Source of the DNA: Candidatus Brocadia sp.
GTDB lineage: Bacteria; Planctomycetota; Brocadiia; Brocadiales; Brocadiaceae
DNA length: 32,000 nucleotides
Assembly (NCBI GenBank): GCA_021650915.1
Contig: CP091279.1
Span: 3,450,001 to 3,482,000 of the forward strand
Direction of reading: 5' to 3'
In this document: piece by piece, positions 1 to 32,000 of the stretch
Layout of the letters: each line of letters begins with the position of its first letter
How positions within the stretch are numbered: position 1 is the first letter of the stretch
Notes under the pieces: model-generated
Seen by the model: only the letters and a program-made list of their open reading frames with translations
Told to the model about the DNA's origin: nothing
Database searches by the model: none
Made by a program: the position numbers and the translations under genes

Positions 1-1417
1 GCCGGTCTAATAATTCTGATCGCGTCAGTAAATACCGGTCCTCCGTAGGTAATTGCAGGGTATATCCAAGGGCGGAAATTCCGCGTGGAATGATTGAAAT
101 TCTGTGGACTTTGTCAGCGCCTGGAACTGATTCTGCCACCAGTGCATGCCCCGATTCATGATAGGCAATAATCTCCTGTTCCTTCCGGCTCATAACCTTT
201 TTTTTCTTCTCGAGTCCGGCAATCACCCGATTGATAGCTTCTTCAAGACTGTCCATTCCCACGGCATCTTTGCCTACGCGTGCGGCAAGCAGCGCAGCTT
301 CATTAACTACATTCGCCAGGTCTGCGCCGACAAACCCAGGAGTCCGTGCGGCAACAATCTTTATATCGACGTCTTTTCCCAGTTTTATATTTTTGCAGTG
401 CACCCTGAGTATCTCTTCGCGCCCTTTAATATCAGGTCTGTCGACCAGGATATGTCTGTCAAATCGTCCGGGCCTCAATAGTGCCGGATCCAGCACTTCC
501 GGCCTGTTCGTCGCTGCCATGAGGATAACGCCTTTTCTTGTGTCAAATCCGTCCATTTCGACAAGAAGCTGATTCAGGGTGTTTTCTCGTTCTTCATGAC
601 CACCCGATACCGGCGCTGCTGCCCTTACCTTTCCCAGGGCATCAATTTCATCAATAAAGATAATGCAAGGCGCCTTTTCCTGTGCCTGGGCAAACAGATC
701 CCTTACCCGGGCGGCTCCTACCCCCACAAACATCTCGACAAACCCGGATCCGCTTATTGAAAAAAACGGCACCTTTGCTTCCCCGGCTACCGCCTTGGCA
801 AGCAGGGTCTTGCCCGTGCCCGTGGGGCCGACCAGCAATACCCCTTTGGGAATCTTTCCTCCTAACCGCTGATATTTCTGCGGGTTTTGCAAATAATCGA
901 TGACCTCTTTCAATTCTTCCTTGGCCTCATCGACACCAGCAACATCATTAAAGGTAACGCCGGTATCCTTGTCGATATACAGATTTGCCCGGCTCTTCCC
1001 AATGGCCATGAGTCCCGCCCCTGTCGCACCTCGTCTGACGCGCGCCATCAGAATGAAAAAGATAATCATGGGGAGAAACCAGAGTAAAAACAGGCTTTGA
1101 CTCCATCCGCCATTGGTGGTTGCAGAAAATCTTACCTTGTGTGCTATGAGTTCCTTAATCAGTTCCTGGTCTTCGATCTTTACCGTTGTTATCGTCTTTT
1201 TTATCTTCTGCCCTTCTTCTGGCTTTAAAATACCTTTGATTGTCGTGGGGCTCATAATCACTTCTTCCAGCCTGTTTTGCTGTATCAGAGCCTTAAAATC
1301 ACTGTAAGGAATCCTTTCAGTCGAGGAGAATGCGGCATATGCATTACGGTGCATGGCGAGAACCGTCAGAAATACGATGAATAGGAAAGAGATGCGCGCG
1401 AGGTGTCTTCTCTTCAT
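1..1417 (-). CDS. ftsH: ATP-dependent zinc metalloprotease FtsH (N-terminal ~472 codons; C-terminus runs off the left edge)
   Basis: Own minus-strand translation from the ATG (complement of 1415-1417): [13 protein letters not shown]..., two hydrophobic segments, Walker A GPTGTGKT, Walker [14 protein letters not shown] zinc motif, no stop before position 1. Plus-strand ORFs 146-1307 are antisense artefacts. Confidence 0.95.
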
Positions 1418-1596
1418 TTTATTAATTTCTTTCAACCATGCTTCTTCGAAAACAAAAAGTCGTATGACAAACGGCTACCATACCTTGATTAACTATAGCA
1501 AATTATACAAGCCATTCGCAACGCATAATTTATCAAGGTAGCAAGTAGATTTGAATATTATTTGCCATTTCGCATTTTAAATTTTACCAGTATAAT

Positions 1597-1702
1597 TATA
1601 GTATTACTGTATAAAATCTTTCTTTTTTTGCAATTTTTTTGACAACCCCCTTCACCCCCTTTGTTAAGGGGGAATTGGTTGCGGCTGTGCTGCGTTATGC
1701 AA
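1597..1702. repeat. Modular intergenic repeat, copy 1 (module A 'tatagtattactgtataaaatctttcttttttgcaa' + 'ccccct..aggggg' hairpin + 'ggttgcggctgtgctgcg' module)
   Basis: Same modules recur at 15130-15265 and, with a different middle module, at 19403-19629, 13836-14060 (reverse) and 6398-6607. Confidence 0.8.
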
Positions 1703-1873
1703 TTTCTTGCCAAACATATTTTACCCAATACCTGCGTAAACATTATGGACCAATATCATCCCTGTGGTCTTGCCCATAAATATCCGGAGATTAACCGGCG
1801 TATTAGTGATAAGGAATTTGAGGACGCCCTTCGCATAGGCCGTGAAGAAGGTATCAGCAGGTTGGCCGACTAA
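1695..1873 (+). pseudogene. 3' remnant of a radical-SAM (PflX/COG1313-like) gene
   Basis: Only the tail of ORF 1661-1873 looks genuine: ...NTCVNIMDQYHPCGLAHKYPEINRRISDKEFEDALRIGREEGISRLAD*. From memory this matches the C-terminal ...NIMDQYRPC... end of PflX-type radical SAM proteins. The first ~12 codons of the ORF are repeat sequence and no upstream body exists. Confidence 0.45.
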
Positions 1874-1955
1874 GGGATTACAGGTAATACAATGGGTAGA
1901 ATTTCGATAGTAAAGGGTGTAATGGATACGTTTGTTTGCCTGTGTCTGATGTAAT

Positions 1956-3191
1956 ATGAAAGATTGGTATGATCTCATTGTTGTTGGTGGTGGTCCTGCA
2001 GGCATGATGGCCGCCGGCCGCGCTGGCGCAAGAGGGAAAAAGGTTATTCTCTTAGAAAAAAAAGACCAACTGGGCAAAAAGCTCCTTATCTGCGCATCGG
2101 GTCGGTGTAATGTAACCAATACGGCCTCTTTGGAGATATTTATAGAGGAATACGGAAAGGGAGGTTCTTTCCTTCGCGCGGCATTACAAAGATTCGATAA
2201 TGAAAAATTATGCTCGTTCCTTCTGTCGTATGGGATAGAAACGGTCGTAGAAAATAAGGGGCGGGTATTTCCAAAAAGCCAGAGGGCAGATTCCGTTTTA
2301 ATGGCGCTTAAAACTTATATGCATGGCCATGAGGTACAAATTCAAACAAATTCAGAAGTTCTGGAACTCAAGGTAGAAAGCAATCGTGTATCCGGTGTGG
2401 AAACCAATCACGGAAACATCTTCGGCAAAAATATTGTAATTGCAACGGGCGGGTGTAGTTATCCTGCCACCGGCAGTACGGGGGATGGCTATAGATTGGC
2501 ATCTTCTGTGGGGCATACCATTTATCCAACATATCCCGCGATCATTGCCTTTGAAACTGAGGAAACATGGGTAAAACCCTTACAAGGAACCCCCTTGAAA
2601 AATGTAAACATCACGGCATATCAATCCGGCAAGAAGATCGCAGAACAGTTTGGTGAGGCGCTTTTTACCCATTATGGCGTATCTGGTCCAGCCATCCTGG
2701 ACATGAGTAAACGCATCGTTGAGTGTTTACACCAAGGATATGTTCAAATACGTATCGACCTTAAACCCAAGCATACGCCAGAAGAACTTGAAAGCATCCT
2801 CCTGGATCAGATTAAACGGCACGGTAGTAAGGCCATGAAATCTTGTCTGACCTTTTTCATTCCTGAAAAATTAACCCCCATTTTCGTGAATCTCTGTAAC
2901 ATTGAACCGCAGAAAAAGGCATCTCAGATAACAACGCCGGAAAGAAAGAGGATCGTGAAACTGCTCAAGGGGCTTTCGCTCACCTCCGTGCGTCACCGGC
3001 CTATCGAGGAAGCGATTGTCACTGCCGGTGGCATAAGCCTGGATGAAGTCGATGCAAAGACCATGCAATCTAAGCTATGGAAAGGCTTATATTTTGCCGG
3101 AGAGGTACTAGATATTGATGGTCCCACAGGTGGATTTAACCTTCAGGCAGCGTTTTCCACCGGATATCTTACCGGGGATTCTGTTGATTAA
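1956..3191 (+). CDS. HI0933/BaiN-like NAD(P)/FAD-dependent flavoprotein
   Basis: 411 aa ORF with ATG start. N-terminal Rossmann motif DLIVVGGGPAGMMAA, GRCNVTN motif and C-terminal GEVLDIDGPTGGFNLQ typical of the HI0933 family. Confidence 0.9.
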   Translation: MKDWYDLIVVGGGPAGMMAAGRAGARGKKVILLEKKDQLGKKLLICASGRCNVTNTASLEIFIEEYGKGGSFLRAALQRFDNEKLCSFLLSYGIETVVENKGRVFPKSQRADSVLMALKTYMHGHEVQIQTNSEVLELKVESNRVSGVETNHGNIFGKNIVIATGGCSYPATGSTGDGYRLASSVGHTIYPTYPAIIAFETEETWVKPLQGTPLKNVNITAYQSGKKIAEQFGEALFTHYGVSGPAILDMSKRIVECLHQGYVQIRIDLKPKHTPEELESILLDQIKRHGSKAMKSCLTFFIPEKLTPIFVNLCNIEPQKKASQITTPERKRIVKLLKGLSLTSVRHRPIEEAIVTAGGISLDEVDAKTMQSKLWKGLYFAGEVLDIDGPTGGFNLQAAFSTGYLTGDSVD

Positions 3192-3331
3192 CATCAAGAA
3201 ATAAGGTATGGTATCTATCCAATAACCTAACGATGTAATGCTCTGACCTATTTCAAATGCTGCACCAGTTGGGTAATTTGGGTGGATTAAGCAAAAATGA
3301 ATCTACCCTTCTACCTTAGTTTGTCCTGGCC

Positions 3332-3826
3332 TTGATTCGGGACAGTGTGTTGGAGTTAGTAAAAAATATTATGGATGACGTGAAGATGTGTGAACATAAG
3401 GATGTCCAGGGTGATACTCAACCGTGGTACAAAGAAGGCCTGAGGTTTGAATGTCAGCGATGTGGCAGGTGTTGTCGCGGTGAACCCGGTGTGGTATGGG
3501 TTCATAAAAGAGAAATAGAAAATATAGCGGCGTTTTTTGGCATTACACAGCAGGCATTTGCAAAAAATTATTTGAGGACGATAAATGACCGGTGTAGTTT
3601 AATAGAATACAGCAACGGCGACTGTATTATGTATGATAACGGCTGCAAGATTTATGATGTAAGGCCGTGTCAGTGCAGGACGTTTCCGTTCTGGAAATCA
3701 ACGCTGGAAAACCGGTCGGAGTGGGAAAAGTTAAAGAAGACCTGTCCCGGCGTGGGTAAAGGGAAGGTGCATACGATGAAAGAGATTGAAGAAAATGTAA
3801 AAATATATGAAGGGCGTTTTGGCTAA
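3332..3826 (+). CDS. YkgJ-family (UPF0153) cysteine-cluster protein
   Basis: CQRCGRCC (CxxCxxCC) motif plus downstream Cys pairs. The track start at 3332 is TTG; an ATG at 3371 (MDDVKM...) is an equally plausible start. Confidence 0.8.
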   Translation: MIRDSVLELVKNIMDDVKMCEHKDVQGDTQPWYKEGLRFECQRCGRCCRGEPGVVWVHKREIENIAAFFGITQQAFAKNYLRTINDRCSLIEYSNGDCIMYDNGCKIYDVRPCQCRTFPFWKSTLENRSEWEKLKKTCPGVGKGKVHTMKEIEENVKIYEGRFG

Positions 3827-3856
3827 CATGATATTGGGAATTTTAAACCAACGGTA

Positions 3857-3975
3857 GTGGCAAGGCGCGCCTTGCCACAGTCTTGAATGCAAGAAAGTCC
3901 AATGTTTGAGATTCTTCGGTCGTTTCACTCCCTCAGAATGACGACGGTTATCATGCCGAGCGAAGCGAAGAATCT
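3857..3975. repeat. Perfect 22-nt palindrome gtggcaaggcgcgccttgccac (3857-3878) followed by a 'cactccctcagaatgac ... gagcgaagcgaagaatc' motif
   Basis: The palindrome is visible directly. The second motif is a variant of the 'attgcgag..gaagcaatc' modules seen elsewhere in the window. It lies between the two ykgJ-like genes. Confidence 0.6.
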
Positions 3976-4001
3976 AAGGAAGGTATTAAAGATATCATAC
4001 T

Positions 4002-4433
4002 ATGGGAAGTCCCCCAGCACTAGAAAATCTCTATTCAGAATTAGAAGCACTTTATCAGCGTTTAGAAGAAGAGCTAACCGTGCTCAACCCTGGTTGTAAT
4101 GGGTGTGGGACCTGTTGTAAATTTAGTACCTTTGATCACGTGCTTTATGCAAGCAGTATCGAAGTCGATTTTATTAAACGGAACAGAGAAATACCGGATT
4201 TTAACGTCACAGACAATGTTTGTCCCTTTTTGAAGGATAATCAATGTAGCATCAGGGATTTTCGAACGCTGGGGTGTCGGATTTTCTATTGTAATCCCTC
4301 TTATAAGCAGATATTGTGTGAAATGTATGAAAAATATTATCGCATGATTAAGGAACTGGGCATCAAATATGATGTTTCATGGAGATATTTGCCTTTTCTC
4401 AATCAATTGGTTCGATTTAAATCAACATCATGA
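4002..4433 (+). CDS. Second YkgJ-like cysteine-cluster (CxxCxxCC) protein
   Basis: 143 aa with CNGCGTCC motif and later CPF...C..C...C residues. Confidence 0.75.
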   Translation: MGSPPALENLYSELEALYQRLEEELTVLNPGCNGCGTCCKFSTFDHVLYASSIEVDFIKRNREIPDFNVTDNVCPFLKDNQCSIRDFRTLGCRIFYCNPSYKQILCEMYEKYYRMIKELGIKYDVSWRYLPFLNQLVRFKSTS

Positions 4434-4440
4434 GTTAGGT

Positions 4441-5052
4441 AGTGTCTGAACGAAAATGCGCTTTTTTTAAAAAGCGGCAGGGTGGTTTTTCGTTTGTGAA
4501 AATCTTTTCTTAAAATTTGCGCTAAGCTTTTGGCAAAAGTAAGTTTCTTTTCCTCATTTTTCCTGTCTTCCCACCATTTTCGATAAGTCTGGGCATACTA
4601 TCGCCCAGCCATACGGTTTTTTCACGTTTTTTAGGCTGCTTTTCGCAGCTTCTCGTGCCTCTTTCGCGCCTTCTCCTGAGGCACGTTCCCCAGCTCGTGT
4701 AAATTTGCTGCCAGCACTCCCAGGGCACAATACCTTTTAAATACATGCAACCCCTTGTCCAGACACCTATCCAAGCCATGATGTTCCAGGCGATTGATGT
4801 CAGATTCCACCGCAGAGCGCCTATGTCTGAGATTCTGAAATGTCATGCTCGACTCCTCCGTCTGTCTCTCGACAACCTGATGCTCTACGAGAAAACCCCA
4901 TTGATCGCTTGCAACCAGAAACGAATACACCTTCTCTTCCACCGGTATCTGCCTTAATACGGAGTCCTTCGCCTTTCTTTTTAACCAACTTATGCCCCGC
5001 TCTTACCACTTCCTTATTTTACCTGGCTTTGGAGTGTTTCCGCTCAAACACT
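4441..5052 (-). mobile_element. Internally deleted (non-autonomous) copy of the IS4/IS5-like element found intact at 8924-12018
   Basis: Left end agtgtctgaacgaaaatgc (4441-) and right end ttccgctcaaacact (-5052) match the ends of the long copy. ORFs 4631-4942 and 4821-5009 retain only patches of the transposase (..SAVESDINRLEHHGLDRC..). No direct repeat flanks it (aggt vs cttt). Confidence 0.85.
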
Positions 5053-5847
5053 CTTTACCACGAAAACCCCGGTACGATCGTGGTGTCGATACAAGAATTC
5101 ATGCCATAGCGACAAAAAACCTTCAGAGACACAGAGTCCAGAGATAAATGGGGACAACATCACACGAAAACACACGAAGTAGTACCTGTAGTCAGGGTAG
5201 TCCCTGTCGCGGGCGGAACAACGCACGCCCCAGTGACTATCGTAGAACGACCCGCCACGAACAACACGGAGCTCATCTGTTGAGGCATCCAGATTTTCCC
5301 TGCCATCCTTTGGATCATACGGATATCCTCCATAAAGACTTCGCGTCCATTCCCACACATTACCGGCCATCTCCTCGCAACCGTAGGAACTCGCACCTGC
5401 CGGAAAACACCCCACGGCGCTCGTAGCGCCAATACCGGTTTCGTTGTAATTAGCGCAATTGGGATCGGGATCATTACTCCAGGGATACAACCGCCGCGAT
5501 GTTTCGTTTTTCTTCATAGACAAACGGGTGTTCGCCTTTATATTTCCAATTGATACGACTTGTGGTTGAGCAGGAATCTCTATGTCACCCCTCGCTGCCT
5601 TTTCCCATTCGGCCTCAGAGGGCAGCCTCACCTCCCAGCCTTCCGGCAGGAGACCTGCCTTTCTCCACGCCTCCGTTAACCACCGGGTACATGCCAATGC
5701 CTCGTACCAGGCTATACCGACCACCGGATGATTTGGCAAGGTAAAGGGAGTAGCAAAACGATACGGTTCTTCTCTGAATGATTCATCAAAGATATCTTTT
5801 ATTAATAGTGTAGAAAACCACGCCCTGTGGGCGTGGTCAGAGAACAA
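5044..5847 (-). CDS. FGE/SUMF1-type (formylglycine-generating enzyme family) domain protein, probably a truncated remnant
   Basis: NHPVVGIAWYEA...RLPSEAEWEKAARG...YPWSN...GNVWEW...RGGSF...FRV motifs. The first half of the domain is missing (TTG start, TAG two codons upstream). The last three codons, including the stop, lie inside the IS end at 5044-5052. Confidence 0.6.
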   Translation of the reverse strand: MFSDHAHRAWFSTLLIKDIFDESFREEPYRFATPFTLPNHPVVGIAWYEALACTRWLTEAWRKAGLLPEGWEVRLPSEAEWEKAARGDIEIPAQPQVVSIGNIKANTRLSMKKNETSRRLYPWSNDPDPNCANYNETGIGATSAVGCFPAGASSYGCEEMAGNVWEWTRSLYGGYPYDPKDGRENLDASTDELRVVRGGSFYDSHWGVRCSARDRDYPDYRYYFVCFRVMLSPFISGLCVSEGFLSLWHEFLYRHHDRTGVFVVKSV

Positions 5848-6101
5848 CGGCTATGCCAGTTATCCCCTTCGATAAGTATGACGGAACTGGTTTTCGCCAT
5901 GCCGGTATTTTCCCAAAGAGATGTTCAATTTTGAGTATAAAACATTGAAAATACAAATAGGCTTACCGCTCATAGCTCAAAGAAGCATTTTGGTTGCATG
6001 AAAACGAATCGCAGTTAGTTCTGCACACTACGGGAATTACTTACAGTTTGCGTAATGAGTACAAATGGCAAACTTATCCCCTTTTAGTGGTTAACCCAAA
6101 G

Positions 6102-6130
6102 CCACCTGCTCCGCGGGTGGATTCTTTTTT
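6102..6130 (+). terminator. Intrinsic-terminator-like hairpin plus T-run with no annotated upstream gene
   Basis: ccacctgc (6102-6109) pairs with gcgggtgg (6113-6120), 8 bp with one G-U, followed by attctttttt. The T-run is also the first bases of repeat module R1. Confidence 0.4.
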
Positions 6131-6347
6131 GTAACTATTCAGCGTACTTTCGCTCACAATCACTACGAGTGAACAAAATATTGATGCTGTAATCCCGAAG
6201 GGATGTCATGATTATAGAAAAAAACGCACCGCCATATTCAACCCCGCAGGGGTAAAATATCGGGAACATAGCGATACTATGCCACCACTACGGGGTTAAC
6301 TATAATTGCATGACACTATAATGTTACTGTGTAAAAACTGGTTTTTT
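6124..6347 (-). repeat. Composite repeat: module R1 (6124-6217) + module C (6191-6340), reverse orientation
   Basis: R1 is near-identical to 13741-13835 and is inverted at 15446-15505. C matches 14050-14190, 27650-27795 and 15287-15445. Confidence 0.85.
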
Positions 6348-6397
6348 GCAACCCTATTTACCCCTTATCAGAAGGTACTGTTTATTTATAAGAAAAG

Positions 6398-6647
6398 GAT
6401 TGCTTCGCTTCACTCGCAATGACAACGTACCGTATCTCATCAAAGGCATAGCCAGCGTCATTGCGGGTACTCCAGTCTGATAAACGCCGGGAGAATAGCG
6501 CCCGCATGTCATCCAAGACAGAGTCAGCGTCAGTGCGAGGGTCTTGTCCGAAGCAATCTCCCGCCTTCACAACGGGGATTTGGTTGCGGCTGTGCTGCGC
6601 TATGAATAATATCGTCTTGTAGGGGCAGGTTTCAAACCTGCCCCTAC
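6398..6647 (+). repeat. Module B long hairpin ('gattgcttcgcttcactcgcaatgaca' ... 'gcgagggtcttgtccgaagcaatc') + 'ggttgcggctgtgctgcgc' module + palindrome gtaggggcaggtttcaaacctgcccctac (6619-6647)
   Basis: Module B recurs at 19489-19629 and, reversed, at 13836-13975. The 29-nt palindrome recurs at 22201-22231. Confidence 0.8.
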
Positions 6648-6746
6648 ACGGTATGGTACACATCGCTATTATTGGGATTTTTCAAAAAACCCGTGGTAAG
6701 ACCTTTCTGTGGAGCATGCTCCAGTGCATCAATTTTTATTTTTCAC

Positions 6747-6775
6747 TTGACAAGAAAAAATAAATTGATATTTTA
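6747..6775 (+). promoter_or_regulatory. Candidate sigma70-type promoter for the riboswitch/surface-protein transcript
   Basis: TTGACA (6747-6752), 16-17 nt spacer, TATTTT/ATTTTA (6769-6775). By eye only. Confidence 0.3.
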
Positions 6776-6826
6776 GTTCTCGCTGTTCTCTCTGTTCTCT
6801 CTGTTCTCTCTGTTCTCTCTGTTCTC
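6776..6826. repeat. 9-bp tandem repeat (gttctctct) x ~5.7
   Basis: gttctcgct gttctctct gttctctct gttctctct gttctctct gttctc. It produces the ENRENREN artefact in ORF 6773-7228. Confidence 0.95.
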
Positions 6827-6847
6827 ATGAGTACAATTATATAACGA

Positions 6848-6995
6848 TAAAGGCAAACCCTGAGTGATCAGGGGGCGCAAAGTAACAGGGTCTTTTGCAG
6901 GGGCGTATTGCATACGCCCTTGTTTGTCCGATAAAAAGACAGCCTTACTGCCGAAGGTAAAGATTTTTGAAAAATCGGTGGTAGGGCTTTTTTTG
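6848..6995 (+). promoter_or_regulatory. Candidate c-di-GMP-I (GEMM-I) riboswitch aptamer (6848-6956) with overlapping intrinsic terminator (6941-6995)
   Basis: GGCAAACC (6852-6859). Hairpin CCCUGA-GUGA-UCAGGG (6858-6873). GGCGCAAAG (6874-6882). AGG+GUCUUUU (6887-6896) pairs with AAAAGAC-AG-CCU (6934-6945). UGCCGA at 6949-6954. Terminator AGCCUUACUGCCGA (6941-6954) pairs with UCGGUGGUAGGGCU (6975-6988), followed by a U-run. Motif recall is from memory; no covariance model was run. Confidence 0.6.
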
Positions 6996-7169
6996 TTTAA
7001 ACCAGAATAAAGAAAGGGGGAGAATGCGGCTGTGTATACCACGTATTTTAGCATGAAAGGGGGGCGCTTTCGCTGATTGAAAAGAAGGGGAGAATTGCCT
7101 GCAAAAGTCAGGCATGCATAATGACCTTGTATTGATTCTATATCGAAGACAAAAGGAGGAAATGGCTTT

Positions 7170-8923
7170 ATGACGGTTGATAAAAAATCCCGAACAGCGC
7201 CATCGTTGCTGAGCGCTATGGTATTCATACTTGCAGTTTTTATAATAACTTTATTCGGATCAGGGGTTACCTATGGACTGAACCATAGTGGTAATATTGG
7301 CAGTAATGAGACATGGTATGCCGCCGATAACCCCCATGTTGTTACGGCGAGTATACAGGTACACAACAATGCCACACTAACGATCGAACCTGGATGTGTG
7401 GTGAGGTTTTTTCCTGGGACAACCCTTTACTTTGGATATAGCAGTGGGGCTGCATTGAAGGCGGTGGGAACGAGCGTCAATCCCATCACCTTCACCTCAA
7501 ATGCCGCTTCCCCTGCGCCCGGAGACTGGAGGGGCATCCTTTTCTTCAATCACACTGATGATGCAGAGACGATTATGGACTATTGCACGGTGGAGTACGG
7601 CGGGAATGGTGGCGAAAACTCCAACATCTATTGCAACGGAGCCTCGCCCGCCATCAAAAATTGCACAATGCGGTATTCTGATGGTTATGCAATGAGCTTT
7701 GGCAGCAACGACCTGGACGGCAATGTGACGGGGAATACCGGCAGCGATAACGGGGTAAATGGTATGGAGGTGCGACAAGGAGATATAACCTCAAGCCGTA
7801 CCTGGATGCCGCAAGGCCTCTACGTTACGGTAACGTCACGGGTACACGTACATTACAACGGCATATTAACGATATCCCCTGGGTGTGTGGTGAAGTTTGA
7901 TCCTGGGGCTTACCTTTATGTAGGATATAGCGGCGGATCGGGTACGCCCCCTGCTTTAAAGGCAGTGGGAACGAGCGGCAATCCCATTACGTTCACCTCA
8001 AATGTCGCTTCCCCTGCGCCCGGTGACTGGAGGGGCATCCTTTTCTTCAATCACACTGATGATGCAGAGACAATTATGGACTATTGCACGGTGGAGTACG
8101 GCGGGAATGGTGGAGAAAACTCCAACATCTTTTGCACTGAAGCCTCGCCCACCATTCAGAATTGCACAATGCGGTATTCTGATGGTTATGCAATGAGCTT
8201 TGGCAGCAACGACCTGGACGGCAATGTGACGGGGAATACCGGCAGCGATAACGGGGTAAATGGTATGGAGGTGCGACAAGGAGATATAACCTCAAGCCGT
8301 ACGTGGATGCAGCAAGGCCTCTACGTGATTGTATCATCATGGGTACACGTACATTACGAAGGCATATTAACGATATCCCCTGGGTGTGTGGTGAAGTTTG
8401 ATCCTGGGGCCTACCTTTTTGTAGGATATCACGCCGCATCGGGTACGCCCCCTGCTTTAAAGGCAGTGGGAACGAGCGGCAATCCCATCACCTTCACCTC
8501 AAATGCCGCTTCCCCTGCGCCCGGTGACTGGAGAGGCATTCTTTTCTTCAATCACACTGATGATGCAGAGACAATTATGGACTATTGCACGGTGGAGTAC
8601 GGCGGGAATGGTGGAGAAAACTCCAACATCTTTTGCACTGAAGCCTCGCCCACCATTCAGAATTGCACAATGCGGTATTCTGATGGTTATGCAATGAGCT
8701 TTGGCAGCAACGACCTGGACGGCAATGTGACGGGGAATACCGGCAGCGATAACGGGGTAAATGGTATGGAGGTGCGACAAGGAGATATAACCTCAAGCCG
8801 TACCTGGATGCCGCAAGGCCTCTACGTTACGGTAACGTCACGGGTACACGTACATTACAACGGCATATTAACGATATCCCCTGGGTGTGTGGTGAAGTTT
8901 GATCCTGGGGCTTACCTTTATGT
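7170..8923 (+). CDS. Secreted beta-helix-repeat surface protein, 5' part (gene interrupted by IS at 8924; the track ORF runs on to 9002 inside the IS)
   Basis: RBS aaggagg at 7153-7159. Signal-peptide-like N-terminus (SLLSAMVFILAVFIITLF). 167-aa repeats (..[41 protein letters not shown]..). The frame continues exactly at 12023 once the IS and one ATGT copy are removed. Confidence 0.85.
7350..8923 (+). repeat. Tandem 501-bp (167-codon) coding repeats, about 3 units, continuing after the IS at 12023-12260
   Basis: Antisense ORFs recur with period 501 (7497/7998/8499 and 7501/8002/8503). The units are near-identical at the nucleotide level. Confidence 0.9.
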
Positions 8924-9125
8924 AGTGTCTGAACGAAAACGCACTTTTTGTAAAAGTGCGAGGTCGATTTTCTATTTACCAATAGATAATTTTAAGATTT
9001 GAGATTAGGGTTTTTGGCAAAAATACTGTTCTTTTACATATTTCCCTTGTTTTCCCCTTTATTTTAGCCTTGTCTGGGCGTACCTGCCTCCCGGCAGACT
9101 GTTTTTCTTCGTGTTTTTTGCTTGC

Positions 9126-10588
9126 TTAGGCGGCTTTTCGCAACTTTTCGCACTGCTTCCGTGCCTTCTCCTGCAGCACGTTTCCCAGCTTGTGCAAATT
9201 CGCAGCTAACACGCCCATTGCACAATATCTTTTAAAGGCATGCAGCCCTTTGTCCGGACACCTATCCAAGCCGTGATGCTCCAAACGATTGATATCCGAT
9301 TCTACCGCCGAGTGCTTGTGCCTTAGCTTCTTAAATGTCTTACCCGATTCCTCTTCCTGTTCCGCCTTATTCTTCTTGCCCTTCTTGGGAAGGATTACCT
9401 CTGGTATATACAAACTCAGCAACTCTTTATTCTCTTTCTTGTAAAAACCTTTATCAAAACTTATACTCTTTATTGTGCCTTCTCCGTAACGGCTCAACAA
9501 CCTATCTGCCAATGGAATTACCAACGATACATCCGCCTGTTTTTCTCCTACCACATGGTCCACGATGAAACCCCACTGATCGCTTGCTACCAGAATATTA
9601 TGTCCCAACTCTACCCTTTTGTTTGACTTGCCTTTGTACAGCCACTCCGTATGCGGCTCAAACAACGAATGAACCTTTTCTGCCGCCGGTATTACCTCAT
9701 CCCGGATCACCCTTCTCTCCACCAGGTCTATCTGTTTATTCAACATCCCGTGAAAATACTCCAGTGTCCCTATTTTCCCTGCATGCTTGTCTACCTGGTT
9801 CGTCGTTAGCACCTTTTCGTAGATGGCTAACAGACTCGCTCCTATCTTTTCACTCAAACCCCTCGATAATTCCAAGTAACTCCTCACATGCTCTTCCTTG
9901 TTTTTCCCCCCGCTGCTTGACGCCTTTGCGCTTATCCTCATCAGCTTTTTTAACTCTCTCCTCCAATATTTGCTCTTGCGCCATCCTTTCCCCGCCAGGA
10001 TGCCTTCCTCTATTGCATCCTCTATCATGTCCAGACTCTTGCGTCCCGCATCCCACAATAAATTCATATCGGCGGAAAGTGTACATTCGTCTCTAACACA
10101 TACGTATCCACCTTAATACACAGTCCTTCGTCCTTTTTTTTAACCAACTGATGCCCCGATGATATCACCACTTCATTTATCTGCCTGAGGGTCTCCTCAT
10201 CCAACAATCTTATATTGTCCTTGATGCTCTGCATCGAAAAAACCTTCGCCTCTCCAAATGCCGTCTCAACCCCCATTATCTGCCTGATAAGTTTGTGATG
10301 GTTGGCAAAATCCTCCAACCTGTCATAATCGGCATCTAACCCTAATCTTACCACCGACAACACCAAAATATGCCATAAATCCATCCCATATCTTCCCGTC
10401 TTTTTCTTCCCCTTCGTTACCTTCGCCTCTAATATCCGGAATACCTCCTCGTTCAACTCCGGTGTAACATAGATATGTTGCAACGCCCTCAGTATCGGTG
10501 GTAGCTCATCTCGACTCTTTATTGGCAGTTTTACCCCTGAAATGGGTATGATGCCAAGCTTCAATTGCTGCTCAAATCTCTTTCTCAT
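9126..10588 (-). pseudogene. DDE transposase (IS4/IS5/IS1182-like, DDE_Tnp_1-type) split by a frameshift at about 10064-10070
   Basis: ORFs 10064-10588 and 9126-10067 overlap by 4 nt. The junction reads ..VDTYVLETNVHFPPI* / MNLLWDA.., where such transposases usually read HFPTDxxLL. Total span is 1463 nt, one short of a multiple of 3. C-terminal motif: HSAVESDINRLEHHGLDRC. Confidence 0.8.
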
Positions 10589-10612
10589 CTTCTATCGAAT
10601 GTCCTTTGGCTA

Positions 10613-11855
10613 GTATAACGTTTCACAAAAACATTGACAAATACTATGTTAGTAGATCGAATTTTTTCCAGCGATGAATAACGGGGGCTTCATTAATTTC
10701 AGATATTCCTTTTAATATTCTATTTCGCAATTCGACAACAGAATCAACCCTAATGTGCTTTAAGAAGGTTCGGGCCATTTTACCAAATAGTGTTTCCACC
10801 AGATTAAGCCAGGAGCCGTGCTTTGGAGTATGAACATAAACGAATCTATTTGGCCGGCTTGATAGATATCGCAAGGTCTCTTTTGAAATATGCGCAGAAT
10901 GATTGTCTAAAACAATTCGTATCGTATATGCTGATGGATAAAAGGCATCCAGTTCTTTTAAAAGCTCGATAAATTCTTTGCTTCTGTGACGTTCATGAAC
11001 CTGGGCTATTACATGCCCTGTATGCAAATCTAAAGCGGCTAATATGCTCACGGTTCCCAAGCGTTTATATTCATAATCTCGGAGAACCTGAGGACATTTA
11101 CCTGCTATAGGTTTTAAGTCTGGTGCAATATTTTTTATTGCCTGAACACCGGGCTTTTCATCTACGGAAACGGTAATCGTTCGATTGCCAGAAATTTTTT
11201 CTGAAGCATCTTGTTTGTTTTGCAGGTTAACCTCTTGGTAAACCATAAGGACGTCTTCCATTTTACGCTTAAATTCTGGATCCCGTTTCTCTAAATAATA
11301 GCGTATCTTATGTGGTTGTACGGGATGTTCTTTTAATATTCTATGAATCGTGGCTTTTGAGGCCTTTGAAAGACACGCATATCCCTCCTGGGGGGCATAT
11401 TTTCTTGTGTGTTTTGCTAAAAGGCTTTGCGTCCACAGTTCTGCTGCATATCCATGGTCTTTGGGTTTTGTGCATGCAATATTTACAACCCACATCTTTG
11501 CATTCTCGGTAATTGTGGGCTCTTTGGGCCGATGATATTTATCTCTTAGCGCTTCTTCCGGGCCTAACGCCAATGCCTTTTCAATGTATTTATAAATGGT
11601 TTCCCTGCTTAGCCCTATCGATTTTTGAATTGCTGTTATAGATTCTTCTTGATACTTCTTAAGAAGCACTTGTGCTCTCTTTACTTCCCGAAGAGGAGCA
11701 GTGCGAGATCGAGCAGTGTTTTCTAATTTGCATAACTGTTCCGGACTAAGAGATAATTTTGGCTTTTTACTAATTCCCGACACCTTGGCCTCCTTTTTTA
11801 AGGCCAATATAAATGCCGGATACTTATTTGTCAAGGTTTTTATGAAACGTTATAC
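10613..11855 (-). mobile_element. IS630-family insertion sequence nested inside the IS4/IS5-like element, TA target duplication
   Basis: About 32-bp terminal inverted repeats gtataacgtttcacaaaaacattgacaaata (10613-) and gtataacgtttcataaaaaccttgacaaata (complement of -11855). TA flanks both ends (10611-10612, 11856-11857). Confidence 0.85.
10644..11834 (-). CDS. IS630-family DDE transposase (apparently intact)
   Basis: 396 aa. N-terminal HTH-like region and a DDE triad in contexts VSVDEKPGVQA / IVLDNHSAHIS / SWLNLVETLFGKM. Confidence 0.9.
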   Translation of the reverse strand: MTNKYPAFILALKKEAKVSGISKKPKLSLSPEQLCKLENTARSRTAPLREVKRAQVLLKKYQEESITAIQKSIGLSRETIYKYIEKALALGPEEALRDKYHRPKEPTITENAKMWVVNIACTKPKDHGYAAELWTQSLLAKHTRKYAPQEGYACLSKASKATIHRILKEHPVQPHKIRYYLEKRDPEFKRKMEDVLMVYQEVNLQNKQDASEKISGNRTITVSVDEKPGVQAIKNIAPDLKPIAGKCPQVLRDYEYKRLGTVSILAALDLHTGHVIAQVHERHRSKEFIELLKELDAFYPSAYTIRIVLDNHSAHISKETLRYLSSRPNRFVYVHTPKHGSWLNLVETLFGKMARTFLKHIRVDSVVELRNRILKGISEINEAPVIHRWKKFDLLT

Positions 11856-12018
11856 TAGTGGGTTAATGAACCGAATATTTGGACTCTTTATACCCAGAAT
11901 CCCTTCATTTTCGCCATATTTTACCCTTTTACCCGAAAAAATTCAATGACTTTCATGAACATTTTTCACCAGCTTCTCCTTACTTTACAGGGCTCTGGGG
12001 GGTTTCCGTTCAAACACT

Positions 12019-13673
12019 ATGTAGGATATAGCGGCGGATCGGGTACGCCCCCTGCTTTAAAGGCCGTGGGAACGAGCGGCAATCCCATCACCTTCACCTC
12101 AAATGCCGCTTCCCCTGCGCCCGGTGACTGGAGAGGTATCCGTTTCTCCGATCACACCAATGATGCAGAGACGATTATGGACTATTGCACGGTGGAGTAC
12201 GGCGGGCATAGTGGCGAAAACTCCAACATCTATTGCAACGAAGCCTCGCCCGCCATTCAGCGTTGTCTTATGAGAAATTCCGATGGTAATGGAATTCTTG
12301 CGACAGGTAGCGGCGCACATCCCTTGATCTCTTGTTCAACGATAAGAAATAACAACTATGGTGTCTATGCACAAAGCAGCGCCAATCCAACCGTAGTCAA
12401 TTGCAATATTCATGGCAACACCAGTTACGGCATCTACAATGCCACCAGTTCCCTTACCCTCGCCGCTGCGGATAACTGGTGGGGACACACCAGCGGCCCA
12501 TCCGGCGTGGGGCCAGGTTCCGGCGATGCCGTGAGCAACTCTGTGGACTATACCCCATGGATGGCCTCATTTGACAGTTGTCTTGAGACGATTGTTTTAA
12601 GCCCGGCGTCTGCAACGAATCCGATCGGCAGTCAGCATACGGTGACGGCAACCGTGACAAATGACGCCCTTGAGCCCGTTGCTGATATTGCCGTATCATT
12701 CGAAATTGTCTTTGGCCCGCATGCCGGGGCAACGGGGACAGATACGACCGATTCCAACGGACAGGCGACATTTACCTACACAGGGACGCTGGAAGGCACG
12801 GACATAATTGAGGCGAGCTTTACCGATTTCCACGGCAGGACCATAACATCAGGTCCGGTCACAAAGACGTGGGAATCGTCATCCTCGACTCCGACTCCGA
12901 CTCCGACGCCAACGCCTTCACCAACGCCGACACCGGAGCCAACACCAAGTCCAACTCCGTCTCCGACACCAAGTCCGACCCCGAGTCCGACACCAACCCC
13001 TGCAGCATGTCCTTGTCCGGACGCAGAGGCGTGCTATTCCTTTGACGAAGGGAATGGGAATGTGGCTGGCGACTCGTCGGGCAATGGTCGTAACGGCGCA
13101 ATCGTTGGCGCGGTCTGGACCATCGGAAATGACGGCAGTGGTCTGAGTTTTGACGGGGTTGACGATGAGGTATCAGTCCCGACCATGAACAGCGAGGAAG
13201 TCTCCTTTAGCGCATGGTTCTATAAGAATGCAAATGATCCGTTGGGCTTTGATTTCATCTTCGACGGAATCAGGATGCATTCTAATTCACAATTGAATGA
13301 AGGATTTGCTCTCAAATTCTTAAAGAGGAATCCAAACGTAGTGGGTTTTGCTGTTGTAACACAAAACTCAAACGGAAGAAGGAAGCTGAGGACTGCGTCA
13401 TACGATCTGGGTAATTCCGTAGGTAGCTGGTATCATGTTGCAGGCACGTACGACAAGGCCACCGGCGAGCAGAAGTTGTATGTCAATGGGCAGCTGGTCA
13501 GGATGGTAAGACACCCGGCAGGAAACGGCATCGTTCCGCTGACCTCTTATCCTGGCATGAAAATCGGGAATTCCTTATCGAGAAAAGGTTGTTTCGATGG
13601 AGTCATCGATGGGGTTTGTATTTCCCATCGGGCATTGACCGAGCAGGAGGTGCTGGACATTTTTAACAATTAA
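12019..13673 (+). CDS. Surface protein, 3' part: last beta-helix repeats, Big-like domain, Pro/Thr/Ser linker, LamG/ConA-like lectin domain
   Basis: Host sequence resumes at 12023 (..[28 protein letters not shown]..). The first ~25 codons of track ORF 11946-13673 are IS sequence. Also seen: ..[20 protein letters not shown].. (Ig-like), a PT/PS linker at about 12888-13001, and ..[13 protein letters not shown]...WYHVAGTYD...LYVNGQLV (LamG-like). Confidence 0.85.
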
Positions 13674-13682
13674 CCTGATGAT

Positions 13683-13713
13683 CCGGAGAGCGAAGTGCCC
13701 CTTCGCTCTCCGG
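13683..13713 (+). terminator. Hairpin terminator of the surface-protein gene
   Basis: Perfect 13-bp stem ccggagagcgaag / cttcgctctccgg with a 5-nt loop, 10 nt after the stop. The trailing GTTTAT is only weakly T-rich. Confidence 0.55.
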
Positions 13714-13740
13714 GTTTATCGTATTACCGCGCAAAATCTT

Positions 13741-14195
13741 TCTTTTTTGTAACTATTCAGCGTGCTTTCGCTCACAATCACTACGAGTGAACAAAATATT
13801 GATGCTGTAATCCCGAAGGGATGTCATGATTATAGCCTGGCGCAGCAGCACAGCCGCAACCAAATTTCCTTTATGAAATCGGGGAGATTGCTTCGGAAAA
13901 GGCCCTCGCAATGACAGCGACCATGCACTTTGATGGCACACTGCATGTTGTCATTGCGAGTGAAGCGAAGCAATCTTTCACTCATAAAAAACGGCACCTC
14001 CTGAAAGAGGTTTGTGAAAAAACTTACAAAAAAAAGAAGTTTTTATACAGTAATACTATAGTGTCATGCAATTATAGTTAACCCCGTGGGGGTGGCATAG
14101 TATCGCTATTTTCCCGATATTTCACCCCTGCGGGGTTGAATATGGTGGCGCGTTTTTTCTATAATCATGTCATCCCTTCGGGATTTTTCAAAAAG
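13741..14195. repeat. Largest composite repeat locus: R1 (13741-13835), B reversed (13836-13975), A reversed (13985-14060), C (14050-14190)
   Basis: Each module matches copies at 6124-6610, 15130-15535, 19403-19629 and 27622-27800. ORF 13753-13941 is a translation artefact of the repeat. Confidence 0.9.
14136..14165 (+). promoter_or_regulatory. Repeat-borne promoter-like element TTGAAT-N18-TATAAT
   Basis: TTGAAT at 14136-14141, TATAAT at 14160-14165, followed by catgtcatcccttcgggatt (C(UUCG)G hairpin). The same arrangement occurs in the copies at 27742-27771, 6211-6241 (minus) and 15307-15337 (minus, TTAAAT). Confidence 0.35.
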
Positions 14196-15068
14196 CTAAA
14201 TTGTCACGAGCTTTTTCATTTCCTCAGACAAGGGCAACGGCCTGAAGCCCAATGAACGGGCCTTTGTGTTGTCAAGTGAGACGTCCGGCGGTCTGGGTGC
14301 CGCCATAATGACCTCTTTTTGCCTGGAGGGTATTAACCTGGCCGCTGAGATGTTAAGGGTGTTCATCAGCATCGCTCCAAACTCATACCGGGAGATACGC
14401 TCATTGCCGCCGATATGGAGGGGGCCGTGTACTTTTTCAAGGGACAGAAAAATTCCTGACGCCGCTGTGTCTGCGCTTACCGGAGTTCTGAATTCATCGG
14501 TAAAGAGCTGCAATTCCCTGCCTTCGCGCATCGCCGCTATCATGGGCTGAATGAAGCTTGTGGCGCCGGGCCCCGAAATACCAAACATGAGGGAGAGGCG
14601 GCAAACCGCAGTCATGGGATGGCGTTTCATCATGCCTTCCTCAGCCAATGCCTTCTGTTCACCGTAAAAGTTGACCGGACAAACGGGGTCTTCTTCACGA
14701 TACGGAGGGTTTAAGCCATCGAAGACCATGTCGGTTGAAGTAAAAACACAAGGGATTCCATAGTCTGCACAAAGGCCGGCAATATTGACTGAAGCATCCA
14801 CATTCACCCTTTGAGATTCTGCCCGATGGGTTTGACAAAAATTCAAACTCGTTTTCGCTGCGGTGTGAATTACCGCATCAGGACGTACCGTCTGAAAGAG
14901 CTTCTTCAATGCCGCAAAGTCCGTCAAATCGACTTTTGTGATTTTTACACCGGCAATAGCTTCAACGTGGGAAAAGGCCGTTCCGGTGATTTCCCATGTT
15001 TGCCTTGCAGCCTGGCAAATATTCCATCCCAAAAATCCACAGGCGCCCGTAACGAGCAATTTTTTCAT
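14196..15068 (-). CDS. RmlD-like NAD(P)-dependent sugar reductase/epimerase (dTDP-4-dehydrorhamnose reductase family)
   Basis: Start reassigned to the ATG at 15068 (MKKLLVTGACGFLG, Rossmann motif). YGEQK catalytic Y-x3-K. The upstream 85 codons of track ORF 14196-15323 are repeat sequence. Confidence 0.85.
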   Translation of the reverse strand: MKKLLVTGACGFLGWNICQAARQTWEITGTAFSHVEAIAGVKITKVDLTDFAALKKLFQTVRPDAVIHTAAKTSLNFCQTHRAESQRVNVDASVNIAGLCADYGIPCVFTSTDMVFDGLNPPYREEDPVCPVNFYGEQKALAEEGMMKRHPMTAVCRLSLMFGISGPGATSFIQPMIAAMREGRELQLFTDEFRTPVSADTAASGIFLSLEKVHGPLHIGGNERISRYEFGAMLMNTLNISAARLIPSRQKEVIMAAPRPPDVSLDNTKARSLGFRPLPLSEEMKKLVTI

Positions 15069-15129
15069 AGAGGTGTGTTTAATGCTGGCAAATGCTTTAA
15101 CCGGACAAAGATCGATAATGTCTGATTTT

Positions 15130-15286
15130 ATAGTCTTGCTGGATAAAATCTTTCTTTTTTTGCAAGGTTTTACAACCCCCTTCACCCCCTTTCCTAAGGG
15201 GGACTTAGTTGTAGTTTTTCTAAGGGGGAATTGGTTGCGGCTGTGCTGCGCTATGTAACCATTCAGCGAAAACTGCAAGACCGGAA
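15130..15286. repeat. Modular repeat (A + duplicated 'ctaaggggga' hairpin module + 'ggttgcggctgtgctgcgc')
   Basis: Matches 1597-1702, with the taaggggga segment duplicated. Confidence 0.8.
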
Positions 15287-15445
15287 AATCCCGAAGGGAT
15301 GTCATGATTATAGAAAAAAGCACACCACCATATTTAACCCCGTAGGGGTGAAATATCGGGAAAATAATGATACCATGCCACCCCTATACGGGGTTCACCA
15401 TACTTGCATAACAACATGCTATAATCATGACATCCCTTCGGGATT
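15287..15445. mobile_element. 159-bp MITE-like unit (module C) with perfect 27-bp terminal inverted repeats
   Basis: aatcccgaagggatgtcatgattatag (15287-15313) is the exact reverse complement of ctataatcatgacatcccttcgggatt (15419-15445). The interior matches the module C copies. Confidence 0.55.
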
Positions 15446-15535
15446 CTGTAATCAATATTTTGTTTACCCGTAGTGATTGTGGGCAAAAGTACGCTGCATA
15501 GTTACGATTTTATTGCGATTTTTCAAAAGTATTAC
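15446..15535 (+). repeat. Module R1, inverted relative to the 6124 and 13741 copies
   Basis: ctgtaatcaatattttgtttacccgtagtgattgtgggcaaaagtacgctgcatagttac versus the reverse complement of 13745-13812. Confidence 0.8.
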
Positions 15536-15585
15536 CTTTTTGCTTTTGCTATAGTTCGTTAGCTCCTTGTATCCGTTGCAGCGTT

Positions 15586-17529
15586 TCATTCAAGCACCGA
15601 CTCCAATTCCGCGTGCACTTCTTCCCATCGGGTATAGAGGGCGCTCAATTCCTGGGTAATCGCCTTATACTGTTTATTGATTTCAACCGATTTTTCTTTG
15701 TCGTTATACAGCGCCGGGTCTGAAAAGATGTGATCGAGTTCCTTTTTTTGCGCTTCCCGTGAGGCAATTTTTTCTTCTATGTTTTGCACCTCTTTAGTGA
15801 GCTTTCTTTTCCTGGCATGGTGCTCTTTTTTGAGCAGATACTGTTGCTTTTGTGAATTGGTTTCTTCAGGCTTACGGTACGAGCCTTCCGTTGCCCTGCC
15901 TTCCGCAGTTTCTCCAAGCAAATCCAACGTCTTTTTTTCGAGAAAGTCGCGCATGCTTCCCAGGTGGGTGATGATATTCTGATTTTTTAATTCGTAAACC
16001 TTCGAGACAAGGCCGTCGAGGAAGTCCCTGTCGTGAGATACAATCAGCAGGCTCCCTGCGTAATCCAGCAGGGCATCCTTGAGGATCTTTTTGGTCGTGA
16101 TGTCGATATGGTTGGTTGGTTCATCCAGGATGAGAAAATTCGTGGGTTTGAGCAGCATCTTGGCGAGAGACAGCCGCGATTTTTCGCCACCGCTCAGGAC
16201 GTGCACACCCTTAAAGACGTCGTCGCCGGAAAAGAGAAAGGCGCCCAGGATATGGCGGGTATGGGGGATCATGGAAAGGGGGGCAACCGACTCGATTTCC
16301 TGGAGTACCGTATTCCGGGTATTCAATTTTTCAGCGTGTTCCTGGGCAAAATAATCAAAGAGCACGTTGTGCCCCATCCTGATCGTTCCGGTGTGCGGTT
16401 GCTCAATACCGGCGATGATACGGAGGAGGGTAGATTTCCCTGATCCGTTCTGCCCAACGAGGGCAACCTTTTCTCCCCGTTCAAGGGAGAGGCAAATATC
16501 CTGGAAGATCGGTCTTCCGTCATATTTATGTGAAACATCGTTCACCTCCAGTACGGATACGCCGCTTTGTTTCGAAGGGGGAAACCGGAATCTGACCTGT
16601 TCTGTCGCGTTGTCCGGCAAGGTTTCCTTCTCCATTTTTTCGAGCATAAGGATGCGGCTCTGTACCTGCGATGCCTTGGTGTTCTTTGCCCGGAAACGTT
16701 CAATGAACCGCTCGACTTCTTTGATCTTTTTCTGCTGATTGACGTAACGCGCCCGTTGTAATTCCATCCGCTTTTCTTTTTCCATCTCATAGAAGGAGTA
16801 ATTTCCACCGTATTCATGGATTTTTCCCTTCTCCAGTTCCCAAATCCTGGTAACATTGCGGTCAAGAAATGCCCGGTCGTGTGATATGAGAATCAATCCC
16901 CCTTTAAATCCCCTGAGATATTCTTCCAGCCAGAGGATTGAATCGATGTCCAGATGGTTCGTTGGTTCATCCAGGAGGAGGAGATTGGGCTCCTGCAGCA
17001 ACAGCCGGGAAAGGGCAATCCGCATCTGCCATCCGCCGCTGAACGTACCGATATCTCTTGTAAACTCTGATTCCTTGAACCCCATGCCTTTTAAGACCTT
17101 GCCCGTTTCAGCTTCAATCTTTGCGCTGTTGACCACCTCAAGCTGGTGCTGCAGATGCGCGTAATTGTCGAGGAGCACCTCATGGTCTTCACCTTGTATC
17201 GATGGGTCTTCCAATCGGGTGTGGATCGTCTCCATCTGATGTTTCAGATGGAGAATATCCTCAAAGGCAGAACTGGCCTCTTCAAATACGGTCTTTTTCC
17301 TGAAGGCAAAACCTTCCTGGGGGAGATAGCCGGTGTTTGCATCCTTTGCACAAACAAGACTGCCGCCGCCTGGTTCAATCAGTTTGCAGATGAGCCTGAA
17401 GAGGGTGGATTTCCCGGCGCCATTGGGTCCGATCAGACCGATCCGATCATTTCTCCTGATGTGGAGGGAAACGTTGTCCACAATGGTTTTTGATCCAAAG
17501 GTAAGACTGACATCATTCAGGCGAATCAT
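15586..17529 (-). CDS. ABC-F family ATPase (two ABC domains plus C-terminal coiled-coil tail)
   Basis: Two Walker A motifs (GPNGAGKST, GQNGSGKST) and two LSGG signatures. Start reassigned to the ATG at 17529 (MIRLNDVSLTF), which overlaps the upstream stop as ATGA. Confidence 0.9.
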   Translation of the reverse strand: MIRLNDVSLTFGSKTIVDNVSLHIRRNDRIGLIGPNGAGKSTLFRLICKLIEPGGGSLVCAKDANTGYLPQEGFAFRKKTVFEEASSAFEDILHLKHQMETIHTRLEDPSIQGEDHEVLLDNYAHLQHQLEVVNSAKIEAETGKVLKGMGFKESEFTRDIGTFSGGWQMRIALSRLLLQEPNLLLLDEPTNHLDIDSILWLEEYLRGFKGGLILISHDRAFLDRNVTRIWELEKGKIHEYGGNYSFYEMEKEKRMELQRARYVNQQKKIKEVERFIERFRAKNTKASQVQSRILMLEKMEKETLPDNATEQVRFRFPPSKQSGVSVLEVNDVSHKYDGRPIFQDICLSLERGEKVALVGQNGSGKSTLLRIIAGIEQPHTGTIRMGHNVLFDYFAQEHAEKLNTRNTVLQEIESVAPLSMIPHTRHILGAFLFSGDDVFKGVHVLSGGEKSRLSLAKMLLKPTNFLILDEPTNHIDITTKKILKDALLDYAGSLLIVSHDRDFLDGLVSKVYELKNQNIITHLGSMRDFLEKKTLDLLGETAEGRATEGSYRKPEETNSQKQQYLLKKEHHARKRKLTKEVQNIEEKIASREAQKKELDHIFSDPALYNDKEKSVEINKQYKAITQELSALYTRWEEVHAELESVLE

Positions 17530-18266
17530 TTTATTCCGCCATATACCGCTTCCCGGTATTCCTTCCAGAAACATTCAGCCGTGCGGAATCCGGCCTCTGC
17601 AATAATCTGAAGGTCGTCCATGAGGAGCAGCAGGTTGTCGCCATCTTTTTTCTCTTTATCAGACAGGGTTGAGGAAATTTCATCCAGGGACTTCTCCTCG
17701 TGCCTGATCTGACGCGTTCTCTCCTGTATCCCCTGATGATGCAACCGCCGGAATCTGGCCTCAAGAACGGCATCGGAGGTCTTAAAAACATCGCAATTTA
17801 CAAACCAGCCATGCGGTCGTAAGAGGGAGTGAACATACCTGATGAGCGTAAGCTTTTCTTCCCGGTATAAATGATGGAGGGCGAGAGAAGACACCACGGC
17901 ATCGACAGGAGCAAGAGTTCCCAGCTTTTTCGGTAACTCCTGGAATGGAGAGACATGGAAGGTGACGCGTTCAAGGTGGTTGTGAAGCCTTACTTTAGCC
18001 TTTTCTATCATAAGGGCTGCTGCGTCAACGGCAATAATCGTTGCATGGGGAAATGTTTCGGTGAGCTTGTGAGAGAGGTAGCCGGTGCCGGCGCCCAGGT
18101 CTAAAAAACGTACCCGTTCCGTCCTGTCAAAGGGCAATATCTCGCATACAATGGACGCCATTTTCACACGGTTCGGATGCCAGATGTCCATGTCGGCATC
18201 ATAGGAAGCAACGGTATCGGAGTTATTAAAGGCGTAAATCGTTTCTCTTAGAGTGTCTGTTTTCAT
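17526..18266 (-). CDS. Class I SAM-dependent methyltransferase
   Basis: LDLGAGTGYLS motif I. ATG at 18266 is preferred over TTG at 18290. The stop overlaps the ABC-F start. Confidence 0.8.
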   Translation of the reverse strand: MKTDTLRETIYAFNNSDTVASYDADMDIWHPNRVKMASIVCEILPFDRTERVRFLDLGAGTGYLSHKLTETFPHATIIAVDAAALMIEKAKVRLHNHLERVTFHVSPFQELPKKLGTLAPVDAVVSSLALHHLYREEKLTLIRYVHSLLRPHGWFVNCDVFKTSDAVLEARFRRLHHQGIQERTRQIRHEEKSLDEISSTLSDKEKKDGDNLLLLMDDLQIIAEAGFRTAECFWKEYREAVYGGIK

Positions 18267-18289
18267 AGGCAGTGGACCATAAAAATGCA

Positions 18290-19222
18290 ATGGCAGATTA
18301 TTTATTGTGCGATTATAATAAAAAACTCATGAAAAGTAAATCCACAAGAGACCCACGAAAAGATAAAAAGAAAGATTGTACTTCCGAACCGGTATGCTCC
18401 GGGAAGCGGCTGACGCAGGCAGCGGTACGAAAATTCCGGGAAATGATTTACCGGCATTACCGGAGACATGGCCGCAGCCTTCCCTGGAGAATGACGCACA
18501 ACCCGTATTATATCCTCGTCTCAGAAATTATGCTCCAGCAGACCCAGGTACAGAGGGTTATGGGGAAGTATGAGCCATTTATCCGTGCATTTCCCGATTT
18601 TTCAAGCCTTGCCAGGGCATCGCTCCGCACGGTACTTCGGGAATGGCAGGGGTTGGGCTACAACCGGCGGGCAATAGCCCTGAAGCAGATCGCCCAAAGG
18701 GTTATGAAAGAATTTCAGGGAAAGCTACCGTCATCGGTGGAAGTATTGATAACGTTTCCCGGAATCGGCGAAGCAACTGCTGCCTCAATTGCTGCCTTTG
18801 CATTTCATACACCGACGGTTTTTATTGAGACGAATATACGGCGGGTATTTATCCACGGCTTTTTCCACGACAGAACAAACATCAGGGACGCTGAAATCCT
18901 TCCCCTCGTAGAACAGACCCTGGATACGTCGCACCCCCGTGAGTGGTATTATGCCCTTATGGATTATGGAGTAATGCTGAAGCAGAAGCAGGTAAATCCC
19001 AACAGGAGAAGCGCCCATTATCAAAAGCAGTCCCCTTTTCATGGCTCCAACAGGCAGGTCCGGGGAATGATTCTGAAAGCACTTACTGCTGAATCATATC
19101 TTTCAGAACAGGAGATTGCACAAAGGCTTCAAATACCTTTTGAAAAGATAAAAAATAATCTTGATCAGTTGGAAAAAGAGGGGTTTATTGAAAGAAAAGG
19201 AAATAGAATGAGAGTGGTTTGA
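18290..19222 (+). CDS. MutY/EndoIII-like HhH-GPD DNA glycosylase, atypical (no Fe-S cysteines, winged-helix-like tail)
   Basis: SEIMLQQTQV, LGYNRRA and FPGIGEATAASI (HhH) motifs. Start is ambiguous (GTG 18272, ATG 18290 or ATG 18329). Confidence 0.75.
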   Translation: MADYLLCDYNKKLMKSKSTRDPRKDKKKDCTSEPVCSGKRLTQAAVRKFREMIYRHYRRHGRSLPWRMTHNPYYILVSEIMLQQTQVQRVMGKYEPFIRAFPDFSSLARASLRTVLREWQGLGYNRRAIALKQIAQRVMKEFQGKLPSSVEVLITFPGIGEATAASIAAFAFHTPTVFIETNIRRVFIHGFFHDRTNIRDAEILPLVEQTLDTSHPREWYYALMDYGVMLKQKQVNPNRRSAHYQKQSPFHGSNRQVRGMILKALTAESYLSEQEIAQRLQIPFEKIKNNLDQLEKEGFIERKGNRMRVV

Positions 19223-19402
19223 AATTTCAACGGAAGGTATAAAAAACCTACGCTGGGGTTATTTTCTCACCGTCTTCTCAGAGAAAAGAAGTATTACAGG
19301 ACGATACGATAAATCCTGACGTCCATTTGTTTAGTGCCCTGTGAGATAGCATAGTACAAAAGAGGCTGGAGATTGCGAGGCATATGATTTGCGCTTTTCC
19401 GT

Positions 19403-19629
19403 TATAGTATTACCGTATAAAATCTTTCTTTTTTTTGTAAGTTTTTTCACAAATCCCTTTCAGGAGGTACCGTTTTTTATGAGTGAAAGATTGCTTCGCT
19501 TCACTCGCAATGACAACGTGCAGTGTGGTGCTATCAAGGTGCAGATCGCTGTCATTGCGAGGGTCTTGTCCGAAGCAATCTCCCGCTTTCACAACGAGGA
19601 ATTGGTTGCGGCTGTGCCGCGCTATAAAT
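19403..19629. repeat. Modular repeat (A + B long hairpin + 'ggttgcggctgtgccgcgc')
   Basis: Reverse complement of 13836-14060. ORFs 19389-19709, 19410-19592 and 19483-19737 are artefacts of it. Confidence 0.85.
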
Positions 19630-19687
19630 TTTCTCTTGAAAAAGTTTCACCTGGAATCGTCTTCCGGACTTATTGTGGATACTATTC

Positions 19688-20305
19688 ATGCATCTGCGGT
19701 GGAAAATAGGTATTTGTCTCTCTTTTCTTACCCTTGAGTTCCTGGGTTGTTACGTGCCTCCGGTTTCCAGGCCCACCCCGGCCGTAAGGCCTCGCGAAAG
19801 CGCCGGTATGCCGGTGAAGCCACAGAAAAAGGAAGAGCCTTATATCGTTAGCCAGCTTGATTCTTATTCTGTAAGAAACTGGCGATACATTGTTATTCAC
19901 CATAGCGCCTCAGCGTCCGGTAGCGCCGCTCAATTTGATAAATACCACAGGGAAAAAAGACGGTGGGAGAATGGCCTGGGCTATCATTTTGTAATCGGTA
20001 ATGGAAACGGCGCCCCTGACGGAAAAATTGAGATTGGCAATCGGTGGATAAGTCAGATAGATGGCGCCCATGCCGGCGTCCAGGAATACAATCACTATGG
20101 CATAGGAATCTGCCTGGTGGGGAATTTTAATGAATCGTACCCAACGGCGGCACAGATGGCATCCCTTTCAGCCCTGGTAGAGTATTTGCAGAACAGATGC
20201 CGGATTCCTGCTGAGCGTGTGATCATGCACCGGAACTGCAGGGAGACGGACTGTCCGGGGCGGAAATTTCCTTATTATAAGCTGCTTGCAAATACCTATT
20301 TCTAG
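19688..20305 (+). CDS. N-acetylmuramoyl-L-alanine amidase (Amidase_2/PGRP fold), possibly a lipoprotein
   Basis: YIVIHHSA...GYHFVIGNG...AHAG...GIGICLVGNF...HR motifs. ATG at 19688. N-terminal hydrophobic stretch ends in FLGC. Confidence 0.85.
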   Translation: MHLRWKIGICLSFLTLEFLGCYVPPVSRPTPAVRPRESAGMPVKPQKKEEPYIVSQLDSYSVRNWRYIVIHHSASASGSAAQFDKYHREKRRWENGLGYHFVIGNGNGAPDGKIEIGNRWISQIDGAHAGVQEYNHYGIGICLVGNFNESYPTAAQMASLSALVEYLQNRCRIPAERVIMHRNCRETDCPGRKFPYYKLLANTYF

Positions 20306-20332
20306 CCAGCCTCTTTCAGAAAGTTTGGCTGG

Positions 20333-20506
20333 CTACGGTTTTTCCTTGTGCCGTAAAAAGTCATCCATTTCAGCCTGGATACGAGGGGTATCGATCTCCT
20401 TGGCCTTATTGTAGCACGGGATACAGATGTCCCCCTTTGTGGTGGTCATCTTTTTCCATTCGTCTTTCTCCCCGAGAAATTGGCCGCATTTCCAGCAATT
20501 TGCCAT
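20333..20506 (-). CDS. Small zinc-ribbon protein (57 aa)
   Basis: MANCWKCG...CIPC (two CxxC pairs). aaggaa lies about 8 nt upstream of the ATG at 20506. The longer track ORF would overlap the upstream gene. Confidence 0.5.
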   Translation of the reverse strand: MANCWKCGQFLGEKDEWKKMTTTKGDICIPCYNKAKEIDTPRIQAEMDDFLRHKEKP

Positions 20507-20528
20507 GGGCAGTTCCTTTATCGTTTCA

Positions 20529-21305
20529 TCAAGAGTGAATGAATCTTTCCACAAATCTTTCCACAAGATAGGCAAGATATTCTATGTCGATGTATGCTTC
20601 TGCGCTGCTGTCTAAAAAAAGCTTGCAACTGGCCGCAAACTCTTCATCCGCATCCCAGAAGCACAAATATAAGGGTATCCTGGGTAAGAGGTCAAATTGG
20701 CAGATATAGTCTGCCTTCATTTTCCCCTGAGTTTCCCTGCCACCCAGTTCTTTGCAGCGCGTCTTTAGTCCGTTCATCTTGTTATTGAACGCTGCCGCAA
20801 CCTTCTCTTCCGCGCTCCGTTGAAATGCCTTTACATGTGAGGCAGTATGAGGGAAGTATCCCAGGGTAACCCAGTTGCCCGTGAAAGGTTTGTTTCCTTT
20901 TCTCCGTATATAGTCATAGATAATAATCTTTGACCACGAGTCAGAGCAGTAGGCGTCATTTTCAAATAACCCTTCCTTACGCATCTCATACGGCTTGTTC
21001 AGCATGGTGAGTTTTATCATTTCCCCATCCTTGCCGGTAGCAAAATGTCCCCCGGTGGCAATGGCCGCCTCTTTGAAATTCGTGCGTTTGGCCTCGGCTT
21101 CTAATTCGCTGCTCACCCGGTCATAATTGTCTTCCATGGTTACGGCTGGTTTTGGGGTATCCAATTCCCGGTTTTCTTTCGTGACATAGGGGCAGGCATC
21201 TATCCTGAGTTGGGCGCTTTGTACCTTCAGTGCAAAGGCCATGCACGTAGGAACCCCGCATTTACCACAATTTGTCCTGGGTAGTTTTTTATATATCTCA
21301 AGCAT
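20529..21305 (-). CDS. Fe-S-binding protein: N-terminal CFeSP-type 4Fe-4S motif fused to a DUF3786-like domain
   Basis: LPRTNCGKCGVPTCMAFA at the N-terminus. The remainder resembles DUF3786 proteins, from memory. Confidence 0.7.
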   Translation of the reverse strand: MLEIYKKLPRTNCGKCGVPTCMAFALKVQSAQLRIDACPYVTKENRELDTPKPAVTMEDNYDRVSSELEAEAKRTNFKEAAIATGGHFATGKDGEMIKLTMLNKPYEMRKEGLFENDAYCSDSWSKIIIYDYIRRKGNKPFTGNWVTLGYFPHTASHVKAFQRSAEEKVAAAFNNKMNGLKTRCKELGGRETQGKMKADYICQFDLLPRIPLYLCFWDADEEFAASCKLFLDSSAEAYIDIEYLAYLVERFVERFIHS

Positions 21306-21407
21306 CGAATTTCAATCTTACTGGGTAGGGTGGGCATTGCCCACCAAACATCACTTGTTCACGCTGTTTATTTTTCTGGTGGGTGATGCCCCACACCTTT
21401 TGTAGTT

Positions 21408-21444
21408 TACAAAAAGGCACGGACAAGCGGAGCTTGCCCGTGCC
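21408..21444 (-). terminator. Intrinsic terminator downstream of rubrerythrin
   Basis: The minus strand reads ggcacgggcaagc-tcc-gcttgtccgtgcc followed by tttttg, 86 nt after the stop. Confidence 0.6.
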
Positions 21445-21529
21445 ATGACAAACTCCGCTTAATTAAACACGCATGTGTGCATCTCCTTCAGTAAAGGAGG
21501 GTTGGTTGCTGCTTGTTGCATGAGGAGGT

Positions 21530-22021
21530 TTAACTAACCTTCGTAAACCTGGACTTGGGTGCCCCGCAGATGGGACAGGTATCGGGGGCTGCCTTCTCAA
21601 CCGTATTTCCGCAGACCTGGCAGACATAATAATCCACGTCCTCGTTTTTCCCCAGATTTTGCAATGCCTTTTGATAAAGGCCGGCATGGATATTTTCTAC
21701 CTTATTGGCAATTTCAAAGCTCCGGAGGGCCTCTTTATTTCCTTCCTTTTTGGCCTCTTCAATAAACTGGGGATACATTTTGGTGAACTCGTACGTTTCT
21801 CCTTCAACGGCTTCCTGGATATTTTCCTTGGTAGTTTTAATACCGCCCAGTACCCGTAAGTGGTTGTGGGCATGCACCGTTTCGGCCTCGGCCGCAGCAC
21901 GAAAGAGTTTTGCCACCTGCTTGAAACCCTCCTCATCAGCCTTTTTGGCAAAGGCAAGGTATTTCCTGTTGGCCTGCGATTCCCCTGCAAAGGCGTCCTT
22001 CAAATTATCTTTTGTCGACAT
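21530..22021 (-). CDS. rbr: Rubrerythrin
   Basis: Ferritin-like diiron motifs (E..ANRKY, EAETVHAHNH, E...E) and a C-terminal rubredoxin-like CQVCG...CPICG. Confidence 0.93.
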   Translation of the reverse strand: MSTKDNLKDAFAGESQANRKYLAFAKKADEEGFKQVAKLFRAAAEAETVHAHNHLRVLGGIKTTKENIQEAVEGETYEFTKMYPQFIEEAKKEGNKEALRSFEIANKVENIHAGLYQKALQNLGKNEDVDYYVCQVCGNTVEKAAPDTCPICGAPKSRFTKVS

Positions 22022-22200
22022 CTCTTCCTTTCCCCTTTCTTTTTATGAAAAATAAGATAGTCCAGATACAATAATTTTACCAAAGATGACAAAGAGTAAT
22101 ACTATAATACCTGCTCCTTAATGTCAATGGTCTCGTTGTGTTTCCGGATTCTGGATTCCGGCGCTTAAACCCAAACCCGAACGAGTCGGAAAAGAAATAC

Positions 22201-22254
22201 GGTAGGGGCAGGTTTCAAACCTGCCCCTACCATGTGCCTCTGCCAGAGGCACAT
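22201..22254 (-). terminator. Tandem palindromes downstream of uvrB (possible terminator)
   Basis: ggtaggggcaggtttcaaacctgcccctacc (22201-22231) and atgtgcctctgccagaggcacat (22232-22254). On the minus strand the second hairpin is followed by gtatttctttt. Confidence 0.45.
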
Positions 22255-22325
22255 CTAAAGGGTTACCCTGCGCAGCATGAAAAAAACATTTTTGCTGAAA
22301 ATGTCAAAATATCTTTCGTAAGGTA

Positions 22326-24290
22326 CTATTTTGCACGGATCCGCTGGATTTTGTCCCGAAGCTCAGCCGCACGTTCAAATTCCAGCGCCTCTGCCGCCCT
22401 GAGCATCTCTTCCTCCAGTTCGTTTACAAACTCCTGGGTAAGGTATTCTTCCTCGCTTTCCGCGACGGTTTCATAAACGATCCTGTGCGATGAGACTTCA
22501 TCTTCAATGCCCTTTTTGATCTCCTTTTGTATCGTTTTTGGGGTGATATTATGCTTTTTGTTGTATGCCAGTTGAAGTTCCCGGCGTCTGTTGGTTTCAT
22601 CCATGGCGCGTCTCATGGAATTTGTTATTTCGTCTGCGTATAAGATCACCTCGGCATTCACATTCCTTGCCGTTCGGCCAATGGTCTGGATCAGGGAGGT
22701 CTCAGAACGAAGAAATCCCTCCTTATCGGCATCGAGGATCGCGACCAGGGAAACCTCCGGTAAATCCAGCCCTTCCCTCAGGAGATTGACCCCCACGAGG
22801 ACGTCAAATTTTCCCAGCCTCAAATCACGCAATATAGTTACCCGTTCGATTGCGTCGATCTCAGAATGGAGATACATGCCTTTGAGCCCCTCTTCCTTGA
22901 TGTATTCACTCAGGTCTTCGGCAAGGCGTTTTGTTAACGTCGTTACCAGCACCCGTTCCTTTTCCAGCGCCCGTTTCTTGATTTGCTTCAAAAGATCCTC
23001 AACCTGGGTTTTGGCAGGTTTCACGTAGATGATCGGATCGACAAGCCCTGTCGGGCGAATAATCTGTTCGGCCGTCCTGCCCTTGCATTGTTTTAACTCA
23101 TAGGGACCCGGTGTTGCCGAAACGAACAGGATCTGATGTATCCTTTTTTCCCACTCGTCGAATCGCAAGGGGCGATTATCGAGTGCAGAAGGCAGGCGGA
23201 AGCCGTAGTTGACCAGCGTCTCCTTGCGCGCCCGGTCGCCATGGTACATTCCGGCAATCTGCGGGACGGAGACATGGGACTCATCAATGATGAGGAAAAA
23301 CTCTTTCGGGAAATAATCGAACAGGGTATAGGGCGTCTCGCCGGGCGCACGGCTGCTCAGATGCCGTGAATAGTTTTCAATACCATGACAATACCCCACC
23401 TCCAGGAGCATCTCCATGTCATACCGTGTCCGTGCCTCCAGGCGTTGTGCCTCGAGAAGCTTTTCATTCGAACGCAGTTCTTTCAACCGGTTGTTCAATT
23501 CATATTCAATGGACTTGACTACTCCCTTAATCTTTCCCTCCGGCATGACAAAGTGTTTTGCAGGATAAACGGATATCTCCCGCACATCCTGCAGGGTATT
23601 CCCGGTTGCCGGATTAATCATGGAAATCCTATCGACTTCGTCTCCGAACAATTCGATGCGATACGCAAACTCCTCATAGGCGGGAAAAACCTCTACCACG
23701 TCTCCCCGCACCCGTAACGTGCCGCGAACAAACTCCAGGTCATTCCGGTCATACTGGATATCAATAAGTTTTCTCAGGAGTTTGTTTCTTTCAATTGAAT
23801 CACCCCTGCACAGATGGAGATACATTTCCTGATATTCTTCGGGTGAACCAAGTCCGTAGATACAGGACACACTGGCGACGATGATGACATCCTTCCGCGA
23901 CATGAGATTGCTGGTGGCGGCCAGGCGCAGACGGTCGATTTCCTGGTTGATGGTTGCCTCTTTCTCAATGTAGATATCCCGCTGGGGGATATACGCCTCG
24001 GGCTGGTAGTAGTCGTAATAACTGACAAAATACCCTACGGCATTTTCCGGAAAGAAACTCTTGAATTCGCTATAAAGCTGAGCAGCCAGCGTCTTATTGT
24101 GTGTCATGACCAACGTAGGCCTCTCGAGGGCAGCAATCACGTTTGCCATGGTAAACGTCTTGCCGGAGCCCGTCACGCCCAGCAAGGTTTGATGTCTGGC
24201 GTTTTTTTTGTAACCCTCCACCAGTTGTTGTATGGCACGAGGCTGGTCGCCTTGTGGTGTAAAAGGGGATGCTAATTTAAAAATAGACAT
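22326..24290 (-). CDS. uvrB: Excinuclease ABC subunit B
   Basis: 654 aa. GVTGSGKT Walker A, DESH box, beta-hairpin region, and a C-terminal UVR domain (AAELRDKI). Confidence 0.95.
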
Positions 24291-24478
24291 TGTTATCTTG
24301 GATTCTCGTTTGCTCGGAAATGATAAATTGGTTTTTATATTTTAACAACCTCAATCTCTGGCGTCTAATTTTTTGGTAGAGTAGAAAAAGAGAGACTTGG
24401 TTAAAGAAAAAGCCCTCCAAATATGGTAAAAAATAGTTTTGATACAAGAAACTAAACCATAAAGAGAAGGAGGGCTAT

Positions 24479-25274
24479 ATGGGAGCAACCCCATGCACAG
24501 ATGGTATCACAATAGAATTTGGTTGTCAAATTCGGGTTGAATTAAAGGACGACAGCCTGGAGTCGATTCTCAAGGCATTTTGCAAGATACTGCCGGAGAT
24601 ATTAAGGGATTTTATTCAGAAGATCGTGGTTGGTTTTGGTGAGAGTGCGATGGCGCAATCACGGAAGCCATTTTGCTGCGACGAATGTGGGAATGACAAG
24701 GAGTTTATCTGGAAGACGAGGCATGGAAAAGAGACGAAGATACTGACGGTCTTTCAGTGGTTGAGATTAGAGCAGTTGCAGGTGCAGTGCAAGAGGTGCG
24801 GTCATAAGATGTATATAACGCGAAAGCTTCTGGGGATGGAGCGGATGAAGCGAATACCACCAGAGACGTATCGGAAGCTTGGGCTGGTAGGGTCGTTAAC
24901 GACCTACCGGGTGGCGAAGAAGATCGTGTCGATGTTTGGCTGGACCGTAGACAAGATGACGATAGGGAAATCGGTGCAAAAGACGGCAGCAGAGATAGAT
25001 TTTCAACTCGACGAGAAGGGACTTCCCCTGGGAGAAGCAGACGGGACAGGGGTAGGGATTAAGGGGATAGCCAAACGAGGCAAGGAGCTCAAGGTCTTTG
25101 TGCAATACAAGAGAGGTGGAGGGGTGAGAGTGGCAGGGCTTGACATAGGGAATTACAACGGTAGTTGGGATAAGCTTTTTGGTAAGAGTATTAAGGTGTT
25201 CAGGAAGTTTTCCCGGTTTCTTTTGATAACCGATGGAGACACCTCTATTTTGGATAGTTTGAAAGGCAAGGTTA
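24479..25274 (+). pseudogene. 3'-truncated putative DDE transposase with N-terminal zinc ribbon (ISLre2/ISKra4-like architecture)
   Basis: CCDECG...CKRCGH, then EADGTGV and LLITDGD. Resemblance to these families stops at about 25272, where a TIR-flanked element begins; the ORF tail to 25375 is foreign. The family call is from memory. Confidence 0.45.
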
Positions 25275-25450
25275 ACCCGACATTCGCAATTCGCGTCCAA
25301 AAAAGGTTATTTTTGGGCAAGAGTCGCCTGGAAAGCCTTGAAATTCAAGGGGTGAATTTTCAAAACGGCTTGTAGTGCCGACCTTTTTGCATGACCCCTT
25401 GATTTTCCTGACTCAGAGGGTTGCATACCCCTCGAATCGCGAAAGTCGGG
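25275..25450. mobile_element. 176-bp MITE-like element with ~20-bp terminal inverted repeats, flanked by TA
   Basis: acccgacattcgcaattcg (25275-) versus gcccgactttcgcgattcg (complement of -25450), 17/20 identical. TA at 25273-25274 and 25451-25452 within a gtTA..TAac context. Confidence 0.5.
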
Positions 25451-25452
25451 CT

Positions 25453-25669
25453 AACATTAGGATGTGCTGCCAGCCACCCCCTCATTTCGTTTGTGAATGC
25501 AGTAGTTGTCAAGGATGACATGGACTTCTTTCTTGTCGCTCTCCGGCAAATCCAAAAGGAGTTGATCCATAAATGCCAGGAATTCTACGCGTCTTTTTAA
25601 TTCTGTTGTTTGTGTATGAATAGCCCCCGTTGAATCCAGATGAAGAAGCCTGGAATACGGTAAAGACAC
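25453..25669 (-). pseudogene. IS630-family transposase fragment (central part, frameshifted)
   Basis: ..RRVEFLAFMDQLL...VHVILDNYCIHK.., then WLAAHPNV in the adjacent frame. No start and no C-terminal E region. Confidence 0.55.
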
Positions 25670-25680
25670 AAAAACTAAAT

Positions 25681-25785
25681 GTGAAACCTATTAAAGACAA
25701 AAAAGAACTACACTCTGTTGTTCTCGGTTCTTTAAGGTCAATTCAAAAACGACCAGAACAGATAAAAGAGTTCTTTCGTAAATAG
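25681..25785 (+). pseudogene. Possible C-terminal tail of an IS630/DDE_3-type transposase, opposite orientation to the neighbouring fragment
   Basis: VKPIKDKKELHSVVLGSLRSIQKRPEQIKEFFRK* resembles the ...eL...v...l..i...p..i..FF tails of DDE_3 transposases, from memory. Confidence 0.3.
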
Positions 25786-25867
25786 TCTGCTTAATTATGT
25801 CCTAGAGCGGCTCTGCCGCAACCGAAGCTTTAAAACCGTCCTCCAATAGTGTATATTTAATTTTTTT

Positions 25868-26018
25868 GTAACACTTTAGTTTTTTGAAAAATTACCATAA
25901 TAACGATGTTACCGCACGGTGTAGGGGCGAAGCATTTGCCATAAATTGGCATAAATGTATTCACACCCCAAGCTGGCAAATGCTTCGCCCCTACTTTTTC
26001 AAAAAACTAAAGTGTTAC
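25868..26018. repeat. 151-bp compound inverted repeat (24-bp outer arms + 20-bp inner arms)
   Basis: Outer arms gtaacactttagttttttgaaaaa (25868-25891) / tttttcaaaaaactaaagtgttac (25995-26018). Inner arms gtaggggcgaagcatttgcc (25921-25940) / ggcaaatgcttcgcccctac (25975-25994). All are perfect, with a 29-nt asymmetric bulge and a 34-nt loop. Confidence 0.9.
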
Positions 26019-26074
26019 CTTTTTTTAAAGTGGAATCCTAACCACTGGTTTATACACAAGAGAGGAGGACGGCA

Positions 26075-27622
26075 ATGGAGAAGTTTCTGGAGAGATATGA
26101 TAGCAAAATCAGTGGGGTAATATCAACCTTTGATCGGATGATATTCAAGGGGCATATCCTGTCGTTTTTTCAAAAAGGCAACAGGCATCATTATTTATTT
26201 CAGGAGAAGGTGTTGTTTAAGGATTTTGGTAAGTATGCGAAGAAAGTGTCAGGTGAAATTAAGGATAAAGCGAGAGAGTTGTCGGACAAAGAGGGACGTC
26301 CGTTAATACCGCTGGATTCAAGCAGAATCAGCAAGGAGGACATTGCGCGGAAAGTACAAAAAGAAGAGGGAATAAAAGAAGGGCTTATTTGTGTCATAAC
26401 GATGGTAGAGCGGTGTGTATCGTTTGATATCCGGGGTAATAGAGAGACAGGGAAATGAGAGGTGGTAATTCGGGAGCGCCGATGTTTGTTTCTGTATTTT
26501 TATTACCAACACAAGGAGTTTGGTTTCATGCAAGTACGGATTCAGACGTGGTTTCCCTTTCAGATACAAATTTATATCAACGGACGTGAATGGTTGTGTA
26601 AACGGCTGGATAGGAAGGGCATTGGTTATCAGAGACACGACAATAGTATTATTCAGGTTGATGATGTAAAGGTGGCGCAGGAGATAGCGGAACGGTTTGT
26701 TGATGTCGGTTTTGTGAAGGCATTTGACGCGCTTTGCCGGCAGATAAATCCCGTTTTACCCCGGATAAAAAAGGTATTTTCTAAGGGATATTATTGGGTG
26801 CTGGATCAAGGGGAGTATGCAACCGATGTAATGTTCAAAGATCGGCAAAGTTTGCGAGAAATCTATCCGGAACTGGTAGAGCATGCCTTAGTGAACTTCA
26901 ATGCCTCAGACGTGATGACCTTTTTGGGGAGAAAACTCACGGGTAATTTTCGAGGCGAGATTATAACGGATACGAAGAAAAGACCGCAAGGGGTTCGCAT
27001 CAAGCACCGCATGAAGAAGAATTCCCTGAAGATGTATGACACGTGGAGTGTGTTACGGGTGGAAACAACCATGAATAACCCGCGTGAGTTTAAGATATAC
27101 CGTGAGGTAGAGCGTTGTGGTGAAAAAGTGATGAGATGGGTGCCTATGGGTAAGAGTGTGTTTCATCTTTACCGTTATGCTGAGGTATCGAAAAGCGCCA
27201 ATGGGCGATATTTGGGTGCATTGTCAGCAGTTGTACCCCTGCACGATTGTGTAAAAGAACTGGAGCAACTTGCTCAACCTGTCCGTGATGGACAGAGCCG
27301 TCATTCCGGATTTAATCCATTATCCCCTGAAATAACCAGAGTATTTGAAGCCGTTTTAGACGGCGCTCATAGTATAAATGGTTTTAGAAATAAAGATTTG
27401 AGGAGCCAATTGTTTGGTGATAATACCAGGTCGCCGGAAGAGAAGAAAAAGACGGGCTCAAAAATAACGAGGATAATAAGAAAGCTCAGGGCTCACGGGC
27501 TTATATCGAAAATACCCCGTTCGACGAGGTATAAAGTTACTGAAAAAGGATATCGTATTTTGGGCGCATCTCTTGAAATGAAAAAGAAGCATCTCCCTAC
27601 AACAATGAAATATGTTGCTTAA
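26075..27622 (+). CDS. Conserved hypothetical protein (515 codons) with a single in-frame TGA at 26456-26458; C-terminal winged-helix-like region
   Basis: ORFs 26075-26458 and 26462-27622 are in the same frame, separated only by TGA GAG. The motif run ..FGFMQVRIQTWFPFQIQIYINGREWL.. spans a family I recall only as 'hypothetical'. The tail LRAHGLISKIPRSTRYKVTEKGYRIL looks like a wHTH. Confidence 0.6.
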
Positions 27623-27800
27623 AAAAAACTTACAAAAAAAGAAGTTTTTACTGGGTAATACTATAGTGTTATGCAATTATGGTTAACCCCGTATAGGTGG
27701 CATAGTATCGTTATTTTCCCGATATTTCACCCCTTACAGGGTTGAATAGGGTGGCGCGCTTTTTCTATAATCATGTCATCCCTTCGGGATTTTTCAAAAA
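27622..27800 (+). repeat. Modular repeat (A reversed + C), same orientation as 14030-14190
   Basis: acttacaaaaaaagaagtttttactgggtaatactatagtgttatgcaattatggttaaccccg...ctataatcatgtcatcccttcgggatttttcaaaaaac. Confidence 0.85.
27742..27771 (+). promoter_or_regulatory. Repeat-borne promoter-like element TTGAAT-N18-TATAAT
   Basis: TTGAAT at 27742-27747 and TATAAT at 27766-27771. It points toward the transposase stub and the GlcF-like gene. Confidence 0.35.
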
Positions 27801-27816
27801 ACCAGCGTGTTACAGG

Positions 27817-27993
27817 AATGAAACCAAGAAGAAAAGGAGAACGATATAGGAGTTACCCCATGCACAGATGGTATCACCTAGAATTTGGTTGTCAATTTCA
27901 CGTTGAATTCAGGGACGGCAGCTTAGCGGTGATTCTCAAGGCATTTTGCAAGGTACTGCCAGAGCTGTTGAGGGATTTTGTCCAGGAGGCGCC
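27817..27993 (+). pseudogene. Second copy of the first ~175 bp of the element at 24449-25272 (transposase 5' stub)
   Basis: ..ccccatgcacagatggtatcac..gaatttggttgtcaa..ctcaaggcattttgcaag..ctgcc.gag.t.ttaagggatttt aligns with 24449-24625, with a 1-nt indel. Confidence 0.7.
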
Positions 27994-28179
27994 TGCGCCA
28001 AGACAGTAAAAATTCCTGTCCCATGAAATTCCGGTAGCGTGTCAGAAACGATCGGCGGTGCATGGTCAAAAGCATTGCCGAAAAAAGCCTCCCTTTTTTA
28101 TTTTCTCTTTGCTACAATTACTTTTTATAACAAAAGAGAATACCTTTTCCGATGCAACGATAATAAGATGGGATAATGC

Positions 28180-29409
28180 ATGAATACGAAGGCGTGGCGA
28201 GACGAAATTAACAAGTGCGCCAAATGCGGCAAATGCCGGTCAATTTGTCCCGTCTTTATCGAAACGGGCAATGAATCTATGGTGGCGCGTGGCCGCATCA
28301 GCCTGGCCGAGGCATTGCGAAACGGAGAAATTTTTCACACGGAACTTTTGAGGGATTACCTCCTGTCCTGTAAAAAATGCCTCCGCTGCTCCAGCATCTG
28401 CCCATCGGGTGTTGATTATGATATCATTATCCAAACCATGCTTGACGATCTGGCAAAGCACCTCGGAATATGGCTAATACCCCGGATCGTATTCAGGCTA
28501 TTCCTGACCCGCAGGTGGCTCTTTAACCTGCTTTTAAAAACTGCCAGTATCTTTCAACGTCTCGTCCCGTTAAAGCGTCGCGGCACCATGCGACACCTCC
28601 CCTTTATGCTTATGGGTGGCAGATGGATTCCTCCTTTGGCGAAGAAGTCGGTATTAAGAAACCATCGAAATACGAAGAAGATAAAAGATCCGAAAATGAA
28701 GGTGGGATTTTATGTCGGTTGTCTCATCAATTACGTCTATACCGATATTGCCGATGCCGTAATTGAGGTATTAAACCATCTTGGGGTTGAAGTCGTTGTG
28801 CCCTCAAAACAGTTGTGCTGTGGCATTCCGGCGCGATCCCTGGGAGATGCCAAAACAGCGCGAAGATTGGCGGAGGCAAACGTGGAGGTGTTTGAAAAGG
28901 CCAACGTCGATTTTATTATCAATGCGTGCGCTACCTGTGGAAGGACATTGAAAAGAGATTATCTTCATATCCTGGGAGATCGCGCCTTACCATTCACGAA
29001 TAAAATATACGATGTATCCGAGTTTATTGAAAAATATTTTTCATATGAAACAAAGACACTCAGCACGAAGATTACCTACCATGACCCTTGTCATCTCTAC
29101 TGGGGTCAAAATATATCAAAGCAACCCAGGGATATTTTGAAGCGTTCTTCCGCGTTTCAGGAAATGGATACCCCGGAACGATGCTGTGGTGGCGGAGGGG
29201 TATTTAATCTGTTGCACTATGACATCTCCACAAAGATTGGGGAATACAAGGCAAAAGCCATTGAAAAAAGTGGCGCGGAAGCTGTAGCAACGGGCTGTCC
29301 AGGGTGTCGGCTTCAAATCGAAGACCTCCTTGCTGCAAGAGGTTCTGAGGTCAAATGCACCCACACCATCCAGGTGTTACGAGATGCACTGATTTCAACC
29401 ACGAAATAG
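28180..29409 (+). CDS. GlcF/HdrD-like Fe-S oxidoreductase subunit (two 4Fe-4S ferredoxin motifs + two CCG domains)
   Basis: CAKCGKCRSICP and CKKCLRCSSICP, then ..GCLINY...QLCCGIP.. and ..HDPCHL...ERCCGGGG... Confidence 0.85.
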   Translation: MNTKAWRDEINKCAKCGKCRSICPVFIETGNESMVARGRISLAEALRNGEIFHTELLRDYLLSCKKCLRCSSICPSGVDYDIIIQTMLDDLAKHLGIWLIPRIVFRLFLTRRWLFNLLLKTASIFQRLVPLKRRGTMRHLPFMLMGGRWIPPLAKKSVLRNHRNTKKIKDPKMKVGFYVGCLINYVYTDIADAVIEVLNHLGVEVVVPSKQLCCGIPARSLGDAKTARRLAEANVEVFEKANVDFIINACATCGRTLKRDYLHILGDRALPFTNKIYDVSEFIEKYFSYETKTLSTKITYHDPCHLYWGQNISKQPRDILKRSSAFQEMDTPERCCGGGGVFNLLHYDISTKIGEYKAKAIEKSGAEAVATGCPGCRLQIEDLLAARGSEVKCTHTIQVLRDALISTTK

Positions 29410-29509
29410 CCTCAGCCTGTTAAAGCTATGGTAAACCGGGCGTGAATACGTGTTTACCGTTGTGTTCGTTTCAAGCAAACATGTAGCAACAGCGACACAG
29501 GAGTCAAGT

Positions 29510-29753
29510 ATGGGAAAGACAATCAGGGCGAGATTTTTCAAAGGTGTAATCAAACCTTTGGAAGAGATTGATACGACAGATGGAAAAGAAGTGTTTGTAA
29601 CCATTATCGAGGTTCACACATCTTCAAAAGAGGACGCCTTTGAAAGATCCACTGGGGAGATGGAAGGGTACAATTGATGCTGAAAAGTTAATAAAAGATA
29701 TTTATAGTGATCGTCTTATATCTACAAGAAGTTTATTTACTTTGATTTGTTGA
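29510..29753 (+). pseudogene. DUF104/AF2212-like antitoxin, frameshifted at a G4 run (29654-29657), with no cognate toxin
   Basis: aggag RBS 6 nt upstream. MGKTIRARFFKGVIKPLEEIDTTDGKEVFVTI.. Frame 0 stops at 29677. The +1 frame continues RWKGTIDAEKLIKDIYSDRLISTR..* to 29753, a typical tail for this antitoxin type (from memory). Confidence 0.55.
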
Positions 29754-29755
29754 TA

Positions 29756-29938
29756 TTATGGACTTACGACACGAGAATTTGCTAAAATACCTATTCTCGG
29801 ACAGTCTGTCAACGTGTGACGTAAATTTCCAGGGAGCGCCTTACGAGCAGTTTCAATGGCGTCTTTGGTTTCCCTTGTCGTCTGGAAAAATCTCTTTAAT
29901 TCGCTGACAACCTTTATCTGATAGTTTTTCAGGAACAC
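29756..29938 (-). pseudogene. N-terminal stub of a helicase/restriction (Res-like) subunit
   Basis: GTG start. MFLKNYQIKVVSELKRFFQTTRE.. resembles the L.xYQ..a...l..f opening of type III Res / DEAD-like helicases. Only 60 codons. Confidence 0.35.
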
Positions 29939-29946
29939 GGATTGTT

Positions 29947-30369
29947 TTAACCTCGTTTTTTTAAGTAACTCATAAGTTCAGAAGTTTTCCAGATTTTTAT
30001 CTTTTTTACATTTTCAAAATGTTTGTCATTTGACCAGATACCGTTATTCTCTGTTGCTAAGGCAAGAGCTATAAAAGGGACGTCAAACGGATCAGTTAAG
30101 CCGATAATTTTATAAGCATTTTCTAAATATGGTTTTATTTCAGAAACAGAGACAATTCTTATGTTATCCAAAAGCAGAGATAGTATTATATTCAACTCTT
30201 TCTCACTCAAACCACTCCGTTTGGAAATAACTTTTCGGTGCTTTTCGTATTCTTCCAATGCGTATTCAGGCAGGAGAAACTCGATATCTGCAAACAGCAG
30301 AATTTCCCTTGTTGCAGAATCTTTAAGAATCGCTGAAATAAGAATGCCGGTATCTATTACTAATCTCAT
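29947..30369 (-). CDS. PIN-domain toxin (VapC-like)
   Basis: MRLVIDTGILISA.. with acidic residues in the expected PIN positions (D6, E around 40, D in DPFDVPFIALA, SNDKHF). The start overlaps the upstream stop (TGATG). Confidence 0.8.
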   Translation of the reverse strand: MRLVIDTGILISAILKDSATREILLFADIEFLLPEYALEEYEKHRKVISKRSGLSEKELNIILSLLLDNIRIVSVSEIKPYLENAYKIIGLTDPFDVPFIALALATENNGIWSNDKHFENVKKIKIWKTSELMSYLKKRG

Positions 30370-30593
30370 CAGGCTTTTTGATACCTTTTTGACAAAGCAG
30401 CCTTTATTTCATGGTCTAAATCGTCAATATCATTTTCTGTGAGTCTGCTTTTTAGTGTGAGAGACTCCAGCAATTTTATCTTTTTTGCATAATCCCAGAT
30501 TGCCTTATTGACAACTTTGTTCCAGTCAACCTCCTCATGTCTCTTTATGATATCTTTTATGTCTGTCGGAATTTCAAAGGTAAGCTTAGGCAT
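30369..30593 (-). CDS. Putative cognate antitoxin (VapB-like by position)
   Basis: 74 aa, immediately upstream of and overlapping the PIN gene. No family recognised from the sequence. Confidence 0.55.
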   Translation of the reverse strand: MPKLTFEIPTDIKDIIKRHEEVDWNKVVNKAIWDYAKKIKLLESLTLKSRLTENDIDDLDHEIKAALSKRYQKA

Positions 30594-30628
30594 TTTTTAT
30601 TCCTCCTTTGCATGAATTTTAACAAAAC

Positions 30629-31105
30629 CTATCCATTTCTCTGAAATAAATTATACGGGATGCTTACAAACTCAATCTGATTGGATTCCATGTATTCTTC
30701 GTCAAGAAAGCAGGCTGGGGCATAGACAATCCGCTCCTTATTGGGCTGTTCGGCAATAATCCTTTCGGCAATCTCAAGATTAAGCGCCATCCTGGTCAAT
30801 GCCTCATAGTCCTGTTTGTAAATCAGATAAATCGTCTGATTGCCGAAATCGCCCACAAAGAACTTCTTCTCGCTTATCTTTTTCTCATCCTTCAGGTTTT
30901 CACCGGTGCAGAGATAATAAGCATACCTTGCAAATATTTTGTAATCAGGCAGTTTGCCTTCCAGCAAGGTTTCTGCATCCAAAGGCTGTCCGACCCGCAG
31001 ATACTGAAACCCGCTGTCATAGTCGTATTTCTCAATCGTCCTCTTGATACGCTCGCGGGTAATGTCCTTGCAGATATTTTTCCCTTTAAATTGCAGCGTG
31101 GGCAT
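30629..31105 (-). pseudogene. C-terminal fragment of an adenine-specific DNA methyltransferase (type III Mod-like)
   Basis: ..ITRERIKRTIEK...GFQYLRVG...LPDYKIFARYAYYLCTG...IYLIYKQD...IVYAPACFLDEEYM....IEFVSIPYNLF matches the C-terminal region of such methylases, from memory. The catalytic DPPY/NPPY region is absent. Confidence 0.5.
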
Positions 31106-31122
31106 GAGTTTCCTTTACTCCA

Positions 31123-31392
31123 TCAGATTCCACATTGTCCCCTTTTTTCGCAAAGAGCTACCGTCTTTCTATAAGCAGTTTCCTGGGAAAGAATAGTAGG
31201 TGTGTCAATTTCCCGAATTACCCAATTATTACTGATTGATACTTTGGGCTTGTAGGGTCCGTAGGTGTAAAGCTTTTCCAACTTACTAATAATTTGATCA
31301 TTATCCCTCCCCACCAGGTCAGGGAAGATAGTAAATAAAAAGGCATCTCTTTTTGTACAATTTGCAGCTAATTCCTTCCTTGAATTTTGCAT
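31123..31392 (-). CDS. Hypothetical protein (89 aa from the ATG at 31392); possibly a gene fragment
   Basis: ORF only. The longer track ORF would overlap the asd stop. No motif recognised. Confidence 0.25.
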   Translation of the reverse strand: MQNSRKELAANCTKRDAFLFTIFPDLVGRDNDQIISKLEKLYTYGPYKPKVSISNNWVIREIDTPTILSQETAYRKTVALCEKRGQCGI

Positions 31393-31402
31393 ACCCTCTT
31401 TA

Positions 31403-32000
31403 TCACAAGAGCTTTTCGGCAATCTGGATGGCATTCAGGGCAGCCCCTTTCCTGACGTTATCGCTTACAACCCACAGATTGATTCCATGATCAAGGGATT
31501 CGTCTTCACGGATACGGCCCACGAAAACTTCGTCCCTGCCTGTAGCCATCGTGGCCAGGGGATACAGTTGATTGGCAGGATCATCCGCTACCTGAACGCC
31601 CGGCGCCGTCGAAAGCAGCTTCTTTACCGCCGCCGCGCTAATCTTTTTCTCCGTTTCTATATTGATGGACTCGCTATGACTGCGAATAACGGGCACCCGC
31701 ACGGTAGTTGCGGTCACCCTGACGCTATTGTCACCCAGGATCTTTTTGGTTTCGCTTACCATCTTCATCTCTTCCGAGGTATATCCATTGGGAAGAAACG
31801 CATTGTTCTGGGGAATCTGTGGCAACACGTTAAAGGCGATCTGGTGGGGAAACAGGTTTCTTCTAAAACCTTCCTGGCCGGATAAAATGCTAGCCGTTTC
31901 CTTTTGAAGTTCATCAATGGCTTTCAGCCCCGCACCCGATACGGCCTGATACGTTGACACGACAATCCTCTTTATCCTGGCGGCATCGTGGATTGGTTTC
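31403..32000 (-). CDS. asd: Aspartate-semialdehyde dehydrogenase, C-terminal part (N-terminus beyond the right edge)
   Basis: ..IVVSTYQAVSGAG...RVPV..SHSESI...GINLWVVSDNVRKGAALNAIQIAE. The reading frame stays open to position 32000. Confidence 0.9.
   Translation of the reverse strand, partial: KPIHDAARIKRIVVSTYQAVSGAGLKAIDELQKETASILSGQEGFRRNLFPHQIAFNVLPQIPQNNAFLPNGYTSEEMKMVSETKKILGDNSVRVTATTVRVPVIRSHSESINIETEKKISAAAVKKLLSTAPGVQVADDPANQLYPLATMATGRDEVFVGRIREDESLDHGINLWVVSDNVRKGAALNAIQIAEKLL

Follow-up and report, generated by a model that had tools for sequence, protein, structure and literature searches.

A predicted receptor-less c-di-GMP-I riboswitch with an overlapping terminator upstream of an interrupted beta-helix surface-protein gene in Candidatus Brocadia

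The leader of a surface-protein gene in Candidatus Brocadia sp. contains what is, with a probability of about 0.9, a class-I c-di-GMP riboswitch (GEMM-I) of the receptor-less form with a GYRA loop, joined to a transcription-termination platform and predicted to act as an ON switch. It occupies positions 6842-6995 on the + strand of the window, a term used here for the whole 32,000-nucleotide stretch of DNA that was analysed; the aptamer spans 6842-6955 and the intrinsic terminator 6941-6995. Neither the class and its receptor-less form nor the overlap with a terminator or the regulation of adhesin genes is new, and the element is a further, ordinary member.

The family assignment was established with Infernal, which at gathering thresholds places RF01051 (c-di-GMP-I) at 6842-6955 of the + strand. 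The match scores 58 bits, the cut-off being 35, with an E-value of 4.9e-9 (whole 32-kb window, both strands), and covers model positions 1-87 of 87. The search with this model that the earlier note had proposed was therefore positive, and its control, RF01786 (c-di-GMP-II), gave no match, whether the whole window was scanned at gathering thresholds or 6500-7300 at E<=10, each time with 4227 families. RF01051 is the sole Rfam match in the 32-kb window among these 4227 families at their curated thresholds. The RF01051 consensus agrees with the window at AAAGGCAAAC, CGCAAAG, GACAGCC and CUGCCGAA, and the region 6842-6998 folds with a z-score of -5.3, none of 200 shuffles being equal.

The anatomy of the aptamer, supported by the RF01051 match, the pair list and covariation, corresponds closely to what had been recognised from the letters alone. 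The GEMM-I blocks follow one another in the right order on the + strand and lie exactly where the earlier note placed them: GGCAAACC at 6852-6859, the hairpin CCCUGA-GUGA-UCAGGG at 6858-6873 and GGCGCAAAG at 6874-6882. P1 consists of C6845-G6953 and G6846-C6952, according to the pair list and the alignment to the Rfam consensus. The first helix (P1a) comprises G6853-C6878 and C6854-G6877 together with the stem 6858-6863/6868-6873, and an AA linker separates it from the second helix (P1b), which is built from 6881-6884/6946-6949, 6887-6889/6943-6945 and 6890-6896/6934-6940. P1b is interrupted by two bulges, AC at 6885-6886 and AG at 6941-6942, and the pairing of AGG plus GUCUUUU (6887-6896) with AAAAGAC..CCU (6934-6945) across the AG bulge, as previously described, agrees with the sequence. 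All aptamer pairs are standard in the window (20/20). The suggestion that GGCGCAAAG departs from the usual form did not hold, as the G at the position in question is common in the Brocadia clade.

To predict the ligand contacts, Vc2 numbering was carried onto the Rfam consensus and the window by way of the Vc2 sequence. In the Vc2 structure, G20, A47 and C92 touch the ligand, while C44 and G83 form an interhelix pair (PMC4744006, PMC5888326). The predicted equivalents in the window are G6852 for G20, A6879 for A47 and C6951 for C92, and the interhelix pair would be C6876-G6942.

The element belongs to the receptor-less branch of the class. The tetraloop-receptor columns of RF01051 are deleted in the Infernal alignment of the window, and the first-helix loop is GUGA (6864-6867), a GNRA-type loop without a receptor in the second helix; the sister elements described below carry GUGA, GCAA, GUAA or GCGA at this place. 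GEMM elements with GYRA loops and without the receptor have been described, the receptor being expected only with a GAAA loop (PMC1950547). The GUGA loop, the missing receptor and the bulged nucleotides near the base of P1b are those of the receptor-less GEMM-I form (PMC1950547).

The same fold could nevertheless serve another ligand, either 3',3'-cGAMP (GEMM-Ib) or the ligand of the c-di-GMP-I-GGC family (RF03167). In an E-value scan of 6500-7300, RF03167, the one further match from this clan, covers 6843-6956 with 59.0 bits at a cut-off of 59, although it is unlisted in gathering mode, where RF01051 was kept, and in most sister loci it outscores RF01051, reaching 60-72 bits. The core consensus lines of the two families, however, differ at one place, RF03167 having GACGCGAAG and RF01051 GACGCAAAG, and the window and all aligned sisters have A there; for each displayed alignment, that of the window included, the RF03167 match line is blank at this column. 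The variant nucleotide of RF03167, the G that replaces the canonical A47 in the consensus GACGCGAAG, is likewise not found in the window, which has GGCGCAAAG. 'GGC' presumably names positions 20/47/92 of the variant, and the column that differs between GACGCGAAG and GACGCAAAG is taken, from the two printed consensus lines, to be the one that defines it. The advantage of RF03167 stems from its receptor-less second helix and its modelled P1 rather than from the binding site. Since A occupies the differing core column, the higher RF03167 score is read as a reflection of architecture, and the element is filed as canonical c-di-GMP-I. With regard to cGAMP, the window has G6852 at position 20, where aptamers of the cGAMP type have A; G at this position discriminates against cGAMP, and cGAMP-sensing relatives carry A (PMC6140456). 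The pattern used to collect sister elements demanded G at position 20, so the sisters are uninformative on this point. Given the canonical core, a ligand other than c-di-GMP is very unlikely.

A variable part of this canonical aptamer is the distal end of P1b (6897-6933, + strand), which Infernal aligns as a 37-nt insertion and which on folding extends P1b by 12 pairs. It consists of the tip hairpin GCAGGGGCGUAU-UGC-AUACGCCCUUGU at 6897-6923, followed by an unpaired 3' stretch. In sister elements the tip ranges from ~6 to ~145 nt, and 37 nt falls inside this family range. The earlier note had equated the insertion with one of the dispersed palindromes of the window (6901-6919). The insertion itself was borne out, but the equation was not: GGGGCGTATTGCATACGCCC occurs once in the window, even with 3 mismatches allowed, so the tip hairpin is unique there and is not a copy of a dispersed repeat. 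What remains of the proposal is a resemblance at the start of the arm. The tip hairpin begins with GCAGGGGC, while the dispersed palindromes at 6618-6648, 22201-22230 and 25920-25995 begin with GTAGGGGC, and only the 8-nt arm start G(Y)AGGGGC is common to the tip hairpin and these three GTAG-type palindromes. GYAGGGGC occurs 7 times versus 1.4 expected.

By their sequence, the three dispersed palindromes look like GTAG-tagged REP elements (PMC3733652). Such elements are marked by many dispersed copies and a GTAG tag, whereas the tip hairpin is a single copy in the window with the tag GCAG. Among the sister riboswitches, one (L136) carries a near-identical hairpin at the same place, and others have GTAG...CTAC palindromes at the tip, two of them in tandem in L097. 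Two C-to-U changes in the 3' arm of the window's tip preserve G-U pairing only in the + strand RNA, which fits a palindrome that would now be kept as part of an RNA helix. IS remnants and dispersed repeats abound around the element.

The 3' side of the aptamer is shared with the intrinsic terminator (+ strand), which consists of a 5' arm at 6941-6954, a loop at 6955-6974, a 3' arm at 6975-6988 and a U-run at 6989-6995. AGCCUUACUGCCGA (6941-6954) pairs with UCGGUGGUAGGGCU (6975-6988) at 14/14 positions, 11 of them Watson-Crick and 3 G-U, and seven U follow; the count had been given correctly before the analysis and is exact in the sequence. The terminator hairpin has a folding energy of -21.5 kcal/mol and a z-score of -3.7, with 0/200 shuffles equal. 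Its 5' arm includes the equivalent of G83, the whole 3' strand of lower P1b, the equivalent of C92 and the 3' side of P1. Because 6941-6954 is common to both structures, the aptamer and the terminator are mutually exclusive.

The folding energetics resemble the usual case of a ligand-stabilised antiterminator. A transcript ending at 6956 folds unaided into both aptamer helices and the tip hairpin (-40.9 kcal/mol). For the full leader, the minimum is the terminator fold at -59.1 kcal/mol versus -48.0 kcal/mol when the aptamer is enforced. The gap of ~11 kcal/mol in these modelled energies would be the amount that bound ligand and co-transcriptional kinetics have to overcome.

The evolutionary evidence was obtained from homologous loci. 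For the N-terminal 251 aa of the downstream protein, the closest relatives are 52-68% identical and come from Candidatus Brocadia and other Planctomycetota MAGs. In L001, L002, L005, L152, L153 and L154 (Ca. Brocadia and Planctomycetota MAGs), Rfam scans place the riboswitch 100-400 nt before the closest homologous gene, and the terminator accompanies it. Among Brocadia-clade homologues, 6 of 8 have riboswitch and terminator, and in one more (L004) the aptamer is split by an IS; the same scans found no riboswitch before the Brocadia homologue in L003 or before the more distant gene in L155. The intact homologue copies all end in the terminator GCCUUACUGC...GCAGUAAGGC followed by U6-7. With its 58 bits, the window's element has a typical score, the intact sisters reaching 50-72 bits.

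Additionally, metagenomes were scanned with the pattern GATAAAGGYAAA-N16-GRCGCAAAGTAA, which yielded at least 115 stretches. Across all loci and the window, at least 129 pattern matches were counted, at least 102 of which have the Brocadia-type 3' strand. At least 83 of the latter pass a strict terminator rule, and at least 64 are distinct; for most of the other matches with this 3' strand, the sole obstacle is a U in place of the arm's final C, the end of the contig or a duplicated arm.

A trimmed, anchor-based alignment of 63 elements (A1), whose counts rest on 62 distinct sister sequences, was used to assess covariation. In it, 98.7% of aptamer cells and 91% of terminator cells are paired, compared with 26-48% and 28-62% in the respective slid controls, but these percentages are inflated because the search pattern fixed 24 aptamer positions (alignment columns 7-18 and 35-46) and a terminator 3' arm had to offer at least 6 contiguous pairs to be selected, in sequences that are moreover mutually related. 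With these columns fixed, the informative signal is confined to compensatory changes in the free columns, which are those of the first helix, of the second helix on its 3' side and of the terminator from the seventh pair on; such changes are present in both structures. In the aptamer, double-sided changes occur at 7 pairs, comprising 5 of the 6 first-helix-stem pairs and 2 second-helix pairs, and 0/500 shuffles are equal. In the terminator they occur at 4 pairs, including A-U to G-C four times (6947/6982) and G-C to A-U six times (6950/6979), and shuffles equal the alignment in 0/500 cases on four of five measures and in 1/500 on the fifth. The earlier note had named a lack of covariation in homologous loci as grounds for abandoning its claim; the compensatory changes in aptamer and terminator favour that claim.

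The leader surrounding the element was also characterised. On the + strand, a consensus scan identified a promoter-like site at 6747-6774 (TTGACA, a 16-nt spacer with TG, and TATTTT; 10/12 matches), from which transcription would start near 6781, and TTGAC-type boxes lie at a similar upstream distance in sister loci. The presumed 5' leader, upstream of the aptamer, holds a CU-rich 9-nt tandem repeat on the + strand (GTTCTCTCT x 5.7 at 6776-6826, Tandem Repeats Finder score 95), which is absent from 151 related loci. A minus-strand ORF overlapping the element (6773-7228) has no family match and was taken as spurious. On the downstream side, the 3' part of the leader is conserved (7093-7169, + strand), as seen in DNA similarity to L001 and L004 from ~7093; the + strand here carries a hairpin TGCCTG/CAGGCA (7097-7115) and the RBS AAGGAGG (7153-7159). 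A sigma-54 promoter considered at ~7097-7125 was dropped, its GG/GC spacing being unsuited on inspection of the sequence. From the 3' end of the aptamer to the RBS the distance is ~200 nt, rather than the roughly 220 nt first reported, and from the end of the U-run to the ATG it is 175 nt. No second regulatory structure was indicated in the spacer 6996-7175, which has no excess folding stability (z +1.1).

A second promoter-like sequence, TTGCCT-16-CATAAT at 7095-7122 on the + strand, was returned by the promoter scan with 9/12 matches. Since it lies in the block conserved with L001 and L004, it could drive some riboswitch-independent transcription. Carried further, this would mean that 6941-6995 is a constitutive or unrelated terminator, that the gene is transcribed from near 7095-7122 and that the aptamer exerts no control, a reading to which the conservation of the block from ~7093 to the RBS in L001 and L004, independent of the aptamer 5' half, lends some weight. 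However, the promoter match is weak, its -10 box is unconserved in L001, and no + strand gene ends upstream that would require a terminator at 6941-6995. In more than 80 loci, moreover, the aptamer itself supplies the 5' arm of the terminator, and the two covary; with a shared, covarying strand in that many loci an unrelated terminator makes no sense. This is the least probable of the alternatives considered here, and the terminator is regarded as part of the riboswitch.

For this riboswitch, the following course of events is proposed. Transcription would probably begin just past the promoter-like site at 6747-6774, and both aptamer helices would fold first as the leader emerges. c-di-GMP bound at the junction, through G6852, A6879 and C6951, would hold the second helix and P1 in place, so that 6941-6954 would be unavailable to 6975-6988, no terminator would form, and the polymerase would enter the surface-protein gene. 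When ligand is absent, the more stable hairpin 6941-6988 with its U7 would capture the common strand, and transcription would stop at ~6995. High c-di-GMP would thus mean ON, the presence of ligand leading to read-through, for a secreted adhesin-like protein with beta-helix, Ig-like and lectin domains. The analysis establishes the family membership through the covariance model, the conserved contact nucleotides, the overlap of aptamer and terminator, and the conservation and covariation of both among relatives; where the transcript starts, that it binds c-di-GMP, that it terminates and in which direction expression responds in the cell are predictions of this scheme. The ON logic had been anticipated by the earlier note and is supported as the model of the paper that discovered the class, according to which expression should rise with ligand wherever the terminator takes in the 3' side of the second helix (PMC1950547). 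Overlapping terminators of this kind were counted in 78 of 322 GEMM elements in 2007 (PMC1950547).

The gene downstream of the switch is broken. Its 5' part (7170-8924, + strand) encodes a signal-peptide-like N-terminus and ~3.5 copies of a ~167-aa beta-helix module, with internal DNA repeats of 88-92% identity. In its 3' part (12024-13673, + strand), beta-helix repeats are followed by a Big_1 Ig-like domain, a Pro/Thr/Ser linker and a Laminin_G_3 (ConA-like) domain, the domains of the 3' part being assigned by Pfam/NCBIfam matches. Between them lies an ISNCY-family element of 3093 bp with a split transposase (8925-12017), bounded by the imperfect inverted repeats GTGTCTGAACG / GTGTTTGAACG and flanked by a perfect 6-bp duplication, TATGTA, at 8919-8924 and 12018-12023. 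Nested within it is an IS630-family element (10610-11858), recognised by its transposase family and 34-nt inverted repeats. The ORF 7170-9002 is just 610 aa long because the insertion breaks the gene: it runs to ...DPGAYLYV and then continues in foreign sequence. It has no Pfam match of its own, and no exact match to it was found in public assemblies. Over the excised insertion the frame continues as ...GAYLYV|GYSGGSG... into the ORF 11946-13673.

The restored gene would encode ~1134 aa, with the signal-peptide-like N-terminus followed by ~four beta-helix modules, Big_1, the Pro/Thr/Ser linker and Laminin_G_3. The homologues, annotated as right-handed parallel beta-helix repeat proteins of Ca. 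Brocadia, measure 855-1100 aa and carry Pfam Beta_helix, NosD and Big_1; identity does not exceed 60% even for the best of them. The description of the target in the earlier note as a giant beta-helix surface protein is therefore retained in part: a surface or adhesin-like function is reasonable, but the restored protein of ~1134 aa is not giant, and the gene is interrupted. Elsewhere in the window, the stretch 28081-29496 has 84% DNA identity to Ca. Brocadia sp. WS118, which together with the N-terminal relatives marks the source as a Brocadia-like anammox bacterium.

As a consequence of the interruption, the switch would govern no more than a shortened protein, in which 585 residues from the gene are followed by a 25-aa tail read from the IS, and selection on the window's copy may have lapsed. 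The element could accordingly be a decaying relic, a leader left without selection after its target was destroyed and no longer a working switch; the nested IS elements that split the gene at 8925-12017, the IS remnants and dispersed repeats that crowd the neighbourhood, and the related copy in L004, whose aptamer is itself IS-split, are all in keeping with such a history. Yet nothing is damaged in the terminator, in P1, in either helix or at any conserved position of the aptamer, the bit score (58 vs 50-72) is in no way unusual, and the truncated secreted product could still be made. The perfect TATGTA duplication and the intact frame on both sides further suggest that the insertion is recent. 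With its conserved positions undamaged and the IS junctions looking fresh, the element is unlikely to be a dead relic, a reading rated even less probable than another ligand, and a functional riboswitch remains the preferred reading.

Behind the sister switches lie genes of the surface and envelope. Their products include Ig-repeat proteins of 800-1200 aa with Big_5/Big_1 and beta-propeller and RCC1 proteins with Big_1, as well as a prepilin-type N_methyl/DUF1559 protein, N-acetylmuramoyl-L-alanine amidases, sigma-54 activators and a PqqD-like protein, a set that has the usual 'environment, membrane, motility' flavour of the class. Because sister switches precede amidase genes, the amidase gene of the window (19673-20305) was inspected as well, and no second riboswitch was found before it, even at E<=1.

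Taken together, these loci raise the tentative possibility, rated somewhat below an even chance, that the c-di-GMP-I regulon of Brocadia-group anammox bacteria is unusually large and is built from one stereotyped module that evolves stepwise. The module combines the aptamer with the terminator AGCCUUACUGCC / GCAGUAAGGCU-U6, is found in at least 64 distinct versions, and sits before genes for sigma-54 activators, cell-wall amidases, prepilin-like proteins and surface proteins with Ig repeats or beta-helices. Its evolution seems to have included tandem triplication (L059, L105) and colonisation of the second-helix tip by GTAG-type palindromes and even an IS (L097, L107, L004). Where the shared strand has been duplicated (L075, L119, L137, L147, L125), the terminator would be freed, and the switch may have turned into an OFF switch. 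If such a regulon exists, c-di-GMP would directly set the repertoire of surface and matrix proteins that underlies anammox granule formation.

Anammox bacteria have not been obtained in pure culture, their aggregation into granules is technologically important, and this aggregation has been linked to c-di-GMP. Full-text literature searches found no paper linking riboswitches with anammox bacteria. The predicted RNA link from c-di-GMP to secreted beta-helix, Ig and lectin proteins amounts to a list of candidate matrix and adhesion genes, and the riboswitch offers a template for in vitro tests that need no genetics. The IS-broken target also illustrates that a perfect riboswitch is no proof of a working gene. 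For the window itself little is changed, as the element is recovered by a standard Rfam model and has an architecture known since 2007; some news value attaches only to how large and uniform the Brocadia regulon is and to its variants, and the relevance to anammox biology is modest.

Among known systems, a close parallel is Bc2 of Bacillus thuringiensis (Tang et al. 2016, as cited in PMC11218506, where it serves as ON control), a c-di-GMP-I ON switch upstream of cap, the gene for a collagen adhesion protein. It shares the class-I aptamer and the control of an adhesin with the window's element, while belonging to another phylum and regulating another adhesin family; Bc2 has been tested by experiment, whereas the element of the window is predicted. 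Vc2 of Vibrio cholerae, the solved reference aptamer, has G20, A47, C92 and the interhelix C-G pair, all with predicted equivalents in the window, but its GAAA loop is docked in an 11-nt receptor and it lacks a terminator of the window's kind.

The c-di-GMP-I-GGC variant (RF03167) has the same architecture as the window's element, with no receptor, a plain second-helix loop and a modelled P1, and scores equal or higher in bits, but its consensus reads CGCGAAG, in contrast to CGCAAAG in the window's element and all sisters. The comparison with GTAG-tagged REP palindromes (PMC3733652) sets GCAGGGGC, at the start of the tip hairpin, beside GTAGGGGC, at the start of the dispersed palindromes; the tip hairpin differs from these repeats in being unique in the window, in its GCAG tag and in C-to-T changes that allow pairing only in the + strand RNA.

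The window's element also compares with the receptor-less GEMM-I form of Weinberg et al. 2007 (PMC1950547, Fig. 2B). The two agree in the two-helix aptamer, the AAA linker and the junction nucleotides, in a GNRA-type loop without the 11-nt receptor and bulges near the base of the second helix, in a terminator that borrows its 5' arm from the second helix (its 3' strand), with ON logic, and in the surface and envelope genes downstream. Compared with that form, the window's element has a 37-nt distal extension of the second helix with a 12-pair hairpin, a terminator arm with three G-U pairs that reaches through the C92 equivalent and P1, and a host that is an anammox planctomycete.

Some relatives of the riboswitch in the window depart from its arrangement, in which the 3' strand of the second helix doubles as the 5' arm of the terminator. 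In five sister riboswitches (L075, positions 4037-4240, together with L119, L137, L147 and L125), the terminator takes its 5' arm from a second copy of (A)GCCUUACU, located downstream of the aptamer, and the minimum-energy fold holds aptamer and terminator together. An antiterminator could form between this copy and the first strand of the second helix; because such pairing is available, these five elements may be OFF switches descended from the ON module.

Other sister loci carry tandem arrays within one leader, each unit being a complete aptamer-plus-terminator module. Three are found within 1.7 kb in L059, three with 176-nt spacing in L105 (3059-3505), two in L087 (512-782), and L154 has units at 317-458 and 1192-1344; large Ig-repeat surface-protein genes lie downstream of all four arrays. 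In the Brocadia contig L002, a second riboswitch (6442-6787) precedes a 58-aa ORF (MSEKISAEHIGHEVHDLPASQTRKPFAEPKLTFIEPKLTKHGDATRITGNGFFSAFVP), and a PqqD-like protein is encoded downstream of the sister in L037. Taken jointly, these two gene contexts hint at a c-di-GMP-controlled, RiPP-like peptide locus.

Insertion sequences have entered one sister riboswitch and, in the window, the gene behind the switch. In Ca. Brocadia sp. WS118 (L004, 2304-3865), an IS of about 1.4 kb interrupts the riboswitch orthologous to that of L001, within the tip of its second helix; this IS carries a 318-aa ORF, its 36-nt inverted repeats are perfect, and the duplication is CAATTAAA. The aptamer 3' half and the terminator still stand upstream of the gene, and Rfam detects the 5' half only (38.7 bits). 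In the window it is the target gene, encoding a beta-helix surface protein, that is split, by an ISNCY-family element at 8925-12017 flanked on both sides by the target duplication TATGTA (whole span 8919-12023). Its transposase gene lies on the minus strand in two pieces (9126-10067 and 10064-10588), and an IS630-family element with 34-nt inverted repeats is nested inside it at 10610-11858. A remnant resembling the end of the ISNCY element occupies 4435-5055.

The leader holds further features on either side of the switch. The stretch from the putative promoter to the aptamer contains a CU-rich tandem repeat with a 9-nt unit (6776-6826, GTTCTCTCT x 5.7), which was absent from the 151 related loci examined. 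The whole-leader fold (z -2.5) has this repeat paired to the RBS and to purine boxes at about 7012-7025 and 7082-7095; copy-number (phase) variation and an anti-Shine-Dalgarno role are possibilities. Between terminator and RBS, a conserved block (window 7093-7150; L001 ~3933-3990; L004 ~3921-3975) contains a hairpin altered on both sides, TGCCTG/CAGGCA versus TGCCAG/CTGGCA. The block also includes TTGCCT-16-CATAAT at window 7095-7122, which weakly resembles a promoter. Taken whole, the spacer between terminator and gene is not structured above the ordinary (fold z +1.1).

A dispersed repeat of up to ~480 bp has one copy that ends about 140 nt ahead of the riboswitch promoter. Its copies (6122-6607, 13740-14201, 15285-15505, 19403-19629 and 27623-27800, also 1596-1702) share 83-99% identity, and metagenome contigs L080 and L043 hold it too. 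One copy sits, in place of a riboswitch, upstream of an Amidase_2 gene (19673-20305) that is 51% identical to amidase genes downstream of sister riboswitches (L040 group); no riboswitch was detected there even at E<=1. Dispersed palindromes at 6618-6648, 22201-22230 and 25920-25995 start with GTAGGGGC, end with GCCCCTAC and differ in their inner sequences, and GYAGGGGC has 7 occurrences where 1.4 would be expected. The palindromes resemble GTAG-tagged REP elements.

Follow-up and report, generated by a model that had tools for sequence, protein, structure and literature searches.

The REP and BIME repeats, and the REPINs with their RAYT (TnpA_REP) Y1 transposases, have been described in E. coli and Pseudomonas (Nunvar 2010; Bertels & Rainey 2011; Ton-Hoang 2012), and the CGTC- and GTAG-tagged REP superfamilies have been defined (Di Nocera 2013, PMC3733652). 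Among the related Y1 enzymes, subclass 1.2 was reported to lack REPs and to be essentially confined to Cyanobacteria and Bacteroidetes (Quentin et al. 2018, PMC6006769). A further motif of interest is Acido-Lenti-1 (Rfam RF01687; Weinberg 2010), a multi-copy, proposed sRNA of unknown function.

The window (the whole 32-kb stretch of Brocadia DNA analysed, which is B. fulgida-type chromosome of an anammox bacterium) contains a modular, hairpin-rich family of intergenic repeats, recognised in an earlier note and supported here. The core 27-nt unit of this family (hereafter referred to as h) flanks an IS200-type RayT gene in other phyla, and the repeats are therefore most likely miniature elements of the REP/BIME and IS200/IS605 type, not RNA genes. 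Like the REP/BIME-RAYT systems, they consist of short tagged hairpins, are intergenic, form inverted dimers that fold into long hairpins and build mosaic clusters; in other phyla, inverted arrays surround a single-copy Y1 HUH gene in a conserved genomic context. They differ from classical REPs in that the h tag, CTATAAT, lies 6 nt from a 5-bp stem, while GTAG or CGTC lies at the foot of a longer stem, and in that the same h 27-mer is common to several phyla, while classical REPs are lineage-specific. The h-associated enzyme belongs to subclass 1.2 (IS200-like core, Y---Q--HH) and RAYT to class 2; unlike in a REPtron, the cognate Y1 gene is known with h in other phyla but was not found in the Brocadia loci searched. 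Similarity to the miniature derivatives of IS200/IS605 (palindrome-associated transposable elements) and to IS608 and ISDra2, here read from sequence alone, lies in the lack of terminal inverted repeats, and may extend to the lack of a clear target duplication, to insertion 3' of a short specific sequence and to a subterminal hairpin with strand specificity, set close to the right end; the target is TAT-like here, and not TTAC or TTGAT. The units of the window are as follows (a slash within a boundary sequence marks the junction).

1600–1698, plus strand: unit W, with module A (AGTATTACTG...) at its left end, hairpin E (GGTTGCGGCTGTGCTGC) at its right and a CCCCC/GGGGG hairpin (E2) in between, last bases GTTAT; preceded by TTAT
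6122–6215, plus strand: truncated A tail, R1, then h (AATCCCGAAGGGATGTCATGATTAT)
6216–6319, plus strand: unit c, starting AG and ending CACTAT; an imperfect palindrome with two inverted g-type hairpins (ACCCC-NNN-GGGGT)
6320–6603, plus strand: unit X, with A, B1, an extra ~95-nt insert with partial B, B2 and E, ending GCGCTAT
6655–6690, plus strand: fragment of the 3' half of the h hairpin, with 'tail' repeat (gggatttttcaaaaaac)
13720–13833, plus strand: unit Y, with A (CGTATTACCGCG...), R1 and h, ending GATTAT; preceded by TTAT
13837–14057, minus strand: unit X (A-B1-B2-E), 221 nt; exact site empty in Brocadia sp. UTAMX2
14058–14160, minus strand: unit c (palindromic g'-g pair)
14161–14207, minus strand: 'tail'+h unit (GTGACAATTTAGCTTTTTGAAAA-ATCCCGAAGGGAT-GACATGATTAT), overlapping the stop codon of the RmlD-like gene (14196–14198)
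15132–15254, plus strand: unit W, with A, two CCCCC/GGGGG hairpins and E, ending GCGCTAT; preceded by TTAT
15255–15311, plus strand: F-h unit (GTAAC...h), a short relative of R1-h
15312–15417, plus strand: unit c, flanked by h copies at 15287–15313 and 15419–15445
15421–15550, minus strand: Y-like unit, with degenerate A, R1 and h; preceded by CTAT
19406–19625, plus strand: unit X (A-B1-B2-E), 220 nt, solitary
22096–22108, minus strand: relic, ~14 nt from the start of module A (TTAT/AGTATTACTCTTTG)
25807–25823, minus strand: degenerate E-type hairpin (GGTTGCGGCAGAGCCGC)
27622–27662, minus strand: module A remnant (truncated X), abutting the stop codon of ORF 26462–27622
27663–27766, minus strand: unit c
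27767–27813, minus strand: 'tail'+h unit, adjoining an ISH6-family transposase gene fragment (duplicated 5' part)

Repeats are present at all loci named in the earlier note, and the modules A, R1, C, B and E recur far above chance. Six copies of the 27-nt h core without mismatch, five of the E 19-mer at up to 2 mismatches and five of the A 24-mer at up to 3 were counted in the window, each against an expectation of 0.00 from 100 dinucleotide-preserving shuffles. At least eight g-like hairpins accompany the six identical h copies in the 32 kb, and all are intergenic. Longer shared blocks link the loci in direct orientation (6122–6217 with 13740–13835, 99% identity over 96 nt; 14017–14194 with 27623–27800, 91% over 179 nt) and in reverse (13937–14038 with 19426–19527, 96% complementary over 102 nt; 6219–6347 with 14030–14158, 91% over 129 nt). 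The suspected fragment at 22096–22108 is real, being a truncated module A start. Modules C and R1 are likewise genuine, with altered dimensions: C is an imperfect palindrome of ~104 nt that reaches ~150 nt only when the adjoining 27-nt h is counted, and R1 is ~60 nt plus h rather than ~90 bp. The repeats do generate spurious ORFs (6382–6663 minus, 15231–15473 plus and 19389–19709 plus) and do adjoin gene remnants, such as the ISH6-like transposase fragment at 27814–27988, which is a copy of 24447–24622. Unit Y at 13720 begins directly after the hairpin terminator of the upstream gene (13683–13713).

Several smaller features were also observed. Two further relics are the E-like hairpin listed above and the 'tail' repeat at 25866–25889 and 25995–26018, and separate, perfect GTAG REPs occur at 6619–6647 and 22202–22230. 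The clusters lie at a synteny break, rnpA being missing after the RmlD-like gene. Short-read contigs stop here: one (L001) ends at window position 14000, inside the 13.7–14.2 kb cluster, and the UTAMX2 contig does likewise.

Comparison with related genomes provides empty counterparts for several of these units. The 221-nt unit X at 13837–14057 is missing in strain UTAMX2, where the RmlD-like protein is 99% identical; the empty site there reads ...ccATAT/GCTATAATC, and the filled site here ...caCTAT/AGTATTAC...GCGCCAG/GCTATAATC. The unit X at 19406–19625 is missing in the ortholog from another Brocadia species (L125), with ccgTTAC/AAATTTTC there and TTAT/AG...GCGCTAT/AAATTTTC here, and the whole cluster at 15132–15550 is missing in that species too, its ABCF-RmlD spacer measuring 58 nt, against 517 nt here. 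In a further locus (L069), a W unit is nested inside hairpin B2 of an X unit. Since units are absent from the matching sites both in a 99%-related strain and in another species, they are discrete, polymorphic insertions. The syntenic 12.9-kb regions of two other Brocadia species hold no h and at most one each of E, B and A, against 6 h, 6 E, 5 B and 5 A in the 32-kb window.

The junctions of these insertions follow a simple rule. Most units begin right after TAT, and 12 of the 18 units in the window end in TAT, which is why TATAG recurs at nearly every junction. TTAT or CTAT precedes nine out of nine module A starts, including those from two other Brocadia-family genomes; one A copy in L127, with TAGC upstream, is an exception. 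A Bacteroidota MAG carries a 52-nt tandem array reading ...GATTAT/AGATTG..., with ...GATTAT/TG as its final end. Other exceptions are the X at 13837, ending CCAG, the c at 15417, ending ACAT, and the GTAAC-led units, which mostly lack an upstream TAT. The three empty or consensus sites are TTAC, ATAT and CAAT, and in each of the three empty/filled comparisons there is a one-base difference in the 4 nt on the left flank of the insert. Terminal inverted repeats are lacking in units W, X and Y, the A end being unrelated to the E or h end.

It is rather unlikely, on this evidence, that a DDE transposase moves the units as classical miniature inverted-repeat elements of the IS630/Tc1 (TA duplication) or IS5/Harbinger (3-bp duplication) kind. 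Most units have TA or TAT at either end, which could reflect a target duplication, and the two best empty-site comparisons are equally compatible with a 3-bp TAT duplication, as made by a DDE enzyme, which would look like no duplication because the units themselves end in TAT; the X at 13837–14057, however, has no duplicated TAT on its right side. The start of module A (TA/GTATTACCGT) resembles the terminal repeat of an intact IS630-family copy (TA/GTATAACGTT, 10610–10643), but over only ~10 nt, and mobilisation of the A-led units by an IS630-family enzyme was discarded for want of a second inverted end. The same lack of inverted termini holds for W, X and Y. Where inverted ends do occur, in the h-c-h' arrangement, they are perfect over 27 nt, but two units converging with their right ends explain them better, given that at 6216–6319 and 27663–27766 unit c has h on just one of its sides. 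The window also holds several DDE insertion sequences and fragments; the E hairpin, on the other hand, is strand-specific, which a double-strand DDE mechanism does not need.

The h core has the form CTATAATCATGWC-ATCCC-TTC-GGGAT-T, a 5-bp hairpin with the conserved CTATAAT tag 6 nt off. The covariation check proposed in the earlier note was carried out on h-type sequences chosen by the tag alone, and these hairpins do covary: 85.9% of the alignment cells are paired, against 71.8% in shuffles, 49 cells carry double changes, against 12, and the covariation score of 0.363 (0.149 in shuffles) was reached by none of 500 shuffles. The stems observed are ATCCC, ACCCC, ACTCC, AGCCC, ACGCC and AACCC. 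They show no G.T versus A.C strand bias (3 versus 5). In the E hairpin, a G.T wobble (GCGGC...GCTGC), able to pair on just one of the two strands, is present in 11 of 15 listed copies. Both right-end hairpins, E and h, sit 5–11 nt from the unit end; module A has no clear hairpin at the left end. Inverted dimers are formed by h-c-h', by the g'-g pair within c and by the B1/B2 pairs. In the first of these, the h copies at 15287–15313 and 15419–15445 form a perfect 27-nt inverted repeat around unit c, and the whole segment (15287–15445) folds as one long hairpin (DNA dG -43.6 kcal/mol, z = -9.9).

The h 27-mer is not specific to Brocadia, and was found in at least 120 loci from Bacteroidota, Chloroflexota, Ignavibacteria and others. 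Unbiased clustering of the ORFs in the 120 h-bearing loci returned a single specific family, which occurs in 10 loci of three or more phyla and matches PF01797 at 1e-23 to 1e-25; the other cross-phylum ORFs beside h are ordinary housekeeping genes only. In every one of these 10 loci, h lies within ~150 nt of the Y1 gene. Reciprocally, three genes picked by protein similarity alone all have four h/g hairpins in the 260 nt upstream, so that h flanks a Y1 HUH gene (153 aa, subclass 1.2) in 13 loci in total, in a REPtron-like manner. Hairpin arrays flank the gene, the downstream ones, where present, being inverted relative to those upstream (L085, L092, L117). The gene is single-copy, has conserved neighbouring genes, and occurs with h in Bacteroidota, Chloroflexota and Calditrichota. 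This association covers h alone, and not the A/E, c or B units.

By its motifs and length, the h-associated protein is identified as TnpA_Y1 subclass 1.2 of Quentin et al. 2018. All 10 proteins carry [DN]H[VA]H (DHVH in 8, NHVH in 1, DHAH in 1) and Y---Q--HH, 9 carry WQ, and their length is 153–154 aa; they share with that subclass the motifs, the size of ~150 aa, a ~30-aa C-terminal domain and a low copy number. Unlike the published members, they are flanked by REP arrays, and also occur in Chloroflexota and Calditrichota. More than 8000 homologs were scored, and both JGI and NCBI label homologs 'REP element-mobilizing transposase RayT'. The repeats had been left without an assignment to any described element class; h, however, acts as the REP of a RayT/IS200-like Y1 HUH gene in other phyla, and the units are polymorphic with sharp boundaries devoid of terminal inverted repeats. 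Nor are they simply fragments of one known insertion sequence or prophage, as there are several unit types, no phage matches and no single parent element: a phage origin of h was rejected with no match in 2.9 million viral contigs, and a search for a parent insertion sequence with A and E ends found none. Literature searches with the h and B core strings returned nothing relevant.

Module B resembles the CGTC REPs in its [C/T]GTC tag, AT-starting stem and head-to-head dimers, and differs from them in having a 5-bp stem (ATTGC/GCAAT) with a 12–18 nt loop, against 8–9 bp and 4–5 nt, and a CTC/CTT tail instead of CCA. As the repeat of a REPtron it was rejected, no Y1 gene being found among 120 metagenome loci. 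A small GIY-YIG-like ORF lies near module B in three loci, and adjacent to it in one, which I note as a lead only.

A role as structured RNAs (small RNAs, terminators or mRNA stabilisers), with the hairpins kept for RNA function and the copies spread incidentally, is quite improbable. The covariation of the h-type hairpins fits such a role, but is equally expected of a single-stranded DNA recognition site, and other phyla have the same 27-mer beside a transposase gene. Among Rfam families, Acido-Lenti-1, itself a candidate sRNA, comes closest, yet no family reaches its gathering score at the repeat loci, the only Rfam hit at that threshold being an unrelated c-di-GMP-I riboswitch; matches to plant and animal microRNAs in E-value mode were discarded, as they merely reflect the long hairpin. 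Module A in reverse resembles a promoter (TTGCAA-N16-TACAGT, read by eye) pointing into c, c ends with the h hairpin and a T-run at 14159–14190 and 27765–27796, and the X unit downstream of the RmlD-like gene contains a hairpin plus T-run resembling a terminator. Overall, however, neither promoter-like sites (4 where 3.0 were expected) nor terminator-like sites (2 where 2.7 were expected) show enrichment. A small-RNA gene made of an A promoter, a c RNA and an h terminator with T-run was rejected for this reason, c and h being moreover palindromic DNA in both orientations. Four of the five E hairpins are sense to neighbouring genes; h, by contrast, faces both ways within one and the same spacer, forming perfect 27-nt inverted repeats, and strains and species differ in whether they carry the units at sites that are conserved in other respects, which would not be expected of conserved RNA genes. 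The stable RNA-type motifs proposed in the earlier note do not hold either: atcccttcgggat forms not the supposed C(UUCG)G tetraloop, a register that would leave only 2 pairs, but a stem of 5 bp around a 3-nt loop (ATCCC/TTC/GGGAT), and for the GAAA-capped stem of R1, said to be kept by G-U pairing, no candidate hairpin compensates consistently across eight aligned Brocadiaceae copies. It is also very doubtful that the repeats are inert relics of one ancestral element, shuffled by recombination, gene conversion and rearrangement with no dedicated enzyme today: their position at a synteny break near insertion-sequence debris, the truncated copies (6122, 22096, 27622) and the failure to find a Y1 gene in the Brocadia loci searched are in keeping with this, but the copies differ very little (99% over 96 nt and 96% over 102 nt, with six identical 27-mers), the unit boundaries are sharp and reused, one whole unit was gained or lost precisely between strains, units appear in lineage-specific bursts, and the same h unit lies across phyla beside an intact, conserved Y1 gene.

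The repeats thus probably represent BIME-like mosaic clusters, arising from repeated insertion of non-autonomous, hairpin-bearing units of the REP or IS200/IS605 (HUH Y1) type. In the B. fulgida lineage, h would have multiplied together with several Brocadiaceae-specific companions, namely units that start with A and finish with the strand-specific E hairpin, the palindromic unit c, and units with inverted B hairpin pairs. A Y1 enzyme would recognise the subterminal hairpin on one DNA strand, cut beside the TAT of the tag, and insert the unit, in single-stranded form, directly 3' of a TAT-like target, so that no inverted terminal repeats would result. A unit ending in TAT would recreate the target for the next one, which may explain the head-to-tail chains, tandem arrays, nesting and recurring TATAG. 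Such chaining and nesting would correspond to what had been described as module shuffling; the modular recurrence itself stands, but it involves chains and nests of discrete units and not one shuffled RNA family. Effects on host transcripts, through terminators, 3'-UTR hairpins or outward promoters, would be secondary.

In searches by tblastn and with a home-made profile, neither the window nor ~35 Brocadiaceae loci, which make up a small fraction of a genome, yielded a Y1 gene, and large protein searches returned no named Brocadia homolog; ORF 146–478, checked as a candidate, was not identified as a Y1. I therefore infer mobilisation by Y1, as I do the single-strand HUH chemistry, the exact cut site and a Brocadia-encoded Y1 as the driver. 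In a complete Jettenia genome, an IS200-family gene has been reported and marked as a case of exchange with a genome of Bacteroidota, which provides indirect support for such a gene in Brocadiaceae.

A broader reading can be put forward tentatively, in which the CTATAAT-tagged hairpin would form a third REP superfamily beside GTAG and CGTC, served by subclass 1.2 Y1 enzymes and including Acido-Lenti-1, the TAT-targeting, chaining elements of Brocadia and a portable promoter in the g-h pair. The hairpin may be common almost base-for-base to Bacteroidota, Chloroflexota, Ignavibacteria, Calditrichota and the anammox Planctomycetes, and the g-h pair may carry a near-consensus promoter, TTGAAT-N18-TATAAT; one such site lies at 14136–14165. 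The 3' half of Acido-Lenti-1 follows the same grammar as h (GCUACAUUAUGUC-GGGCU-UCC-AGCCC-U versus CUAUAAUCAUGUC-AUCCC-UUC-GGGAU-U), and some of its 89 representatives are 200 nt apart. The resemblance is limited to the tag and the 3' hairpin, since the 5' hairpin of the model is absent from h and the phyla differ; scores range from 14 to 19 bits, below the gathering score of 37 (best 18.6 bits, E = 0.009, with a 66-nt query).

This would provide a DNA partner, and a testable function, for a widespread Y1 subclass published as REP-less. It also suggests a mobile DNA repeat behind what Rfam lists as an orphan 'sRNA' motif. A REP nearly unchanged across phyla is at odds with the view of REPIN-RAYT systems as strictly vertical and lineage-specific. 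In Brocadia, whose genomes are those of organisms important in wastewater nitrogen removal, the units account for the fragmentation of short-read assemblies and for many spurious ORFs, and mark points of rearrangement.

A repeat search of the window recovered every module that the earlier note had described, at all of the loci it had named, and that observation is real and well described. The 27-nt core hairpin h, which carries a CTATAAT tag, has six matches in the window (two mismatches allowed; all six had none), while a 19-mer of the right-end hairpin E and a 24-mer of the left-end module A have five matches each (two and three mismatches allowed, respectively), against a shuffle expectation of 0.00 in every case. 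Inter-locus blocks of 96–179 nt are 91–99% identical, and the suspected fragment at 22096–22108 is indeed a truncated A copy that preserves the start of the module. Some structural details need correction: the proposed C(UUCG)G tetraloop is instead a atcccttcgggat hairpin with a 5-bp stem and a 3-nt loop, the G-U-compensated GAAA stem in R1 (∼60 nt beside h) is unsupported by eight Brocadiaceae copies, and module C, estimated at ∼150 bp, is a ∼104-nt imperfect palindrome that appears longer by borrowing the adjacent 27-nt h. The modules do recur, but they are not shuffled: the clusters read as chains of discrete units. Every cluster can be read as a series of these units, on either strand:

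Unit W: A, CCCCC/GGGGG hairpin(s), E
Unit X: A, the two module B hairpins (B1 and B2), E
Unit Y: A, R1, h
Short units: GTAAC...h
Unit c: palindromic

TTAT or CTAT precedes nine of nine A starts (copies from two other Brocadia-family genomes included) and TAT closes 12 of the window's 18 units, so that almost all junctions carry TATAG. The E hairpin reads GCGGC-NNN-GCYGC, with a variable loop, and is followed by GCTAT; in 11 of 15 listed copies it has G.T wobble pairing on one strand only. When unit ends were compared, those formed by A showed no inverted similarity to those formed by E or h.

The units are insertions. The window's RmlD-like protein shares 99% identity with its counterpart in Candidatus Brocadia sp. 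UTAMX2, where the cluster following the gene is present minus exactly unit X, the remainder being nearly identical. X is also missing from a second Brocadia species (RmlD ortholog at 79%, gene order kept), in which the site separating the amidase gene from HhH-GPD is empty and reads ccgTTAC|AAATTTTC; the ABCF-RmlD spacer there is 58 nt, versus 517 nt in the window. One further Brocadiaceae genome has an X unit whose hairpin B2 is interrupted by a W unit. Almost no such units are present in the syntenic stretches of two sister species, a scarcity that points to a burst of units in the fulgida lineage. The UvrB protein (22326–24290) has an identical match on contig LAQJ01000296, which belongs to the Candidatus Brocadia fulgida assembly GCA_000987375.1. 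This short-read contig matches window positions 14000–24529 at 99.9%, and it ends inside a repeat cluster, which suggests a high-copy repeat. The only differences over the 10.5 kb are nine gap openings, with no substitutions, as would be expected if one assembly had homopolymer-length errors.

Gene order 3′ of the RmlD-like gene breaks exactly at the 13.7–14.2 kb cluster (13674–14195 in the window, and in UTAMX2). Beyond the cluster, a convergent beta-helix/Laminin_G gene is found in the window and UTAMX2; in other Brocadia species (L125, 6877–7090; L127, 6877–6977) rnpA (RNase P protein) and yidD come next after the RmlD-like gene. The RmlD-like stop codon (14196–14198) lies inside the "tail", a repeat adjoining h (cgTGAcaatttagctttttgaaaaa), so that the coding sequence has its end either provided or overlapped by the element. 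The window otherwise contains ordinary anaerobe chromosomal genes, with several insertion-sequence copies and fragments:

9126–10588: DDE_Tnp_1 ORF and ISNCY-like fragment, with partial duplicates (76–79%) at 4616–5019
10610–11858: intact IS630-family (DDE_3) element, 34-bp inverted ends
24479–25375: ISH6-family transposase fragment, its 5′ end duplicated at 27814–27988, adjoining a repeat locus

A c-di-GMP-I riboswitch (6842–6955, plus strand; 58 bits, gathering score 35), preceded by five copies of a 9-nt tandem repeat, GTTCTCTCT (6776–6826), lies upstream of ORF 7170–9002. This ORF has no Pfam match and includes three internal 501-nt repeats, 94% identical (7450–8751), with a fourth copy (77%) at 12052–12351 in the next large gene.

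The repeat structure was checked for covariation with sequences chosen by the tag alone, ignoring pairing, and h does covary. A perfect 5-bp stem is present at a fixed register in 101 of 126 distinct 30-mers. Over 81 distinct 27-mers, pairing is 85.9% versus 71.8% in shuffles, double-change cells number 49 versus 12, and the covariation score is 0.363 versus 0.149, matched by none of 500 shuffles; slid-register controls are clearly lower. This excess indicates that the hairpin is under selection, as is equally expected for an RNA or for a site that an HUH enzyme recognises in single-stranded DNA. Folded as DNA, h-c-h′ forms a single long hairpin (dG −43.6 kcal/mol, z = −9.9).

The only Rfam family touched by h is Acido-Lenti-1 (14–19 bits, versus a gathering score of 37). 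Its published seed rows follow an h-like grammar, with a tag and a 5-bp stem closing a 3-nt loop, and are multi-copy, sometimes 200 nt apart; judging from these sequences, Acido-Lenti-1 may therefore itself be a DNA element of the h kind. In tag and AT stem start, module B is like the CGTC-tagged REPs, but it differs in stem and loop size. Its hairpin (GTCATTGCGAG...GAAGCAATC) has an extremely wide distribution across metagenomes, where it frequently forms inverted dimers ∼25 nt apart, and no linked transposase was found among the 120 metagenome loci listed. Small GIY-YIG-like ORFs occur in three of these 120 (L185, L191, L194), adjoining the repeat only in L194, a weak lead to a candidate partner protein. 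Alongside the h/A/E units, a separate, already described REP class is present:

6619–6647 and 22202–22230: GTAG-tagged palindromic REP, perfect, GTAGGGGCAGGTTTCAAACCTGCCCCTAC
25927–25995: GTAG-tagged inverted dimer, GTAGGGGCGAAGCATTTGCC...GGCAAATGCTTCGCCCCTAC

The dimer is flanked by inverted tail copies, and the tail also follows h at 14184 and 27790.

The spacing between the related hairpin g (…GGGGTTGAAT) and the h tag is conserved, and yields TTGAAT-N18-TATAAT, a near-consensus sigma-70 pattern (10/12) pointing outward across the h hairpin, at 14136–14165 (plus strand) and the equivalent spot in every g-h pair. It is directed toward the RmlD-like gene at 15286–15313 (minus) and the FGE-sulfatase gene at 6190–6217 (minus), and is possibly a portable promoter.

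I scanned the 19-nt h core in one genome per species, which gave at least 120 loci. Those listed span Brocadiaceae, many Anaerolineae, many Bacteroidota, Ignavibacteria/Melioribacteraceae, Desulfobacteraceae, Calditrichaceae and others; viral contigs gave 0 matches. A 1-kb "Fibrobacter succinogenes" contig (L005) has almost the same sequence around h as a contig of Brevefilum (Anaerolineae; L044), and h is also on a "Bifidobacterium breve" MAG contig (L058); these labels probably reflect binning contamination, so MAG-derived taxon lists call for caution. Some listed matches are tandem arrays, with a period of 233 nt and at least four copies on Bacteroidales chromosomes (L061, 1398–2115; L051), or of 52 nt, many at contig ends of one Bacteroidota MAG (L063, 29–203; L016, L028, L080). 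Both fit a head-to-tail insertion model.

All-against-all clustering of the ORFs at the listed h loci revealed one specific family, of ∼153 amino acids; the ten loci that carry it represent at least three phyla. Its members are 52–90% identical, match PF01797 (the HUH transposase Y1) and the NCBIfam IS200/IS605 transposase model, and have homologs publicly annotated as "REP element-mobilizing transposase RayT". In all ten loci h lies within ∼150 nt of the gene, which is flanked by arrays of AAYCCCGAAGGGRTGACATGATTATAG, inverted across the gene where downstream hairpins exist; this is the layout of a REPtron, a Y1 gene between inverted REP arrays. Conversely, three of three genes picked by protein similarity alone have four h/g hairpins just upstream, in conserved neighbourhoods like those of domesticated single-copy genes. 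The motifs of the h-linked protein, [DN]H[VA]H (DHVH in 8/10), WQ, Y---Q--HH and a ∼30-aa tail, are the signatures of TnpA_Y1 subclass 1.2, which has been described as present in low copy number, as confined in essence to Cyanobacteria and Bacteroidetes, and as lacking REPs (Quentin et al., 2018, PMC6006769). A literature search found no later paper linking this subclass to repeats. No Y1 gene was found in the window or in roughly 35 Brocadiaceae loci, a small fraction of any genome; the sole pointer to such an enzyme in the Brocadia lineage is a hint from a closed Jettenia genome, where an IS200-family gene, apparently exchanged with a Bacteroidota genome, has been reported.

Discrete polymorphic units, a junction rule, strand-specific right-end hairpins and the h-Y1 association in other phyla are all observed, and single-strand, HUH-type mobilisation is the best-supported reading. 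An HUH-type enzyme would recognise the hairpin, cut next to the tag's TAT and place the unit, which has no inverted ends, on the 3′ side of a TAT-like site; with most units themselves ending in TAT, chains and nested insertions would follow. I infer the HUH chemistry and exact cut site, and likewise that Brocadia itself encodes the enzyme. A DDE enzyme making a 3-bp TAT target duplication is compatible with the junctions alone, but the units' lack of inverted ends speaks against it. An RNA role as primary explanation is unneeded, and is contradicted by the Rfam search, in which no family reached its gathering score at these loci, by scans in which promoter-like and terminator-like sites were not enriched, and by the absence of unit X in UTAMX2. 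Secondary effects on transcripts are plausible, for instance through a terminator-like hairpin that lies inside X, downstream of the RmlD-like gene, or through the TTGAAT-N18-TATAAT pattern arising from the g-h spacing. The repeats are best filed as REP/BIME-like mosaics of IS200/IS605-style miniature elements, and subclass-1.2 Y1 transposases, for which a DNA partner had been missing, appear to have one in the CTATAAT-tagged REP shared across phyla.

Follow-up and report, generated by a model that had tools for sequence, protein, structure and literature searches.

A split hypothetical gene of Candidatus Brocadia probably lies in a decayed copy of a widespread insertion-sequence-like element with a candidate Rep_trans-like transposase

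Introduction

What is the role of a conserved hypothetical gene that is broken by an in-frame TGA, preceded by a large palindrome and flanked by transposase remnants? This question is raised by a locus of Candidatus Brocadia sp. (GenBank assembly GCA_021650915.1, contig CP091279.1), which we analysed within a stretch of 32,000 nucleotides, hereafter the window (positions 3,450,001 to 3,482,000 of the forward strand); all coordinates given below are those of the window. A preliminary description had proposed that two open reading frames encode one protein with a C-terminal winged helix, had left it undecided whether the TGA is a nonsense mutation or is recoded, and had suggested that the locus may be the cargo or the enzyme of an uncharacterised mobile element. 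Our analysis indicates that positions 25801-27665 are probably a decayed copy of an IS-like transposon unknown to the libraries searched, with a Rep_trans-like transposase, and that the hairpin upstream of the gene is a separate insertion.

Results and discussion

The open reading frames at 26075-26458 and 26462-27622 indeed share one frame, with the TGA at 26456-26458 as their sole separator, and the joined protein is covered to 98-100% in alignments with full-length homologues (507-520 aa), so both halves belong to a single gene. This gene represents a large family (~11,000 clusters at 50% identity) that occurs in Planctomycetota, Bacillota, Chloroflexota, Acidobacteriota, Gemmatimonadota, Desulfobacterota, Pseudomonadota and others. 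As the preliminary description had noted, its members are 'hypothetical' under every source name seen, with the exception of one RefSeq homologue named an ArsR regulator. Searches of Pfam, NCBIfam, PHROG, PADLOC and PDB sequences, using both a single sequence and a profile, returned nothing beyond a weak winged helix. This C-terminal domain, already suspected from the sequence, is weak by HMM (HTH_27, E = 0.025) and good by structure (MarR-type, probability 0.96-0.99).

The borders of the element were set by comparison with four other Brocadia copies; the copies diverge upstream of TCCTAG and downstream of ...GTAATACTATA (Table 1). The element is 1.7-1.9 kb long and has a single gene of ~510 codons, and no second gene was found to be conserved near it. 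Its ends are asymmetric. The left end consists of GC, a 5-6-bp GC-rich hairpin and AAYCAAA, and (C/T)ATA always precedes it. The corresponding motif, CATA[GC]C GCRGCY nnn RGCYGC AAYCAAA, precedes the gene at ~55 of 81 loci drawn from many phyla, its stem is maintained by compensatory changes across this 81-locus comparison, and it is present even beside a 30%-identical homologue on a Paraburkholderia plasmid. The right end has a small hairpin and the terminus ...ATA. Within the window, the left-end pattern has six matches against 0.14 expected, and the right-end pattern, TTTTAYNNNGTAAYAYTATA, has seven against 0.06. Neither terminal inverted repeats nor flanking target-site duplications were found at the element copies. 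The 5' UTR has a stem of its own that includes the ribosome-binding site, a weaker third repeat tier (25836-25856 / 26052-26072, 76%) absent from the preliminary description; the same pairing forms in the folds of the uninterrupted UTRs of two related copies, L003 (z = -4.5) and L095 (z = -2.5).

Table 1. Coordinates in the window of the element copy, its parts and the mini-elements
Feature	Position	Strand	Basis or remarks
Mini-element m1, 103 nt	1597..1699	-	End patterns; left-end hairpin and right end, no gene
Mini-element m2, 288 nt	6317..6604	-	End patterns
Mini-element m3, 222 nt	13839..14060	+	End patterns; six bases preceding the hairpin atypical
Mini-element m4, 127 nt	15129..15255	-	End patterns; right end with 2 mismatches to the pattern
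Mini-element m5, 224 nt	19403..19626	-	End patterns
Full-length copy of the IS-like element, most likely disabled	25801..27665	+	1865 bp including a 152-bp foreign insertion; ~1713 bp without it
Left end	25801..25827	+	CCTAGA, hairpin GCGGC-tct-GCCGC (25807-25819), then AACCGAAG
Native 5' UTR stem	25836..26072	+	CCGTCCTCC (from 25836) pairs with GGAGGACGG (ribosome-binding site, to 26072); split by the inserted hairpin
Two-tier palindromic insertion, 152 bp, MITE-like	25868..26019	.	TTTTTTT on both sides (25861-25867, 26020-26026)
Gene, codons 1-127 and in-frame TGA (26456-26458)	26075..26458	+	ORF calls, alignments; holds invariant Asp20 (26132-26134)
Gene, codons 129-515	26459..27622	+	Alignments, AF2 models, tally of departures from conserved columns
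H153Q	26531-33	+
E247	26813-15	+
D251	26825-27	+
Y321	27035-37	+
K323T	27041-43	+
R328/E330	27056-64	+
Winged helix (predicted)	~27431-27535	+
Right end	27623..27665	+	Hairpin 27624-27631 / 27642-27649, then ACTGGGTAATACTATA

Several observations point to mobility. Near-identical element copies occur in genomes of at least five phyla, and identical or 99% identical copies with sharp borders lie at different sites within single genomes of Gemmatimonadota, Bacillota (two genomes), Desulfobacterota and Planctomycetota. Among the matches listed, 471 of 600 pattern-matched stretches of the genome collection encode a relative. Five mini-derivatives in the window (103-288 nt) share the ends of the full element, many contigs of 1.7-2.3 kb begin exactly at CATAGC and finish at ...CATA, and the right end directly adjoins a left end (...ACTATA joined to GCGCGGC...) in L003 and 13 metagenome contigs. 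In one of these contigs, L108, two intact ORFs lie in a perfect 1700-bp head-to-tail dimer, and unique flank comes after it. Homologues that are multi-copy and carry conserved end structures thus support the earlier suggestion that the gene encodes the enzyme of an uncharacterised mobile element. The two 5' stubs of one transposase-like gene said to flank the locus are also real (24454-24622 and 27821-27988, 82% identical), and a Pfam search assigned them to no family. The element is widespread in bacteria and has no mobile annotation in any source seen. The search for a true empty site of the element itself was unsuccessful: in L088 the decisive position falls in an assembly gap, and a search via neighbouring genes led only to the same strain, with m1 present. 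Junctions are therefore the only source for the YATA target and the precise points of cleavage.

Small rolling-circle plasmids or satellites that occasionally integrate might leave similar traces, in which case the 1.7-2.3 kb contigs would be circular replicons. Their sizes resemble those of tiny Rep-only plasmids, a tandem dimer exists, and a hairpin together with a Rep-like enzyme (see below) could act as an origin. However, whole-element contigs are bounded exactly by the element ends and are not circularly permuted, several identical copies are embedded in chromosomal contigs (0.2-0.8 Mb), and mini-elements of ~100 nt are scattered in intergenic DNA, all of which makes the plasmid reading very unlikely. 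The organisation of the units as transposons, on the other hand, has parallels among known systems. With IS200/IS605 (IS608, ISDra2; HUH Y1 TnpA) they share asymmetric ends, subterminal hairpins, a lack of inverted repeats and target duplication, a fixed tetranucleotide always adjoining the left end, and short derivatives devoid of the gene. With IS91, ISCR and Helitrons (HUH Y2) they share a single gene, a lack of inverted repeats and duplications, insertion beside a fixed tetranucleotide, and head-to-tail arrays, as expected from bypassed termination (L108; PMC5714925). However, neither Y1_Tnp nor any other HUH profile, including those for Y2 transposases, matched the protein in Pfam or NCBIfam. 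Compared with IS200/IS605, the family enzyme is not HUH and is 3-4 times larger, the element has no TnpB, and the tetranucleotide beside its left end resembles the element's own right terminus. From IS91, ISCR and Helitrons it would differ in its predicted catalytic fold and motifs, and it also has no helicase and has a conserved hairpin at the upstream end of the gene.

The two-tier inverted repeat reported upstream of the gene proved to be genuine. Its outer arms (25868-25894 / 25992-26018) are 27 nt long and 96% complementary, with 24 nt perfect, and its inner arms (25921-25941 / 25974-25994) are 21 nt long, perfect and separated by 32 nt. The region, folded as single-stranded DNA, reaches -49.1 kcal/mol compared to -15.1 +/- 2.7 in shuffles (z = -12.4), far beyond chance. 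Its assignment to the architecture of the gene or element did not hold, since the related copies L001, L003 and L095 have no hairpin at the same position and read ...GATTTTATTAAAGTGG; this absence points to an independent insertion, and we rejected a role for the hairpin as an end of the element itself or as a regulatory structure. Given its terminal inverted repeats of 24-27 bp, the flanking TTTTTTT and its presence or absence between related sites, it appears to be a separate MITE-like insertion that landed in the element's 5' UTR. The only other relative seen, a partial one, lies at 6640-6690 of the window, and an Rfam search with the palindrome gave only sub-threshold miRNA look-alikes.

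As for the TGA, codon 128 encodes Leu in 24 of 26 aligned homologues (the other two have Ile and Met) and in ~92% of 117 family members, and three Brocadia copies read TTA (Leu) at this position. Neither Cys nor Sec occurs there among the aligned homologues, and the sequence downstream of the stop folds no better than chance (z = -0.46). We therefore dropped programmed recoding, including the selenoprotein reading that the preliminary description had entertained. The window copy has a Leu(TTA)-to-TGA nonsense change and is also altered at other conserved positions, namely K323T (in the Y-x-K motif), H153Q, Y188H and N364H. Because TGA replaces Leu with no recoding signal and both K323 and H153 are mutated, the window copy is most likely inactive, judging from its sequence.

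The same TGA is also present in a second, diverged copy, L002, which differs from the window copy at 8% of sites (dS = 0.27, dN/dS = 0.16) and has different flanks. Neither copy has another stop or a frameshift, and both have Gln at 153, encoded by CAA in one and CAG in the other. A dN/dS of 0.16 between two TGA copies seems unlike what would be expected of a long-dead lineage. Such sharing would suit a functional TGA, be it a leaky stop that throttles the transposase or a device for making an N-terminally truncated inhibitor from Met152. However, we find this rather improbable, given the prevalence of Leu in the family and in the three close Brocadia copies, the lack of structure 3' of the stop, and the damage to further conserved residues of the window copy, K323 among them. 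Moreover, the three sequences concerned show mosaicism, and the shared TGA and Gln153 sites can thus be accounted for by recombination or by chimeric assembly of MAGs. P0087, a candidate for another copy interrupted at the same place, was rejected; it has a frameshift and deletions, with Leu at codon 128.

What kind of enzyme might the intact element encode? Residues D20, R21, E112, Y141, Y143, N169, E247, Y321, R328 and E330 are invariant in 114 diverse members. AF2 models (full length, pLDDT 92; core, pLDDT 96 and pTM 0.92) predict a core in which a beta-alpha-beta(4-6)-alpha topology occurs twice, forming a two-module beta-sheet, plus the winged helix. Winged-helix matches dominate the full-length Foldseek search of the PDB, and a truncated core was therefore needed to bring up 4CIJ. 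The top four matches of this core are chains A-D of the Rep_trans initiator 4CIJ (E = 0.0075-0.012), followed by TBP (1AIS); the 4CIJ matches are weak (Foldseek probability 0.41-0.51, TM 0.19-0.26, rmsd about 14 A). Foldseek matches in a viral library include the TBP model A0A2N9QVX7 and Inoviridae proteins.

The Rep_trans active site comprises the Asp of motif N', RxD, YxK and LxRxE; its Tyr lies on a beta-strand and is flanked by two basic residues (PMC5714925, PMC4797284). In the predicted structure, the invariant residues of the family appear to match this site in order, strand placement and local motifs. D20, invariant in the 114 members and located on the first strand, would correspond to motif N' (RepD D46; FDRMIFKG versus SFDAMTIVG / SIDRITIVG). 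In place of motif I (R-L-D142-L-A-F-D146) stands Q-x-E247-Y-A-T-D251, where the acidic residue, Ala and second Asp are retained and the Arg is not. Motif III (R189-x-Y191-x-K193) has its likely equivalent in K319-M-Y321-D-K323 on strand 316-323, where Y321 is invariant, and motif IV (W/LxRxE, E214) in V/L-L-R328-V-E330 on strand 326-333, where R328 and E330 are invariant; no counterpart of motif II was matched in the family protein. By sequence, 27 members gave no match to PF02486, PF22477 or PF25227 at E <= 10. For hhalign, a Rep_trans alignment was built from a RepC homologue search, which gave only sequences at least 81% identical, with five plasmid Reps added by hand. Over the full length, its probability was 0.3-0.5% with only the N' motif aligned; limited to the catalytic module, it returned the same colinear alignment with 28% identity over 67 columns (P = 0.017). 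The Rep_trans link is not statistically secure.

The family protein would resemble the Rep_trans proteins (pT181 RepC, pC221 RepD, RepSTK1; PF02486; also CTXphi RstA, Tn916 Orf20 and ICEBs1 NicK) in its predicted two-module antiparallel TBP-like sheet, an Asp in strand 1, an acidic residue in the strand that opens module 2, a beta-strand Tyr flanked by basic residues at positions -2 and +2, LxRxE in the strand that follows and, presumably, action next to a DNA hairpin. In contrast to them, it shows no significant sequence-profile similarity, has a core of ~400 aa, not ~200, with large helical insertions, and carries a winged helix where Rep has a four-helix DNA-binding domain; its gene sits on a chromosomal multi-copy element with defined ends, not on a plasmid, phage or conjugative element. 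The predicted architecture is that of Rep-Arvir (DUF7845, PF25227; RepSNJ2 of archaeal virus SNJ2), in which a TBP-fold catalytic domain of ~300-400 aa is followed by a MarR-like winged helix (PMC13107129). For Rep-Arvir, too, Foldseek gives only the winged helix from the PDB, and the same TBP model and Inoviridae Rep from the viral library (PMC13107129), and the spacing is similar (D207..Y283..E303 versus E247..Y321..E330 in the family protein). Rep-Arvir has been reported as an archaea-exclusive replication initiator of viruses and plasmids (PMC13107129), whereas our element is bacterial and transposon-like in its behaviour, and PF25227 matches none of the 27 members.

These comparisons also bear on two other views of the protein. 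It may be a new recombinase or nuclease of a mobile element, unrelated to Rep_trans, its TBP-like sheet and motif matches being due to convergence or coincidence. The non-significant profile-profile and HMM comparisons and the weak Foldseek scores are consistent with this, as are the invariant E112, Y141, Y143 and N169, which have no counterpart in the Rep_trans motif set. We nevertheless regard it as unlikely: nothing in the entire PDB matches better than Rep_trans, five colinear local motifs fall on equivalent strands, the architecture is the same as that of Rep-Arvir, and a hairpin end, the lack of duplications and tandem arrays fit a nicking enzyme. Alternatively, the protein may be a DNA-binding regulator or passenger, with the element moved by a host or unlinked recombinase, as the ArsR name and a winged helix that is the only part recognisable by sequence might suggest. 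This seems highly improbable, however, since the gene is the element's only gene in every phylum and no other gene is conserved nearby, gene-less mini-elements co-occur with full copies, and a ~400-aa core with invariant Asp, Glu and Tyr far exceeds what a regulator needs.

We propose that the family protein is the transposase and combines a winged-helix DNA-binding domain with a tyrosine enzyme for nicking and joining, of the Rep_trans / TBP-fold kind as in pT181 RepC/RepD and archaeal Rep-Arvir. Its metal would be held by Asp20, Glu247 (with Asp251) and Glu330, and the candidate nucleophile is Tyr321 on a beta-strand, with Lys319 and Lys323 flanking it. By analogy with Rep_trans, IS91 and IS200/IS605, the enzyme would recognise the left-end hairpin, nick one strand just 3' of YATA and remain attached to the 5' phosphate of the element strand. 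This strand would then be displaced or copied as far as the right-end ...ATA and joined to a new site on the 3' side of a YATA similar to the right end of the element itself. Head-to-tail arrays might arise from failed termination or from insertion beside a resident copy, and the gene-less mini-elements, having the two ends only, would be moved in trans.

Conclusion

The literature that we searched, which excluded subscription-only papers and ISfinder, yielded nothing linking Rep_trans or TBP-fold enzymes to an insertion sequence or transposon. We lean somewhat towards the view that the family is a catalytically new class of prokaryotic transposase (a Rep_trans-like tyrosine nuclease with a TBP fold) beside the DDE, DEDD, HUH, serine and tyrosine-recombinase classes, which would drive abundant, phylum-spanning rolling-circle or single-strand transposons and their miniatures; the recurrent TGA128/Gln153 may be a selected attenuator or inhibitor form. 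If so, ~11,000 'hypothetical' clusters would become recognisable as an insertion-sequence family with defined ends, and assembly breaks and genome annotation in many MAGs would be explained. The roles of Rep_trans/TBP-fold nickases would widen from plasmid and phage replication and conjugation to transposition, in parallel to the HUH enzymes of IS91, IS200/IS605 and Helitrons, and the Rep-Arvir architecture of archaea would gain a bacterial counterpart. The element is compact, with one protein and ends of ~30 nt (left) and ~45 nt (right), making its mechanism directly testable, and such a system could serve for single-strand DNA insertion.

Copies, borders and ends of the element

The preliminary description suspected that the TGA-split gene belongs to a mobile element, and genome comparisons bear this out: several genomes hold multiple copies, and pairwise comparison within each revealed sharply bordered units that are identical or 99% identical (table). 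Neither inverted repeats at the unit ends nor duplications in their flanks were found. On sequence grounds, the split gene is the only one carried by a discrete mobile element. Its family is very large and carries no annotation as anything mobile. We found >4,200 homologues, each about 510 aa long, for which 'hypothetical protein' was the only source name seen, and a profile run against 1.84 billion cluster representatives matched 11,188 clusters at E <= 0.001. One homologue, P0011 from a Candidatus Brocadia genome, is 100% identical and places the window in that genome. Homologue-bearing contigs are mostly just 1.6-2.5 kb, and at least 471 of at least 600 pattern-matching stretches in a genome collection encode a relative. 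An assembly gap (N run) in a 3.25-Mb Brocadia contig (L088, 5249-5427) sits exactly at the expected element body, an example of assembly breakage by the element. A distant homologue (30% identity) on Paraburkholderia plasmid pOLGA1 (L082, 3989-5503) is an 'ArsR family transcriptional regulator' in RefSeq.

Upstream of the gene, about 55 of 81 loci spanning many phyla carry the left-end motif CATA[GC]C GCRGCY nnn RGCYGC AAYCAAA, whose stem is preserved via compensatory changes (GCGGCC/GGCCGC, GCAGCT/AGCTGC, GTGGCT/AGCCAC, GAAGCC/GGCTTC); a left-end-like hairpin, CCGG-n5-CCGG-AACCAAAC, also precedes the L082 homologue. Right ends have a hairpin that is small and poorly conserved, lying 2-17 nt from a terminal ...ATA, and several contigs start exactly with CATAGC and finish with ...CATA. 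In Pyrinomonadaceae (L052, L060, L061, L067 and L077, from different MAGs), 13 nt more (ATCCRCAGATTAC) are conserved upstream of the left-end hexamer, reflecting either a longer left end or site-specific insertion.

In the Brocadia copy L003, the ...ACTATA right end directly abuts another member's left end, GC-GCAGC-aaa-GCCGC-AATCAAA, and the right/left junction AGTAATACTATAGCGCRGC occurs in 13 metagenome contigs that carry minis or full elements in tandem. In locus L108 (1-3406, contig reverse strand), two copies of a 1700-bp element form a perfect head-to-tail dimer: positions 2-1706 match 1702-3406 at 100% identity. The 514-codon ORF is intact in both units, and beyond them comes unique flank. 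No true empty site turned up, so the element limits and the role of (C/T)ATA are read from these junctions: the element proper would run from the GC-plus-hairpin to ...ATA, and the (C/T)ATA to its left would either be target sequence or form the end of a copy lying upstream.

Features of the element, its copies, its predicted active site and its neighbourhood
Feature	Position or loci	Strand	Detail
Window left end	25801-25827		CCTAGA GCGGC-tct-GCCGC AACCGAAG; comparison with four other Brocadia copies
Window right end	last base 27665		...GGGTAATACTATA; comparison with four other Brocadia copies
Mini-element m1	1597-1699	-	paired left-end and right-end patterns
Mini-element m2	6317-6604	-	paired left-end and right-end patterns
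Mini-element m3	13839-14060	+	paired left-end and right-end patterns
Mini-element m4	15129-15255	-	paired left-end and right-end patterns
Mini-element m5	19403-19626	-	paired left-end and right-end patterns
Compound hairpin, outer arms	25868-25894 / 25992-26018		27 nt, 96%
Compound hairpin, inner arms	25921-25941 / 25974-25994		21 nt, perfect
Third, weaker pairing	25836-25856 / 26052-26072		takes in ribosome-binding site
About-135-nt repeat	27666-27800; 14061-14194		GTGTYATGCAATTATRGTTAACCCCGT...CCCTTCGGGAT
About-135-nt repeat	6191-6316; 15285-15413	-	GTGTYATGCAATTATRGTTAACCCCGT...CCCTTCGGGAT
Gemmatimonadales MAG	L012, L013, L015		unit 1944 bp
Lachnospiraceae A4	L033, L035		unit 1794 bp
Second Lachnospiraceae genome	L038, L043		unit 1807 bp
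Desulfobacterales MAG	L049, L050		unit 1716 bp
Isosphaeraceae MAG	L068, L069, L075		unit about 1690 bp
D20 in FDRMIFKG	predicted first strand		Rep_trans D46 in SFDAMTIVG / SIDRITIVG
Q-x-E247-Y-A-T-D251	predicted first strand of module 2		Rep_trans R-L-D142-L-A-F-D146
G306-V-R308	predicted strand 306-313		Rep_trans G180-V-R182
K319-M-Y321-D-K323	predicted strand 316-323		Rep_trans R189-I-Y191-N-K193
L-R328-V-E330	predicted strand 326-333		Rep_trans W-R212-V-E214

The split gene

The two ORFs are one gene, as proposed: 26075-26458 and 26462-27622 lie in frame with only the TGA (26456-58) between them. Codon 128 of the joined protein specifies Leu in 24 of 26 aligned homologues (Ile and Met in the remaining two) and in 92% of 117 family members, and it is TTA in the Brocadia copies L001, L003 and L095, all of which argues that the TGA is a single-base nonsense change. 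Recoding, the other reading considered earlier, finds no support, since no family member has Cys or Sec at this position and the RNA fold 3' of the TGA is no better than chance (z = -0.46).

The window copy, L003 and L002 (from Ca. Brocadia carolinensis) are mosaic relative to each other. At 7 of the 128 columns conserved at >=90% the window copy deviates (median member, 3), including K323T in the Y-x-K motif, H153Q, Y188H and N364H. L002 (545-579) has the same in-frame TGA in different flanks, and neither copy has any further disruption. They also have Gln153 in common, encoded by CAG in L002 and CAA in the window; near the TGA and Gln153 codons L002 is otherwise L003-like. Between the two TGA copies, dS is 0.27 and dN/dS 0.16. 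Recombination between copies can account for the shared TGA and Gln153, as can chimeric assembly of the MAGs; conceivably, an attenuated or truncated protein form is under selection.

Predicted structure and active site

Searches of the joined protein against Pfam, NCBIfam, PHROG, PADLOC and PDB sequences gave nothing except a weak C-terminal winged helix. AlphaFold2 confidence was high (pLDDT 92 at full length; 96.4 with pTM 0.92 for residues 1-401), and the model has the topology beta-alpha-beta(4-6)-alpha twice, then helices and a winged helix. With the full-length model, Foldseek found nothing but winged-helix matches in the PDB, which agrees with the C-terminal domain first suggested; among viral models it matched TBP-fold proteins, A0A2N9QVX7 included, and Inoviridae proteins. 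RepSNJ2, an archaeal initiator, has been published with the same Foldseek pattern (PMC13107129). Once the winged helix was taken off, chains A-D of 4CIJ, a Geobacillus Rep_trans rolling-circle initiator, ranked first to fourth in the PDB, at weak scores (E = 0.0075-0.012, probability 0.41-0.51, TM 0.19-0.26), and TBP came next.

Rep_trans proteins have the motifs N' Asp, RxD, T/SxY/ExG, YxKxxE and W/LxRxE, a sheet of two 5-strand modules, an active-site Tyr on a beta-strand (Y191, flanked by R189 and K193) and the metal ligands D46, D142 and E214 on separate strands (PMC5714925; PMC4797284). Invariant in 114 diverse members of our family are D20, R21, G103, E112, Y141, Y143, G150, N169, E247, Y321, R328 and E330. 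Full-length hhalign against Rep_trans was not significant, with the first motif alone aligned; catalytic-module hhalign recovered the whole colinear alignment (28% identity over 67 columns, P = 0.017) and also paired FLGR with FYGR. We therefore consider it likely, not proven, that the family protein is a Rep_trans-like tyrosine nuclease.

The compound hairpin

Both tiers of inverted repeats described upstream of the gene were recovered, and the region's single-stranded DNA fold has a free energy of -49 kcal/mol (z = -12.4 vs shuffles). Where the window holds these 152 bp (25868-26019), bordered by TTTTTTT, L001, L003 and L095 have ...TATATTTGATTTTATTAAAGTGG... instead. Since they lack it, the hairpin is independent of the gene and not a component of its system; by this comparison it is a MITE-like insertion. 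It occupies the apical part of a 5' UTR structure that belongs to the element itself and pairs CCGUCCUCC with the Shine-Dalgarno GGAGGACGG (fold z = -4.5 in L003, -2.5 in L095). Anti-SD stems are common among insertion sequences. A relative of the hairpin's left half (half-copy 6640-6690, 84% identical over 51 nt) lies within 6605-6700 (-), a stretch that adjoins the left end of m2; a different hairpin, GTAGGGGC...GCCCCTAC, follows the relative.

Mini-elements and neighbourhood

The left-end pattern has 6 matches in the window (0.14 expected) and the right-end pattern 7 (0.06 expected). Paired, these matches delimit five mini-elements that carry no gene and measure 103-288 nt, none with flanking duplications. 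Near m3 lies a possible solo right end, TTTTGCGCGGTAATACGATA (13717-13736, -; 2 mismatches to the pattern). At three places the about-135-nt repeat directly follows the element's right end, and at the fourth it stands without one. The transposase-like stub at 27773 has the repeat on its upstream side. The repeat may mark where another IS ends, or be a favoured target. The flanking stubs do match one another, their DNA being 82% identical between 24454-24622 and 27821-27988. They are 5' parts of one transposase-like gene (24479-25375 and 27773-28009) and have CxxC pairs; Pfam gave no significant match for either. Directly left of the element, 25457-25785 holds IS630-type transposase fragments on both strands (DDE_3, weak match).

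Proposed mechanism and comparison with known systems

By analogy with Rep_trans, IS91 and IS200/IS605, the enzyme would bind the left-end hairpin, nick one strand 3' of YATA and become joined to the element strand at its 5' end; this strand would be displaced or copied as far as the right-end ...ATA and transferred 3' of a target YATA, producing no duplication. Tandem arrays could arise from failed termination or from a resident right end serving as target, and mini-elements could be mobilised in trans. IS200/IS605 and IS91 have end anatomy and behaviour in common with the element, but their enzymes are HUH, unlike its own. Conversely, its protein has predicted fold and motifs in common with Rep_trans, and architecture as well with Rep-Arvir, yet neither is known outside plasmids, phages or viruses, and conjugative elements. 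Searches of the open-access literature turned up no account of the element itself or of any transposase that is Rep_trans-like or has a TBP fold. We rate the element as a putative tyrosine-nuclease rolling-circle or single-strand transposon that would run on a different enzyme fold.
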